Part shown: piece after piece, positions 1 to 56,737 of the stretch
How positions within the stretch are numbered: position 1 is the stretch's first letter
Layout of the letters: each line of letters begins with the position of its first letter
Source: a virus
Lineage: Duplodnaviria > Caudoviricetes
IMG/VR virus record: IMGVR_UViG_3300013099_000004
Span: 1 to 56,737 of that record
Length of the DNA: 56,737 nucleotides
Direction: 5' to 3' (one strand)
Notes under the pieces: generated by a model
Database searches by the model: none
Seen by the model: only the letters and a program-made list of their open reading frames with translations
What the model was told of the DNA's origin: nothing
Made by a program: the position numbers and the translations under genes

Positions 1-123
1 TACAGCATTTAAGACTAAGGTCAAAGGTATAACTAATTTATTTAACCCATGGGTGTCAACACGTTACGGCTTTGCAGACCTTGAAGCTAAAACTGGTGTT
101 GCAGGATTACATAAAACTGCTAA
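1..123. repeat. Terminal direct repeat (circular-assembly overlap), copy 1
   Basis: 1-123 is identical to 56615-56737 and lies inside a continuous ORF. Confidence 0.97.
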
Positions 124-2455
124 GAACTTTATGTATAAGACTGGTAAGGTAGCTTATGATAGTAGTGTACGTATTAATAAAATGTTTGAAGATAACGGTA
201 TAGACCCCAGCAAGTTAGCTGACGACCCTGAAACAGTTAAACAAGTAGTAGCATGGCTTTATGAATCAAATGACGCTGAACGTGAAAAGATAGCTAGTAA
301 CATGTCTGAATATGCCTTAAGGGTAGCTAAGGTAGTAAATGATGAGCTTCAAGGGGAGACAGCTACTAATATCCGTATTGCAAGGTGGATGATGTGGCGC
401 ACTATACCAAGGGCTACACTTGATGAGTACTTACAACTATATCACAGAGTTACCAAAAATAAAGCTTCCAGGGAAGATTTTAAACGTTATGGTAAATTGC
501 AGGGATACTTTGAGTCTATACTACCCCCAGACCTAAAGCCTGAATATGGCGTAGCCAAAAGAGGTAAAGATGCACCATTAATAAAGAGAGGGCTTACACT
601 ACAAGAAGCTAAAGATTTCGTAAGTAAAGACAAGAAAGCATTTAAGATAATGCAACTTACATCAGGCATAGAAGAACTGGTAGAAGCTGATAATATCTAT
701 GAAGCCTATGGCTTGGAAGGACTTAAAGAACACTTAAGTAAGAAGACTTGGGGTACTAGAAAACACTACTATATGAGTAGCTTAGAGCTCGATGATGCAC
801 TAGAGCAATTTGTTAATAATGTTGCTAACCCTGGTGTACTAGGCAAACATACTACCCCATCAGCACGTCCTGGTACTAAAATGCGGGAAGCACATACACG
901 AGTTAATAAAGGAATACCTAAAGAAGCTGAAACATTCTTGCCCGACTTATATAATCATATACAGCGTGCAGCTATTATAGCCGACTCTGGTCTTGATATG
1001 ATTAAACTATCTGATATGTTCTTAGCTGCAATGCCTAAAACCAGAGATGCCAATAGTCAAATACGTACCTTCAAAAGATTTGTTATGAACGCTATGGGGT
1101 TTGATGAGTCCGCTCCAATAGCTGTTAAGACTGTAGAGCGTGTTAATAGGTTTTTCTGGCGTACTTACCCATTCGCTATTAGCAGACCATTATGGTACAC
1201 ATTTAGAAACCTTACACAAAATATAATGGCAGTAGGGCAACTTAATACTCCAGAGGTATTAAAAAGCATATTCCAGTTATCTGCATCAGGTACTAGCGAT
1301 ATGCTTAAACGCCATTTCTCTGCTAACTTTAAATCAGTTATATCACAGAAGTTGCCTATCTTCAGGCACTTTATGATGATGGAACATGATGTAGTTGACA
1401 AGAAGTACAAACGTAAAATGATAAGATTGCTTGATACATTAGGGCAAGTAATACCATTCTCTGATGAAGTTAACCGTATATTGCTATTCCCTGTTGTGCA
1501 TAACATAGCTGAACGTAATGTATCTGCATATAAAGACGGTAAGATTGATTTTGACACACTCGCACGTAAGACGTCGCTTAATAACTTGCACCCTCAAGAG
1601 ATATTAGATATTCAGGATTTACTTAGAGATGGGAAATATGACGAGGCTATATATGAAATATCAGCGGCTAAGGTAGCTAATACACACTTTAGATATAGGA
1701 CTGCTGAACGTGCAGGTATTGAACAGCATAGAACTGCAAGACCATTAACAGGACTTTATAACTGGCCTAGAGGGTTAGTTGAAGCTACATATTACAATGG
1801 TGTTAAGCCATTTGTAGTAGGTATGCAAACTAAGAACTACGGTATGGCATTTAGCGGATTAATGAGTATTACCAAGCTGTTGTCAAGTATGTTTGTAGCA
1901 AGAGAACTACTTAAAAAGATACTTGGGAAGAAAGATGAATATGGTGCATATGATACATTTAATACTATATTCGGGTACTCTCCTGGAAGCGCTGGATTAA
2001 ATTTAGCAATGGATATATTCGAAGACTTTAAAAGAGCGCATGATTATGCCAGAGATGGCGATATAGATAAAGCCTTTTATACCTTAATAGATAGAGCTGC
2101 ATATCACTTACCACTAGTAGCAGATGCGATAAATGTATACGAAGCTACACATGATAGACGTGGCGTAAAGATGATGAGGCTTCTTGACGCCAAATTACGT
2201 AAGGCTGCTAAAGAACCTGGTAAATCTGTTAAACGTACTACAGTTGAGAAATGGCAGCATATGCTATTTGGTACTGAGGAAATATCACAGAGTGAGACTA
2301 AGCGTAAAGAGGAAGAAAAGAAAGTACGTGAGCTTATTAGCTTTTATACCAAGATGGGCATAGAACCACCTATGCACCTTAAGATGAAGTTATCAGTGCA
2401 AGATAGATTTGATGTTGATAGACTTATAGAAAAGATTAAAAGTGGTAACTCTTAA
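1..2455 (+). CDS. 3' part of the ~1441-aa ejection protein (wraps from 54744)
   Basis: Same frame as the 54744 ORF across the overlap; largely helical; last gene of the virion arm. Confidence 0.85.
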   Translation, partial: TAFKTKVKGITNLFNPWVSTRYGFADLEAKTGVAGLHKTAKNFMYKTGKVAYDSSVRINKMFEDNGIDPSKLADDPETVKQVVAWLYESNDAEREKIASNMSEYALRVAKVVNDELQGETATNIRIARWMMWRTIPRATLDEYLQLYHRVTKNKASREDFKRYGKLQGYFESILPPDLKPEYGVAKRGKDAPLIKRGLTLQEAKDFVSKDKKAFKIMQLTSGIEELVEADNIYEAYGLEGLKEHLSKKTWGTRKHYYMSSLELDDALEQFVNNVANPGVLGKHTTPSARPGTKMREAHTRVNKGIPKEAETFLPDLYNHIQRAAIIADSGLDMIKLSDMFLAAMPKTRDANSQIRTFKRFVMNAMGFDESAPIAVKTVERVNRFFWRTYPFAISRPLWYTFRNLTQNIMAVGQLNTPEVLKSIFQLSASGTSDMLKRHFSANFKSVISQKLPIFRHFMMMEHDVVDKKYKRKMIRLLDTLGQVIPFSDEVNRILLFPVVHNIAERNVSAYKDGKIDFDTLARKTSLNNLHPQEILDIQDLLRDGKYDEAIYEISAAKVANTHFRYRTAERAGIEQHRTARPLTGLYNWPRGLVEATYYNGVKPFVVGMQTKNYGMAFSGLMSITKLLSSMFVARELLKKILGKKDEYGAYDTFNTIFGYSPGSAGLNLAMDIFEDFKRAHDYARDGDIDKAFYTLIDRAAYHLPLVADAINVYEATHDRRGVKMMRLLDAKLRKAAKEPGKSVKRTTVEKWQHMLFGTEEISQSETKRKEEEKKVRELISFYTKMGIEPPMHLKMKLSVQDRFDVDRLIEKIKSGNS

Positions 2456-2760
2456 AATAATTCTGTACTCCCATTATATGTACTTTTATGTTTAATCATT
2501 TTATCAAGTAAACGTCTATATATACCATATGGTAAATTGTCACGCATCCATACAAATATCTTTTCCGCTTGTCTATCTAGGAATGCGGGGTTAGTAAGCT
2601 GCTCATAGGTGCTTGCCTCTACATGGATATGAATATGGAGGTCTCGTGATGGTGTAGGGCACTCACCCTTGTTATAGCCATATCTATAAGCTATATCTTT
2701 TGGCAGCTTACATAGTCCCGCAATAACTAATTCATTTCTATTTTCTGTGCTATTTAACAT
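2452..2760 (-). CDS. hypothetical protein
   Basis: ORF with AAGGA RBS; its stop overlaps the convergent stop (TTAA). Confidence 0.7.
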   Translation of the reverse strand: MLNSTENRNELVIAGLCKLPKDIAYRYGYNKGECPTPSRDLHIHIHVEASTYEQLTNPAFLDRQAEKIFVWMRDNLPYGIYRRLLDKMIKHKSTYNGSTELF

Positions 2761-2770
2761 AAATCCTTAC

Positions 2771-3115
2771 TTACTTTTGTTTTATCGGCCTAATTACTTT
2801 ATATGGCTTGGTAGATTTAGTTGCCTTGTTAATACATTCATTTACTGTTTCTGCCGGAATTCCCTTCCTAGCAAGTTCCATAATTAATGCATCTTTATCT
2901 AAGTGACTACTTGATTGCTCCGCTGCGGTAAACAAGTTTGGTACTATAAGAGAATCATAGCCTAGTTTATCCATTAATACGCTAATAGATTTCTTATATT
3001 CTTTTTTAAGCTCATTATATTCTTTCTCTTTATCCGAAGCAGCCTTATATTTCTCATACAGTCTTTCAAATTCTGTACGGTCAGTATCTTTTACTTCTTG
3101 TAATCCGCTGTTCAT
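2771..3115 (-). CDS. hypothetical protein with N-terminal coiled coil
   Basis: GGAGG RBS; charged heptads. Confidence 0.75.
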   Translation of the reverse strand: MNSGLQEVKDTDRTEFERLYEKYKAASDKEKEYNELKKEYKKSISVLMDKLGYDSLIVPNLFTAAEQSSSHLDKDALIMELARKGIPAETVNECINKATKSTKPYKVIRPIKQK

Positions 3116-3135
3116 ATCCTGTTACCTCCATTATG

Positions 3136-3591
3136 TTAATCTTTATATACACCGTATCTTACCATGTAGGCTAATCGTTCTGCACGCTTGCCTACCTGTT
3201 TGTGCCATTTACTATCTAGCATTTCCATAGCTGCCATATCATAGTCTTTGTTTTTAAGATACTCAAGCATTCTCTTAAATGACTTTATACGTGTTCCAAG
3301 ATTAAAAGCCATATTAATAAATGCTTCTTGTCGTACATTATTAAGCTCACCCCAATGTGGTATTATATCTTTAGCTGTAAGGTATGCCTTGTATACATCG
3401 TTATATAGCATAAACTCAGCCTCACGCTGTGTGATTCCATTATCCTCTAAATTACGTCCATACCCTATTGTAGTCTTGCCTACTATATCTTTGTATGGAA
3501 ATCTCTCAAATCCTTCATCTTCCATGATAGTATTGTATAGCCGTTTACTACCAAGGTATTTTGTTGTATACACTATCGTATCTACATCCAT
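3136..3591 (-). CDS. Endolysin, T4-lysozyme-like GH24 muramidase
   Basis: EDEGFERFPYKDIVGKTTIGYG (E-x8-D-x5-T triad), NMAFNLG, SKWHKQVGKRA. Confidence 0.93.
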   Translation of the reverse strand: MDVDTIVYTTKYLGSKRLYNTIMEDEGFERFPYKDIVGKTTIGYGRNLEDNGITQREAEFMLYNDVYKAYLTAKDIIPHWGELNNVRQEAFINMAFNLGTRIKSFKRMLEYLKNKDYDMAAMEMLDSKWHKQVGKRAERLAYMVRYGVYKD

Positions 3592-3609
3592 TATGCCCCT
3601 CCTATATTA

Positions 3610-4344
3610 TTATAATGTTATTACTGCTTCATATGTCTTACCATTTTTTACTATAGTTACTGTACTACTATTATACTTGATAGTTCCAGTAGGCTCTCCT
3701 CTTCCGTCCAGGTCTCCTGTAAATACTAGCTTGCTGTATGGGTTAATAGTGTCGAGTATTTTGAGTGTTTTACTTGACTTACCATCATTATTAGTTCCTA
3801 TATCAGGGTCTATAGTAGTTCCTTCTATCCAGTCAACTCGTTGGTTCAATATTAATGATACATCATGTATTGGGTTTGCTGTATTATTATATACTGTACA
3901 TCTGAACGTGTCGTAAATATCTGTTATTTCTATAGTTACCTTGATGTATTGTTCCTGTTTTATTTTGCTTGCTGACCGTAATACAGGTGATGATGGAGTG
4001 CCAAATACTACTATTATTGGCTTTTGTTTAATTACTACATGCACTATATTACTATATTTAGACTCATTATTGGGGTTAATAGCAGTCATTGCAAAATATG
4101 CAATTGAGTCTTGCGTATTATAAGTAATTGTATATGCAGTATCCTGTCTTGGAATACTATCCTGTAATAAACTATAGCTTCCATTACGTACTTCATATAT
4201 TCTGAAATGTGTAACTGATGAATCTGCCTTATAATGTTCAGGAGTATCTGTACGTTCAATATATTTATCCCAATTAAACTGTATAGATACCTGGCTATAT
4301 AATGGCAGATACAGCATTAATAGTATTAATAGCTTACGTATCAT
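3610..4344 (-). CDS. Secreted protein with FN3-like domain plus a second beta-sandwich
   Basis: Signal peptide MIRKLLILLMLYLPLYS|Q; FN3 pattern W...FRIY...YFAMTAINxxxESxxSN. Confidence 0.7.
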   Translation of the reverse strand: MIRKLLILLMLYLPLYSQVSIQFNWDKYIERTDTPEHYKADSSVTHFRIYEVRNGSYSLLQDSIPRQDTAYTITYNTQDSIAYFAMTAINPNNESKYSNIVHVVIKQKPIIVVFGTPSSPVLRSASKIKQEQYIKVTIEITDIYDTFRCTVYNNTANPIHDVSLILNQRVDWIEGTTIDPDIGTNNDGKSSKTLKILDTINPYSKLVFTGDLDGRGEPTGTIKYNSSTVTIVKNGKTYEAVITL

Positions 4345-4844
4345 TTCTTGTTCTCCTTACTATTCTTTTTAGCTATAAAACACTTTGGTTTAACAGACCC
4401 AAAACTTGCTATAGGCAAGCCTGCTTTTTCTGCTTCTTTCTCAACACGTTTAGTGAGTGCCGGCCTATCGCAAATGCTGGCATCTGCACATTCTTTCCAA
4501 TAATTGCAGAATGTTACGTCTTTATAGCATATCATTTTGTTGTCCTCCTGTTTACGCTTCCAACCCCACATAAATATAATATCATCGGCTAACCTATTTA
4601 GAAACTTATTGGCTCTGCTGTATTGGCCGTCTGTAAGTATTCGTGTAGTTTCCTTGTTGTCTCTTAAGTATTTAACGAGCCAATGCCTGAACACATGCTC
4701 AGTAGTGCTATCCCATTCATGTAATAAGAACCAATCTTTGCCTTGAGAGAAGTCTATCGTATTGGGGTCAATGCCTACCATACTGCATTGCTTAGCTATT
4801 ATTGGTTGTAATACAGACGGCTTTATATCTTTAAACTTCATCAT
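4341..4844 (-). CDS. hypothetical protein; contains an internal in-frame start at 4535 (Cys-rich MICYKDVTFC module)
   Basis: AGGAGG-N8-ATG at 4535, in frame. Confidence 0.7.
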   Translation of the reverse strand: MMKFKDIKPSVLQPIIAKQCSMVGIDPNTIDFSQGKDWFLLHEWDSTTEHVFRHWLVKYLRDNKETTRILTDGQYSRANKFLNRLADDIIFMWGWKRKQEDNKMICYKDVTFCNYWKECADASICDRPALTKRVEKEAEKAGLPIASFGSVKPKCFIAKKNSKENKK

Positions 4845-5032
4845 TAAGTACCACCCCCTCTCGTTTCTTTAAGCAATTTATGCTTTTCTCTCTTAAGCCA
4901 CTTCTTATAAGCCTTATTTGTTCTAAAGCCGGCTAGCTTTGCTGCTAATCTCCTAGCCCTTCTGTATGGATTTACTAGCTCTCTAACATTAGTACTCATA
5001 ATGCCCCTCCTTGTTATCCTAGGTCTATCCAC
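4844..5032 (-). CDS. small basic hypothetical protein
   Basis: Arg/Lys-rich ORF tightly packed between its neighbours. Confidence 0.6.
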   Translation of the reverse strand: MDRPRITRRGIMSTNVRELVNPYRRARRLAAKLAGFRTNKAYKKWLKREKHKLLKETRGGGT

Positions 5033-7533
5033 GATTTTGCTATTGCTATATCCACCTTCATAGGCACTTTTAAGTTATAGCAACTTTCCATAGTACTCTG
5101 TATTAACATGCTAGCTTCGTCAATATGCTCGTCCTGTACCTCAAATATGAGCTCATCATGTATCTGCATTATTGGCCTCATATAACCTACTGACTGGTAT
5201 ATTGGTGTTAAATCATTCATAGCTATCTTAAGTATTCCTCCTGCTCCAGATTGTATTGGTGTATTCCTGCAATATCTTACTCCTTGCTCGTATATTCTTG
5301 GGTCCTGTGAATATATCTCAGGTATATACCGTATTCTGCCAAACATGTCTCTCACATATCCGTACCTCTTAGCATAATATACAACATTTTTCATATACAA
5401 TGCAACACCTTTATACAAGTCGAACCATTCTTTTATCAGATTTTCGCATTCAGCTTCAGACCAGTCTTTAAGTCTAGCTGCAAGCCCTTTGCCTGTTATA
5501 CCATATAATACGCCAAAGCCTACTGCTTTAGCAGGCTTACGGTGTTTCTTATCATCAAGCTGTTGTAAGGGAATCCCGAATATCTTACTTGCAGTATATG
5601 CATGTATGTCCTCGCCATTTATAAATAACTGTATTAACTTCTCATCATTAGACACATGAGCTGCAACACGCATTTCTATTTGTGAATAGTCAGCACCTAT
5701 TAATGAGTACCCTTCAGGAGCTACGAACGCACCACGTATAGCTAATCCTCTTTTAGTACGTACTGGAATATTCTGCAAGTTAGGGTTCTTACTTGCTAAT
5801 CTGCCTGTAGCAGTACGTGTAATAGTAAGCTCAGTATGTAATCTGCTACTATCATCTATCTTATATTGTAATGGAGTAGTATATGTAGACACTAGTTTAT
5901 CTATCTCCCTGTATTTTAATATCTTAGCTACTACAGGATGCCTGTCTGTTTCTGCACGTAAGTATTTATCTTCTGTAGAATGTTTGCCGCTACCCCATAA
6001 CTTTAAGTCTTGCAGTAGTTTACGTACTTGGTCACTTGAATTAGGATTAATTATTCTACCTGCTGAGCTTTCTATATCAAGTAGTATACTATACATCTCA
6101 CTACGATACTCGTCGTCAAGGGTTTTTAATACTTCCAAATCTATTAAGAAACCGGTATTAATCATGTCAGATACCATCTCAATGATGCCTAAGTCAATAC
6201 GTAATATGTTATTAAGGTCTAACTTGTCTATCTTAGCACTCAATATTTTGTGTACTTGGTAGGTAACTATAGCGTCAAGACAGGCATAATGTATAGCATT
6301 ATTAATGTCAATATCGCTTAAATCGCCAATAGGCATTTCACCTAGCTCCCGCTCAACTACAATACGTTCTGCCAACTTGATATTATGCCACCTATCATAT
6401 GGATTTGCTCCCTTACTAAATACATCATGCAAGATACGTATTGCTTTTTTCTGTATATTCTGTGGTTGCTTATAACGTATCTCACCATTCTTAGTAATTT
6501 CCATTATTTTGTCTGCATTAGGCCATTCCCTGTTAGCTACCTCGCTAAGATAGTTAACTGCTTTGTCAAATGTAGCTGGTGTAATAGTATCCATGTATGA
6601 ATCCATTTTGATATTAAGTAGCCTGTATGCTAAATCTTTAAGGCCTTGAGGTTCTGTCTGTAACAAGTATGCCATGACCATAGTATCTGTAAACTTCTTT
6701 GGGAATATACCTACTGAATGTAAGTACGGTAAATCGGCAAGAGCATTATGCATTATTATAGTGCCATCATAATTATTAAGGTAGTCTCTGGTAACTTCAA
6801 GTACCTCAGTATTGTTAACTAGTATGAAGGCAGCATCTTTACCATCTAATGTAATCTGAATAGACCATAACTTGTTATTCATAAACTCAGTATCAAGAGC
6901 CATAAAATCGCCTGTATGAGACGTTTTATATTTACTGAAGTTTTCTAAGCCTCCTATACTGCTAACGTGGAGTTCGTTGAATCTAGCCCTGTCTATGGAC
7001 GTTCTGGGTACTAATTTGCCGTCCAATACGTCTCTTATAGCAGCATAGTCATTACGTGTATGCTGCAAGAAGCGGGTAGAACCGTGAAGACTAGCTGCAG
7101 GATGATATACAGGGATTATTATTCTACCACCTTTAAGCCAGGGAATGCCATGGTCTAATACCATTTTCACTTCACGGCCCAGAAGTTCTGAAGCTGCAAG
7201 ACGGCCTACTGCCACTATTACTTTAGGGTTGACCGTGTTAATTTCATATAGTAGTCTAGGACGGCAGCAAGTTATCTCCTCTGAGCTAGGGTCTCTATTA
7301 TCCGGCGGATGGCACATAACTATGTTAGTAAGGTAGCAGTCTGACTCATCTATACCTACCTTCAAGAGGAATTGAGCTTGGTCTCTGCCAGAGTCCCCTA
7401 CAAAAGGTATTCCCATGTTAGCTTCCTGACGGCCTGGAGCTTCGCCTATTATCATAATGTCGGCATTAGGGTTGCCTCTTGGGTTAATACGTTTCCTATC
7501 GTGTAATGTGCATATATTGCACTTAGGATTCAT
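5014..7533 (-). CDS. polA: Family A DNA polymerase with N-terminal family-4 uracil-DNA glycosylase and 3'-5' exonuclease domains
   Basis: UDG-4: CxxC, GEAPG, PFVG, CHPPDNRDP..E..CC, YHPAA. Exo: DTE, HNALADL, YACLDA. Pol: TGRLAS.NPNLQNIP, ADYSQIEMR, KAVGFGVLYG (Phe at the 762-equivalent), QIHDEL. Confidence 0.97.
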   Translation of the reverse strand: MNPKCNICTLHDRKRINPRGNPNADIMIIGEAPGRQEANMGIPFVGDSGRDQAQFLLKVGIDESDCYLTNIVMCHPPDNRDPSSEEITCCRPRLLYEINTVNPKVIVAVGRLAASELLGREVKMVLDHGIPWLKGGRIIIPVYHPAASLHGSTRFLQHTRNDYAAIRDVLDGKLVPRTSIDRARFNELHVSSIGGLENFSKYKTSHTGDFMALDTEFMNNKLWSIQITLDGKDAAFILVNNTEVLEVTRDYLNNYDGTIIMHNALADLPYLHSVGIFPKKFTDTMVMAYLLQTEPQGLKDLAYRLLNIKMDSYMDTITPATFDKAVNYLSEVANREWPNADKIMEITKNGEIRYKQPQNIQKKAIRILHDVFSKGANPYDRWHNIKLAERIVVERELGEMPIGDLSDIDINNAIHYACLDAIVTYQVHKILSAKIDKLDLNNILRIDLGIIEMVSDMINTGFLIDLEVLKTLDDEYRSEMYSILLDIESSAGRIINPNSSDQVRKLLQDLKLWGSGKHSTEDKYLRAETDRHPVVAKILKYREIDKLVSTYTTPLQYKIDDSSRLHTELTITRTATGRLASKNPNLQNIPVRTKRGLAIRGAFVAPEGYSLIGADYSQIEMRVAAHVSNDEKLIQLFINGEDIHAYTASKIFGIPLQQLDDKKHRKPAKAVGFGVLYGITGKGLAARLKDWSEAECENLIKEWFDLYKGVALYMKNVVYYAKRYGYVRDMFGRIRYIPEIYSQDPRIYEQGVRYCRNTPIQSGAGGILKIAMNDLTPIYQSVGYMRPIMQIHDELIFEVQDEHIDEASMLIQSTMESCYNLKVPMKVDIAIAKSWIDLG

Positions 7534-7744
7534 TATTAGTATCCTCCCCGCTGCTATTATATAGTATCTTACATACTAAATTATAGTCTTCTACTATGTC
7601 GCTAACACGGTCAACAAATTCTAATATATCTTCTGGACTATCGCCAGCAAATCTGTTACCATGTTCTCTAAGCAACGCTATAGATGTTAACAATAAATCT
7701 ATGAGTCTTTCTTTCGGCAACTCCATTAAACTGTTAGCCTTCAT
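7523..7744 (-). CDS. hypothetical protein
   Basis: GGAGGAG RBS; overlaps both neighbours. Confidence 0.7.
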   Translation of the reverse strand: MKANSLMELPKERLIDLLLTSIALLREHGNRFAGDSPEDILEFVDRVSDIVEDYNLVCKILYNSSGEDTNNES

Positions 7745-8456
7745 TGTTAAGCTCCTCCACTATTCTACGTGCTATCCCTTTACCAATACCTGGTATCTGC
7801 ATATATTCATATACAGAAGCAGTTATTAAGGCTAATGGGGTCTTGAAATGTTTGGCTATCTCCATAGCTTTCTTAGCCCCTATACCAGGTAGTTGTAATG
7901 CTATACGGTAAGTCATTGGCTGCCTCGTTAACTGTATAGGTTGTATATCTTTAACATCTGCACTAGTATGTTCTTCCAGATTCTTTGATGTCCACCAATG
8001 GTGCAAGCTAATAAGATAACGTGCTGTCTCTGTCTTGCTAGTTGTACGGATTACTATAACGTTTTTAGTAACTGACAATGTATTAAGTACCCCTACTATA
8101 CGGTTGACCTTGTATGTTGTTTTACCGTAGCGTAAAGGTTGCCATGACTTACCTACTCTATGCATCATGTCACCAGTATGAAGGTCATATTTGAACATAC
8201 CTTCTAGTACTATATATACTGTATTGTAGCTGTTAAGCAGGCCAGGGAGTTGATGATTAATAAGACGGCCTGAATTAATAGACTGTATAAAGTCAGATAA
8301 GGTTTTACGTTCTATACCTACTAAATGAGGTACTCCATTATAACCCTTGCCGTCTATCATAAAGTCTGCATATTCTAAGAAATCTACCTTACATATTGCT
8401 TTAGGTAGTAACTTAGCAAACTCGACTGAGCCTACCCTGCTGTCTATAGTAATCAT
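7734..8456 (-). CDS. ERCC4/XPF-family structure-specific nuclease with C-terminal HhH motifs
   Basis: IDSR, ADF, GIERKTLSDF, IVLEG, LPGIGAKKA and IPGIGKGIA. Start reset to ATG 8456 (TAATG coupling). Confidence 0.9.
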   Translation of the reverse strand: MITIDSRVGSVEFAKLLPKAICKVDFLEYADFMIDGKGYNGVPHLVGIERKTLSDFIQSINSGRLINHQLPGLLNSYNTVYIVLEGMFKYDLHTGDMMHRVGKSWQPLRYGKTTYKVNRIVGVLNTLSVTKNVIVIRTTSKTETARYLISLHHWWTSKNLEEHTSADVKDIQPIQLTRQPMTYRIALQLPGIGAKKAMEIAKHFKTPLALITASVYEYMQIPGIGKGIARRIVEELNNEG

Positions 8457-9178
8457 TACTGCCAATCCTCTGGTGATGTATCTGGGAATACTAATGACGC
8501 AAGCATAGGGAACGAACACAGTTCACCAGATAATATTTCACCTTCAAGAGTTGGGTCTTTCCTTGATTTTATTACTTTGATAGAGAAGTCGTTATCTTCA
8601 TTTTTGAAGTGCTTTACTTCTACTTGTACAAGGAAGCCAGTATCTTTGTATCCGGCCCTTACATATAAGCCTGTTGCCCTGTCATTAATATACTCAGGTT
8701 TTACCTTACTTATTAAGATGACGTTCTTGTCAAACTGTAAGGCTTCATGTATCATAGCATTCATTTGGCTATTAACCTTAGAGTAATAAAAGGGTAATAC
8801 CTTTTCTAGTTTGCCAAACTCTGCTAACCGAACAAGGTCATACATTTCAGTCCATGTATCGCAGACTATTGTACGTAACTTCTCGGTATGTAGTGCATCG
8901 TAGAAGTCGTCTTTGGCGTTGTTCCATACCCGAATATACTCATCAGTATCACCTATATCCTTATTGAAGATATAGTCTTGGTACATTATTACTTTATCAC
9001 TGAATTTATCTACTATTCCTTCAAGCCCCATATCAATATTAAGTACTGCGATTGGCCCTGGCGCAGTCAAAGCAAAATGTGTTTTACCTTTGCCTTCTTG
9101 CCCTATAGAACTCATAACTAATCTGCGTTTTACTTCAATATCGCTTGCTTTACTGAACCTGCTCATTATGTCTGACAT
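8456..9178 (-). CDS. AAA_24/Sak4-like P-loop ATPase (putative recombinase)
   Basis: Walker A GQEGKGKT, Walker B IVCDT; GGAGG RBS before ATG 9178; next to exonuclease and SSB genes. Confidence 0.8.
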   Translation of the reverse strand: MSDIMSRFSKASDIEVKRRLVMSSIGQEGKGKTHFALTAPGPIAVLNIDMGLEGIVDKFSDKVIMYQDYIFNKDIGDTDEYIRVWNNAKDDFYDALHTEKLRTIVCDTWTEMYDLVRLAEFGKLEKVLPFYYSKVNSQMNAMIHEALQFDKNVILISKVKPEYINDRATGLYVRAGYKDTGFLVQVEVKHFKNEDNDFSIKVIKSRKDPTLEGEILSGELCSFPMLASLVFPDTSPEDWQ

Positions 9179-9569
9179 GTTCTCCTCCTTTATTACTGTT
9201 GAATTTAATTGTATTAATGATATCAAGTATATCCTTTTTAAGTTCGTCTTTGACGTCTATTGTGGCGTTACGTACTTTATGTAACATATTAGGCGTAATT
9301 TGCTTAGTTATATATATCTGAATCATAGTATTACGGGTTGGTATAATAATGCTAAGTAGCACAAATGCCATAGATATTATAAACGCCTTTACTACTTTAT
9401 TACCATTAAAGGAGCTACTTCCGTCATAATAGTCTTCTAACCAATTATATAACCAAGAGATTAGTGCGATTACACCCGCTATAGTACTTGGCACAAGTAT
9501 AAAATATCTAACCAATGGTACTACTTGTAATAAATATATAAAAAGCGGGCTTACAATAGGGTCATCCAT
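9150..9569 (-). CDS. membrane protein
   Basis: Two or three hydrophobic segments. Confidence 0.7.
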   Translation of the reverse strand: MDDPIVSPLFIYLLQVVPLVRYFILVPSTIAGVIALISWLYNWLEDYYDGSSSFNGNKVVKAFIISMAFVLLSIIIPTRNTMIQIYITKQITPNMLHKVRNATIDVKDELKKDILDIINTIKFNSNKGGEHVRHNEQVQ

Positions 9570-9596
9570 TACAGTTTCTCCTTATAATTATTTAGG

Positions 9597-9803
9597 TTAT
9601 TCTTTCTGACTATTGTTGTTACGATTTTTCTCGCATAGCTTTATATAGTAGTCTGGCTGCTCTCCACAATATGGACTACAACACCCAATAGGTATAAACC
9701 CCTCTTGTGATAACCGCATAAACTTATCATCATGTTTAGTTACCATACTTAAATCCAATAGTGGGTGTCCACAATATGGGCATAGTGGCAATAATGGTTT
9801 CAT
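9597..9803 (-). CDS. small Zn-finger protein
   Basis: CPYC...CSPYC. Confidence 0.65.
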   Translation of the reverse strand: MKPLLPLCPYCGHPLLDLSMVTKHDDKFMRLSQEGFIPIGCCSPYCGEQPDYYIKLCEKNRNNNSQKE

Positions 9804-10375
9804 TCTTTTGCCTCCTCGTCATTACACTCAAACATATTATGTTGTTTGGCATAATTGACTATCATTTCCCAGTTGTCTTTAAGCTCTTGCTCTCCAAACT
9901 GAATACGATATACTCTGTATATACGTTTATATGGTCTAGTGTAGTCCCCGTTGTAATGTAGTACGTGAAACTCAGCAGTATCAGTACCTACCGCATAACA
10001 GTAAGATGATGTTTGTAATAACCAACGCTGTACATCAAGAGGGGACTTATTAGATGATATAGATGTAAATTTGTATTCCTCTACTATTAGCTTGTTGCCA
10101 TCAAACTTTATACCGTCAGGGGATAGTGCTATACCATCAACTATAAGTTCGCCAGGGCGCATACCTAACATATAACGCCATGCAAGACTTAATGCTTCTT
10201 CCCACATAAAGCCAGCTTCCATAGCCAGCTTTGTTTGCTCATCAATAGGACGTTCCTTATTACCATACAGGTCATTAAGAAGTCTATGTATAACTTCACT
10301 TACATGCACTCCTTCAGAACGCCATATCTGTGGGCGGAATGGGAATTGCTTGTCTATTAATTCCATAGTAGGCAT
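9800..10375 (-). CDS. PD-(D/E)XK Cas4/RecB-like exonuclease
   Basis: VHVSE, GFMWE, SPDG...EEYK, QxxxY. Confidence 0.85.
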   Translation of the reverse strand: MPTMELIDKQFPFRPQIWRSEGVHVSEVIHRLLNDLYGNKERPIDEQTKLAMEAGFMWEEALSLAWRYMLGMRPGELIVDGIALSPDGIKFDGNKLIVEEYKFTSISSNKSPLDVQRWLLQTSSYCYAVGTDTAEFHVLHYNGDYTRPYKRIYRVYRIQFGEQELKDNWEMIVNYAKQHNMFECNDEEAKE

Positions 10376-10377
10376 GT

Positions 10378-10731
10378 TTATTCCTCCTTCTTAGTTGGAA
10401 GCAAACATAATGTGTCACTACTATCTTTTACTATTTCCCAATGGTAGCTATCATTAAGGAAAAACGCTTTACCATTATACTCTCCTGCAACCCTTATCTG
10501 GATAGCATCCCCATATACAAATCCTGCATCCTTTGAAGATTCGCTTGAGAATATACCACATCTAATACACTTGCAGTCTGACTCAAGCGGCTTTAATCTT
10601 GTTAAATCAAAATATTTATTACTAGCAACTTTCTTACTTACTGCTTCACTAATCTGTTCAAACAGTTCTGGTTCTCCTTTCTTACATACTTCCAGGAACT
10701 TATCAAGTAATGCTTTAAAATCATTATTCAT
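10378..10731 (-). CDS. hypothetical protein
   Basis: AGGAGG RBS before ATG 10731. Confidence 0.7.
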   Translation of the reverse strand: MNNDFKALLDKFLEVCKKGEPELFEQISEAVSKKVASNKYFDLTRLKPLESDCKCIRCGIFSSESSKDAGFVYGDAIQIRVAGEYNGKAFFLNDSYHWEIVKDSSDTLCLLPTKKEE

Positions 10732-10764
10732 TTTGTCGCCTCCTGTCTTACAGTTTTTATTATG

Positions 10765-10850
10765 GGCGGAAAGGAACACACGCCCTTGAAGCTTAAGTTT
10801 GTGTGTCCCTTTTGTATATTATTCCGCCGTTTTTGTGTGGGGGGGGGGGG
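10765..10850 (-). promoter_or_regulatory. Long imperfect intergenic hairpin preceded by a C12 tract
   Basis: GGCGGA/TCCGCC plus AAGGGACACAC/GTGTGTTCCTT (G-U pair on the minus strand); G12 at 10839-10850. Confidence 0.55.
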
Positions 10851-10860
10851 TCATTTACTT

Positions 10861-11574
10861 TTATGCAGATACTGTTCCCTTCTTATATGACCATGCTAAC
10901 TCAGATGATAAGAACTCTTCATCGAGCATACGTTTCATAATAGCATTTCTGTTAGGCTCTGCCTTGAAATCTTTGTTTGCCATAAGAGCTGCTGCAATGC
11001 CAGACTTTTTGACATCACCTTTTTCTGCAAGAAGCATAGTCAAATAGGCAACCGCTGCATCATCTACATTGCTATTACTTGAAGAAGAAGATGTGTTAGA
11101 CTCGCCAGGAAGTGACACTACTGAAGATAATATTATGATAGTCTTATCATAGCCTTTCTCATTCTTCTGGTCAATACTACGTTTAGGTGCATACTGTACC
11201 CATACTCCTTTAAGTCCTTCAACTGCCGATATATCAGCCCCAAGTAATTCAGGTGGTACGCCATTATCCTTGAGCGAGTTAATCCATATACCGAAGTTAG
11301 ATGATGCCCTGACTTTCATACCTTCCGGGCCGTCAAGGGATTTACCATTGTCTGTTATCTTGCATGCTTGTTGTATTGTCTTACCAGGGGAGTAATGCTG
11401 CTTATATTCTTCGCCTTCTTCATCAGTATATACTACTTCTGCAAAGATAGCAGAACCATAATTACCTTTGCCATTATAATCCCATTCTACCCATCTTGCT
11501 TTAGTAATCTCCGCCACTACATTGTTAAGGATTCCGCCTGTGCTTTCTTGGGTGTCACCAATATTAAGTTTCAT
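10861..11574 (-). CDS. putative single-stranded DNA-binding protein
   Basis: Beta-rich N-terminal domain, Ser linker, C-terminal helical domain; heads the exo/Sak4 module (mainly positional inference). Confidence 0.55.
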   Translation of the reverse strand: MKLNIGDTQESTGGILNNVVAEITKARWVEWDYNGKGNYGSAIFAEVVYTDEEGEEYKQHYSPGKTIQQACKITDNGKSLDGPEGMKVRASSNFGIWINSLKDNGVPPELLGADISAVEGLKGVWVQYAPKRSIDQKNEKGYDKTIIILSSVVSLPGESNTSSSSSNSNVDDAAVAYLTMLLAEKGDVKKSGIAAALMANKDFKAEPNRNAIMKRMLDEEFLSSELAWSYKKGTVSA

Positions 11575-11639
11575 ATTAAAACTCCTTTCATTAGTTATTA
11601 ATTGTTCTCTGTTTGCTCTGAAAATAGGTTAAAATACTA

Positions 11640-11966
11640 TGTCATAACACCTCCTTTCTATAACGTAAAATGACGTTAAAAATGACAGAAATGACAGATA
11701 TGACGTAAAAAATGAAAACCTCTCTATATATTTAATATTTAGCTAAAAGGTATAAAAAGTTTGTCATGTCTGTCATTGGTTTTGGAACTTGCTGTTTTTA
11801 TTGACTTTAAGTTATGACAGACGTTTGTCATTTTTGCGATTTGAATGTCATTCGGGTACTTAGCACCACAAAAAGTGTTCAATTTCTGAACACTTTCGAG
11901 TGACAAACGGCTTAGAGTTTTGTCACTAATGACGTAGAATGACAAATGTTTGTCACTGTCTGTCAT
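11640..11966. other. Putative replication origin (TGAC/GTCA iteron array around an AT-rich core)
   Basis: I count 9 TGAC and 8 GTCA in ~325 bp, converging on CTCTCTATATATTTAATATTT; resembles origins of P4/D5-helicase replicons. Confidence 0.7.
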
Positions 11967-11986
11967 AGCCTGTTTTTACCTCCTTT

Positions 11987-12229
11987 TTAGCCCTTTATAA
12001 CGTCAAACATTTCACGTGTCCAGAACCACGTTCCTCGGTCAATTGTCATAAAATATCGTACCTTTTCGGGGAATCTTTTGCCGTGTATTACTGACATTAT
12101 AGTAGTATCTTTACCGGCGTAAGACTTCATGTCTGTAGATATTAATACCTTGTTACTGTCCATATCCATTTTACGTATTTCAGGTTTAATGCGTACTCTA
12201 GTACCTGCCTCAATGTGTTCAGTAGTCAT
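11987..12229 (-). CDS. hypothetical protein, SH3/KOW-like
   Basis: GTRVRIK...MKSYAGK...WFWTREMF pattern. Confidence 0.7.
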   Translation of the reverse strand: MTTEHIEAGTRVRIKPEIRKMDMDSNKVLISTDMKSYAGKDTTIMSVIHGKRFPEKVRYFMTIDRGTWFWTREMFDVIKG

Positions 12230-12420
12230 TATGCAGCGTCCTCCATGAATGCAAACTCTAGCTGCTTGGAGTCTGTTGCAGTGTCAGTGTCTTGAATATA
12301 CTGATTATTTTTTAATAAGTCAATAGCTGATTTTAGTGCAGTATTCCACATTATTTTTGCTATGTCGTACTTAGTTAACTCGTCAAGGTCAAGACTGTTA
12401 AATGCGGTGCGGAACGTCAT
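12229..12420 (-). CDS. hypothetical protein
   Basis: GGAGG RBS, translational coupling. Confidence 0.7.
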   Translation of the reverse strand: MTFRTAFNSLDLDELTKYDIAKIMWNTALKSAIDLLKNNQYIQDTDTATDSKQLEFAFMEDAA

Positions 12421-12465
12421 GTCGCCTCCCTTCTATATTAATATATGCAGTTATGCAATTTAGTA

Positions 12466-12690
12466 CTAGTATATTGCATCTAATGCACGCTTAATAGATT
12501 CACCTGTCTCATATGCCTTTCTATTATTCATAGTATATACTTCCGTGTCTATAATGATACGTGCTACCATACTTAATGTTCTAGCTAGGGCTTCGATAGT
12601 ATTAGTATCTATGTCAGGTGCTGTAACTGCATTGTTAAGAGCTTTTGCCGTATTGTCGAATAGCTCCTTCAGGTTTTCTGTAACTATCAT
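12466..12690 (-). CDS. hypothetical protein
   Basis: ORF in operon; weakly similar to 12695..12853. Confidence 0.65.
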   Translation of the reverse strand: MIVTENLKELFDNTAKALNNAVTAPDIDTNTIEALARTLSMVARIIIDTEVYTMNNRKAYETGESIKRALDAIY

Positions 12691-12694
12691 ACTG

Positions 12695-12853
12695 CTAGTC
12701 TTCTTTATAGTCTTTTATAATATTGTATGTTTCTATTACTGTATTAAGTAATATACTACTTCTATTAACATCCGTCTTATCACCAAGTATTTCTTCCTGT
12801 AGTTTGTTGACAGCAAAATCAAATAACCGCTTAATATTGTCTGGTGCTTCCAT
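12695..12853 (-). CDS. 52-aa hypothetical protein (not in ORF track)
   Basis: AGGAGG RBS; MEAPDNIKRLFDFAVNKL... Confidence 0.7.
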   Translation of the reverse strand: MEAPDNIKRLFDFAVNKLQEEILGDKTDVNRSSILLNTVIETYNIIKDYKED

Positions 12854-12876
12854 AATTTGCTCACCTCCTTTTCTTG

Positions 12877-13101
12877 TTATTTTACATATTTCTTTTCTGC
12901 CTTATCGGGGTCATCCCAATATTCTTGTAAGGCTTTTGATACTTTGTTCCACGTTTCTGCTACAAATGTCTTGCAGCCTACCTTGATTACGAAGCCATTA
13001 CTTACCTTGTCTATATGTACTCTGTAGTAGGTTGGATGTTATGGTTCTGGCAAGCCAGTATTATTAGCATACAATGTGGGGTTAACATAGTCTGGGTTCA
13101 T
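12877..13101 (-). pseudogene. 74-codon gene interrupted by a single in-frame TAA at codon 21
   Basis: AGGAGGTG RBS; MNPDYVNPTLYANNTGLPEP*HPTYYRVHIDKVSNGFVIKVGCKTFV...AEKKYVK; stop at 13039-13041. Confidence 0.7.
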
Positions 13102-13108
13102 ATTACGT

Positions 13109-13393
13109 TCACCTCCTTTCTTCATCATCAAGTTTCTTCTTACGCCTTATCTTGGTATAGTCATCTAAGGCACTTACTACCTCTCTTTCTTCTACTAGCT
13201 GGTTAACTATGCTATCTACAATATGCCATATCTCGCTACGTTCACTATATGGTATCTTAGACTGTTGATAGTTATACTGCATTAACGTATTAATCTCATT
13301 ACTAGTAAGCTCTATCGTGTATTCATATGACTTGTCATTAAGTCCTAACGTGTTATCTGTTTCTCCTGGTGGCAAATTACTTGGTCTGTTCAT
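13109..13393 (-). CDS. hypothetical protein
   Basis: AAGGAG RBS; SNLPPG N-terminus. Confidence 0.7.
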   Translation of the reverse strand: MNRPSNLPPGETDNTLGLNDKSYEYTIELTSNEINTLMQYNYQQSKIPYSERSEIWHIVDSIVNQLVEEREVVSALDDYTKIRRKKKLDDEERR

Positions 13394-13414
13394 TCTTATT
13401 GTTCTCCTTCACTA

Positions 13415-13564
13415 TTAAGAGTATTCAATTCCTATTGTATTACATAATTCTGTAAGCCATTCTAGGTATTCTTCCTCTTCGGCAGATAAAGTATCCGATT
13501 CAAATACACCAGTAGTATATAGCTCATTAAGCTTATTATATACTTCTTCTATCTTACTTTGCAT
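13415..13564 (-). CDS. 49-aa acidic protein (not in ORF track)
   Basis: AAGGAGG RBS, TAATG coupling; MQSKIEEVY...SAEEEEYLEW. Confidence 0.65.
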   Translation of the reverse strand: MQSKIEEVYNKLNELYTTGVFESDTLSAEEEEYLEWLTELCNTIGIEYS

Positions 13565-13821
13565 TATTCGCTATCCTCCTTGTTATCATTAATATTGAGG
13601 GTGAGTACTGTACGCCAAGACTGTAAGTCGCACTTATCACCTATTGTATCATACTTGATAGCCTCGTTAATCTCCTTATGTATAGTTTGCTGCATATAGG
13701 TGGGTAGTTCATCCCAATTACTTATTATCTCGTTAACTATAAAACTTACTATGTATGTTCTTCTACCAAGTGCATATCTGAATGCACACATTAATACTAG
13801 CTTGTCGTCTGAGAATTTCAT
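13564..13821 (-). CDS. hypothetical protein (common phage CAFRYALGRRTY family)
   Basis: Motif CAFRYALGRRTYI; ATGA overlap. Confidence 0.8.
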   Translation of the reverse strand: MKFSDDKLVLMCAFRYALGRRTYIVSFIVNEIISNWDELPTYMQQTIHKEINEAIKYDTIGDKCDLQSWRTVLTLNINDNKEDSE

Positions 13822-14606
13822 TGTGCTGCCCTCCTTCCAACTTCATTACGGCTCATCTTGTTAGCTGTAGTACGTATCTCTTTAGCAGATACAGGAGCTA
13901 TTGTGTAATTTACTGATGAACCCATGTGCGTAGCTACCACTATCTTGATTTGGTTGGTACAATGTACACCACTTATTACTATCCTATGCGTTGGGGGGAA
14001 GTATACATGCACATAGTCATCAAGTAACCCGATTAAGCTTACTACTTGGTGTAGTACAGTGGTAGCTATACGCACCTTGCTGGGCTTAAAGAGCACTAAC
14101 GGAGTAACATCTTCTATAGTGCTTGTATTATCTAATGTAAAGTGTCTGCCTGACATAGTTATATCATATAACTCTTTAACTGAATATATATAGCTATCAA
14201 CATTATGGGTATTTTCTGATAGTAATGATACCACTTTATTAAGCTCAGGTTTATAGTCCTCTGGAGGTAGCTTCTTATTGTCCTTAGTAAGTACATATAT
14301 GCCGTCAGATATAGGAGCAGTATCTACAGCAGCAACAATATGATTATTACAAGCTATCATCATGTTGTTTCTTGCTAGTATGCCATTACTTATCTTGCTA
14401 TAACTGTTTACTATGTCAAACATTCTTTTGCGTACAAACTTAATAGCTTTGTTAATGTCCTTTTCCGGCTTGAGCTTGGTATCATGTAATATAGGTAGCA
14501 TGCCTACATCAGTAAGAGTTAATCCGGCTTTACGTAATGCCCTTACACGCTTAGCTTTACGTATCTTGATGTTCTTGAAGTCTTCTATTATTTTTTCTTT
14601 GTCCAT
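13818..14606 (-). CDS. hypothetical protein, possibly a divergent beta-clamp-like fold
   Basis: GGAGG RBS at 14606; MIACNNHIV loosely resembles the clamp ATDGHRL motif (weak). Confidence 0.6.
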   Translation of the reverse strand: MDKEKIIEDFKNIKIRKAKRVRALRKAGLTLTDVGMLPILHDTKLKPEKDINKAIKFVRKRMFDIVNSYSKISNGILARNNMMIACNNHIVAAVDTAPISDGIYVLTKDNKKLPPEDYKPELNKVVSLLSENTHNVDSYIYSVKELYDITMSGRHFTLDNTSTIEDVTPLVLFKPSKVRIATTVLHQVVSLIGLLDDYVHVYFPPTHRIVISGVHCTNQIKIVVATHMGSSVNYTIAPVSAKEIRTTANKMSRNEVGRRAAQ

Positions 14607-14608
14607 AA

Positions 14609-14842
14609 CTATTGTACCTCCTTGCCCGCTAAATGCTCTTGCCAATCTTTATGTTCATCCATGAATACACTTACTATAGTATTAAGTCTTATTAAAGCTT
14701 TAGTTATGGTATCTCCGTCTGCTATGAAATACCCCTCACCAAGCTTAGGTATACTTGCTACTATCATGCTATCTATTACACTAATCTCGATGACTGCTCG
14801 ACTTACTTGTAATAACTTGGTAAGCTTATCTTCATATATCAT
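14609..14842 (-). CDS. hypothetical protein (HicB-like beta-beta-alpha pattern, weak)
   Basis: VASIPKL...ADGDTITKALIRL. Confidence 0.6.
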   Translation of the reverse strand: MIYEDKLTKLLQVSRAVIEISVIDSMIVASIPKLGEGYFIADGDTITKALIRLNTIVSVFMDEHKDWQEHLAGKEVQ

Positions 14843-14858
14843 ATCTATTTATCCTCCA

Positions 14859-15140
14859 TTACAAGTTGTTGTCTATTACTTCGTTCATAGCTGCAATACA
14901 TTCTTTTAATGTATAAGGATTACAGTTAAGGTCTGCTGCTACTTGGTTAATCTCTTCTTCGTCAAGGTCTTTGACACTCCAGTAATCTAGTTCCGTAGGA
15001 TAGTAGAAAGTATTATTGTATGGAATGAATCTAAACTTGTCGCTATAACCTATTACCATAATGTAACTATAATGCGTCATATCACCAGGCTCTGACTCTA
15101 TCTGGTATATTCTGTCATATACTTCCTTGATTACACGCAT
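14859..15140 (-). CDS. hypothetical protein
   Basis: EPGDMTHY motif; RBS. Confidence 0.7.
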   Translation of the reverse strand: MRVIKEVYDRIYQIESEPGDMTHYSYIMVIGYSDKFRFIPYNNTFYYPTELDYWSVKDLDEEEINQVAADLNCNPYTLKECIAAMNEVIDNNL

Positions 15141-15164
15141 TGTTATCTCCCTTCTTTTAAAGTA

Positions 15165-15368
15165 TTAATCATTATCAAGCTTCCATTCCTCTATATCCCA
15201 ACTTGGAAACTCACTCTTCATACCTCCATAATACCATCTGGCTATATGTAACAATCTACGGTTATTACGCATTGATTTCTCATATAGTCTTGCTTGTCCT
15301 GAAGCTGCTATTACAGCCATACCTATTATACCTATTATAGTTCCTATTGTAAGCCCTATAAGTAACAT
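15165..15368 (-). CDS. small single-TM protein
   Basis: GGAGG RBS; LLIGLTIGTIIGIIGMAVIAAS. Confidence 0.7.
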   Translation of the reverse strand: MLLIGLTIGTIIGIIGMAVIAASGQARLYEKSMRNNRRLLHIARWYYGGMKSEFPSWDIEEWKLDND

Positions 15369-15393
15369 AACAAGCTCACCTCCCTTCATATAG

Positions 15394-16434
15394 CTATTTA
15401 ACATATACTTGGTGTACACCTGTTTTTCCCATTGTCTTTTCCAGGAATATCAGGGTCTGGGACGGCTCTCTATATATGGCTTTCGCTTTCTTGATAGCAA
15501 ATAAATTGTAGCCTATTAAGCTGCCATTACTTATCCATATATCGCCGTCGAAATGTTGATGATAATGTCCAAACACATCTAAGAATGCTGGTATACTCTG
15601 ATTCCATGCCTTTACAGCCTTATTAGCCGGTATAAATATACCTCCAGTGCCACCATTATACCGTATTCCGTCACCATGATGCATACGTATAGTCCTACCG
15701 TATACATCTATATAGCCATGATAACCATTCTCTACTTGGATATTAACCTCTTTAGTATCTTTATAGTGCTGCTTAATATGTTGATACATTAGCCATTCAT
15801 AACTGTTCTTATAGCCTAGCTTAACACGTGCTTGCTCAGTAGTCCTGCCATGGTTACCAAATAAGCATATTACATGTATTTTCTTAAAGTTGCCGTTATT
15901 AAGAAGAAAGTCAATACCTGATATAATGCGGCGCTCCACCCATATAATAGCTTCGGTAGGTGACATAAAGTTACTCTCATTAAAATCCTTATGTATATAA
16001 CCATTAATCATATCACCAAGTATGCCTATCACTAAGTTATTTATCTTAGTATCTTTACGCCATATATCTATTAGTTTCATAGCTCTTGGGAATAACTTTT
16101 TAATACGGTCGTCGGCAATGTCAGGCGTATATTCATTAAGCCTATTAACAGTGCTAGGCTCTATATGTTCCTCTACATGCCAATCACTCAGTATTAATAG
16201 TGGGGTAGTCTCAGACTTACTGGTTGCCCTCAATGGTTTAATGCGTATTGGCTTAACTGTCTTATTTAATGATGTTAATACAGCTAATCTGTCATCAGCT
16301 AGCTTGCTCTGATGTTGCCAATACTTAGTACTTAGTTTTTGTTCCCGTAGTAATTCCTTAATAGATAGTAGGCTATCTTCAAGACGTATTATCTTTTCTT
16401 GCTCTGGGGTTACTAATAGTTTTTCTTTCTTCAT
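15394..16434 (-). CDS. Calcineurin-like metallophosphoesterase with N-terminal coiled coil
   Basis: SDWH, GDMING, GNHGR, HGD, GHYH. Confidence 0.92.
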   Translation of the reverse strand: MKKEKLLVTPEQEKIIRLEDSLLSIKELLREQKLSTKYWQHQSKLADDRLAVLTSLNKTVKPIRIKPLRATSKSETTPLLILSDWHVEEHIEPSTVNRLNEYTPDIADDRIKKLFPRAMKLIDIWRKDTKINNLVIGILGDMINGYIHKDFNESNFMSPTEAIIWVERRIISGIDFLLNNGNFKKIHVICLFGNHGRTTEQARVKLGYKNSYEWLMYQHIKQHYKDTKEVNIQVENGYHGYIDVYGRTIRMHHGDGIRYNGGTGGIFIPANKAVKAWNQSIPAFLDVFGHYHQHFDGDIWISNGSLIGYNLFAIKKAKAIYREPSQTLIFLEKTMGKTGVHQVYVK

Positions 16435-16447
16435 AGCATGTTGTCCC

Positions 16448-16975
16448 TTATCTTATTAACTTCTTATCTACTTCTGTAAACATTATTTGTCTTGGTAACA
16501 CGTTACTGCATATATATACAGAGCTGAACGGCGGATTTAGTGCAGGTTTATCATCCATGTAGCTTCTAAGATAACTAACACGTTTATCCATATACATAAT
16601 TTCAAACTTATTGTTTTTGAACATGTTAAACCTATGTTTACTTTCGAATAACCCTACTACACCTACTAACATAGCAAATGGAGTACCTATACCGAATAGT
16701 CTTTCAAGTACCTCCGTCTTTCTAGAGTAAGGCGGATTACTTATTATATAGTCACAGTCAATGTCAGTATTAAAGAAGTCTATACCGTATTGTATATGTG
16801 TATTTATTACGGTATGCCCAAGCTCTGTAAAGACCTTTACATATAACGATTCATCTATGTCAAATGGACACCATATAATGCTATTCGGTTTTATGTATGG
16901 TGTTATTGGCAATATTGCGTATAATGGTGTATAGAATTCGTCGTTTTTGCTTGATGCCACTATGTCCATCTTCAT
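16448..16975 (-). CDS. Small amino-DNA methyltransferase (probably N6-adenine)
   Basis: NDEFYTP, WCPFD, GIDFF, ISNPPYS. Confidence 0.85.
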   Translation of the reverse strand: MKMDIVASSKNDEFYTPLYAILPITPYIKPNSIIWCPFDIDESLYVKVFTELGHTVINTHIQYGIDFFNTDIDCDYIISNPPYSRKTEVLERLFGIGTPFAMLVGVVGLFESKHRFNMFKNNKFEIMYMDKRVSYLRSYMDDKPALNPPFSSVYICSNVLPRQIMFTEVDKKLIR

Positions 16976-17090
16976 AACTTGTTATCCCTTATCTTAATAT
17001 GTCGGGTTACCTATCATCCCCTATATCATCAATTACAATAATCAATACAATAAGCATGATTATAATTATTACACGTATATCTATAACTTG

Positions 17091-17603
17091 CTACTCCTTA
17101 TATGTACGTAAGACGTACTCTGCAAACTCTTTAATACTCTCGAAGCAATATACCTCGTAATCTGGGTCATATAGTCTGTCTATGATTGACCTCCTAATAC
17201 TGTCTTCAATGTCTCCGGTAATGGTACTATAGTCATTACCTCCATAGAATTCTTGCAGATTAACCCATTGGATAGTATTTGTACTATATCTTCTGTGGAG
17301 TATATAATATGTATCAGTAGGTTTATTGTAAGCTACTATAATATACTTGTCATGCTTATACCTATACCCATTAGGTCCGATTAGTTCAGATACCACTTCA
17401 TCTAATGTAATAGTCTCAGTCACATTTCTGTTAATGATTATTCTTTTCATAACTTGTTTCCTCCATAATATGTTATTAGTGCCTAGCCTGGCGGACTTAG
17501 TCATCAAATTATTATATAGCTTATAACCAATACTGAAATGCCAGACAAAGAAGTTTACTATACTGCCTAATGTGTAGTAAAAGTACACTTTAAACTTGTT
17601 CAT
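17091..17603 (-). CDS. hypothetical protein; internal start at 17450 gives a paralog of 24044..24487
   Basis: GGAGG-N9-ATG at 17450, in frame; ITL..., YILH, F.SI..FA..V.R shared with the paralog. Confidence 0.7.
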   Translation of the reverse strand: MNKFKVYFYYTLGSIVNFFVWHFSIGYKLYNNLMTKSARLGTNNILWRKQVMKRIIINRNVTETITLDEVVSELIGPNGYRYKHDKYIIVAYNKPTDTYYILHRRYSTNTIQWVNLQEFYGGNDYSTITGDIEDSIRRSIIDRLYDPDYEVYCFESIKEFAEYVLRTYKE

Positions 17604-17618
17604 TATTCCCTCACCATG

Positions 17619-17846
17619 TTAGATGTTTTGTTCCCTTACCCACTTAATAACTTTTTTACATCCGAATACCCTATACTTCCTGGTTTTATAGTTATAATCA
17701 TCGCCTATAGCTGAAGCCAGGTCATCCGATTTGAAGTTAAAGCCATACTCTTTAAGCTCGCCAACTGTAAATACCTCATCTGGGTGTTCGTCAAGGAACT
17801 TCTTAAGCAGATTAATACTTGTACTTTTTAATGTGTCTATCTTCAT
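17619..17846 (-). CDS. small putative winged-helix protein
   Basis: FLDEHPDEVFTVGEL pattern; GGAGG RBS. Confidence 0.55.
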   Translation of the reverse strand: MKIDTLKSTSINLLKKFLDEHPDEVFTVGELKEYGFNFKSDDLASAIGDDYNYKTRKYRVFGCKKVIKWVREQNI

Positions 17847-17876
17847 GTAGTGTTATCCTCCCCTACTATTCTTCAA

Positions 17877-18074
17877 TTACATCATCCTTTCATTCTCTGT
17901 TCTTATAACTTTCAACCTCTGACCACAATTATGACATCTAAATACTTCAACGGTCCGGCAAATGTTAGCCCCTTGCATAGTTGTTTTACAGGTTGGGCAA
18001 GTATATACGGCATATGTATACACTGTTTCTTTATAAACTATTTTTACCGGCTTTGCTTTTTTAGTTACCTTCAT
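17877..18074 (-). CDS. Zn-ribbon protein
   Basis: CPTC...CHNCGQRL. Confidence 0.75.
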   Translation of the reverse strand: MKVTKKAKPVKIVYKETVYTYAVYTCPTCKTTMQGANICRTVEVFRCHNCGQRLKVIRTENERMM

Positions 18075-18103
18075 ATTACTTAACTCCTTTCTCTCCTTGT
18101 TAT

Positions 18104-18208
18104 CTAACAAAATGGTGGCAAATCTTGACTGTCGTCATCATTAGTATCTTCTATTGCTATTATTAACAATACTATTATACCAATTATTAATGTTATTATC
18201 ATTACCAT
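18104..18208 (-). CDS. 34-aa single-TM peptide with acidic tail (not in ORF track)
   Basis: AAGGAG RBS; MVMIITLIIGIIVLLIIAIEDTNDDDSQDLPPFC. Confidence 0.6.
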   Translation of the reverse strand: MVMIITLIIGIIVLLIIAIEDTNDDDSQDLPPFC

Positions 18209-18227
18209 TTTATTCTCCTTTGCTATA

Positions 18228-18363
18228 GGGGCAACGGGCTACTATTTGGGAATTACTATCAATTCTCCAAAGTCATAGGGCTTTTATGGATAAACCATTT
18301 GCGGTAGCCCGACACACTCGATAGCGGTATGCAGCATAACCGTCAATTTTTACACGTTGCCCC
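18228..18363 (-). ncRNA. Unclassified structured RNA closed by GGGGCAACG/CGTTGCCCC
   Basis: Intergenic; 9-bp terminal stem, internal stem CGGGCTAC/GTAGCCCG, hairpins TTTGG.GAATT/AATTCCCAAA and CGGT.ATGC/GCATACCG. Confidence 0.6.
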
Positions 18364-18370
18364 GATATTA

Positions 18371-18667
18371 TTATTTTCCTTTATTCTTAACATAATAACT
18401 ATATACCCATTTTGGAAAACCTGGTTGCCATGCTGTATCTAATTTTATTATGCCTCTATCTATTAAGTTACAATCATACATCTCTTTAAGTAATCTCATG
18501 GCTTTATATACAGGCTGACATCCCCAATTAGTTTCTTTTCTCTTTCCTTTGAACATAGAATAAAATCTTTCATGAAAAACAGAATCTACCACAGAAGTTT
18601 CCTGGTATTCTAAAAGATACTCTAATATCCAATCTATCATTATTTGCTTTTTTCTATTCATTTTCAT
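18371..18667 (-). CDS. hypothetical protein (wHTH-like)
   Basis: ORF; C-terminal GFPKWVYSY. Confidence 0.7.
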   Translation of the reverse strand: MKMNRKKQIMIDWILEYLLEYQETSVVDSVFHERFYSMFKGKRKETNWGCQPVYKAMRLLKEMYDCNLIDRGIIKLDTAWQPGFPKWVYSYYVKNKGK

Positions 18668-18867
18668 CTTCTCTCATATTCATACTCATCTTCTATAATG
18701 TCTCTTAGGCTAACTAATTTAAAATATACATCTGGTACTTTTTTATCTTTAAGTAGTTCAAATCTGTTACTCTTATTCTCCAACTCGTGCATATCCTTAT
18801 ACATACATTTTTCTATTATTTCAATTATATCATATAACATTTCAACTGATATACTACAACTTTTCAT
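18664..18867 (-). CDS. hypothetical protein
   Basis: ORF with ATGA coupling. Confidence 0.6.
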   Translation of the reverse strand: MKSCSISVEMLYDIIEIIEKCMYKDMHELENKSNRFELLKDKKVPDVYFKLVSLRDIIEDEYEYERR

Positions 18868-18944
18868 TTTTTTTTCTCCATTTTTGTAAATGCCATTTTA
18901 CCCTCCGAATTTTGCGCCCATCCAATAAGCCGTATAAACTTATG

Positions 18945-19154
18945 TTAACTGGTTTTATCAGTATGCGGCTTTGTAATAGTTATTTGCCTGCGGCTGTATG
19001 TATCATATTCATCCATAGCCCATTTCATAACTTCTTTTAAAGTTGCTGTTTCAGGGAATATCTTTGTTTCTTGCCACATTTCACCAACAGTATCATTCCC
19101 TGCGCTTTTGTCAATTATTACTACATATTGTTCCATTTTATAATTTCCTTTCAT
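18945..19154 (-). CDS. hypothetical protein
   Basis: SAGNDTVGEMWQETKIF motif; true start probably MEQY. Confidence 0.7.
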   Translation of the reverse strand: MKGNYKMEQYVVIIDKSAGNDTVGEMWQETKIFPETATLKEVMKWAMDEYDTYSRRQITITKPHTDKTS

Positions 19155-19161
19155 ATTTTAC

Positions 19162-19281
19162 GGGGCAACGGCAAGGACTCGAACCTTGCATTACATTTCC
19201 CGGTAGGCTAGAAGTCACCCTGCATGCATAGGCTGTAATCTGCTTCTAGTCAGTGCGTCTGCCGTTCCGCCACATTGCCCC
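19162..19281 (-). ncRNA. tRNA-like RNA (Leu/Ser-type D arm and T loop, no canonical anticodon arm)
   Basis: GGGGCAATG-TGGCGGAACGGCAGACGC...GCAAGG-TTCGAGT-CCTTGC-CGTTGCCCC; 120 nt; central CTAGAAG/CTTCTAG stem; no CCA. Confidence 0.75.
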
Positions 19282-19309
19282 AATTACTTATCCAGCTATA
19301 CATTCTTTG

Positions 19310-19552
19310 TTATCCATTAATTTTTATTATATATATATTTTTTTTTTCATCAAAATATTTCTCGCATTCATTTGCAAATTTTTCCAGTTTATGAAAAATT
19401 CTTTCGTGCTCTTCGTTCATTTCAGGACCAAAATAAAATTCGCCAAGATGAATAAAATACCCATCAACATCTAACCCTAATTCTACAATTTCATAGGGGC
19501 CTGCACTCTCGCAAAATCCAATTCTCGCTCCTTTAATCTTTCTTACGTCCAT
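19310..19552 (-). CDS. hypothetical protein
   Basis: AGGAG RBS; A10 tract near the 3' end. Confidence 0.65.
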   Translation of the reverse strand: MDVRKIKGARIGFCESAGPYEIVELGLDVDGYFIHLGEFYFGPEMNEEHERIFHKLEKFANECEKYFDEKKNIYIIKING

Positions 19553-19569
19553 CTTTTATGTCTCCTATA

Positions 19570-19683
19570 TTACTTACTTACTATTTCACGTATTGCCGAA
19601 ATAGCACCTTCCAATTTATTGCAACGATATTCTAATGCTATTAGTTTTCCGTTATCGACTTCTCTATCAAAATATTTTTTATC
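19570..19683 (-). pseudogene. Orphan 3' fragment paralogous to 19980..20183
   Basis: KKYFDREVDNGKLIALEYRCNKLEGAISAIREIVSK* vs KKYFNEKVDKRMLEALEYHCNHLESTIETIRKIVGK*; no start codon. Confidence 0.75.
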
Positions 19684-19687
19684 TATC

Positions 19688-19909
19688 TTACCTTTTATTC
19701 ATTATTCGCCTTACATTAATAAAATGTTTATCTTCTTTTATCTCTCCTCTACACATTGGATAGTAATACTCATCCAATAATTTAATAGCTTTTTCTTGCC
19801 CTATCTGTGATTCTACCAGCCACATAAGTTCCTCAACGGCTTCGTAAGCGTCTCCCATATTCTCGATTAATGCCCATCCATCTAATACATGTTCATAACT
19901 ACCCGCCAT
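19688..19909 (-). CDS. hypothetical protein
   Basis: MAGSYEH...LIENMGDAYEAVEE; AAGGAG RBS. Confidence 0.75.
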   Translation of the reverse strand: MAGSYEHVLDGWALIENMGDAYEAVEELMWLVESQIGQEKAIKLLDEYYYPMCRGEIKEDKHFINVRRIMNKR

Positions 19910-19979
19910 AATTTAACTCCTTCTTTTACTTTCTTCACTTTCTTGCGTTTACCATTTCACCATGTTCCTCTGATAATAT

Positions 19980-20183
19980 TTATTTACCTACTATCTTACG
20001 TATTGTTTCAATAGTACTTTCTAAATGATTGCAGTGATATTCTAATGCTTCTAACATTCTTTTATCAACCTTTTCATTAAAATATTTTTTAGTACAGATT
20101 ACAATATCTCCGTCTATAGCATATTCAATTTTCCCCTGTCTGCACATGTCTATTGCTTTAATTGTTGTTTCATCTTCAAACAT
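19980..20183 (-). CDS. hypothetical protein
   Basis: AAGGAG RBS before ATG 20183. Confidence 0.7.
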   Translation of the reverse strand: MFEDETTIKAIDMCRQGKIEYAIDGDIVICTKKYFNEKVDKRMLEALEYHCNHLESTIETIRKIVGK

Positions 20184-20187
20184 TATT

Positions 20188-20361
20188 TTATATCTCCTTT
20201 GCCTGTTCTTGATTATACCAACTCTTAATAAATATATCGAAGGCAACGTTGTTCACTATAGCAAACTTGTCGTATTTTATGAAAAGCGGCGTATTACTTT
20301 GTAGGCTGTCGCCCATCATGCTTAACCATTCCTCTATTTCTGTCTTAGTATTCGTGTCCAT
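20188..20361 (-). CDS. hypothetical protein
   Basis: AAGGAGG RBS before MDTNTK. Confidence 0.6.
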   Translation of the reverse strand: MDTNTKTEIEEWLSMMGDSLQSNTPLFIKYDKFAIVNNVAFDIFIKSWYNQEQAKEI

Positions 20362-20658
20362 ACTACTTGCCTCCTTTTCTATCTGCCCCCGCTCTTTACG
20401 TTTGGCATTCGGTTTTAACGTCTTCGCTGACGGTAAACTCAATCCTGTTATTTTATTTGTCAGAAAGAACGTCAGGGCATTATCTCCTAATGATATACAT
20501 ATCCAATAAAGTAATTGGTAAACGTCAATTGCTCTAGCGTGTATATAGCCTCACTGATAGGATAATTAAGTATGACAATCATTATGTTTATAACGAGTAA
20601 TTGCTCAGTACTAACAGGTATGTATATCTTTTCATTAACCATTATAGTCTCCGTACGT

Positions 20659-20687
20659 AATATAACTTATTAAATTGTTAATGTCAA
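20659..20687 (-). promoter_or_regulatory. sigma70-type promoter
   Basis: TTGACA-N17-TATATT. Confidence 0.75.
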
Positions 20688-21127
20688 GGGTTTTCTGTCT
20701 TGCTAATACCCTTTAAAGCGTTTATTGCCTCATCGTTATAGGATGTTTTCTTCTTAATATATTCAGCAAGCTTAACAATCCACTCATTCAATGTCCTACC
20801 TAATGTCCGTAAGCCTGTTGATGTTATATAATGTCCGACCTTATTAAAGTCCCCATCAACATAAAATTCGCAGTCTAAATCACTAACCTTATTAGGTATA
20901 AACCACCCATTTAATGTTATCCACAATGCTGAATCACTTGTCCCAAAAAAGTAAATCCCCTTATAAGTGAAGTCAAGTAGTACTGCCCTATCTACTTCTT
21001 TTACTGCATTAAGTATCTTTGCCTCAGTGTCGTTGACTATCTTAAGAAGTTCTGCAAGTTTGTTATTATACCTAGTACTTACACCTTCTAATTTTGTGAT
21101 GTTTGTGTCAATAATATTACGTTTCAT
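20684..21127 (-). CDS. hypothetical protein
   Basis: AAGGAGG RBS. Confidence 0.75.
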   Translation of the reverse strand: MKRNIIDTNITKLEGVSTRYNNKLAELLKIVNDTEAKILNAVKEVDRAVLLDFTYKGIYFFGTSDSALWITLNGWFIPNKVSDLDCEFYVDGDFNKVGHYITSTGLRTLGRTLNEWIVKLAEYIKKKTSYNDEAINALKGISKTENP

Positions 21128-21148
21128 TTTACTTTCCTCCTTGTTAAG

Positions 21149-21547
21149 TTATTGTTCAATATAAAGCTCTTCATAGTAGTCAGCAAGCCACTCAGCCCAA
21201 TCCTCGCCGGTTATGTCTATCCCGATTCCTATAAACCAATCCAGGAATACATATTCAATCGTTCTATTGTCACCAGGATATATACGTATTTCATCACTGG
21301 GGCCCCCATAAGATATCTGATAACGTATATAAGCGGCTTGCTTACCATCTTGCTCAACAAAATCAACTGATAAAGGATACTCATAGAATGTACCGTATTC
21401 TTCAGTGTTATTGTCGAGGTCGTCTAAGTTCATAAAGGTAGTTATTGCTTTTTCTGTTGCATTTAACCTCTTTTTAGCTCTCTCAATAAGCGTATCCTTC
21501 TCGTCGTCACCTACATTAAGAAATGTTATGTTGTTTTTAATATCCAT
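21149..21547 (-). CDS. acidic hypothetical protein (phage YQISYGGPSDE family)
   Basis: YIRYQISYGGPSDEIR...YVFLDWF. Confidence 0.8.
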   Translation of the reverse strand: MDIKNNITFLNVGDDEKDTLIERAKKRLNATEKAITTFMNLDDLDNNTEEYGTFYEYPLSVDFVEQDGKQAAYIRYQISYGGPSDEIRIYPGDNRTIEYVFLDWFIGIGIDITGEDWAEWLADYYEELYIEQ

Positions 21548-21620
21548 TGTATTATCTCCTTATATCTTGTTAATATGTTAGCATATAATAGGTTATATGA
21601 CCTATATTGTAATAGCGTTA

Positions 21621-22970
21621 TTACTCATCTTCCAGGTTACTAAGCACTATCTTACTGGCTATACCAATGCCACGCCAGAATCGTTCTTTGCTACTACGTG
21701 CTTGAGTTATACCATGTCTTGCCATAATTAACTTGCTAAAGCTACGCTTATCAACAGGCTTTTCCATATTAGCCTTGCAGTACTCTAAATACTTTTCATA
21801 TAATAGCTTGATAGGCACGGTAGCTTCAGGATGTATAAAGCAAGTATCCTGCAAGAAGGGGCCGATAATATCCATCTCTTCTTGGTATTCTCTGGTCGCT
21901 ATAGCAATTTCTTCTGGAGTATTTAAGCCTTCGGATTGCCATATAAGACAGCCTTCAACAGCCCATCTTAATATACCTTCAAGCTCCTCCCTAAGAAGCT
22001 CTCTCATGTTAGCTACCTTATTAGCTCCTTTGAATGTGGCATCAAATGGAATAAGTATCATCCTTCTCCATATACCATAATCTATACCCTCGATAATAGG
22101 GCGGTGATTAGTACTCAGCCATACTTTCCAAGTAGGTCTAAACTCAATATTTTCAGAATACAAGTACCTGGCTGTAATTACATCATCCCCTGTTATTTGC
22201 TTTATCATAGTCTCATCAAGCTTGCCCTTGCCGGATGTCTCTACTGCACTTACAAATCTACTGCCTTGTAATCGAGCAAGGTCATTACGTATAGCACCGC
22301 CAGCTTGTACCATTAAAGTCTTAGGATTACTGGCCTTACTGTACGTACCTAATAAGTCTCTGATAATTTCTATAAAGGTAGTCTTGCCATTAGCCCCTGA
22401 ACCATACATAATAAACATTACTTGCTCTTCTACGGAGGCAGTCAACGTGTAGCCTATTGCTTTTTGTAAGAATGATACTAGAGATTTACGACTACACATA
22501 ATATCATCTAAGAATTTTAACCATCTTGTACAAGTAGCCCTGGTATCATAACGTATAGGTATTATATTTGTTGCGTAATCCTTTACGTTATGTGGTCTTA
22601 ACGTGCCGGTTTCTAAATCAACAACCCCATTAAGTACATTAAGCTTCATCTTGTCATCAGGGTTAAAATCAGTAAGATGACGTACTACCTTGTTGTCTAA
22701 CTTGGCAAGTGATAGCATGGCATCTATAGCTTGCTTTGATTCGCTATGATAAGCCCACTTTCTGGCTTCAGGACTATTAGCCGTGCTATGCAATTTATTA
22801 ATAACTTCCTTTACTACTAACTTAAGTACTCCAGTATCTTTTACCCATTGTTTGCCATTATAGCTATACCAAGTACCTGATTTACCCATATCAGGGCAGT
22901 ATAGTAATCTGTCTTTAGCTATATCTGCAAATAATTGCGAGTTACCTAAGTCAGTAAGATTATAGCTCAT
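21621..22970 (-). CDS. D5/P4-family SF3 helicase (D5_N + ATPase + C-terminal wHTH), no primase domain
   Basis: TDLGNSQLF, NVLNGVVDL, Walker A GSGANGKTT, KQITGDD.ITAR.LY, STNHRP, WRR...IPF. Confidence 0.93.
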   Translation of the reverse strand: MSYNLTDLGNSQLFADIAKDRLLYCPDMGKSGTWYSYNGKQWVKDTGVLKLVVKEVINKLHSTANSPEARKWAYHSESKQAIDAMLSLAKLDNKVVRHLTDFNPDDKMKLNVLNGVVDLETGTLRPHNVKDYATNIIPIRYDTRATCTRWLKFLDDIMCSRKSLVSFLQKAIGYTLTASVEEQVMFIMYGSGANGKTTFIEIIRDLLGTYSKASNPKTLMVQAGGAIRNDLARLQGSRFVSAVETSGKGKLDETMIKQITGDDVITARYLYSENIEFRPTWKVWLSTNHRPIIEGIDYGIWRRMILIPFDATFKGANKVANMRELLREELEGILRWAVEGCLIWQSEGLNTPEEIAIATREYQEEMDIIGPFLQDTCFIHPEATVPIKLLYEKYLEYCKANMEKPVDKRSFSKLIMARHGITQARSSKERFWRGIGIASKIVLSNLEDE

Positions 22971-22983
22971 TATCAAACCTCCG

Positions 22984-23361
22984 TTAAAGTAATCTTATTG
23001 TAGCATCATCATCATATACACTATATGCCAACACCCAAAACTCGTTATCTCTGAAGTATATATCATATATATACTCTTCACCGCAATCTTTACTGCCTGT
23101 TGGTAATACCTCACACCCACTTATTTTCTGTATATAAGCCATTAATTGTACCGCCATAGTGCCGGCTCTATTGAATGTAATACTTCTATCTTGATCTAGC
23201 GTAATACCATTTACAAGCTTTTTGCCGTCGAGCCATTTTGCCAAGTCAGCACCATGACCTTCAGGATAGCCATTATGGTGTCTGTAAAATGTACATATAA
23301 TTTCTTCGGTAGGGTCTAAGCTTTTCATTTCGTGTATATGCGTTATACATCTTGTGCTCAT
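22984..23361 (-). CDS. hypothetical protein (phage MSTR...YRHxxGYP family)
   Basis: MSTRC...YRHHNGYPEGHGADL...EYIY. Confidence 0.8.
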   Translation of the reverse strand: MSTRCITHIHEMKSLDPTEEIICTFYRHHNGYPEGHGADLAKWLDGKKLVNGITLDQDRSITFNRAGTMAVQLMAYIQKISGCEVLPTGSKDCGEEYIYDIYFRDNEFWVLAYSVYDDDATIRLL

Positions 23362-23363
23362 AG

Positions 23364-24002
23364 TTATTCCTCCTTGCTATCTTCATTATTGTTGCTAAAC
23401 CCTGTATCAGGGTCTCTTATAGGCATTATAACTCCGCTTAATCCTTCAGTAGTTTTAAATAGCATAGCTCTATCAGGAGCTAACAGTTTGAACTGTACAA
23501 TAGAAGTATTCTTATCGTAGTTTCGGCCTTTACGTAATGCAGATAACAATTTATACATCAAATCTATACTAAATGCTATCGTAATGACTGCATCTTCACC
23601 AGATGGTATAACAGGGTCTATATCAGGGTACGTTACATTATCAGTAATAACGCTTTTATTGTGGTCAGTATATAAGTACACATTGTCATCGTTAATGTTT
23701 TCTTTAAAGGCATACACTGTTTTAAGTACTTTATGTATATTCTTACCCTTAGGCAATGTCTTTTCTAACTTGTTAAGTGTATTAATAGGTACTTTAAATC
23801 CATGTTCAACCTTATTAGTGTCATATACATCATCAGGTAATGGAAAATCTTCGGTATTTACTTCGGGGTAAGGTACTTTAATTAATATGTGACCATCAGT
23901 AGTAACGGTCTCATTTTCTCTGAATAATATAACCTGGGTGTAAGGTCTTAACTCATCCTGCTCATTTACAATCGCTTTGATATTATGTTTGTCGATTAAC
24001 AT
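23364..24002 (-). CDS. DNA polymerase III beta-clamp-like protein (short, two-domain)
   Basis: TTDGHIL, YPDIDPVIP, AFSIDLM, C-terminal GVIMPIR. Confidence 0.75.
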   Translation of the reverse strand: MLIDKHNIKAIVNEQDELRPYTQVILFRENETVTTDGHILIKVPYPEVNTEDFPLPDDVYDTNKVEHGFKVPINTLNKLEKTLPKGKNIHKVLKTVYAFKENINDDNVYLYTDHNKSVITDNVTYPDIDPVIPSGEDAVITIAFSIDLMYKLLSALRKGRNYDKNTSIVQFKLLAPDRAMLFKTTEGLSGVIMPIRDPDTGFSNNNEDSKEE

Positions 24003-24043
24003 GATTTAATCCTCCTTGTTATACTCCATGCTTTTTACATCAT

Positions 24044-24487
24044 CTAACGCCCTATTGTCATTTTAAGCTCATCCAGTAAACTCAGTAACCGTTCCAGTTC
24101 TGCCTTATTATTACTTCGTCGTAGTATCTTTTCAATTTTATCGAAATATACACTTGTGTCGCCAATCTTAAGGCGTACTACCGCCTTTGCAAATGCTCCG
24201 ATAGTACGAAACCATTGCATCTCATCTATATTACTTTTGACCTTTTCCATTACCTCATTTATTGTGTATTCCCCAACAAGGTTATTGCCGTAATTAGGGT
24301 AGTCGATAGATATAAACTTATAATTTCTATTTTCTGGTATACTAGTATAATGTGTTGCGTGGAGTATATACACGGCATCATCATTAAACCAAGCAAGTAT
24401 TCCTCTTACGCTTTTATCAGTCAGTTTTTCCCTTAGTTGTTTAAGTGTTATTACAGCTTCTGGCTTACCGTCTTTTACTATTTTCAT
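24044..24487 (-). CDS. hypothetical protein (paralog family with 17091..17450 and 26779..26915)
   Basis: IDEMQWFRTIGAFAKAVVRLK. Confidence 0.75.
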   Translation of the reverse strand: MKIVKDGKPEAVITLKQLREKLTDKSVRGILAWFNDDAVYILHATHYTSIPENRNYKFISIDYPNYGNNLVGEYTINEVMEKVKSNIDEMQWFRTIGAFAKAVVRLKIGDTSVYFDKIEKILRRSNNKAELERLLSLLDELKMTIGR

Positions 24488-24490
24488 TGT

Positions 24491-24739
24491 TTAGTCCTCC
24501 TTGTTATTACTTATTAAGTCACTAACATGCTTAATTATTAGGTCTTTTGCTGCACCTTTTGGCAAGTCGCCAATTAACGTATCAAATGCATATAGTAACA
24601 TTCCAATGCCATCTTCACCTGATACTTTTAATGAGGCACTGTACTCCTCATCTTCAAGTATTGACGTTATCAAGATATAGTTAATATCTGAATCAGTAAG
24701 TTCATTTGTTATCTCTTTAATCTTATTATTATTCATCAT
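24491..24739 (-). CDS. hypothetical protein
   Basis: RBS; similar to 24896..25153. Confidence 0.7.
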   Translation of the reverse strand: MMNNNKIKEITNELTDSDINYILITSILEDEEYSASLKVSGEDGIGMLLYAFDTLIGDLPKGAAKDLIIKHVSDLISNNKED

Positions 24740-24921
24740 GTAGCCTCCTTATAGTTTAATTTGCTATAATCTGTTATTTCAATTATGTCAACAGCTCCCT
24801 TTAACGTCTTATACCCATACTGATCAACTATTAGCAATATATTCTTATTATCAGGATCATTATAAGATGCAATAACTCTGCCATTGACAAAGTCACTAAC
24901 TCTTATTGTCATCCGACTCAC
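24736..24921 (-). CDS. hypothetical protein
   Basis: Packed ORF; start probably MTIRV. Confidence 0.6.
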   Translation of the reverse strand: MSRMTIRVSDFVNGRVIASYNDPDNKNILLIVDQYGYKTLKGAVDIIEITDYSKLNYKEAT

Positions 24922-25153
24922 CTCCTTCAGACTGAATACTCATTGCTAACCCTATTGCAATTAAAGGGTTATTTTCAGCCATTTTAAACAGCTTACTCTG
25001 TACAGCAATTAATACATGTAGGCCGTCTATACCTTTAATATTTCCGGCAATTACTACGTCGTCAGTGTCTTCAGGTTTAGCAGCTAACAAGAATTGCACA
25101 TCTTCTTTATCTGCTAACCTGTTAAATAATGCTCTTATTTCGTTTGCGGTCAT
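24896..25153 (-). CDS. hypothetical protein
   Basis: GGAGG RBS. Confidence 0.7.
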   Translation of the reverse strand: MTANEIRALFNRLADKEDVQFLLAAKPEDTDDVVIAGNIKGIDGLHVLIAVQSKLFKMAENNPLIAIGLAMSIQSEGGESDDNKS

Positions 25154-25170
25154 AGCTTGCTATCCTCCAT

Positions 25171-25599
25171 TTAAGGTATTATTATATTAATTTCAGGCTC
25201 AGGCCTTTTGCCGGCAGCCTTTAATGCCTTTTCCCGTTCCTTCATTACTTTCTTGAGCTTGTTTATCTCACTATCCAGATATTTCCGTGACATGTTATAA
25301 GCTTCTTTCCATGTATCGGCAGTAAATACTTTAACAAGGTATCTGTAACCACCTTCAAGCTCAGGCATAGGGTCGATAATATTATAACCCCATGCAGATG
25401 ACAATGTACAACCCATTAATTCACATTCAGCCTCATAACATAAATTCTTGTCAAGCTGTATACCATCTTCGTTATCAGGCTCGCCACGCAGAAATATACA
25501 GGCTTGTACCCCTACCTTACTTCTTTCTCTTGACAACTGTTGATATAACGGCTTGATTACAGTTGCTACTAATGGCCTGTTATGTTGTTTCTCACTCAT
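25171..25599 (-). CDS. hypothetical protein
   Basis: AAGGAGG RBS. Confidence 0.75.
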   Translation of the reverse strand: MSEKQHNRPLVATVIKPLYQQLSRERSKVGVQACIFLRGEPDNEDGIQLDKNLCYEAECELMGCTLSSAWGYNIIDPMPELEGGYRYLVKVFTADTWKEAYNMSRKYLDSEINKLKKVMKEREKALKAAGKRPEPEINIIIP

Positions 25600-25758
25600 A
25601 ATAATTTCCTCCTTAAAATTAATGTTAATAATTCAATACCTTGCTTACCTTAATATCAACATCAACAATATTATTAAGTATAAGCTTCCCAATAGCTTCT
25701 TCCAAGCTATCGGTATTGGGTACTATATAACGTTTACCCTGATAATCTATTACCACTG

Positions 25759-26352
25759 TCATCTTGGTATCCTTTTCATGTTATGAATGTAAGATATTGC
25801 TTCTTCTCTGTTATTAAATTCTGGCATATCAATATCTGGTTTATACTTAAATGTAGGTTTATACTTCTTATTACGATGATTAATGATTATTGACTCTTGC
25901 AAGGTAGTATAATATATCTCGTCATAGTCATAATGATAAATGCTAAGGGTATCTAATCTTAATATCTTGCCAGAAATACGTGGTGTCGGTATTACAAATG
26001 TCTCTGCTACACATGTACACGAGCCAAACGTCTGTATTTTATCTGGAGGTATTAATACAGGGATAGTTATCTCTGCTATATTACGAGTTAAACTCATAAA
26101 GCTTAAATAGATATGGTATCCCATACAACCACTTACTGGTGTTGGCGATGATGTATCTGCAATTGTCTGTACTTGGTTACAAGGATATACAGGTAATCCA
26201 TCTGTAATTTCTTCACCTATTACATACCTTCCATCTTGGTAGTATGGGTGAAGTATTTTACGCTTAACCTTAAACTTTTTATACCCAACAAGATATGTCT
26301 TATATATCTTTGGGTGTATTGCTGTCACATCTTCTGATACATATAAACACAT
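25759..26352 (-). CDS. hypothetical protein
   Basis: MCL...GYK...GYHIY pattern. Confidence 0.75.
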   Translation of the reverse strand: MCLYVSEDVTAIHPKIYKTYLVGYKKFKVKRKILHPYYQDGRYVIGEEITDGLPVYPCNQVQTIADTSSPTPVSGCMGYHIYLSFMSLTRNIAEITIPVLIPPDKIQTFGSCTCVAETFVIPTPRISGKILRLDTLSIYHYDYDEIYYTTLQESIIINHRNKKYKPTFKYKPDIDMPEFNNREEAISYIHNMKRIPR

Positions 26353-26381
26353 AGCTTATCTCCCTTTTCCTTGTTATTAAG

Positions 26382-26528
26382 TTAAAACTCCACTACCCTA
26401 TAATCATGTATGCAGTTATTACTTGCATACTCTGAAGCCTCGTCTTGTGTACTAAATACTGCTGGTGTGCCGTCTTCACTTAATAATATGTTAAAGTTTA
26501 CGGTATCATACTCAACAATGATAAACAT
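26382..26528 (-). CDS. 48-aa hypothetical protein (not in ORF track)
   Basis: AAGGAGG RBS; MFIIVEYD...DGTPAVFSTQDEASEYA. Confidence 0.7.
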   Translation of the reverse strand: MFIIVEYDTVNFNILLSEDGTPAVFSTQDEASEYASNNCIHDYRVVEF

Positions 26529-26555
26529 AATAATATCCTCCTTCGTTTAACAAGA

Positions 26556-26756
26556 TTATACTAAGCCATTGTAACAAGGTATTAGCTTCTCATCTTCATA
26601 CTTATAGTTGGTATTTATGAAGCTAACTACATCGTTTTCTTTATAGGCATTATTCAACCCAAGGTTATAAAAACTGTCACGTTTCCGGTATTGCCATACT
26701 CCGCCGGAACGTTCTAACTTGTAGCCCTTACTAAGCAGTATTTGATGAGTGCTCAT
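26556..26756 (-). CDS. hypothetical protein
   Basis: AAGGAGGAG RBS. Confidence 0.7.
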   Translation of the reverse strand: MSTHQILLSKGYKLERSGGVWQYRKRDSFYNLGLNNAYKENDVVSFINTNYKYEDEKLIPCYNGLV

Positions 26757-26778
26757 AATATTACTCCTCCTTACTTAA

Positions 26779-26915
26779 TTAATTTTTCTTTTTAAACCGT
26801 ATTACTTCTTCGGCAAAGTCCTCAATGGTATCAAACCATTGCATCTCGTCGATACACTCCTTTATTCTCTTAGCCAGAGTGTCAATATCATATACATGTG
26901 CAATATCTCTCCGTC
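26779..26915 (-). pseudogene. Orphan 3' fragment paralogous to 24044..24487
   Basis: IDEMQWFDTIEDFAEEVIRFK*; begins after an A10 tract; no SD. Confidence 0.7.
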
Positions 26916-26929
26916 TTTTTTTTTTAATT

Positions 26930-27610
26930 TTAAATGATTGTTGCAGATTCTGCATTTTTTATTATTGCACGTCCTGCATGCTTTATTAATGCATGTCCTG
27001 CATTTTCTATTATTGCAAATTCTGCATATTCTATTTTAGCATATTCTGCGTTTTCTATTGTAGCATATTCTGCAATTTCTATTTTAGCATATCTTGCATT
27101 TTCTATTTTAGCAGAACCTGCATATTCTATTATTGCAGAATCTGCACTTCTTATTGTAGCACAATTTGCATTTTGTATTAATGCATTATCTGCATATTCT
27201 ATTAATGCGTATCCCGCATTTTCTATTTTAGCAGAACCTGCATGCTTTATTAATGCATAATTAGCATATTCTATTGTAACATTGTCTTTCAATATATATA
27301 ATCCGAGAGGCAATATATGCACATCCTCTTTGATAATATATTTATTAATAATAGCTTTCATTCTCTTTATAACTTGTACTTTCATCCCTTCTGTAAACCA
27401 TTCCGGGATTATTACCTCGTCTATGTGTAATTCATAGCTTGCCAAATCAGCTTCTTTCCCCTGTATAGGCCTGTACTCAATTCGTACTAAGTTACCTAAC
27501 TTAGTATCGTTTAATTTGTAATAATTAATAATATCCTCATGGGAATCTATCCCATCCAAATGGTAAATGTTACCGTTTGGCGTGACTACTGCCGATTTAA
27601 AGTTGCACAT
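26930..27610 (-). CDS. Protein with C-terminal 8-aa tandem repeats (beta-solenoid)
   Basis: About 14 copies of A-x-I-x-x-A-x-x (24-nt period, ~26940-27270); N-terminal MCNFKSAV...DSHEDII. Confidence 0.85.
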   Translation of the reverse strand: MCNFKSAVVTPNGNIYHLDGIDSHEDIINYYKLNDTKLGNLVRIEYRPIQGKEADLASYELHIDEVIIPEWFTEGMKVQVIKRMKAIINKYIIKEDVHILPLGLYILKDNVTIEYANYALIKHAGSAKIENAGYALIEYADNALIQNANCATIRSADSAIIEYAGSAKIENARYAKIEIAEYATIENAEYAKIEYAEFAIIENAGHALIKHAGRAIIKNAESATII

Positions 27611-27714
27611 TGCAAATCCTCCTTTTTTTTTTACTCTTACAGTTTAGTACGTCTTAATGTTACCCTGCTAAGCTCTTATTGTTAGCATGTTAAACCTGTT
27701 CTTAATGTTAACGC

Positions 27715-27756
27715 CTTATTGGTAATGACTTACTGGTAATAACTTACTGGTAAAAA
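27715..27756. repeat. 3 x 14-bp tandem repeat
   Basis: CTTATTGGTAATGA / CTTACTGGTAATAA / CTTACTGGTAAAAA. Confidence 0.8.
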
Positions 27757-27829
27757 ACCGGCCAGTTAAGTATGCAAGTATATGAATATCTATATATCTG
27801 AATACTTGCATTGTTACATGATACGGTTG

Positions 27830-27997
27830 TTATGGCGTGGTAAATTTACGGATAATTACACCTAACTGGTCTGTGTTGACAGAGTGCGTACATGTACCCT
27901 GCACCTTATCCTTGTCGTACCATACCATGCCACATCGGGTACATATATACACTCGATGACCGCTAAGGTCGTTAATTTTAATGATGTTATGTTCCAT
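27830..27997 (-). CDS. 55-aa Zn-ribbon-like protein (not in ORF track)
   Basis: GAGGA RBS; SGHRVYICTRCG. Confidence 0.65.
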   Translation of the reverse strand: MEHNIIKINDLSGHRVYICTRCGMVWYDKDKVQGTCTHSVNTDQLGVIIRKFTTP

Positions 27998-28020
27998 GAC
28001 TGATTCCTCTATATTTGGTT

Positions 28021-28055
28021 AAAGTAAAGCCGGAGCGTTGTAATAACTCCGGCTT
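28021..28055 (-). terminator. Putative intrinsic terminator
   Basis: AAGCCGGAG/CTCCGGCTT stem followed by TACTTT. Confidence 0.55.
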
Positions 28056-28088
28056 GTTGAACGATTTTAGCCCGATTGACCGGGTGTA

Positions 28089-28259
28089 CTACAGTGGTAA
28101 GGATAGTGACATATCATGCCCGCTTGCTTGCAGTTCCCTTAACTGGTCGTAATCGTACCGGGTAAGCGGCTTGTGTACTATCTGCATACAATCCCTGCAA
28201 TACGTTACTATACGGCCGCTCGGGAATGTAATCTGTCTTGTATGTTTATGTTTGCACAT
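28089..28259 (-). CDS. 56-aa Zn-ribbon-like protein (not in ORF track)
   Basis: AAGGA RBS; MCKH...SGRIVTYCRDC. Confidence 0.65.
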   Translation of the reverse strand: MCKHKHTRQITFPSGRIVTYCRDCMQIVHKPLTRYDYDQLRELQASGHDMSLSLPL

Positions 28260-28363
28260 GCTTGATTCCTTTCCTGTTTGCCTGCCTTACAAGGCAGGAC
28301 GCCGGCACTGCATAAGCAATACCGGCGCTTGATGATTGAATTGATCAGGTGTGCTAAAGCGGT

Positions 28364-28708
28364 TTAAATATAGTCAGCTGGATTGAAGCCCTCTGGCTTC
28401 ACCGTGCCGGTTTTGAATTTGCCGGCGTCAAGTTTTTCATATTCCTTGATAGCTTTTGTCAAGAGTTCGTGGATTGCCTTTGCCTTGTTCAGTTTTAGCC
28501 GCAAGAGTGTCTTCGTGTACGGCCTATCCTCGATCATCGAGGGGAACATATCGAACAGCACGATTTTCGGTGTTGTCTCGTCGTAGCTCCGAATATTGCA
28601 GGCCGTAACACCCCCGTTTTGATAGGTTTCCTTGAAGCCTATCGACTTGAGAACGACGTCAAGGTCTGGCTTGTAGTTACTCTGCTTCTTTGTTTTGCTC
28701 TTTGCCAT
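28364..28708 (-). CDS. early protein, possibly PC4/YdbC-like nucleic-acid binder
   Basis: AAGGAG RBS; NIRSYD..PKI.L...LRL...I.ELL.KA pattern; G/C-ending codons unlike the rest of the genome. Confidence 0.65.
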   Translation of the reverse strand: MAKSKTKKQSNYKPDLDVVLKSIGFKETYQNGGVTACNIRSYDETTPKIVLFDMFPSMIEDRPYTKTLLRLKLNKAKAIHELLTKAIKEYEKLDAGKFKTGTVKPEGFNPADYI

Positions 28709-28785
28709 CTTTCTGTCTCCTTATGTTTGTTACCCGGTCTGTTTTCCGTATATGCGTAACCGGTATATAGCATATACGTATATTA

Positions 28786-28941
28786 TTATTCAGCTATTAT
28801 CAATACACCAGTTGCAGTATTGTTATTAACATGTTTAATATCAACAGTAACTTTGCTATAATCAATAGCTTTACTGTTTAAATATCTTGCAATATCATTA
28901 ACTACTTTGTCAACACTGCCTTTAAATAATATACGTTTCAT
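28786..28941 (-). CDS. 51-aa first gene of the early arm (not in ORF track)
   Basis: AAGGGG RBS; MKRILFKGSVDKVVNDIARYL. Confidence 0.6.
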   Translation of the reverse strand: MKRILFKGSVDKVVNDIARYLNSKAIDYSKVTVDIKHVNNNTATGVLIIAE

Positions 28942-29006
28942 AATATTATCCCCTTATGTTATTATACCTATTATGCCCTGTCCGCTCTGGACACGCCTGT
29001 CTATAC

Positions 29007-29023
29007 AGCAAACGCCGTGCCAG
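29007..29023 (-). promoter_or_regulatory. sigma54 (RpoN) -24/-12 promoter
   Basis: CTGGCACGGCGTTTGCT matches YTGGCACG-N4-TTGCW; points into the early arm. Confidence 0.7.
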
Positions 29024-29411
29024 ACTTTTCAGCCCAGCTCTAACATCAATAAAAACAACACGTTAGCCCTTTATTACCTGCATGCAATCTTGCCATCCAG
29101 CTGGTCGATATCCGTACACCCTGTCCAGAAATCGGCCATGCCTATTTATCCACTCCGAACTAATATAGCAGGCTGGAACTCAACCGGCTCATGCCTGCCA
29201 GCATGCCTGCCCGGTATTCATTCAACCAGACTGGCCGGAAATTTACCGGCGCTAAGTTCAATAAAAAGAAGGCTTTATGATTTTTAACTAAAAACTTATA
29301 TACGAAATCCCAATTTTACGGGGGCGGGCGTTTGTATGGTATATACCTCTTTTAAAACAAACGTACTTTTCGTATTCCGTATAACAACATATCATTACGC
29401 AAGATATTGTC

Positions 29412-29440
29412 TTGCCTTATCTTGCTATTATACATATATT
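29412..29440 (+). promoter_or_regulatory. sigma70-type promoter of the virion arm
   Basis: TTGCCT-N17-TATATT; shares ATACATATATT with the 34776 promoter. Confidence 0.55.
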
Positions 29441-29534
29441 ATGTTGTGGATAACAACCTACTGTCTATAATTTGTATAGCAGTAACCATTAACCATGTAG
29501 AAGTGGAAAAGAAAAACAAGGAGGATAATATATC

Positions 29535-29885
29535 ATGCTTACTTCATTATTAATACTTGCCGTGTTATTTATATTGGTAGCTATAGCAGGCTGTTTTGAT
29601 AGCTTTAAGTTTTCCAATGATACGCTAGAGTTTACCGGGGATAAGCTCCAGCATGCTATTGGCTCTATTGCACTGTTCGTGTTGCTTGTTAGCATTATGC
29701 ATATCGGCACGTTGATTGCATATCAGTTAGTGTTTATTCTGGGCACACTATGGGAGATTAAAGACGGCTTCATGGATTACAAGAAATATGGTTGGATAGG
29801 GGGCGATGGTTTCTCTTATAACGATATTGCTTATGATATGCTTGGCGTCAGTCTGGTAATACTGATTAGCTATATAATGCACTAA
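29535..29885 (+). CDS. YfiM/DUF2279-like membrane (lipo)protein
   Basis: Lipobox IAGC; DKLQH...WEIKD...GFSYNDIAYDMLG. Confidence 0.7.
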   Translation: MLTSLLILAVLFILVAIAGCFDSFKFSNDTLEFTGDKLQHAIGSIALFVLLVSIMHIGTLIAYQLVFILGTLWEIKDGFMDYKKYGWIGGDGFSYNDIAYDMLGVSLVILISYIMH

Positions 29886-29897
29886 TAGGGGCAAGCT

Positions 29898-30635
29898 ATG
29901 TACACTAAGAGGATAAAGGGCGAGCTGAACTATATATTTGACAGTGTTGATGAGTTTGTACAACATTTCAGCCCTGATGTACCAGAGCTATGGGATAACT
30001 GGCGTGATGCCCCAGCCGGTGCTTGGGTTAAGTCAGATGACGGTAGAATATGCCAAATACTCTACAAAGGCACACTAGGTCGTCATACAGTAATACGTAC
30101 TATACTAGGTATGTATAACTGCACCTCTAAGACAGAATATTTGGATACTGACCCTAAACTACATAGAGACAGGTTCAGCTTTGGGCGTGCTAAATATGAA
30201 AAGGATTATATAACTGCTGCCGAAAAACGTTGGGTACACTTTATGATGAACGGCGCAGAGCCCATAGTAGCATATAAGATGGCTTTCCCTAAAGCTAAAT
30301 CAGAGAAGTATATACATAAAAGGGTGCATAACTTATTAACATCAAGGAGATTTAAAATGGCTATGAAACGTGAGGCTAAAGAGGCAGCTGATAAACTTGG
30401 CGTAAGTGCCGAATATGTAATAAAAGGCTTTAAGAAAATGCACGAACAAGCCACTAACGAAAAATATAGATTAGACGCACTTAAAGAGCTTGCCAAGATA
30501 GCTGACATATATCCTGACGAACCTATAACTAAAGGACTTCCTATACCCCAAGGAGGTATAATAGACGCAGTAGAACTTGACAATATTAATAATGAAATGA
30601 TAACTGCCCCTGAAGCCCCGAAGCTAACATCATAA
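29898..30635 (+). CDS. terS: terminase small subunit
   Basis: AYKMAF.A...LL, LGVSAEYVI..., RLDALKELAK; upstream of terL. Confidence 0.75.
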   Translation: MYTKRIKGELNYIFDSVDEFVQHFSPDVPELWDNWRDAPAGAWVKSDDGRICQILYKGTLGRHTVIRTILGMYNCTSKTEYLDTDPKLHRDRFSFGRAKYEKDYITAAEKRWVHFMMNGAEPIVAYKMAFPKAKSEKYIHKRVHNLLTSRRFKMAMKREAKEAADKLGVSAEYVIKGFKKMHEQATNEKYRLDALKELAKIADIYPDEPITKGLPIPQGGIIDAVELDNINNEMITAPEAPKLTS

Positions 30636-30660
30636 CTTATTATATGAAGGGAGGCTTATC

Positions 30661-30831
30661 ATGCCTAAGAAGTTAGAACGTAAACTTAAAAAGGAAGCCA
30701 AGAAGAAAGGGCTTACTGGCAAACGTGCAGACAGATACGTATATGGTACTATGCGTAAACTTGGTTGGAAGCCTAGCAGAGAGAAGAAACAAACAAGAAA
30801 GCATGTTAAAAAAGCACGCAGAAAGAAATAA
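30661..30831 (+). CDS. 56-aa highly basic protein (not in ORF track)
   Basis: GGGAGG RBS; MPKKLERKLKKEAKKKGLTGKRADRYVYGTMRKLGWKP...; TAATG-coupled to terL. Confidence 0.8.
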   Translation: MPKKLERKLKKEAKKKGLTGKRADRYVYGTMRKLGWKPSREKKQTRKHVKKARRKK

Positions 30832-32474
30832 TGGTAAGCACTTTCAACATAATTGCCCCGCCAAGGCAACTAGCCCAGGAAGAACAAGTATTAGAAACTG
30901 GCCGTAGTAACCTTATTGCATTCGGCAAGCTATTCCTACCTGGCGACTTCAAGAAAACTAAAACCCCGTTCTTCCACTACGAGATAGGCGAAGCATATAT
31001 AGATAATACTATACGCCAACTTGCGGTAATAATAGCTCGTGGCCATGGCAAAACAGTACTTACTAAAGCATTCCTACTGCATACAATAGTCTATTATAGT
31101 CAAAAAGACGGACCTCCTCCACTAATGGCCTGGATAGCAGATACCATAGATAAAGTCTATAATAACATGGACTATATCGATAAACAAATACGCTTTAACC
31201 CTAGAATACGCCGTTACTTTGGTGACCTGTCAGGTAAGAAGCGAGGGCTTAAATGGTCAGAACACTATAAAGAGTTTACAAATGGTATAGCCTTAATATC
31301 ACGTTCTAATACAAAAGGAGTACGTGGTGAATCTAAAGGTAACATGCTAGGAGGTTCAGAGCGTTTCCATCTTATTGTACTTGACGATATAGAGAATGAA
31401 AAGAATACTATAACCCATGAAGCTCGTGAATACATTAAGCGTGAAGTTACTAATGCTATATTCCCTGCACTAGAACCTAATAAGGGTCGTCTTATTTTTA
31501 ACGGAACTCCAGTACATAATGACTCTCTGTGCCAGAACATTCTCGATGGTTGGAACAAGTCAATCCGTGACGGTACAACAGACAGCTACTCCTGGAAAGT
31601 AATTACTTATAGTGCTACCCAGCCTAATATGCCTGGCGGGGTATTATGGCCTGACTATTTCCCAAAAGAACGTCTTGAAGAACGTCGTAAATTCTATATA
31701 GATACAGTAGGCTCAGATGCAGGCTACTACCAGGAATATGAGCTTAAAGTGGTTAGTGACGCTACTCGCATCTGGAGTAGAGACCATTACAAGATACATA
31801 ATACTACGTACTATTATGATGACGAATTACAACATTCATTCCTTCTTACAGAATTAGGTGTAAAGATACCAGTCAATTGCTTCTTAGGTTGTGACCCAGC
31901 TACGGATATAACTACTAACGATAGTGACCTTAGCTCCATACTAGTAATAGCTGTAGATAGTAGTACGAATATTTACGTACTGGAATACAAGGCAGAGCTT
32001 GGAATGAAGGAAGTAGCAATATATGACATTGAAGGAAACAAGCTAACAGACAATGGAGTAGTGGAAACCATAGTCTCTTTATATGACTCTTACCATTGTA
32101 TAAACGGCACGTTAGAAGATGTAGGCATGACACGTGGTGTATGGACAAACCTTGACGCCTACAAAGTACGTAATAACAGGTTCGACCTGACTATAATACC
32201 TGAAGCTCCACAAGGCAGAGAAAAACTTAGTAAGATACAAGCAGGCTTAGGGCCTCATTTCTCTCATCGCCGTATATTCTTAAGAGAAGATATGTATGAC
32301 TTAAGGGAGCAGATAGAATCATTTGGTAAGTCAATGGCCCATGACGACATAATAGAGTCTTTATACTTTGCATGCAAAAATATGTATCCACCTAAAGACC
32401 TTGAATATAAAAATGGTGTATTCCGCCGTAAACGCACCTTCTTTAAACGTCGTAAATCATGGATAACTTTATAA
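30831..32474 (+). CDS. terL: terminase large subunit
   Basis: ARGHGKT, LIVLDDIE, NGTP, GCDPA, HDDIIES. Confidence 0.95.
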   Translation: MVSTFNIIAPPRQLAQEEQVLETGRSNLIAFGKLFLPGDFKKTKTPFFHYEIGEAYIDNTIRQLAVIIARGHGKTVLTKAFLLHTIVYYSQKDGPPPLMAWIADTIDKVYNNMDYIDKQIRFNPRIRRYFGDLSGKKRGLKWSEHYKEFTNGIALISRSNTKGVRGESKGNMLGGSERFHLIVLDDIENEKNTITHEAREYIKREVTNAIFPALEPNKGRLIFNGTPVHNDSLCQNILDGWNKSIRDGTTDSYSWKVITYSATQPNMPGGVLWPDYFPKERLEERRKFYIDTVGSDAGYYQEYELKVVSDATRIWSRDHYKIHNTTYYYDDELQHSFLLTELGVKIPVNCFLGCDPATDITTNDSDLSSILVIAVDSSTNIYVLEYKAELGMKEVAIYDIEGNKLTDNGVVETIVSLYDSYHCINGTLEDVGMTRGVWTNLDAYKVRNNRFDLTIIPEAPQGREKLSKIQAGLGPHFSHRRIFLREDMYDLREQIESFGKSMAHDDIIESLYFACKNMYPPKDLEYKNGVFRRKRTFFKRRKSWITL

Positions 32475-32492
32475 TATGAAAGGAGATTAGTA

Positions 32493-34766
32493 ATGCCTGA
32501 AAAGAAGAAAAATACCAAGAGGGATAAGGCTATGTCTAACTATACCTTATTCCAAAGGTTACGTAGTGGGGCATGGGTAAAATGGCGTAGAGACAGCCAA
32601 CAGTCTTATGACTTCTCACTAGGAGACCAGCTTACTAAACAGGAGCTTGACGACTTAAAACACGCAGGTATGCCTACCTTTACAGTAGATAAGATAAGCC
32701 AGTCTATAGAAGTCTTAAAGTACTTTATAACAGCTAATAACCCTGAGTTCCAAGCTATAGGTACTGAACTTAGTGATGACCGTTTAGCTAAAGTACATCA
32801 AGCTGTCTTAAAGCATATCATGTATATATCTGGTTTTAAAGGTGTATTTGGCAATGTGGTCAATGACGCACTTACTAAGTCAGTCGGCTTCCTGATGTGC
32901 TATATAGACCCAGACCTTGATAATGGTAATGGTGAAGTAGTCATTAAAAGCCTTAACCCATGGGATGTATATGTTGACCCCTCAACAGTTGACATTATGT
33001 ATCGTGATGCAGAATACATATTAATACATAAAGTATTTACCAAGAATACCCTTGTCAACATGCTACCTCAGTTTAAGAGTAAAATACTAAATGCAAAACA
33101 CGGCTCTATCTATTATAGCGATTACTCAGGCAAGGATTCTGACAATAGTAACTCAATACAGCCATGGGAAATATCAAATATAGTAGATAAAGAGGGTTCT
33201 ACTGAAGAACGTATAGACTATTACGAGAAATACTTTAAAAAACGTGTACAGTACTGGACTATTACTTTACGTGAGCAGCTTGATGAAACTCAAATGGAAC
33301 GTGTAAATAAGCAGATAGAAGCAGACCTTGCAGAATATCAGCAAGCCTTAGCCTCTGATGTTGAAGATAAGTCTATAGAAATAAATGATGCCCTTAAACG
33401 TGGTGATATATCAAAGGAACGTGCTCAGTTTGAGCTTAAAAAGCTACAAGAGCAAGCAGCTAAGGCAGTAGAGCAACGACGTAATGAGCTTGTTAATCAA
33501 GTAATTGCAGCAGTAAGTAAAACAGAAATACGTGTTGTAAGCGATGACGAATATAAAATACTAATCAAGAACAAAGACATCAAAGAACGTATAGTAAATG
33601 CAGTACAGTATTGGGAAACACGTATAGGAGTAATAGCTTCAGTAGGCGGAGATACATTCCTGTATGAAGCTACCTTGCCGATAAGTGAGTATCCTATAGT
33701 GCCTGTACCTTATACCCATACCGGTACTCCATATCCGATGTCAGCAGTACGTAAAGTCGTTGGTAAACAGCAGGAAGTAAATAAGACTCACCAGCTTATG
33801 GTATATAATGCAACATTAGGCTCGTCATTAAGATGGCTTCACGAAAAGGGAGCTATACCTAACGAGGATGAGTGGGACGCAACAGCTTCAATACCAGGTT
33901 CAAGGCTTGAATATAATAAAGGCTTTACTCCGCCAGTGCCAGTTCAGCCTATGCAGCTTAGTACTGCATTCTATGAAATAGCTACTAAAGGCGAACGTGA
34001 TATAGAGGAAGGGCTTGGGGTATCTCCATTCAGTATGGGTACTGAAGTACCAGCTCATATACCATATCGTGGTATGCTGCAATGGGATGAAGCTTCAACA
34101 CGTAGAATACGTGCTTGGGTAACTAATACATTAGAGCCAGCCCTTGAACACTTTGGCAAGGTAGTTACTCAGCTTGCCCAATACCACTACGACACAGAAA
34201 AAGTAATACGTCTTGTTGACCCAGATACAAACAACGTAGAAGAGTATAAGATAAACGTACCTGTTTATGACTCATTAGGCTCAGTAGTATCACGTTATAA
34301 TGATTACCAGTCAACACGCTTTGATATTCGTATAGTATCAGGTTCTACCTTGCCGAGGAATAGACGTATGGAAGCTGCCGAAGTAATGGAATATTACAAG
34401 CTAGGTGCGGTTGACGATATAGCATTACTTACTACATCTACGATACCTGACAAGGAAGCTATTATAGCAAGGAAGTCTATGTATGCTCACCTTAAAGGTA
34501 TTAATGACGCCCTTGAAAAACAGGTAAAAGAGATGGCCGGTACTATAGAAACCCTTAAACGACAGCTTGTACAAGCCGGCATTAAGGTTAAAGTTAAAGA
34601 AGTTGACGCTGAGCTTAGCAAGATAGTATCTGACCATAAGGCAGCCTTGAGAGCAGCCGAAGCTCGTTATCGTATGGAACTACGTGCTGCCGGAGCTGAA
34701 GCTAAACATAATGCTAAAAATAAGGAGGTAGAAGAAAAGGCTAAAAAGACAAGTAACAATAAATAA
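32493..34766 (+). CDS. portal protein (P22-like) with internal and C-terminal coiled coils
   Basis: GDQLT, YIDP, PWDVYVDP, YPIVP, QQEVNK; follows terL. Confidence 0.9.
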   Translation: MPEKKKNTKRDKAMSNYTLFQRLRSGAWVKWRRDSQQSYDFSLGDQLTKQELDDLKHAGMPTFTVDKISQSIEVLKYFITANNPEFQAIGTELSDDRLAKVHQAVLKHIMYISGFKGVFGNVVNDALTKSVGFLMCYIDPDLDNGNGEVVIKSLNPWDVYVDPSTVDIMYRDAEYILIHKVFTKNTLVNMLPQFKSKILNAKHGSIYYSDYSGKDSDNSNSIQPWEISNIVDKEGSTEERIDYYEKYFKKRVQYWTITLREQLDETQMERVNKQIEADLAEYQQALASDVEDKSIEINDALKRGDISKERAQFELKKLQEQAAKAVEQRRNELVNQVIAAVSKTEIRVVSDDEYKILIKNKDIKERIVNAVQYWETRIGVIASVGGDTFLYEATLPISEYPIVPVPYTHTGTPYPMSAVRKVVGKQQEVNKTHQLMVYNATLGSSLRWLHEKGAIPNEDEWDATASIPGSRLEYNKGFTPPVPVQPMQLSTAFYEIATKGERDIEEGLGVSPFSMGTEVPAHIPYRGMLQWDEASTRRIRAWVTNTLEPALEHFGKVVTQLAQYHYDTEKVIRLVDPDTNNVEEYKINVPVYDSLGSVVSRYNDYQSTRFDIRIVSGSTLPRNRRMEAAEVMEYYKLGAVDDIALLTTSTIPDKEAIIARKSMYAHLKGINDALEKQVKEMAGTIETLKRQLVQAGIKVKVKEVDAELSKIVSDHKAALRAAEARYRMELRAAGAEAKHNAKNKEVEEKAKKTSNNK

Positions 34767-34775
34767 AATAGTTAC

Positions 34776-34803
34776 TTGACATACAGTAATATATACATAT
34801 ATT
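34776..34803 (+). promoter_or_regulatory. sigma70-type promoter for scaffold/capsid genes
   Basis: TTGACA-N16-TATATT. Confidence 0.65.
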
Positions 34804-34833
34804 GATTTTAGAATTTAACAATAGGAGGTAATT

Positions 34834-35730
34834 ATGTCAGACTTTACAACGGATAAAGGTACAGCCCAAAAGGATGTATCTCCCGTAGCCACAGTTTCTG
34901 GTGATAATGACACCAAAAGTGTTACTACTATAACACCAGAACCTGTTGATGACAACAAAAGACAGGATAAGTACACAACAGAGGAACTGTTAAAGCTCTA
35001 TTCCGAATCTTCTAAGGAAGGTAAAAGATTACATGCTTTAACTAAAGAGCAGGAAGCCCGAATAAAGGAACTAGAAGATACTGTTAATACTTTATCAACT
35101 AAGTATCAGGAAGTTGAACCTTGGGCAAAAGCTCTTGAAAATCCAGATTTTGTTAGGTACATCAGTAACTATGACCCCCAAAAGGGGAGTGCTGATACCA
35201 CAACTAACAGTAACGATTACGGTTTAGGGGATAATTTCGAGGACTTTGAACCTCGTGATATGTTTAATCCCAACACTCCATCAGGAAAGTTCTTTGCAGA
35301 TATTGTATCACAGCAGGTAAAAACAGTTCTTAACAAAGAATTGTCTGTGCGTGACCAACAGATGCAACAGAAAGAACTACAGGAAAAGGCTGCTATGGAA
35401 ATAGAACGTCAAATTAATGACTTCATTAAGGACAACCCACATATTAACCGAGAAGAAGTAGAAGCTGCTTTAGAAGCTGCCAAAAGCAGACCTCTTACAG
35501 TAGCTGACATTTACTACACAATTAACAGGGATAAAATTAATGAAGATATAAGGCGTTCTACATTAGAGGAAATACAGAATAAACGTCAAAAGACTATTTC
35601 TACTCCTTATCCATTAGCAGTGAGTGCTTCAAGTGATGATGGCAGTGCAGATAAAGACCCCTCTGACCGTATGTATGACATACTCTCAAGGAATTTGAAT
35701 GTACTCGGTATTGTACCTGAAGCTACGTAA
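34834..35730 (+). CDS. scaffolding protein
   Basis: YSESSKEGKRL plus coiled coils; lies between portal and MCP. Confidence 0.8.
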   Translation: MSDFTTDKGTAQKDVSPVATVSGDNDTKSVTTITPEPVDDNKRQDKYTTEELLKLYSESSKEGKRLHALTKEQEARIKELEDTVNTLSTKYQEVEPWAKALENPDFVRYISNYDPQKGSADTTTNSNDYGLGDNFEDFEPRDMFNPNTPSGKFFADIVSQQVKTVLNKELSVRDQQMQQKELQEKAAMEIERQINDFIKDNPHINREEVEAALEAAKSRPLTVADIYYTINRDKINEDIRRSTLEEIQNKRQKTISTPYPLAVSASSDDGSADKDPSDRMYDILSRNLNVLGIVPEAT

Positions 35731-35776
35731 TCTAATACGATAGCCTCCTGTACAGTACTATATTAAGGAGGTTAAT

Positions 35777-37309
35777 ATGACTACACCTTACACTGCTTCT
35801 GATTTTAACGTAACTGATAACGATAGTACGTTAAACGTTGGCGACCTTCGGCGTGGTTACGCATTTACGTCATCTAAGCTTGCTACTCTCAATGTAGCAC
35901 AGGATAGACTGTTCCATATTTTGGCTACTATGCGTAACGAGCCTACACCTGATTCTCAGTTTAAGATTACTGAGGAGCGCCCCTTTCACTGGCGTAGATA
36001 TGGGTTTGTAACAGGATGGAAAACATGGAGTGGTTCAGGTAGCGTACCTGTAACAGGCTATACTGAAGACTCTTCTGATATATCTTCACTTGCACCGCAG
36101 ACCCAGGGTTCTTACATGGCATTTAAAGTAGGAACTGACTATAAATCTGAAGGTAATGTAGGAAACGTATTTGGTCAGTCCAACAACGAAATTACTATAG
36201 GGGATAATGGAACTTGTCCTATCTTCTTTACTAAGAATCAGATAGTTAAAATCTGTACTTCAAGTGCAGTAACTGATAAACTCCCCGACGATTATTTCAC
36301 AGCTAAAATACTTGATGTTCAGACATCTGGTAATTATGCCTATATAGGAGTCGAGGTAGTAAGACCACTTACCGCTGCTGCAAATAAGCACTTATGCTCC
36401 TTTGTTGCAGCCGATACCCCAATATCTGAGACTTATACTTACGCCCACGGTACTACTGTAGGCGATACAAAGAAAATATTGGACGGTATGAAGATTACTG
36501 TAGTGGGTAACGCATATGCCCCTGGAAGTGGTCTTCCTGATTACTACAATGACCAGCCTTTCAGTACTCGTTATGGCTATACTATGATTCTTAAGTGTGC
36601 TTACGGTATGGATAATACTGCTCGTGCAACAGAATACAAGATAGTTAAGAACGAGTTTGAGCGTAACTGGACTAGAACCCTTATGGCCTTTAAGTGGGAT
36701 ATAGCTCAGGAAATCTACTTCTCCTCATTATACAGAGAATCTGATGGTACACAGCATACACAGGGTATTGTGGACTGGGCAATTAACTATGGTAATGTAT
36801 TCTCTATGGATTCTACCAAGTCTGAAGACGACTTCTTAGAGGACTTCTCTACACTTCTTGACCCAAGGTTTAATCCTATTAGTAATTACCTGTTTGTAGT
36901 ACCTACTTACTGGTTTAACTTCTTCTTCAAGCTTGGCAGTGGCGGATACCATTATAATACTCTCATGCTTGGTAATGCTACAGATAACCGTGGTGCTCTC
37001 TATGGTATTAACTTCGCAGGTAAAGCAAGAATAGGTAATGCTCAGATATTCCAGTATTCAACATATCATGGTACTATTAACGTTATGGAAGACATCCATC
37101 TTAATGGTACTCCTATAAAGATGCTTGCTATTCCTATGAACAATATCAAGTATCGTCCTCTTAAGGGCAATGGAATTGACCGTGACGTTTACATTATAGA
37201 AGGAATACAGACCTTAGAGAAAACAGGTATTGATGCATTTGTAAACCATGGTATTGTCGAGTTTGGTATTGAAACCACACTGCCTGAAACTTGGGGAATT
37301 TGGTTATAA
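35777..37309 (+). CDS. major capsid protein (HK97 fold, with insertion)
   Basis: Position, strong RBS, GDLRR, TARAT, KWDIAQEIYF, HTQGIV, YRPL.GNG. Confidence 0.88.
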   Translation: MTTPYTASDFNVTDNDSTLNVGDLRRGYAFTSSKLATLNVAQDRLFHILATMRNEPTPDSQFKITEERPFHWRRYGFVTGWKTWSGSGSVPVTGYTEDSSDISSLAPQTQGSYMAFKVGTDYKSEGNVGNVFGQSNNEITIGDNGTCPIFFTKNQIVKICTSSAVTDKLPDDYFTAKILDVQTSGNYAYIGVEVVRPLTAAANKHLCSFVAADTPISETYTYAHGTTVGDTKKILDGMKITVVGNAYAPGSGLPDYYNDQPFSTRYGYTMILKCAYGMDNTARATEYKIVKNEFERNWTRTLMAFKWDIAQEIYFSSLYRESDGTQHTQGIVDWAINYGNVFSMDSTKSEDDFLEDFSTLLDPRFNPISNYLFVVPTYWFNFFFKLGSGGYHYNTLMLGNATDNRGALYGINFAGKARIGNAQIFQYSTYHGTINVMEDIHLNGTPIKMLAIPMNNIKYRPLKGNGIDRDVYIIEGIQTLEKTGIDAFVNHGIVEFGIETTLPETWGIWL

Positions 37310-37336
37310 CAATAAAGCCCTTTAAGGAGGTTAATT

Positions 37337-37735
37337 ATGGGTAACGTTTATCTTGATGGAAAGAATGGGTTTGCCATAGATGAGGATAGGCTAGCTGCTT
37401 TTACAGTCTGCCCTATTGTCAGCGATGAGGTTGACCTTCATGTAGCTGCTACCACGACTTGTGTTGAAGTACCGCCTGGAAGTATAGTTACCAAGGTAGC
37501 AATATGGAATAACAGTGATACTGATGTGGGTGGTTCTGGTGATATTGATGTTGGAACTTCTGGTGACACAGACAAGTTTATTGATGGCTTATCTGAACTT
37601 GTAGCCGGCGATGTTTCAATATCTACAGTTGGAACGTATTTAGCTGATGGCGGTGCAGTTGTAATTAAAGTCAACGACACTAATGGTGCGGACGGTTCTA
37701 CAGCTAAGCTATTAGTATGGTACACTACATTATAA
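37337..37735 (+). CDS. capsid decoration/spike-base protein
   Basis: VPPGSIV...IDVGTSGDTDKF jelly-roll pattern; follows MCP. Confidence 0.7.
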   Translation: MGNVYLDGKNGFAIDEDRLAAFTVCPIVSDEVDLHVAATTTCVEVPPGSIVTKVAIWNNSDTDVGGSGDIDVGTSGDTDKFIDGLSELVAGDVSISTVGTYLADGGAVVIKVNDTNGADGSTAKLLVWYTTL

Positions 37736-37757
37736 CGTATTGTAATGAATATGGCAC

Positions 37758-37865
37758 GTATGGCATACAATATCTGTTGCATTATTGCAACTGGCGGAGG
37801 TGGACTCCATTGAACCCGTTTAAAACGGTAACCACATATAAATAAAAAGGTACTGTATGCCATAC
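37758..37865 (+). ncRNA. Structured intergenic RNA element
   Basis: 18-bp stem (one mismatch) 37758-37775/37848-37865 enclosing three hairpins. Confidence 0.55.
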
Positions 37866-37890
37866 TGCTACTAACTTAATAGGCCAAGAT

Positions 37891-40800
37891 ATGAGTGTTA
37901 GTTTAGATACAAGAGTACAGCAGTTATCAGGTGATATAGTAGTAGACGAGGGAGTGCTACACCATTGGTATGAAGATGGTGGTATTGATATATTTAACCG
38001 TATAAAGATAATTAATCCTAACTTATTGCCTGAATTTAGTACTACTACCCGTGATATAACGGGCGCATTAGGTATAAGTATAGAACAGACAGGGTCAGAA
38101 TATGGTTCACTAGGTATAGCTTATGTAGAACGTGACGGATACCCATGTACTGAGATACCACAGTATCTGGCTTCTAAAGCAGCAGACCCCAACTCTATAT
38201 ATTATGCTACTAAGAAACATCCCGTATATTATATTGCAAGAGGGTATATATATATACTTCCTACTCCAAGTACTGATGAAACTGGTCATGTGTATACATA
38301 TGCATCACCTAGATATATGTCTATATCGTCTGAAGATGATTTAATGTACTTCCCCTCAAAGTACAATCATCTAGTAGTATTATATGCAGCTATGCAAAAT
38401 GTACTTAGTAAAATAAGTAATATATCAATACCCCAGGATGTAGTTATACCTGCTGTTCCAGTGTTCGACGGTTTATCTTCAGTAAGCCAATCTCTGCCTA
38501 CATTCGAGACAGTTGACCAATTAACACTGCCTACTGTACCTTCTATAGATGATATAGACTTTAGTAGTATTGACTATATACCTGTATTCGTACATCCTGT
38601 ATCTATCTCATTACCTGACTTATCATTAGGTAGTGACCTTGACATAAGCTCGTTTACTCAGTCAACGTCAGCCCCTACACCACCTAGCATATCAATAGGT
38701 GACGGCAATGTTGCTACTTTTGGTACTCCCCCTACTTTTGTAGCTCCCACACTTACACTGGAAACTCTTAGTACCCCAGAAGGTATTACATTACCAGCAG
38801 TCCCTACTATGGGTGAATTTATATCAGTAACTGAATCATTGCCTGTTTGGGATACCGTAGATGCAATTACATTACCTACTCCGCCTACGGATGCTAATAT
38901 AGATTTTTCGGATGTTGACTATATTCCTGTGTTTGTGTATCCAATATCAATATCTTTGCCTGAACTGGATTTAGGTAATGACCTTAATATAAGTTCATTT
39001 ACTCAAACAATTACTCCGCCTACACCACCTGACATATCAATCAGTGATGGGTCTATCGCAACGTTTTCTACAGCTCCTACATATAGTGCTCCTAGTTTAA
39101 CACTCTCAGATGCACCAACTACATCTGAGCTTGTTTTACCAGATGCCCCTACAATAGACTCCTACATTACTGTAAGTGAAACACTGCCTACATGGACTAC
39201 AGTAAGTTCACCTTCTCTACCGACAGCTCCATCAGACACTAATATAGACTTCTCGTCAGTACTAAGTGCTCCTGCATTTAATCCGCCATCATTACTAGTT
39301 CTTCCGGCTGTGCCTGATATTGACGTAACATTGTCCAAGTCTTTATCTGATATACCTGCTATAAGTGATATTAGTTTACCTACATTGACTCTGCCTTCAG
39401 CACCTACTATACCGGACCTTACTATATCAGCTACTCCACCTACTGCTCCTTCAGCACCTTCATACCATTCTAACACGGTATCTATAGGTATTCCGCTGCC
39501 TACATACACACATACTAACCCATGGATTTCATTTACTACGATATTAAGTGATATATCTACATATATAGATACTGATGAGGACGTCGAGTTAGCATCAGCC
39601 AAATTGCAGCAAATGAAGCTTGATATAGATGCAATGCTTGCAGAGATTCAGGACGAGCTGAACTCCTTTAATAGCAATATAAGCAATTATAAGGCAGAAC
39701 TCGAGAAACAGATAGCTGAATACAAGTATATACTTGATGTAGATAATAGTGAATATATAGCAGAACTTCAAAGATATAATGCTCAGATAAATGATTATGC
39801 AGCTCAAGTAAATACCGAGGTTGCAGAATATGTAAACACATATATCAATACTGACCTTAGAGTATGGGAAATACAGGTACAATCAGCTATAGCAGAATAC
39901 CAAGCTAAATCCGGAGCTGAAATCCAGAAATACATAGCTTCTACTAAAGCAGGGGTATCTGAAGCTGAAGCCCTAGTATATAGCACAGAGCTTCAGAAGG
40001 TTTCCTTGGAGAACAATCTTAAGTTGCAAAAGTACTCTGAAGTGGTAGCCTCAAAGGTTAACGAATACAAGGTAGAACTAGATAAGGCAGTACAAGACTA
40101 TACTGCTGACTTTAAGGTATGGGAAACCGAGATTACTAAAGCTATTAACACTTACCAAGCTGAAACTGGTTATGACCTTAATAAGTACGTAGCTGAAGTA
40201 CAGGCAGTTCTTGGTGAACATACAGCTAATCTTAATAATGAAGCTCAGCAATTTAAGAGCAATCTTGACAAGTATATAGCTAACTTACAGTATGTAAATG
40301 CTACTAATGACAGAGTACTTAATAAATATATAGCAGATATTAACAAGTATAATGCAGAAGCAAGCGTTGCAATACAGGAATGGACATTAACTAATATACA
40401 AGATGCCCAAACTTACTGGTTGCATACACGTCAAACAGACATCAGCAAGTATCAGCTCGATATTCAAAATGCGCTAAACGAATTTAACAAGCTGAACACC
40501 GAGTATCAAGCAGATATACAGAAGAAGATAACTGAAGCTAGTAACTTACTAAGTAGTGACGCTGAAACCGCTAGAGCGGAACTCCAAAAGTACGCACATC
40601 AGCTGTCTCAGTATCAAATAGATGTGAATACTGAAGTACAGGAGTATTTGCAAAAAGAAGTTCAAGCAGCATTAACTATATGGATTGAAAAGCGTAAAGA
40701 TTTATTAAGCGAATTTAAAATTAAATCCGATAACGTAATAAATAAATATAATAGTGAGCTTAATGAAGCAATAAGTAAATTCCAATCAGATATACAAATA

Positions 40801-41889
40801 TGGGCTAAGCAAATAGATAAAGCTATAGAAAGCTATACCGGAGAAAAGTCAATAGCTATAAACCGTTATCAAGCTGAAGTACAGGCTATTATAGAAAATT
40901 ACAATAGTGATATTAATAACTCTAATTCTAAATTTAATGCCGAACTTAATAAGTATATTGCTAATGTACAATATGTTAATAACTACAACAATCAAGTATT
41001 AAATACGTACATCAACGATATTAACCGGTATAATGCTGAGGTTAATGCTGTTCTACAGAAGTGGTCTTTAGAAAATATTCAGCTTGCACAAGCTAAATGG
41101 ATTGCTACCAGGCAAACTGATATTAGTAAGTATCAGCTTGATATACAGAGTGCACTTAATAAGTTTAATGAAGCTAATACTGAATATCAGGCAGACATTC
41201 AAAAGAAAATACTTGAAGCTACTAACTCTTTAACTAGTGACATAGAGACTGTAAAGGCCGAGCTTAACAAGTATTCTGAGCAGTTAGCGCAATACCAGAT
41301 AGACGTAAATACAGAAATTCAAGAATACTTACAGAAGGATGTACAAGCAGAACTTACAGAATGGGTAGAAAAACGTAGGAACTTACTTGAAGAGTTTAAG
41401 ATTAAGTCAGATAATGTTATTAACAGATATAATAGTGAAGTAAATGAGGCAATAAACAAATACCAGTTAGACATTCAGATATGGTCAAAACAGATAGACC
41501 AGATATTAACTGAGTATAACTTAAAGACCGGCTTTGATGTAGAAGCTTATAAGTCAGAAGTACAGGCTCTAATAGGTAAATATACCGAAGATATTAATAA
41601 TGCAGCAGCTACATTTAATGCTGGGCTTTCTAACTACCAAGCTGAAGTAGATAAGGTAAACTCAGAAAACAATGGTAAGTTAGCTGAATACAGTGCAGAT
41701 ATTCAATTATTCAACTCACAAGTAAATGCGGAAATCAGTAAAGCTCAAGTAAACTTACAGAAAGTAAGTATTGAGCAGAACAAATATGTGGAGTTATATA
41801 AGTCATTACGTACACAGTATGAACAAGGCTTCTTGCCATTCCAGATACGTAATGATAGAGGTTATCAGTCTATAAACCCAATAATATAA
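37891..41889 (+). CDS. Neck/adaptor-domain protein with a giant Pro-rich + helical insertion (predicted alpha/PPII stalk)
   Basis: N-terminal adaptor-like PVYY..G.IYILPTP and LVVLYAA; Pro-rich aa 181-544; Pro-free aa 545-1315. Confidence 0.8.
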   Translation: MSVSLDTRVQQLSGDIVVDEGVLHHWYEDGGIDIFNRIKIINPNLLPEFSTTTRDITGALGISIEQTGSEYGSLGIAYVERDGYPCTEIPQYLASKAADPNSIYYATKKHPVYYIARGYIYILPTPSTDETGHVYTYASPRYMSISSEDDLMYFPSKYNHLVVLYAAMQNVLSKISNISIPQDVVIPAVPVFDGLSSVSQSLPTFETVDQLTLPTVPSIDDIDFSSIDYIPVFVHPVSISLPDLSLGSDLDISSFTQSTSAPTPPSISIGDGNVATFGTPPTFVAPTLTLETLSTPEGITLPAVPTMGEFISVTESLPVWDTVDAITLPTPPTDANIDFSDVDYIPVFVYPISISLPELDLGNDLNISSFTQTITPPTPPDISISDGSIATFSTAPTYSAPSLTLSDAPTTSELVLPDAPTIDSYITVSETLPTWTTVSSPSLPTAPSDTNIDFSSVLSAPAFNPPSLLVLPAVPDIDVTLSKSLSDIPAISDISLPTLTLPSAPTIPDLTISATPPTAPSAPSYHSNTVSIGIPLPTYTHTNPWISFTTILSDISTYIDTDEDVELASAKLQQMKLDIDAMLAEIQDELNSFNSNISNYKAELEKQIAEYKYILDVDNSEYIAELQRYNAQINDYAAQVNTEVAEYVNTYINTDLRVWEIQVQSAIAEYQAKSGAEIQKYIASTKAGVSEAEALVYSTELQKVSLENNLKLQKYSEVVASKVNEYKVELDKAVQDYTADFKVWETEITKAINTYQAETGYDLNKYVAEVQAVLGEHTANLNNEAQQFKSNLDKYIANLQYVNATNDRVLNKYIADINKYNAEASVAIQEWTLTNIQDAQTYWLHTRQTDISKYQLDIQNALNEFNKLNTEYQADIQKKITEASNLLSSDAETARAELQKYAHQLSQYQIDVNTEVQEYLQKEVQAALTIWIEKRKDLLSEFKIKSDNVINKYNSELNEAISKFQSDIQIWAKQIDKAIESYTGEKSIAINRYQAEVQAIIENYNSDINNSNSKFNAELNKYIANVQYVNNYNNQVLNTYINDINRYNAEVNAVLQKWSLENIQLAQAKWIATRQTDISKYQLDIQSALNKFNEANTEYQADIQKKILEATNSLTSDIETVKAELNKYSEQLAQYQIDVNTEIQEYLQKDVQAELTEWVEKRRNLLEEFKIKSDNVINRYNSEVNEAINKYQLDIQIWSKQIDQILTEYNLKTGFDVEAYKSEVQALIGKYTEDINNAAATFNAGLSNYQAEVDKVNSENNGKLAEYSADIQLFNSQVNAEISKAQVNLQKVSIEQNKYVELYKSLRTQYEQGFLPFQIRNDRGYQSINPII
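38431..39330 (+). repeat. ~2.5 copies of a 345-nt (115-aa) Pro-rich repeat
   Basis: IDFS anchor at 38554, 38899 and 39244. Confidence 0.9.
40050..41760 (+). repeat. ~2.5 copies of a 681-nt (227-aa) helical repeat
   Basis: QTDISKYQLDIQ at 40432 and 41113; boundaries approximate. Confidence 0.88.
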
Positions 41890-41899
41890 TGAGGTTATC

Positions 41900-42400
41900 A
41901 TGTCAGATGTAGTAAGATATAGTATAAGTGTTGAACCGAGAGAAGAGCTTACTAATGAAAATGGCGGTACTAAAGTAGTACTTGCTAGTGAAGTTAATAA
42001 GATACTTGGGGGTGATGGTAGCGCTATAGTAACTGATTATTCAGCTACCCCTACCTTGCAAGGATACAAAGACGGTTCAGTTATATACTTAGAATGTACT
42101 GACAATACCAGTGTACACTTAACTGCCGAAGCTACAGCGTCATTTGTATTTATTAAGAATACCGGTTATACTTATAGTTCAGCTACAGAGTTAGGCTCGC
42201 CTTCCTCTAATAGCGTTAAAGTCACAGTAGTGAATAGTGGTACTACATTACTAAGTATTCTTGACGCCGGTGAGTGTATAGTCCTAAAAGACGATAATGC
42301 CGGTATAGATGCTAGTAAGATATATGTACAAACAGTAACAAGCTCTGGTGGAGCAGTTACTGACGACCATCTTGCAGTAGAATATTTGGTAGTAGATTAA
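41900..42400 (+). CDS. virion structural protein
   Basis: Beta-rich; paralog of the next gene (ASEV, QGY.DG..Y.E.T, NTG.TYSS..ELG, LKD.NA.I, LAVE). Confidence 0.75.
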   Translation: MSDVVRYSISVEPREELTNENGGTKVVLASEVNKILGGDGSAIVTDYSATPTLQGYKDGSVIYLECTDNTSVHLTAEATASFVFIKNTGYTYSSATELGSPSSNSVKVTVVNSGTTLLSILDAGECIVLKDDNAGIDASKIYVQTVTSSGGAVTDDHLAVEYLVVD

Positions 42401-42409
42401 GAGGCAATA

Positions 42410-42964
42410 ATGAGTAGTGGCGTAAGAGCTAAAATAGGCGTATATCCTGTAGAAATACTTGCTGACCATGATAGTAATACGCACGAAGTAATAGCTAGTG
42501 AAGTACTAAGTAAGTTATCTGGTGAGCTTGACGTACCTATATGCTACCCTTTTAGCGGTATGCAATATAAGCAAGGATACCAAGATGGTAACCCGTATTA
42601 TGTTGAAGCTACTAGTACTTCATATACTTCGCCTTTGCTTGAAGACACTGCGTCATCAGTACTTATTATTAATACAGGTATGACATATAGTAGTAACTCT
42701 GAGCTAGGAGAACTTAATGATAATACCTTGTTAGAAGTCAGAATAGATAACGTGGTAATAGCAAGACTTGCTAAAGGCGAGCCTATACTGCTCAAAGACG
42801 CAAATGCTACAATAAACTGTAACAATATATCTCTAAGAACGGTAAAATCAGACGGGACTATAGATACGTCATTATCGTCGTTAGCAGTAGAGTTCTTAGC
42901 TACTCATGTATCTGATGGTATATATGGACTTGTTGAGACAATACTTCTTGAATTAGGAGCTTAA
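42410..42964 (+). CDS. virion structural protein (paralog of 41900..42400)
   Basis: Shares the motifs listed for 41900..42400. Confidence 0.75.
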   Translation: MSSGVRAKIGVYPVEILADHDSNTHEVIASEVLSKLSGELDVPICYPFSGMQYKQGYQDGNPYYVEATSTSYTSPLLEDTASSVLIINTGMTYSSNSELGELNDNTLLEVRIDNVVIARLAKGEPILLKDANATINCNNISLRTVKSDGTIDTSLSSLAVEFLATHVSDGIYGLVETILLELGA

Positions 42965-42983
42965 AAATTTAGAGGTTTAAGAT

Positions 42984-45900
42984 ATGGCAACATGGAATAA
43001 AGATAACGTAGTAATACCTGTAGTATCGACCTTACTACCTTCAGCAGTAAAGATAGTACGAGAGGACTTATCATATCCTGGGGATGCAGTATCTTGTACT
43101 CAGACTACTAAATCTGTTAGTAGGTGGATACCTAATAGTAACCTTGATACTGAATACGAGTATGTTGTATATGCTGACGATATTGAGATAGGACGTATTA
43201 GAGGCTCTGATGCTACCGAGATATTCCGCCATGATGTAGCTATATATGGCGACCTTACTGTATCAGGAACTATTAATGGTGACTCAGTAGGATTACCATA
43301 TATAGGTTCGGCTACTTATACTGATTTACATGACTGGTGGAATACTACCCAGTCAGCCGGCAAGCTTACCGGTGGCACAATAACAGATAATGGAAATGGT
43401 TCTGCTACTGTTGCAGCCGGTAGTGGTATTATTAAAACCACTAATAATGATATTGGTGAAAGTAAATTCTTCAACTGGGCTGAAAACACGAATGTATCAT
43501 TAACTGATAATTCAATTAATTATATTTATGTAGAGTACAATTCAGGCAACCCTCAAATTGCAGTAGCTACTTCAAATCCTACTGACAAGAACACAAACGT
43601 TCTACTTGGCATGGTCTATAGAGAAGGTACAGACTTACATATTACAACAGCAGGACAATACGTTGCTAATTATGCCAAGAACGATTTTTGGAAAGACATT
43701 GACGTCAACGGCAAATTGCAGTGGTCGTCTGGTATAAAACCCTCTGAGAGTGGAACACGTTACCTTGCTCTTACTGAAGGCAAGATTTATGCAGGCTTGA
43801 CACCTGTTACTTTCAATGCGTTTAATAGTTCTGCCACGGCAATGACAGGATATTATTCTGATGGCGGAAGTGGTTGGACTTCAACATCTGTTAACCAGAT
43901 TGACAACCAGTACTATGATGACGGTTCTGGGGCACTTGCCTCATTGACTAATAATAACTACACTTGTAGATACATATACATTGATAGCGATAATCATGTG
44001 TATATGGTTTATGGCACTTCTGAATACAACAAACTTGGTGATGCAATAGAGGAAGAGCCACCAGATAGTGTTCCTATCATGTTATCCTCAATTGGGATGT
44101 TAGTCTCTAAGGTTATCATCAAGCAAGGACAGACAAACTTTGAGCGGGTATATTCATACTTCGGTATAGACCGCCCTGCCGGTACAGTTATCAATCATGA
44201 CGAGCTTGGCAATATACTCGGCTCTGGGGCTTATCATTTATCTGAGAGTGAGCATACCGAGCTGACAGAATGGATGGATGATGTTACTCTGTCAGACGGC
44301 GGGGAAGCTGACCTTAGCAATAATTATATTACCTCCCTCCAGAATACCACAGACGCCGGAGCTGGGATAGTAGGGAATTATTATAGCTTTGATGGGGTGG
44401 ATGATTATGGAACAGTTTCTAACTGTGCAGATATAGCTGATGATGTTTCAAGAACAATAAGTTTTTGGTTTAAAGCTCCGAGTGGGCAATCAATTGAGAA
44501 TCCAAGACTTTTTGAAAAGAAACAGGAATACTTTTGTTACACGTATGATTATGGCAATAGTTCAGACGTTACAGTATTTGGTATCTATGATGATAGCCCA
44601 CATTCAATAGAGATAAGTAATTCGAGAATATTTACTAATAACTGGATAAAAATAGATTTTATTATTGACCGTGAAAATAATTATATGTATGTATATATTA
44701 ATGGAGTTTTAGAAGGTAGCCTTGATATAAGTAGTATAAATGACATAGAAAGCAGTTATAATTTATTTATTGGTGCAAAAGAGGGGATTTCTTATTATAT
44801 TAATGCTGAATATGCTAAATTCCAAATATTCAACACCGCCCTCACCGCAGACGAAGTAAAAGCTTTATACTCAGGTGCTTCTGTTCCGTTTAAACATCAA
44901 GGAGCGAGTCAGGCAGCCTTTACTTCTGGAACGCTTACAATCGGCTATGAATATATTATAGATACTTATGTTTCTGGAGATGACTTTACTAATGTTGGGG
45001 CTTCTTCAAATGCGAGCGGTGAGGTGTTTACTGCAACAGGCACAACACCGACTGATTGGAGTAATGGTAGTTCGCTGAGACATACCGGCTGTGTCCTCAA
45101 CCTTAACAAATCCAAAACAACCGATACATGGTACGATGAAAGCAGTAACAACTTAGACGCTACCATGCACGGAGCTACCTTAGTAAGTAATAACAAGTAT
45201 GGTTATTTTGAGAGAGGACTTATGACTGATGGAGATATAAAGCAGGAAGTTCATACCTCCAATGTAAGTAATCCTCCCACAGACGCAGAACTTGACGCTT
45301 TATTTACAAGTCCTTCAAGTAAAGGTGCAGGCTGGACAGCTTACGTGAAAGACTCAGATACTGACAGCATGTACCAAATTACCTCAGACGGTACTAACTG
45401 GCAGATAGTAGCTATGACACCCGCAGACGCTACTGCAAATAGCTCATCTACTGCAACATCTAATATAGCATTTACTGAAAATAACGAGTTCCCAGCTAAC
45501 ATGGTCTTAATACGTAATGAAGAGCTAAATAATACATTAAGTACATCAACAGGTACTCCTATTACTGTAAGCAGTATAGATACAGGAGCTAATACTATAA
45601 CACTTAGTTGGTTACCCTATATACCAAGTATATGGAATCCTGGTTCTGGTCGTAAGTGGGCTTTAAAGAATGTAACACATTCAGGCAACGGTTTATTGAT
45701 AGACAGTGGTACATATTCTACAAGGGTATTAAACTACACAACTGTTTGGGGAGATGATGCTAATTGGTCAGTAGGTGATAAGGTAGTACTATATAACCCT
45801 TATCGTTCTAATATAGAATTCTATGACGGCAATCCAGTATTCTTACAAGATTCTGGGGGTATTTATACGTTATATGCTAATCCTGGTGGTGGTTTCTATC

Positions 45901-46820
45901 ATAGTGATGGCTCTTATATATTGTTAGTAAATGCATCTACCGCACATAGTGAGGGTACGGTAGGGGCGTATAAATCTGACGGTAGTAATTGGTTTTCGTG
46001 GTCTCAGATTAATGGCGGTGCTACAATATTTGATAAATCCGAAGTTGCTTCTGACTGGCGTGAGGATAAAATAGTTAATGCGAACGTGATAAAACTTCCA
46101 ACAGAAGATAGATATATAGGTTATTTTTCAGGATATAGCAGCACTGATGCTAAATGGCGTATAAGCTATGTTAAGTTTGACGAAGACTTCTCATCCGGTA
46201 GCATGGAATATGCTGACAGTGAGATTATTGACAGCTCATCAAGTTCAAATGGTTTAGAGCTAGGCTCAGTAATCTATTATGGTGGTAAATGGCGTATGAT
46301 ATATGTTGACAGGGCTGATGGTACATTAACCAACTGGTCTATAAAAGAGGCATTCTCTGATACCCCTGAAGGTCCATTTACAGCTTCCGGTACTACTATA
46401 GTTTCGGGCGGTAGTACTAATGATGGTGTATTCTATTCGTCACATCCTGATGGTGCTTACTACTTTATATGGAAGGGTAGATTATATACGTGGATAGCCG
46501 GTACTGCTTCAGGCGCTTATTACACGTCTGGTACATCTGACAATAGAGTATTCGGCCTATGGTATTTTGATGAGCTAAGTGGGACTGATGCTTGGGTAGA
46601 AATTAAGTATAACCCAGTATTTATTAACCCAATGGAAGGGCAGTACTTCTGGCCTGGAGTAGACAATTGGATGGATGACCACTTTGGACGTAACATCTCA
46701 ATGGCTCTTAATAATTATGATGGTAAGCTATATATATTCTTTAATGGGGGATACACAACAGACACATATCAAGGCGGTATAGCCACAATGGACTTACCGT
46801 CATTACTTGAACATTATTAA
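42984..46820 (+). CDS. Tail fiber/receptor-binding protein: LamG/ConA domain plus C-terminal beta-propeller glycosidase-like domain
   Basis: FDGVDDY...ISFWFK...YINGVLE...FNTALTADEVKALY; C-terminal GNPVF, EGPFT and YNPVF blades. Confidence 0.8.
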   Translation: MATWNKDNVVIPVVSTLLPSAVKIVREDLSYPGDAVSCTQTTKSVSRWIPNSNLDTEYEYVVYADDIEIGRIRGSDATEIFRHDVAIYGDLTVSGTINGDSVGLPYIGSATYTDLHDWWNTTQSAGKLTGGTITDNGNGSATVAAGSGIIKTTNNDIGESKFFNWAENTNVSLTDNSINYIYVEYNSGNPQIAVATSNPTDKNTNVLLGMVYREGTDLHITTAGQYVANYAKNDFWKDIDVNGKLQWSSGIKPSESGTRYLALTEGKIYAGLTPVTFNAFNSSATAMTGYYSDGGSGWTSTSVNQIDNQYYDDGSGALASLTNNNYTCRYIYIDSDNHVYMVYGTSEYNKLGDAIEEEPPDSVPIMLSSIGMLVSKVIIKQGQTNFERVYSYFGIDRPAGTVINHDELGNILGSGAYHLSESEHTELTEWMDDVTLSDGGEADLSNNYITSLQNTTDAGAGIVGNYYSFDGVDDYGTVSNCADIADDVSRTISFWFKAPSGQSIENPRLFEKKQEYFCYTYDYGNSSDVTVFGIYDDSPHSIEISNSRIFTNNWIKIDFIIDRENNYMYVYINGVLEGSLDISSINDIESSYNLFIGAKEGISYYINAEYAKFQIFNTALTADEVKALYSGASVPFKHQGASQAAFTSGTLTIGYEYIIDTYVSGDDFTNVGASSNASGEVFTATGTTPTDWSNGSSLRHTGCVLNLNKSKTTDTWYDESSNNLDATMHGATLVSNNKYGYFERGLMTDGDIKQEVHTSNVSNPPTDAELDALFTSPSSKGAGWTAYVKDSDTDSMYQITSDGTNWQIVAMTPADATANSSSTATSNIAFTENNEFPANMVLIRNEELNNTLSTSTGTPITVSSIDTGANTITLSWLPYIPSIWNPGSGRKWALKNVTHSGNGLLIDSGTYSTRVLNYTTVWGDDANWSVGDKVVLYNPYRSNIEFYDGNPVFLQDSGGIYTLYANPGGGFYHSDGSYILLVNASTAHSEGTVGAYKSDGSNWFSWSQINGGATIFDKSEVASDWREDKIVNANVIKLPTEDRYIGYFSGYSSTDAKWRISYVKFDEDFSSGSMEYADSEIIDSSSSSNGLELGSVIYYGGKWRMIYVDRADGTLTNWSIKEAFSDTPEGPFTASGTTIVSGGSTNDGVFYSSHPDGAYYFIWKGRLYTWIAGTASGAYYTSGTSDNRVFGLWYFDELSGTDAWVEIKYNPVFINPMEGQYFWPGVDNWMDDHFGRNISMALNNYDGKLYIFFNGGYTTDTYQGGIATMDLPSLLEHY

Positions 46821-46836
46821 TAAGGAGGACAGGAAC

Positions 46837-47064
46837 ATGAAAGATTTAACAAGCAAAGTAAAAAGGAGATTAGAATACTTGTCTAAACGTAAGGAAGAGA
46901 TAGTACAGTCAGTACATAGTATGGAAGAGCAGATGGTACAGTTACGTACCGAATATCTTACTGTAGTAGCTTCTTTAGAAGAACTTAGTAAGCTTATAGA
47001 GAATAACGATAAGCCTAAAGAACCAAAGCCGGAATCAGAGGCTAATAACACGGAGAGTAAGTAA
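46837..47064 (+). CDS. small coiled-coil protein (possible fiber chaperone)
   Basis: AAGGAGG RBS before MKDLT; heptads. Confidence 0.65.
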   Translation: MKDLTSKVKRRLEYLSKRKEEIVQSVHSMEEQMVQLRTEYLTVVASLEELSKLIENNDKPKEPKPESEANNTESK

Positions 47065-47723
47065 TGTCTTATACTGTTGACAATATTATGGAGCGTGTAG
47101 GGAGTAATGAGCCTGGTAAGGTAATTGCATACATTAAGGATTACTTTACGCTCTTAGCTAAACGAGGTAAACTTGATAACAGAGTATATAAGCAAGACAT
47201 CAAGGAAGATGTATTACGATACGTATTACCTTCTAACATGATACGTATTAATGGAGTATCTACCTTATATGTATCTGAATCATCAGAACTATTAACTAGT
47301 GAAGACCAGACTTTAGAGACTGGAACTAACTGGACTAATGACGACTTTGCATCATTCTCTGCTTCAGGCACACTTAATGTAACTGCCGACTCAGCTAACC
47401 AATCATGTTATCTTGATGATGACGGAATTACTGAAGGCTTACAGTACAACTTACGTTATGATGCTACTATAAGTTCCGGTACTTTCAGGCTTGTTACATA
47501 TACTAATGGCTACACACTAGGAACATTTGAGTCTAATCTTAATAGTGTAATGACATTTACTGCACCAGAAAGTAGTAAGCTTAGGATAATCTGTGTATCT
47601 GATAGTGGCACTGCTGCATTTGATAACTTCAGCCTTAAGCAAGCTAACCTTGACAAGTATAAGGAGATAGGCTATCTTAAAGGCAGCATGCCAACTAATT
47701 ACTTTGACGATGAGATAACATAA
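47064..47723 (+). CDS. Neck/tail protein with an inserted CBM-like (galactose-binding-like) domain
   Basis: IMERVG...AYIKD...RYVLP adaptor-like flanks; insert ...NW...YNLRY...TFTA...FDNFSLKQ. Confidence 0.6.
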   Translation: MSYTVDNIMERVGSNEPGKVIAYIKDYFTLLAKRGKLDNRVYKQDIKEDVLRYVLPSNMIRINGVSTLYVSESSELLTSEDQTLETGTNWTNDDFASFSASGTLNVTADSANQSCYLDDDGITEGLQYNLRYDATISSGTFRLVTYTNGYTLGTFESNLNSVMTFTAPESSKLRIICVSDSGTAAFDNFSLKQANLDKYKEIGYLKGSMPTNYFDDEIT

Positions 47724-47735
47724 TGGAGTACAATA

Positions 47736-48119
47736 ATGTCAACTACATATGACCACTTATTTACATACGTTATAAAAGGTAAGTACTTATATCTTTATGA
47801 GATAGATGAATACAATAATTTTGTACCACCAACAGTAGATATTACTGACGGCTTGAAGATAGAATACTTATCTAACGAAGATGTATTTATTGATACTAAC
47901 GGCAATCCAGTAAGCTCACCTGATGAAGATAGTATACTAAATATTAATGACGCATACATAGAATCCTTAGTAGAATACATTAAGTCTAAGCTTACTGACG
48001 ACGTTAACTTAAAAGAGTATTATAAAAGAAATACTGAGACTGAGCTTGCTGAAGCTAATAGCGCTACTAAAGCTTCGCCTAAGCGAGTAATTTCAGTATA
48101 TCCATATGCAATACGATAG
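47736..48119 (+). CDS. virion neck/tail protein
   Basis: ITDGLKIEY, LVEYIKSKL...EYY. Confidence 0.65.
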   Translation: MSTTYDHLFTYVIKGKYLYLYEIDEYNNFVPPTVDITDGLKIEYLSNEDVFIDTNGNPVSSPDEDSILNINDAYIESLVEYIKSKLTDDVNLKEYYKRNTETELAEANSATKASPKRVISVYPYAIR

Positions 48120-48127
48120 GAGGTAAT

Positions 48128-48430
48128 ATGAAATTATGGAGTGTATACAGTACTACAACTGCTACAGTAGCTGCTGATAGTAATAAACGTCATGCAATAC
48201 ACACAGCTACATTTTTAAGTGATACAGCAGGTGATTGTACTATAGCTACTTCTTCCGCTACTTTATGGAAGGGAAAAGTTGAAGCTAATGTAACATTGCA
48301 TGTAACATTTCCAGGCGGTACGTTACGCACACCTCCTGGTGAAAGCGTAACTGCTTTTTTGGGGGCTGGAACTACTAAATATATCACATTGACAGGAACT
48401 ACATACAGTAGTATTGAAGGTACTGATTAA
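48128..48430 (+). CDS. small beta-sandwich virion protein
   Basis: AGGAGG RBS; Thr-rich, FPGG.L. Confidence 0.65.
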   Translation: MKLWSVYSTTTATVAADSNKRHAIHTATFLSDTAGDCTIATSSATLWKGKVEANVTLHVTFPGGTLRTPPGESVTAFLGAGTTKYITLTGTTYSSIEGTD

Positions 48431-48433
48431 AAT

Positions 48434-48664
48434 ATGGAGGTAATCATGGCTTGGAAAGAGGCTGCTAACTTTATAGCTGCACCTGTTGTTGCTGCTGCAC
48501 TTGGCGTTTATCACAAATATATTGTATCACCTACACAGAATAGAGTATATAGACTTATTGACGATATGGGTAGCCTCAAACAGGACATGATTGAGGTTAA
48601 AACAGATATTAAATGGATAGTCCGTGCAATGAAGAATAACGGCTATAAGGAGGAGCAAAAATGA
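48434..48664 (+). CDS. putative holin/antiholin (1 TM + coiled coil)
   Basis: TM followed by IEVKTDIKWI. Confidence 0.55.
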   Translation: MEVIMAWKEAANFIAAPVVAAALGVYHKYIVSPTQNRVYRLIDDMGSLKQDMIEVKTDIKWIVRAMKNNGYKEEQK

Positions 48665-48846
48665 AAGTAGTAGGCTCACGTAAACTTATTATGTGTGTAT
48701 TAGGCCTCTCAGTATTCTTAATAATATCATTAAGTACTAAGAGGGTTAACTATTTATCATTAGGCAGTGGTATATTAATGGTTATTGGTCCTGCCGTGAT
48801 AGCCAATTTTGGTGAATATTTATACTCATTAAGGAAGAAGCTATGA
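48661..48846 (+). CDS. putative holin (2 TM)
   Basis: SRKL N-terminus, two TM segments, basic C-terminus. Confidence 0.6.
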   Translation: MKVVGSRKLIMCVLGLSVFLIISLSTKRVNYLSLGSGILMVIGPAVIANFGEYLYSLRKKL

Positions 48847-49205
48847 GCCGTATAATAACTATACTTATAATAGGTATCTTAATAGGATTTATACTTGCTG
48901 AGTATCTTATTAACCCAGAGCCTATAATAGCTAGTAAACCTGTTATAGTTAATAAGGTTATAGCACGTATAGATACTGTATATGTATATAAGGATAAACC
49001 TGCTATAGTAGCTTCAGCAGATACCATGCTAGGCCGTTGGGGCTTATTGCATGCTAAATATTACTTTCCTCCCAATAATTACTTCAACTTTAGGTTTGAC
49101 CCTAACCCTAACGCATGTAAACTAAGGTGGTATCAAACAAGGACCTTCGGGTTTATAACAGGTGTAGCTACTACAGCTTTAATAATAGGACTTGCTAAAC
49201 GATGA
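48843..49205 (+). CDS. putative spanin-like protein
   Basis: N-terminal TM, IDTVYVY, C-terminal WYQ..FGFITGV hydrophobic helix. Confidence 0.5.
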   Translation: MSRIITILIIGILIGFILAEYLINPEPIIASKPVIVNKVIARIDTVYVYKDKPAIVASADTMLGRWGLLHAKYYFPPNNYFNFRFDPNPNACKLRWYQTRTFGFITGVATTALIIGLAKR

Positions 49206-49258
49206 TAACTGCCGTATATTATAATACCCCTTCTCTGTTCGCTCTCCTGTCTCCTCCA

Positions 49259-49309
49259 GCGTGCCGATTGGGCTTATCTCGGTCGGCACGCCCTTCCTCT
49301 ATAGGAGGG
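49259..49309 (+). promoter_or_regulatory. GC hairpin plus SD-sequestering hairpin
   Basis: GCGTGCCGA/TCGGCACGC; CCTTCCT-CTAT-AGGAGGG. Confidence 0.5.
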
Positions 49310-49313
49310 TATC

Positions 49314-52025
49314 ATGCCTAAACAGAGCAAAGTATATAAAGACTTCTATGGTGGCAGATGTACTGGTATCGAAAAAGCCAAACTCCCTGATAGCTGTTTA
49401 GCAGATATGTTTAATACAATGGTTAAATCTGATGGTACTATTGATGTAATGTATCAACTTAAAACACATAGTACATTTACTGACGATATATCATCATATA
49501 GTTCAGATGTAGATAACAATGGCGGTTTATATATATTTAACCATAATAGGAACATAATAGATGATAGGCTTACTATATCATCTATTTCAAGTAGTAGCGG
49601 TACTGTATATAATACGTCAACTGCACACGGACTTAGTGTTGGTGATATAGTATTCCATGCTGGGTTTACTGTAAATGCCCATAACGGCAAAAAGACTATA
49701 ACTAGTGTGCCTTCGTCTACATCATATAAGACAGGTGATACCAATACAACTGCTGATAGCGGATATGCATACAAACTAAGTGGTTTAGACCCAGTAGATG
49801 GGGTTGACTTACTATTTGCGGATTCAAATAATAAAATACATCTTCTTGACATTGAGAATAATACCGTGCTTAAAGATTTTATTGATATAGGGTACTCTAC
49901 TGCAACAGATACAGGAATAAGATATTATACTGCTAATAATACATTGTATGTTAGCAGTTTTAATGCACAATCTTCTATCAGTGGTGCTAAGTATAAACAT
50001 ACATATATACATAATACTATCTGTGGTGTTGATACACATGATGCTTGGTATTTAGTAAATGCTGCAACAATACAACCTGAGTATTCTGTTATAAGTTCAT
50101 ACCCATCATCGTTTTCTTACAGATACCACGACACAGTTGATACAGGAAGTAGTACTACTACTAAATTAGTATCCTCCGAATTAGAAGATTACGGTATTGG
50201 GAGTTCTCCTACTGAAACATATCATATATTTTATAAAGACTATGATGGATATGGTATTGTGAGTAACGACGGATTTGTCGATATTGTTTCCCAAGGTGCG
50301 TCACCTTACTCTATAACAACTAACACATTATCTATCAATTGGAACACAGTTAAGCAGTATCTAGTATTACCCCCTGCTGGAAAAGGTATAGGAGTAAACA
50401 TATATAGTACTGGGGGCAGTGTTTATGACAAAGATGGTACGTGGGATATAGGTTACTACGAATTTGCAACTACATTTGTGTATGTTGATGGACACGAATC
50501 TTTACCGTGTAGAATACCGGGTGGTAACAAGATAGAGGTTACAGCATCTAATGATGTATTAGCCGTACTTATTACAGCATCATTACCTTATAGGGATGAT
50601 ATAGTTGGTAGTAGAGTATATTATAGGTCATTTAATACATCTGATGAGTGGAAACTATTTGTAGATATTGATTTTGCTAAAGGCTACAGACTTACAACTT
50701 ATGACGAATTTTCAGGTGGTTGGCATAGTATCGGAACATCAGGTAGTGATGACTTCGCTGAATTACTTACAGATAGTATTTATGATACAGCAGATAGATT
50801 AATACCAGTATATGACCCCTCACCAGAAACATATCGTAGTATTAATGGCTACCTACAAGACGAAAATTCAATAGATATTTACTATAATACAGTTACTACA
50901 GGTGAAGGGCGTGCATGGTTTGGTGACGTTATAACAAAAGATGATAATGGCAATCTTGTAAGATATAATGACAGACTGATGTATAGTCCTGTAGGCAAAT
51001 ACTGTATAGCTCCATCATCGTATTACGTAGATATAGTACCATCTGATGGTAAGGCTATTACAGCAGTACAATACTATGAAGGCAAAATACTTGTATTTAA
51101 AGGGGTTAACATATATGTAATTGACGTATCTCAAGGTAACCCAGCTAACTGGTATATTGAACAACAATTTAACTGTGGTGGGGATAACTTAATAAAAGAC
51201 AATAACATAGTAGTTACTGATGCCGGGGTTGTTTGGGCTTGTAATACTGGGTGCTTTATATACAGTAATGGGAACATATCTAACTTACTTTATAAGCGGT
51301 TTGGTACTGAGGGCGGAGGTAATATAACCGTAAATACACAGGCAGACTGGGAGACATATGTAGCTGCTCCCACATGTAGAGTAGGTTATGACCGTAATAG
51401 CAGACAAATTATTGTAGTAGGCTCATATCTTACTAGTACTTCTAATGGAGCTATTACATACGTTTACAATGTAGATACTGGTACATGGAGCAGGGGGGAC
51501 ACTACATATGCTAACCCAGATATTACAAGTACCGACAAGATTACTAACTTTGTTACTACAGAGAATAGCTTGCTTACTGTGTATAGCAACAATAATGCCT
51601 CAGATGGTATATACTTAAAAACATGGGAATATGACACTTTAAATAGGTACAGAGATACTTATGTATATACTAAGATGGATGACTTTGGATTTCCTGGTAG
51701 AATTAAGCACATATATGGTATAGCAGTTAAGTATAAGGCTGGTAACTGGACATTAGAAGGAGATGATATAACACACAGCTTACGCTATAGGACCATAGAC
51801 AGCGATGGAAACCTCGGCTCTTGGCAAGTATTAGCATTTACATTACACAACACAAGTTCTTATCGATATGATATATATAAGTTTTCGGGTACTGATATAT
51901 TGTCAGCTCAAGCACTACAAGTAGCAGTTAATGTTACTGCTAACCCTAATACTGCATATTACTATAGTATAGCCGAAATTAAGATTATATATAGGCCTAT
52001 CCTTAAACGAGCGCCAACTGATTAG
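49314..52025 (+). CDS. tail nozzle/stabilization protein (P22 gp10/T7 gp12-like beta-propeller)
   Basis: DFYGG, GHESLP, RLMYS, DGKAITA..YEGKILVFK, TKMDDFGFPG.IK; insert AHGLSVGD. Confidence 0.8.
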   Translation: MPKQSKVYKDFYGGRCTGIEKAKLPDSCLADMFNTMVKSDGTIDVMYQLKTHSTFTDDISSYSSDVDNNGGLYIFNHNRNIIDDRLTISSISSSSGTVYNTSTAHGLSVGDIVFHAGFTVNAHNGKKTITSVPSSTSYKTGDTNTTADSGYAYKLSGLDPVDGVDLLFADSNNKIHLLDIENNTVLKDFIDIGYSTATDTGIRYYTANNTLYVSSFNAQSSISGAKYKHTYIHNTICGVDTHDAWYLVNAATIQPEYSVISSYPSSFSYRYHDTVDTGSSTTTKLVSSELEDYGIGSSPTETYHIFYKDYDGYGIVSNDGFVDIVSQGASPYSITTNTLSINWNTVKQYLVLPPAGKGIGVNIYSTGGSVYDKDGTWDIGYYEFATTFVYVDGHESLPCRIPGGNKIEVTASNDVLAVLITASLPYRDDIVGSRVYYRSFNTSDEWKLFVDIDFAKGYRLTTYDEFSGGWHSIGTSGSDDFAELLTDSIYDTADRLIPVYDPSPETYRSINGYLQDENSIDIYYNTVTTGEGRAWFGDVITKDDNGNLVRYNDRLMYSPVGKYCIAPSSYYVDIVPSDGKAITAVQYYEGKILVFKGVNIYVIDVSQGNPANWYIEQQFNCGGDNLIKDNNIVVTDAGVVWACNTGCFIYSNGNISNLLYKRFGTEGGGNITVNTQADWETYVAAPTCRVGYDRNSRQIIVVGSYLTSTSNGAITYVYNVDTGTWSRGDTTYANPDITSTDKITNFVTTENSLLTVYSNNNASDGIYLKTWEYDTLNRYRDTYVYTKMDDFGFPGRIKHIYGIAVKYKAGNWTLEGDDITHSLRYRTIDSDGNLGSWQVLAFTLHNTSSYRYDIYKFSGTDILSAQALQVAVNVTANPNTAYYYSIAEIKIIYRPILKRAPTD

Positions 52026-52044
52026 ACATATAGGAGTTATAAAT

Positions 52045-52266
52045 ATGACACTATATTCAGACACAATGCATAATGCACAACAGTTGATGACTAAAAGGCT
52101 TAGACGTACGAAGCAAGATAATATTGTTATAAGTGATTCTCCTCCACATAACAAGGATTTAGGAGAGGGTGGAATGATATTAGCATTTGACAGCGGGGAC
52201 TTATATATGTATATTAAGGTAAAGGGCGTGATATATAGGAGCAACGCCTTTATGAAAATAAAATAG
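52045..52266 (+). CDS. small virion protein
   Basis: PHNKDLGEG...MYIKVKG. Confidence 0.65.
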   Translation: MTLYSDTMHNAQQLMTKRLRRTKQDNIVISDSPPHNKDLGEGGMILAFDSGDLYMYIKVKGVIYRSNAFMKIK

Positions 52267-52276
52267 GAGTAATACT

Positions 52277-52798
52277 ATGGCTTCAGCATCAGCATATAAC
52301 AAGTTAAGTACTGCTTACGCTAGTTACTCTAAACTACGTCGTGATACTAGTAAAGAGCTATCTACACGTATTGCAGACATAAAGCGTAAGATTAAAGAGG
52401 ATGAGGAGAGATTTAAAGAGTTACAGTTAATGGCTGTAGCGGGGGTTGCTTTAGCTTCAGTAGCTTCAGCACGTGCTGAACGTAGTAAGGATTATGTTGC
52501 CGGACTTGAAAATATTGGTGCAGGCGACGAAGCTAAACTAAGTATATTAGATAAGCTCGGTATTACATCTGCTGTGCCTAAAAACAATACTATTATTAAT
52601 GATATTAGACTTACTGGCGATATAGTACGTGAGGGTGCACCATCAAGTATGCGTATGGCTTCAATACAACCAGTATACAGTGTTAATACTGGATTAGTAA
52701 GGTCATACGGCCGAGCACTACGACAAAATAATCCACTATCATCTATACTCAGGGAACAAGTATTTAGAACAGCTAATCCATTAGACCAATATAAATAA
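52277..52798 (+). CDS. putative ejection protein
   Basis: Helical, Ala-rich hydrophobic segment; position. Confidence 0.55.
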   Translation: MASASAYNKLSTAYASYSKLRRDTSKELSTRIADIKRKIKEDEERFKELQLMAVAGVALASVASARAERSKDYVAGLENIGAGDEAKLSILDKLGITSAVPKNNTIINDIRLTGDIVREGAPSSMRMASIQPVYSVNTGLVRSYGRALRQNNPLSSILREQVFRTANPLDQYK

Positions 52799-52810
52799 GA
52801 GGATATAATA

Positions 52811-53470
52811 ATGGGACTTAGTTTAAATTATACAGCCTCTACCGCAGTTACTGGTAACCCATATATAATAGGTGCTGCATTTGTAGCTGACATAGTTACA
52901 TCTATATTAGGTGATAGGGCTAAAGCAAAGAGAGAACGTCAATTACAACAGTCCTATATGGATGCTTTCAAGTCTTTGTTTGGCGCTGAGAAACCATTAG
53001 AGGAAATGTATTCTGCACGTAAAGATATTATATCAAGTCAACGTACTAGCACTCTATCACAACTTGTAGAAAGTACAGGTTATAGTATGTATGATACGCT
53101 AAGCGCTATAAGTAACCGTTCTGGTGTTGGTGGCTTCGCTGATTCTGGTATTACAAGAGTAATGCGTGAAGATGCAGCAGAGCGTCTTGGTGCTGAATAC
53201 ATGTATAACAGAGGCAGCATGATAGACCGGTTTAATGAGCAGATTTTAAGTGCTTCACAGGAGTACCAGGATAGACTTAGTGAGTTAGCTGCACAGAGGG
53301 CAAAGCTACAAGCTCAATATGTAGCTGCTGGCGGAAACGCTGATGCCTTTGACAAAGAAATGGAGCGGTATAATTATGAACAAAGTACATTACATAATGC
53401 AACTAATATAAGTATAGATACATTGGATTATGGATTTAGCATCGATAACTACAAGTTTAGGATTATGTAA
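52811..53470 (+). CDS. putative ejection/pilot protein
   Basis: GNPYIIGAAF hydrophobic N-terminus, GGFADSG, coiled coil. Confidence 0.6.
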   Translation: MGLSLNYTASTAVTGNPYIIGAAFVADIVTSILGDRAKAKRERQLQQSYMDAFKSLFGAEKPLEEMYSARKDIISSQRTSTLSQLVESTGYSMYDTLSAISNRSGVGGFADSGITRVMREDAAERLGAEYMYNRGSMIDRFNEQILSASQEYQDRLSELAAQRAKLQAQYVAAGGNADAFDKEMERYNYEQSTLHNATNISIDTLDYGFSIDNYKFRIM

Positions 53471-53487
53471 CATATAAGGAGTATATT

Positions 53488-54744
53488 ATGGCTTTAGGAG
53501 CAGCAGCACACGCAGCAGAAGTAATGCAAGCTATAGCTGAGATAGGCAAAATAAGTAATAGAGCTGCTGATATAAAAGATGAAAGAGCATTTCAGACAGC
53601 TCTCACGATATATACACAGCAAGCCGAATCTAAAAGGCGGGCATATGAAATGCAGCTTGCTAATGCCTTAAATGAGTATAACAGTATACAAGCTCAAAAG
53701 CGTGAAGCTTTAAAGTCTTTAAGCCGTATTGGCTTAATGGATAAGGCTAAAGGCTTACTTGAAACTACTACTACTGACTTTAATACTATACTCAATAATG
53801 AAGTAAATAAGCATGAGCTTAAGCTTGATACCCTAGCTGAGCAGGAATCATTTTATAAAGGTAAGATAGACGCAGTATCACAGCTTATAAGTAGTGAAGA
53901 AGCTAAACTTAATAAAGCTTTTAGTATATACAATAGGTATAGTAAAGGTACTACAAGTCCATTACTCGGTGAAGCTTTAAAGATTGCAGAAGCTGATAAG
54001 GACTTTAATATGAATGCCCAAGAGGCTGACGCTATACGTAAAATGCTTGAAGGTAGAGAATATTCAGAAGAGGCAATACAAGGTGTATTTGACAAGTTAC
54101 CTGAATTACTGCAACAAGATAGAGCTACAAGTCTTGAAGAGCGTAAACTTGATATTTATAGTGCAGATGTGGCTTCAAAGACTAGGTCTAATGAGTTAGT
54201 TGCATTTGACAATATGCGTAAATTGGCTTATACCATGTTGGAGGCTAAGCTCCATACCATAGATGGCGAAGACCCAAAAGCTGTAGCTGGTGCATATAAA
54301 GAATGGTATGACTGGACCAATGAGCTATATAAGCAGTATGGCTATTCTGGTATTCCTAGCGGATTAATTAATATACCCCCTCCTGAAGAAGTAGCTAAGA
54401 AGCCTGGGCTTATTAAGCGTGTAGTTGAAACATTGTTTGATAAAGAACGTTTGTATGGTAACCTACCTGAGTACCCCAATCCGCTTGTAAGAAGTACTGC
54501 ACCTAGTGCTGGCGGAGGTGGAGCTGGTTATACTAAACAGCCGAAAACTACTACTACTAAACGTAGCAAGCCTACATCTAATAAAAAGACTACTACTAAG
54601 AAAACTACTGCTAAAAAGACAGCTACACCAACTAAGGCTTCTGCACCTAGTAATACAGCTAACAGTATCAAGCAATTCTTAGCAGGAGCGGGAATCAGGT
54701 ATTCAAGAAACAAGCATAGCAGAAATGAGTGGAATACATTTTAA
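53488..54744 (+). CDS. putative ejection protein with K/T/A-rich C-terminal tail
   Basis: Coiled coil followed by KTTTTKRSKPTSNKKTTTKKTTAKKTATPTK. Confidence 0.6.
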   Translation: MALGAAAHAAEVMQAIAEIGKISNRAADIKDERAFQTALTIYTQQAESKRRAYEMQLANALNEYNSIQAQKREALKSLSRIGLMDKAKGLLETTTTDFNTILNNEVNKHELKLDTLAEQESFYKGKIDAVSQLISSEEAKLNKAFSIYNRYSKGTTSPLLGEALKIAEADKDFNMNAQEADAIRKMLEGREYSEEAIQGVFDKLPELLQQDRATSLEERKLDIYSADVASKTRSNELVAFDNMRKLAYTMLEAKLHTIDGEDPKAVAGAYKEWYDWTNELYKQYGYSGIPSGLINIPPPEEVAKKPGLIKRVVETLFDKERLYGNLPEYPNPLVRSTAPSAGGGGAGYTKQPKTTTTKRSKPTSNKKTTTKKTTAKKTATPTKASAPSNTANSIKQFLAGAGIRYSRNKHSRNEWNTF

Positions 54745-56737
54745 TGGCTTACAATGATAACATGATAAACCCTAATAAGTTATTAGACCATGCAGTAGCT
54801 GGTTATGATTACTATCATAGGCGATATGCTCCAGATAGGTCATTATTCACTGATGCATTTAACACTATTGCGTCAGGTGGTTTAGACTCAATTGAAATGG
54901 TAGCGAAAGCTTTAACAGCAGCAGGTATCCCAGCTGATGGTGTTGTAAGCTCTATACGTAAATACAAAGCATCAGTAAGCTGGGATGACCCTTCTAGAAA
55001 GTATTACGAAGATGGTGCAAGGCGCACTATAATGGATATATTAAGGTCAACAGCACAGAGTCTTGGTACTAGAAGCCTTGGTATAATAGCTGGTGGGGCT
55101 ATTGGGTTAGCCACTGGCGGTCCGGCAGGTATGATAGCAGGCGCTGCTGTAGGAGCTACTATTACAGGTGGTCCTATCTATGGCTTATCTACTTATTACG
55201 ACTTTATGGAAGACGCACGTAATCATGGTATTCCAGATAGTACAGTACGTAATGATGCTATTCTAGCTGCTGTAAGTGAAGGCGGGTTAGAAATGGCTTC
55301 AGACCTTATATTTGGTAGACTTATGGGCTTATTCGGCTCTGGTAAAGAAGCCACTAAATCGTTCATGAAATCACTTGCAGAAAAGACTACAGTAGGTCAA
55401 TTTACTAAAAAGTTTATGGTATCATATCTTAAGACCGCTGCTGAAGAGATCCCTACCGAACTAGCCCAAGATTATTTTAGCTATCATATCAGGAAGAATG
55501 CAGGATTACCTGTACCTCCGGACCTTGAAGAATCATTAAAGAATACTGCAATAGTTACGGCCGGTACATCAGCATTGTTTGCTCTTGGTGGTCTTGGTGG
55601 TTCAGAACTTCGTAAACGATACTTAAAGGCTAAACTAGATGCAGCTACCTTGTTAACGGAAATACAAAGTAATAATCCTGACTTCGATATAAACGATATT
55701 AACAAGATAGAACTTACTGAAGAGCAAGTAAATAAGGCCAGAGAAATTAATGATACCATGATGCTCGGTTATGATGAGTATATGAAATACATGGAGGATA
55801 TCGAGAAAGGAAGAAGAACCTTAGCTGATATGGTTGCTATAGCTAGTAGGTTTGGGCCTGTAATATTGTGGAATACAGATAAAACATTACGTAATCAAGA
55901 AGGAAGAGCAGTATTAGGCTCTGCATTTAAAGGGAGGGGGACTGTAGGAATACCGCACCCACTTATAATAGGGCATGAATTAGGACACCACCTCATATAC
56001 CATAACTTTATTAACTATAAAGGATTAGGGATACCTAAAAGCGAAATAATAGCTATAAGTAAGTTACACAGACGTAATGTATATAAGGCTAAGTACCCAA
56101 ACCTTAGCGATAAAGACCTTGATAAGGCTGTTGAAGAAGAAGCCTACAATGGCCAGAACGACTGGAAGTATGTAAAAGAGGGCTTAAGCGACTTTGTAGG
56201 ATTGTATTTATATAACCCTGATATAGTACGCAAATTAGCGCCTAGGGCATCTAGCTTAATAGGGGAACAAATAGACAGGATAACAAGAGACCCACAAGAT
56301 ACAGCTGAGGTTACTGCTCTACTTACTGCCTATAGTTCATTACAACATAAAACATATAGTAAATTTATGCAAGCCGATAAGCAAGGTAAAATTACTACTG
56401 ATAATATGGCTGTTCCTGATGTTGGCCCTGAAGCTTTAATGAATGACACAGCTACTGAGTTTGAAGATGTAATGAATATCTTAAAGAACGAGTACAATGT
56501 AGCTGACGACGCAACTGCTGGCTTTATGACTAACATAATATTAAGACGTGGCGGCTTACCAGAAGAACCTACTGCACGTAACAGATACATAGAACTGGTG
56601 AAGTGGTCAACAGATACAGCATTTAAGACTAAGGTCAAAGGTATAACTAATTTATTTAACCCATGGGTGTCAACACGTTACGGCTTTGCAGACCTTGAAG
56701 CTAAAACTGGTGTTGCAGGATTACATAAAACTGCTAA
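54744..56737 (+). CDS. 5' part of a ~1441-aa internal virion/ejection protein with a zincin (HExxH) domain; continues at 1..2455
   Basis: ATG at 54744 overlaps the upstream TAA (TAATG). The frame is open to the contig end and in frame with ORF 53..2455. Gly-rich hydrophobic stretch GIIAGGAIGLATGGPAGMIAGAAVG; GHELGHH at ~55971-55991. Absent from the ORF track because it has no stop in the window. Confidence 0.88.
   Translation, partial: MAYNDNMINPNKLLDHAVAGYDYYHRRYAPDRSLFTDAFNTIASGGLDSIEMVAKALTAAGIPADGVVSSIRKYKASVSWDDPSRKYYEDGARRTIMDILRSTAQSLGTRSLGIIAGGAIGLATGGPAGMIAGAAVGATITGGPIYGLSTYYDFMEDARNHGIPDSTVRNDAILAAVSEGGLEMASDLIFGRLMGLFGSGKEATKSFMKSLAEKTTVGQFTKKFMVSYLKTAAEEIPTELAQDYFSYHIRKNAGLPVPPDLEESLKNTAIVTAGTSALFALGGLGGSELRKRYLKAKLDAATLLTEIQSNNPDFDINDINKIELTEEQVNKAREINDTMMLGYDEYMKYMEDIEKGRRTLADMVAIASRFGPVILWNTDKTLRNQEGRAVLGSAFKGRGTVGIPHPLIIGHELGHHLIYHNFINYKGLGIPKSEIIAISKLHRRNVYKAKYPNLSDKDLDKAVEEEAYNGQNDWKYVKEGLSDFVGLYLYNPDIVRKLAPRASSLIGEQIDRITRDPQDTAEVTALLTAYSSLQHKTYSKFMQADKQGKITTDNMAVPDVGPEALMNDTATEFEDVMNILKNEYNVADDATAGFMTNIILRRGGLPEEPTARNRYIELVKWSTDTAFKTKVKGITNLFNPWVSTRYGFADLEAKTGVAGLHKTA
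56615..56737. repeat. Terminal direct repeat (circular-assembly overlap), copy 2
   Basis: Exact match to 1-123. Confidence 0.97.

What the first reader, a model, noticed from the sequence alone, without database searches (positions are those of the whole stretch)
37891..41889. Neck protein with a predicted ~110-nm alpha-helix/polyproline-II hairpin stalk built by matched 1:2 duplications (antigen I/II-like whisker)
Seen: an adaptor-like N-terminal domain is followed by a 364-aa PxxP-rich, acidic, nearly K/R-free arm (aa 181-544), a short turn (IDTDEDVELA), and a 771-aa arm with no proline and periodic Tyr (e.g. EYIAELQRYNAQINDYAAQV). Each arm holds ~2.5 repeat copies, with periods of exactly 115 aa (345 nt) and 227 aa (681 nt). 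The period ratio is 1.97 and the whole-arm ratio ~2.1. Established: PPII rises ~3.1 A/residue and an alpha helix ~1.5 A (ratio ~2.07); streptococcal antigen I/II builds its stalk by packing AxYxAx[LV] helices antiparallel against PxxP PPII helices. Inference: the arms zip into one antiparallel hybrid fibre, ~35 nm per repeat and ~110 nm in total, with both termini at the neck. Lengthening it would need two separated DNA segments to duplicate together. The order is the reverse of AgI/II and there is no apical V domain. I know of no described phage appendage of this type.
Basis: partly seen in the sequence, partly recalled or inferred. Interest (0 to 1): 0.88.

Follow-up and report, generated by a model that had tools for sequence, protein, structure and literature searches.

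The report
Phage neck adaptor with hairpin fibre
This phage gene encodes a head-to-tail adaptor that has grown a very long, thin fibre made of one chain folded back on itself, a proline-rich strand lying against a helix exactly twice as long in residues, and hundreds of uncultured phages keep that 1:2 rule.

Summary
ORF 37891-41889 (+) encodes 1332 aa: an adaptor-like N-domain, a Pro/Ser/Thr-rich arm almost free of K/R with a 115-aa repeat, the turn IDTDEDVELA, and a 771-aa proline-free arm with a 227-aa repeat.

The reading as a zipped antiparallel hairpin is supported by comparison.
- The closest relative, P0002 (990 aa), lacks exactly one 115-aa and one 227-aa unit.
- In 228 homologs the arm lengths correlate (r = 0.95). 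The median helix:Pro ratio is 2.01, and only 4 of 228 exceed 2.25.
- Independent repeats in other lineages keep period ratios of 1.6-2.05.
- Residues covary across the arms along j = 1.6-1.8 x i from the turn. None of 500 permutations reached this.
- An AlphaFold model of a 524-aa member puts the C-terminal helix end back into the adaptor fold. The hairpin is therefore an insertion within an SU10/T7-type adaptor.

Still open: AlphaFold does not model the Pro arm with confidence, and PPII geometry, oligomeric state and function are inferred. No named or cultured member was found. I rate it a new variant of a known kind. It is analogous to the streptococcal antigen I/II stalk, not a member of that family.

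The parts
37891..41889 (+). Whole gene (1332 aa plus stop): adaptor with inserted hairpin fibre
   Evidence: ORF list and translation. Syntenic with the SU10 gp11 adaptor position: terminase, portal, scaffold-like, MCP, 132-aa ORF, this gene, fibre.
37891..38427 (+). N-terminal adaptor core, aa 1-179
   Evidence: A local HMM of the family N-domain covers aa 1-179. Pfam SU10_adaptor is sub-threshold here (18.5 bits against a cut-off of 27) but above the cut-off in relatives P0096, P0116 and P0024. The AF2 model of relative P0096 matches solved podophage adaptors.
38428..39564 (+). Pro/Ser/Thr-rich extended arm, aa 180-558
   Evidence: P 15.1%, K+R 1 of 364, PxxP enriched. No beta-like period of 2.0 across the family; weak period of 2.55-3.0.
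38458..38802 (+). Pro repeat P1, aa 190-304 (base-proximal)
   Evidence: 56.5% identical to P2. Ortholog of P0002 copy p_a (69%).
38803..39147 (+). Pro repeat P2, aa 305-419: the extra copy absent from P0002
39148..39492 (+). Pro repeat P3, aa 420-534 (diverged, next to the turn). Contains Tyr525 of the AP.Y motif.
   Evidence: Ortholog of P0002 copy p_b (65.5%). Column 525 covaries with helix columns 618-624.
39565..39594 (+). Turn and helix N-cap, IDTDEDVELA, aa 559-568
   Evidence: Found at aa 559. The E[ED]D[IV]E[LM]A-type motif was found by pattern in 8 of the 12 first proteins; two more have only loose variants and two were located separately. D564 is nearly invariant in A3.
39574..41730 (+). 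Proline-free helical arm, aa 562-1280
   Evidence: 771-aa Pro-free stretch. AF2 models of relatives give long helices. Hydrophobic period 3.6-3.65.
39688..40368 (+). Helix repeat H1, aa 600-826 (diverged, next to the turn)
   Evidence: Ortholog of P0002 copy h_a (67%).
40369..41049 (+). Helix repeat H2, aa 827-1053: the extra copy absent from P0002
41050..41730 (+). Helix repeat H3, aa 1054-1280 (base-proximal)
   Evidence: 62.6% identical to H2. Ortholog of P0002 copy h_b (77%).
41731..41886 (+). C-terminal end of the helix plus tail (…YEQGFLPFQIRNDRGYQSINPII), aa 1281-1332. Proposed to complete the adaptor helix bundle and perhaps to reach the portal.
   Evidence: The tail motif is conserved across the family. 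In the AF2 model of P0096 the last 24 residues have pLDDT 88-96, and solved adaptors align over model range 1..524. For P0001 itself this is inferred by homology.

Best explanation
The gene encodes the portal-binding tail adaptor of a complete 56.7-kb podophage genome of the SU10/T7 adaptor type.

Between the core of the adaptor fold and its last helix, the chain makes a very long excursion.
- A Pro/Ser/Thr-rich, acidic strand almost free of K/R runs outwards in an extended, PPII-like conformation of about 3.0-3.3 A per residue.
- It turns at the acidic cap EDxELA.
- It returns as an alpha-helix (1.5 A per residue) whose single hydrophobic stripe (Tyr plus aliphatic residues, period 3.6-3.65) is covered by the extended strand.
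- The end of that helix re-enters the adaptor domain.

Because both ends are fixed in one small domain and the strands are zipped, the helix must hold about twice as many residues as the strand. In this phage that gives a fibre of roughly 110-120 nm (383 aa x 3.1 A; 770 aa x 1.5 A). If adaptors are dodecamers as in solved phages, there would be up to twelve fibres at the neck.

The fibre is modular. The basic unit is about 55 aa of strand plus about 105-110 aa of helix; here it is doubled to 115 plus 227. It lengthens by duplicating a strand unit and its helix partner. The base-proximal pair P1+H3 gave rise to P2+H2.

Shown: the anatomy, the matched indel, the 1:2 law, the antiparallel registry, the covariation between arms, and the adaptor fold with the C-terminus returning.
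Inferred: PPII geometry, straightness, one hairpin per subunit, and function. The most likely function is a neck whisker that enlarges the reach of the virion for first contact with host or surface, or that senses it.
For: 1. Matched indel.
- The turn motif sits at aa 562 in P0001 and aa 447 in P0002, a difference of 115. The helix arms are 770 and 543 aa, a difference of 227.
- P0002 has orthologs of P1, P3, H1 and H3 only.

2. Length law.
- In 137 profile-search homologs r = 0.93, the median ratio is 1.93, 115 of 137 lie in 1.7-2.2 and none lies above 2.2. The sd of log ratio is 0.134 against 0.474 when the pairs are shuffled; the lowest of 1000 shuffles was 0.40.
- With 91 further proteins from a second search, n = 228: r = 0.954, median 2.01, 195 of 228 in 1.7-2.25. 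Pro arms span 54-570 aa and helix arms 117-1125 aa.

3. Independent repeats.
- 30 of 153 proteins have strong repeats in both arms.
- 28 of those 30 have period ratios of 1.61-2.05, across at least ten period classes from 41/84 to 115/227. The other 2 are harmonics.

4. Antiparallel registry.
- The recent copies are P1-P2 (N-terminal) and H2-H3 (C-terminal). The diverged copies P3 and H1 flank the turn.
- The fractional position of the repeat zone, measured from the turn, agrees between the arms in 28 proteins (r = 0.79).

5. Covariation (MI with APC, gaps excluded, 246 sequences).
- The mean score in the band j = 1.6-1.8 x i is 0.029, against 0.006 +/- 0.004 for permuted Pro-arm columns. None of 500 permutations reached it. 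Reversing the column order gives 0.0066.
- 24 of the top 40 pairs are cross-arm.
- Tyr525 pairs with helix columns 618, 621, 622 and 624.

6. The Pro arm is conserved. P0001 against P0002 gives 65-69% in the Pro copies and 67-77% in the helix copies, against 55.6% in the N-domain.

7. Adaptor identity and ring closure.
- Pfam SU10_adaptor is above its cut-off in 3 of 8 relatives scanned.
- Foldseek's top PDB hits are podophage adaptors with probability 1.00.
- VIA-align fits the adaptors over model range 1..524 (7wmp_m: Z 11.1, rmsd 3.2, 161 aligned). The C-terminal 24 residues have pLDDT 88-96.
- Gene order matches SU10.

8. Periodicities. The helix period is 3.6-3.65, with power 8.9 against 3.6 at period 3.5. 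The Pro arm is depleted at period 2.0.

9. A physical precedent is the antigen I/II stalk, in which helix Tyr residues fit into PxxP pockets over more than 50 nm (passages of PMC7732690).
Against: - AlphaFold gives low confidence for most of the Pro arm: below 50 for aa 177-378 of P0002 and 44-54 for aa 181-250 of P0096.
- In the P0096 model the helix arm is broken at 340-342 and 445-447. That part matches antiparallel helical bundles (ClyA, HR1 mimic, PLC-beta coiled coil; Z 8-10). AlphaFold therefore draws a zigzag rather than a straight hairpin.
- Proline is only 12-15% of the arm and its 3-residue periodicity is weak (power about 2).
- Exceptions exist. 29 of 228 ratios are below 1.7 and 4 are above 2.25. 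P0225 (2.62) and P0231 (2.83) each lack one 40-41-aa Pro unit relative to near relatives. P0011 and P0138 have helix arms 145-155 aa shorter than relatives with similar Pro arms.
- The sequences are related, so correlations overstate the number of independent events. Completeness at the C-terminus was judged by eye from the tails.
- No virion image, no cultured member and no expression data exist. Function is a guess.
Confidence: 0.7

Rival explanations
1. Rod plus leash. The helix arms of several adaptor subunits (two, three or more of the twelve) form an autonomous coiled-coil rod. The Pro arm is a taut leash that must reach the far end because the C-terminus is anchored in the adaptor. It either lies in the grooves of the bundle or does not bind at all.
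For: - A leash alone explains a ceiling on the ratio.
- There is one clear hydrophobic stripe on the helix.
- Twelve copies would sit side by side in a ring (PMC9509320 passages).
- AlphaFold gives low confidence for the Pro arm.
- The helix arm gives apolipoprotein-like helix hits.
Against: - A free leash would not be held just under the ceiling in 195 of 228 proteins.
- It would not keep matched repeat periods.
- It would not be as conserved as the helix.
- It would not covary with helix positions along j = 1.6-1.8 x i.
- The period of 3.6-3.65 is not that of a classical left-handed coiled coil.
- The groove-bound variant of this rival is not excluded by any of these points.
Confidence: 0.2
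2. Compact bundle. The helix arm folds back on itself at the once-per-module break sites into antiparallel helical bundles, as AlphaFold draws it. The product is a knob or short stalk at the neck rather than a fibre of about 110 nm.
For: - In the AF2 model of P0096 the helices 280-339, 343-444 and 448-523 have breaks 105 aa apart.
- That part of the model matches three-helix or antiparallel bundles at Z 8-10.
- Conserved G/N-rich elements occur at the breaks.
Against: - Helix arms vary continuously from 117 to 1125 aa, and the Pro arm scales linearly with them. A zigzag needs equal segments and a fixed parity to bring the C-terminus home, and it places no demand on linker length.
- In P0002 AlphaFold gives unbroken helices of 111 and 179 residues.
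- My own knowledge, not tested here: kinking of long lone helices is a common compaction artefact of monomer predictions.
Confidence: 0.07
3. The protein is not an external appendage. The long arms would serve inside the particle or during assembly, for example as a scaffold, ruler or ejected protein.
For: Long helical, repetitive proteins in phage structural modules are often tape-measure, scaffold or ejection proteins (general knowledge). No virion data exist for this family.
Against: - The N-domain and the C-terminal helix together form the adaptor fold, which sits outside the capsid on the portal clip in solved phages (PMC9509320 passages).
- A separate scaffold-like ORF lies at 34834-35730.
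- The gene sits at the adaptor position.
Confidence: 0.03

Closest known systems
Streptococcal antigen I/II stalk (SpaP/P1, SspB, BspA). Source: Larson et al. 2010 as cited in PMC7732690; passages read.
   Same: - One chain folds back so that an alpha-helical repeat region pairs antiparallel with a proline-rich repeat region.
- About two helix residues pair with each strand residue.
- Tyr on the helix and PxxP on the strand.
- The repeats are modular in both arms.
- The two ends are locked together at the base.
- The stalk is tens of nm long.
   Different: - No sequence relation: no antigen I/II Pfam family was among the matches of P0001.
- Order reversed (strand first, helix second).
- No apical V domain.
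- No LPXTG anchor in the sequence.
- Pro content is 12-15% rather than a true polyproline repeat.
- Helix period is 3.6-3.65 instead of heptads.
- The base is a phage adaptor fold.
- Up to about 175 nm in the longest member, by arithmetic.
SU10 gp11 / T7 gp11 / KP32-type tail adaptors (Pfam PF24175; PDB 7z47, 6r21, 7wmp and others)
   Same: - Fold of the N-domain plus the C-terminal helix.
- Gene position after the MCP and a small 132-aa ORF, before the fibre genes.
- Pfam match in relatives.
   Different: - Known adaptors are about 190-250 aa and have no excursion. Here 1100 residues are inserted before the last helix.
- Whether a portal-embracing loop exists is unknown.
T4 fibritin (wac) neck whiskers (recalled from my own knowledge, not from a call)
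   Same: Long, thin, helix-based fibres at the phage neck. The function proposed here is of the same kind.
   Different: - Fibritin is a separate trimeric heptad coiled coil with a foldon.
- Here the fibre is part of the adaptor chain and is a strand-on-helix hairpin.
- No fibritin family was among the Pfam matches, and the period is 3.6-3.65.
Pancreatic-polypeptide fold (PPII helix, turn, alpha-helix; recalled, not from a call)
   Same: Same order of elements and the same packing principle, with helix aromatic residues against prolines.
   Different: 36 residues against more than 1100. No homology was tested.
Exchangeable apolipoproteins (Pfam PF01442)
   Same: Amphipathic helices with 11/18-residue periodicity. 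Hits: 31.4 bits for P0001, 89.6 bits for P0006 against a cut-off of 90, and ApoA-IV at E = 3.8e-9 with the family profile.
   Different: All hits are below the family cut-off. There are no proline punctuations and the context is viral structural. I read the similarity as one of composition and periodicity.

Membership tests
SU10/T7-type tail adaptor (PF24175) | N-terminal domain homologous to adaptors by profile | tested here: met
   P0001 itself is sub-threshold (18.5 bits against 27, aa 102-169). Its homologs, joined to it by the family profile (E down to 1e-247), pass: P0096 31.0, P0116 32.4 and P0024 28.8 bits. SU10 gp11 scores 103.6 bits.
SU10/T7-type tail adaptor (PF24175) | Adaptor fold (helix bundle plus fibre-dock) | tested here: met
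   AF2 model of relative P0096: N-domain pLDDT 94-97. Foldseek top hits are 7qoj_D, 7z47_A and 8jov_2 at probability 1.00. VIA-align gives Z 8-11.1 to KHP30, A4, GP4, T7 and SU10 adaptors. This was tested on a relative, not on P0001.
SU10/T7-type tail adaptor (PF24175) | Gene position in the structural module | tested here: met
   The window has terminase, portal, 298-aa ORF, MCP, 132-aa ORF, this gene, then fibre. SU10 has the same order, with gp11 after a 132-aa gp10.
SU10/T7-type tail adaptor (PF24175) | C-terminal portal-embracing loop | tested here: inconclusive
   The last 62 aa give no meaningful Pfam match. A conserved tail motif exists. VIA-align reaches SU10 chain residue 215 of 228.
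SU10/T7-type tail adaptor (PF24175) | Dodecamer on the portal clip | not testable with these tools
   Needs a virion structure or a multimer model with the portal.
Antigen I/II adhesins | Sequence homology of the A and P repeats | tested here: not met
   The Pfam scan of P0001 lists only Apolipoprotein and SU10_adaptor. The PDB profile search lists no antigen I/II chain among its best 60 of 65 matches.
Antigen I/II adhesins | Domain order N-A-V-P-C with an apical V domain and an LPXTG anchor | tested here: not met
   The order here is strand, turn, helix, with 17 residues between the last Pro (544) and the helix cap. The translation contains no LPXTG.
Antigen I/II adhesins | Antiparallel pairing of helix and Pro-rich strand at about 2:1 residues | tested here: met
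   Ratio law, registry and covariation. The PPII backbone geometry itself cannot be tested here.
Fibritin-type trimeric coiled-coil whisker | Heptad (3.5) periodicity and a foldon/fibritin domain | tested here: not met
   Period 3.6-3.65, with power 8.9 against 3.6 at period 3.5. No fibritin family in the Pfam output.
Exchangeable apolipoprotein (PF01442) | Score above the Pfam gathering threshold | tested here: not met
   31.4 bits against 90 for P0001. The best relative, P0006, scores 89.6 against 90.

The most novel reading that the evidence does not exclude
The fibre would be a monomeric, single-chain strand-on-helix zipper, the first phage fibre that is neither trimeric nor a coiled coil, and it would work as a latch. 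Its helix is the direct continuation of the last helix of the adaptor bundle. Pulling on the fibre or peeling the strand off it at host contact would then be transmitted to the adaptor-portal joint and prime tail-fibre deployment or DNA release. The lop-sided distribution of ratios (many just under 2.2, a tail of slack strands, almost none with excess helix) would record how such fibres grow: the strand unit duplicates first and is tolerated as slack, and the helix unit follows.
Probability: 0.15. Interest if true: 0.92.

Novelty: new variant of a known kind. Interest (0 to 1): 0.8.

Why it matters
- Known phage fibres and whiskers are trimeric beta-structures or coiled coils encoded by separate genes. 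Here a fibre tens to more than a hundred nm long is part of the adaptor chain and appears to be built on the strand-on-helix principle known from one family of bacterial adhesins. That would be a convergent solution.
- The family is large: 920 clusters at 50% identity with E <= 1e-30. It is unnamed and seen only in uncultured viruses, so it may be a common feature of environmental podophages that nobody has imaged.
- It gives a clean quantitative case of co-evolution between two distant segments of one gene. The length law has a physical ceiling, the duplications are matched, and the residues covary. The fibre is also a natural, length-programmable nanoscale rod.
- All of this can be tested with recombinant protein, without the host.

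Tried and rejected
- Complex prediction with the two arms as separate chains (A3 residues 562-805 against 445-561) scored 0.23 and 0.31 against a mark of 0.32. This is no verdict, and I use it neither for nor against binding.
- hhalign of family alignment A2 against SU10 gp11 gave no signal (probability 1.3). A Pfam scan of the last 62 aa for the adaptor C-terminus found nothing meaningful.
- PHROGs has no family for P0001 or for five of the six neighbours scanned with it.
- tblastn of P0001, P0155 and P0096 against 50,697 phage records found no match. The portal finds only distant Vibrio phage portals at 23% identity.
- The PDB sequence profile finds only apolipoproteins and generic helical proteins. 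VIA-align and Foldseek list no antigen I/II chain among the rows shown. That is no evidence that the folds differ, because the Pro arm is poorly modelled.
- The search for related loci with alignment A3 was not possible, as no conserved stretch was found. With P0001 alone it returned only the contig of P0002.
- Pfam scans of ten low-ratio outliers found no inserted domain. Two of them, P0110 and P0129, carry a Pro-free, helix-like insert of about 200 aa in the first arm. Across 137 proteins the ratio falls as the longest Pro-free gap grows (Spearman -0.55).
- Ideas considered and dropped:
  - A 12-helix barrel as a DNA conduit. The surface is too polar and the chain returns to the neck.
  - A stay-cable over the capsid. 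Arm length varies about ten-fold in the family.
  - A Ca-binding tip. The acidic motif reads as a helix N-cap.
- Literature searches for a phage adaptor or fibre with a PPII/helix hairpin returned nothing relevant. I saw search listings only, plus passages of PMC9509320 and PMC7732690. Supplementary files were not opened. The SU10 supplement may give adaptor domain boundaries that I could not see.

Full report
**What is there**

The window is a complete virus record of 56,737 bp with direct terminal repeats. ORF 37891-41889 (+) encodes 1332 aa.
- Residues 181-544 hold 55 prolines (15.1%), 39 D+E and a single K/R.
- The motif IDTDEDVELA starts at residue 559.
- From residue 545 to 1315 there is no proline at all, a stretch of 771 aa.
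- PxxP occurs 15 times against 8.0 +/- 2.4 in shuffles; 10 of 2000 shuffles reached 15.
- Self-comparison peaks at an offset of exactly 115 aa in the first arm (39.6% identity) and 227 aa in the second (38%), far above all other offsets.
- Each arm has three copies, two similar and one diverged. P1-P2 are 56.5% identical and H2-H3 62.6%, while P2-P3 are 29-42% and H1-H2 24-40%.
- The recent copies are only 61-64% identical in DNA, which is why Tandem Repeats Finder sees nothing of long period.

**Where it sits**

The neighbours are a terminase (30831-32474), a P22-like portal (32493-34766), a coiled-coil 298-aa ORF, an SU10-type major capsid protein (35777-37309) and a 132-aa ORF. Then comes this gene, followed by two small ORFs and a 1278-aa tail fibre with a ConA-like lectin domain. 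Phage SU10 has the same order, and its adaptor gp11 follows a 132-aa gp10.

P0001 matches Pfam SU10_adaptor only below threshold (18.5 bits against 27). Three of eight relatives scanned pass the threshold.

**The family**

A word-index search gave 11 relatives. A profile of these read against 1.84 billion representatives gave 2444 hits at E <= 1e-3, 1797 at <= 1e-10 and 920 at <= 1e-30.

Nearly all of the 158 proteins then in hand that I could inspect share one plan: adaptor domain, P/S/T-rich arm, an acidic E[ED]D[IV]E[LM]A-like cap, a long proline-free Q/N/E/A-rich arm, and a conserved C-terminal motif.

Sources name them only 'hypothetical' or 'uncharacterized', and once 'chromosome segregation ATPase'. 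The ESM Atlas neighbours are unnamed viral clusters. BFVD holds a few unnamed look-alikes. tblastn of three members against 50,697 deposited phage genomes found nothing.

**Test 1: the matched indel**

The closest relative, P0002, is 990 aa and lies on a 56,193-bp viral contig. Its cap is at residue 447 rather than 562, so its first arm is 115 aa shorter. Its helix arm is 543 aa rather than 770, so it is 227 aa shorter. It has orthologs of P1 (69%), P3 (65.5%), H1 (67%) and H3 (77%). The extra units in this window are therefore P2 and H2. With copies this diverged in DNA, an assembly collapse is unlikely.

**Test 2: the length law**

I placed the end of the N-domain and the cap with local HMMs, and checked the cap against a proline change-point.
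- In 137 proteins judged complete, the arm lengths correlate (r = 0.93). The median helix:Pro ratio is 1.93, 115 of 137 lie in 1.7-2.2 and none lies above 2.2.
- A second sample from a different search adds many short members, for example 66 with 137-140, 78 with 165, and 86 with 186.
- Combined, n = 228: r = 0.954, Spearman 0.945, OLS slope 1.67 +/- 0.03 with intercept 40, and Theil-Sen slope 1.77. The median ratio is 2.01, with 195 of 228 in 1.7-2.25, 29 below 1.7 and 4 above 2.25.
- The mode of 2.0-2.2 is what 1.5 A per helix residue against 3.0-3.3 A per fully extended residue gives.
- Ranking hits by profile score should not create the ceiling, because extra helix adds score (my argument, not tested).
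- Low ratios go with Pro-free inserts in the first arm (Spearman -0.55). Two outliers carry a helical insert of about 200 aa.
- Two high outliers each lack one 40-41-aa unit relative to a near relative. Either the rule is not absolute or short repeats were collapsed in assembly.

**Test 3: independent repeats**

Thirty of 153 proteins have strong repeats in both arms. The period pairs include 41/84, 43/83, 53-55/105-110, 57/97-98, 61-64/98-110, 67/130, 80/155, 88/155, 94/165, 101/170, 106/203 and 115/227. In 28 of the 30 the ratio is 1.61-2.05, and the other 2 are harmonics.

Different lineages have thus duplicated different units and still kept the proportion. A basic module of about 55 plus 105-110 residues recurs, and the unit in this window is about twice that size.

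**Test 4: registry**

In this protein the recent copies lie at the N-terminal end of the strand arm (P1, P2) and at the C-terminal end of the helix arm (H2, H3). The old copies flank the turn. This is the pattern expected if P1 pairs with H3 and that pair was duplicated. A parallel registry predicts duplication of H1-H2 instead. Across 28 proteins the repeat zone lies at the same fractional distance from the turn in both arms (r = 0.79).

**Test 5: covariation**

I aligned 55 residues before and 115 after the cap in 246 proteins and computed mutual information with APC correction.
- With gaps counted as a state, 24 of the top 40 pairs join the two arms.
- With gaps excluded, the mean score in the band j = 1.6-1.8 x i is 0.029, against 0.006 +/- 0.004 when the strand columns are permuted. 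None of 500 permutations reached it. With the column order reversed the score is 0.0066.
- The column of Tyr525, the Tyr of the recurring AP.Y..P motif, pairs with helix columns 618, 621, 622 and 624, about one helical turn apart.
- MI on related sequences is not a contact map, but a phylogenetic artefact would not follow this line.

**Structure prediction**

P0002 with 12 sequences:
- Mean pLDDT is 56.
- The N-domain is at about 80. The Pro arm is below 50, except for the 60 residues before the turn (58-80). These face the first roughly 110 helix residues (62-84).
- Unbroken helices reach 179 residues.

P0096 (524 aa) with 55 sequences:
- Mean pLDDT is 75.6.
- The N-domain is at 94-97, the Pro arm at 44-69 and the helix arm at 64-81. 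The last 24 residues are at 88-96.
- Foldseek's best PDB matches are podophage adaptors: crAss001, SU10, GP4, A4, KHP30 and T7.
- VIA-align fits them over model residues 1..524 (Z up to 11.1, rmsd 3.2, 161 aligned).
- The end of the long helix therefore completes the adaptor fold, and the hairpin is an insertion inside the adaptor. That explains why the chain must come back.
- The same model breaks the helix arm at 340-342 and 445-447 and resembles antiparallel bundles there. I read this as compaction, because a zigzag cannot accommodate the continuous ten-fold range of arm lengths or the linear scaling of the strand. It remains a rival.

**Other properties**

- The family-wide hydrophobic period of the helix is 3.6-3.65 (power 8.9) rather than 3.5 (power 3.6). 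The stripe is straight, as in hendecad or apolipoprotein-like helices. This also explains the sub-threshold apolipoprotein hits.
- The strand arm shows no period of 2.0 and a weak one at 2.55-3.0.
- Both arms are acidic.
- The strand copies are as conserved between P0001 and P0002 (65-69%) as the helix copies (67-77%), and more conserved than the N-domain (55.6%). That does not fit a disordered linker.

**Comparison with what is known**

In the antigen I/II adhesins an alanine-rich helical region and a proline-rich region of one chain intertwine into a stalk of more than 50 nm. Tyr residues of the helix fit into PxxP pockets, and the N- and C-terminal parts lock the base (passages of PMC7732690).

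The present protein works like that by every test above, but it is not a member. There is no sequence relation, the order is reversed, and there is no V domain and no LPXTG. Its base is an SU10/T7-type adaptor, described as a dodecamer with a helix bundle, a fibre dock and a C-terminal embracing loop (passages of PMC9509320).

I found no paper describing a phage adaptor or fibre of this construction (listings only).

**Verdict**

PPII geometry, a straight fibre, one fibre per subunit and the function are inferences. Confidence is 0.7 for the architecture and much less for the function. I rate it a new variant of a known kind, with interest 0.8.

Noticed in passing
window 1-56737: The window is a whole virus record with direct terminal repeats, estimated 100% complete. 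It is a complete podophage-like genome with no close relative among 50,697 deposited phages. The portal's best match is 23.5% identical, to Vibrio phages.
   Followed up: partly
window 5014-7533 (-): The family A DNA polymerase carries an N-terminal uracil-DNA glycosylase superfamily domain (aa 19-153) ahead of the 3'-5' exonuclease and polymerase domains.
   Followed up: no
window 37337-37735 (+): This 132-aa ORF sits exactly where SU10 has its 132-aa Ig-like gp10, but it has no Pfam or PHROGs match.
   Followed up: partly
window 41900-42400 and 42410-42964 (+): Two small ORFs (166 and 184 aa) lie between the adaptor and the tail fibre, with no family match. They could be fibre-attachment or nozzle-associated parts.
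   Followed up: no
window 42984-46820 (+): The 1278-aa tail fibre (phrog_5668) has a ConA-like lectin/glucanase domain at aa 470-626.
   Followed up: no
P0110 and P0129 (relatives): These two family members carry a proline-free, helix-like insert of about 200 aa inside the first arm, with repeats such as TELDETQAVCD…LAKAEAAELA. This accounts for their low arm ratio of about 1.2. It may be a side branch or a tip elaboration.
   Followed up: partly
P0225 vs P0222, P0231 vs P0064, P0011 vs P0009, P0138 vs P0071 (relatives): In each of these pairs of near relatives, one unit is missing in one arm only: 40-41 aa of strand, or 145-155 aa of helix. They are either natural intermediates of module gain or loss, or repeat collapses from assembly.
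   Followed up: partly
P0161 (relative): One source labels a family member 'chromosome segregation ATPase'. This is most likely an automatic coiled-coil mislabel.
   Followed up: no
P0096 aa 330-352 and 435-457; P0168: A conserved G/N/T-rich element (…VGRDTTNLNIQN…, …RADNIDVVNK…) recurs once per helix module of about 105 aa, at the places where AlphaFold breaks the helix. It could be a hinge or a docking site for the AP.YT.P motif.
   Followed up: partly
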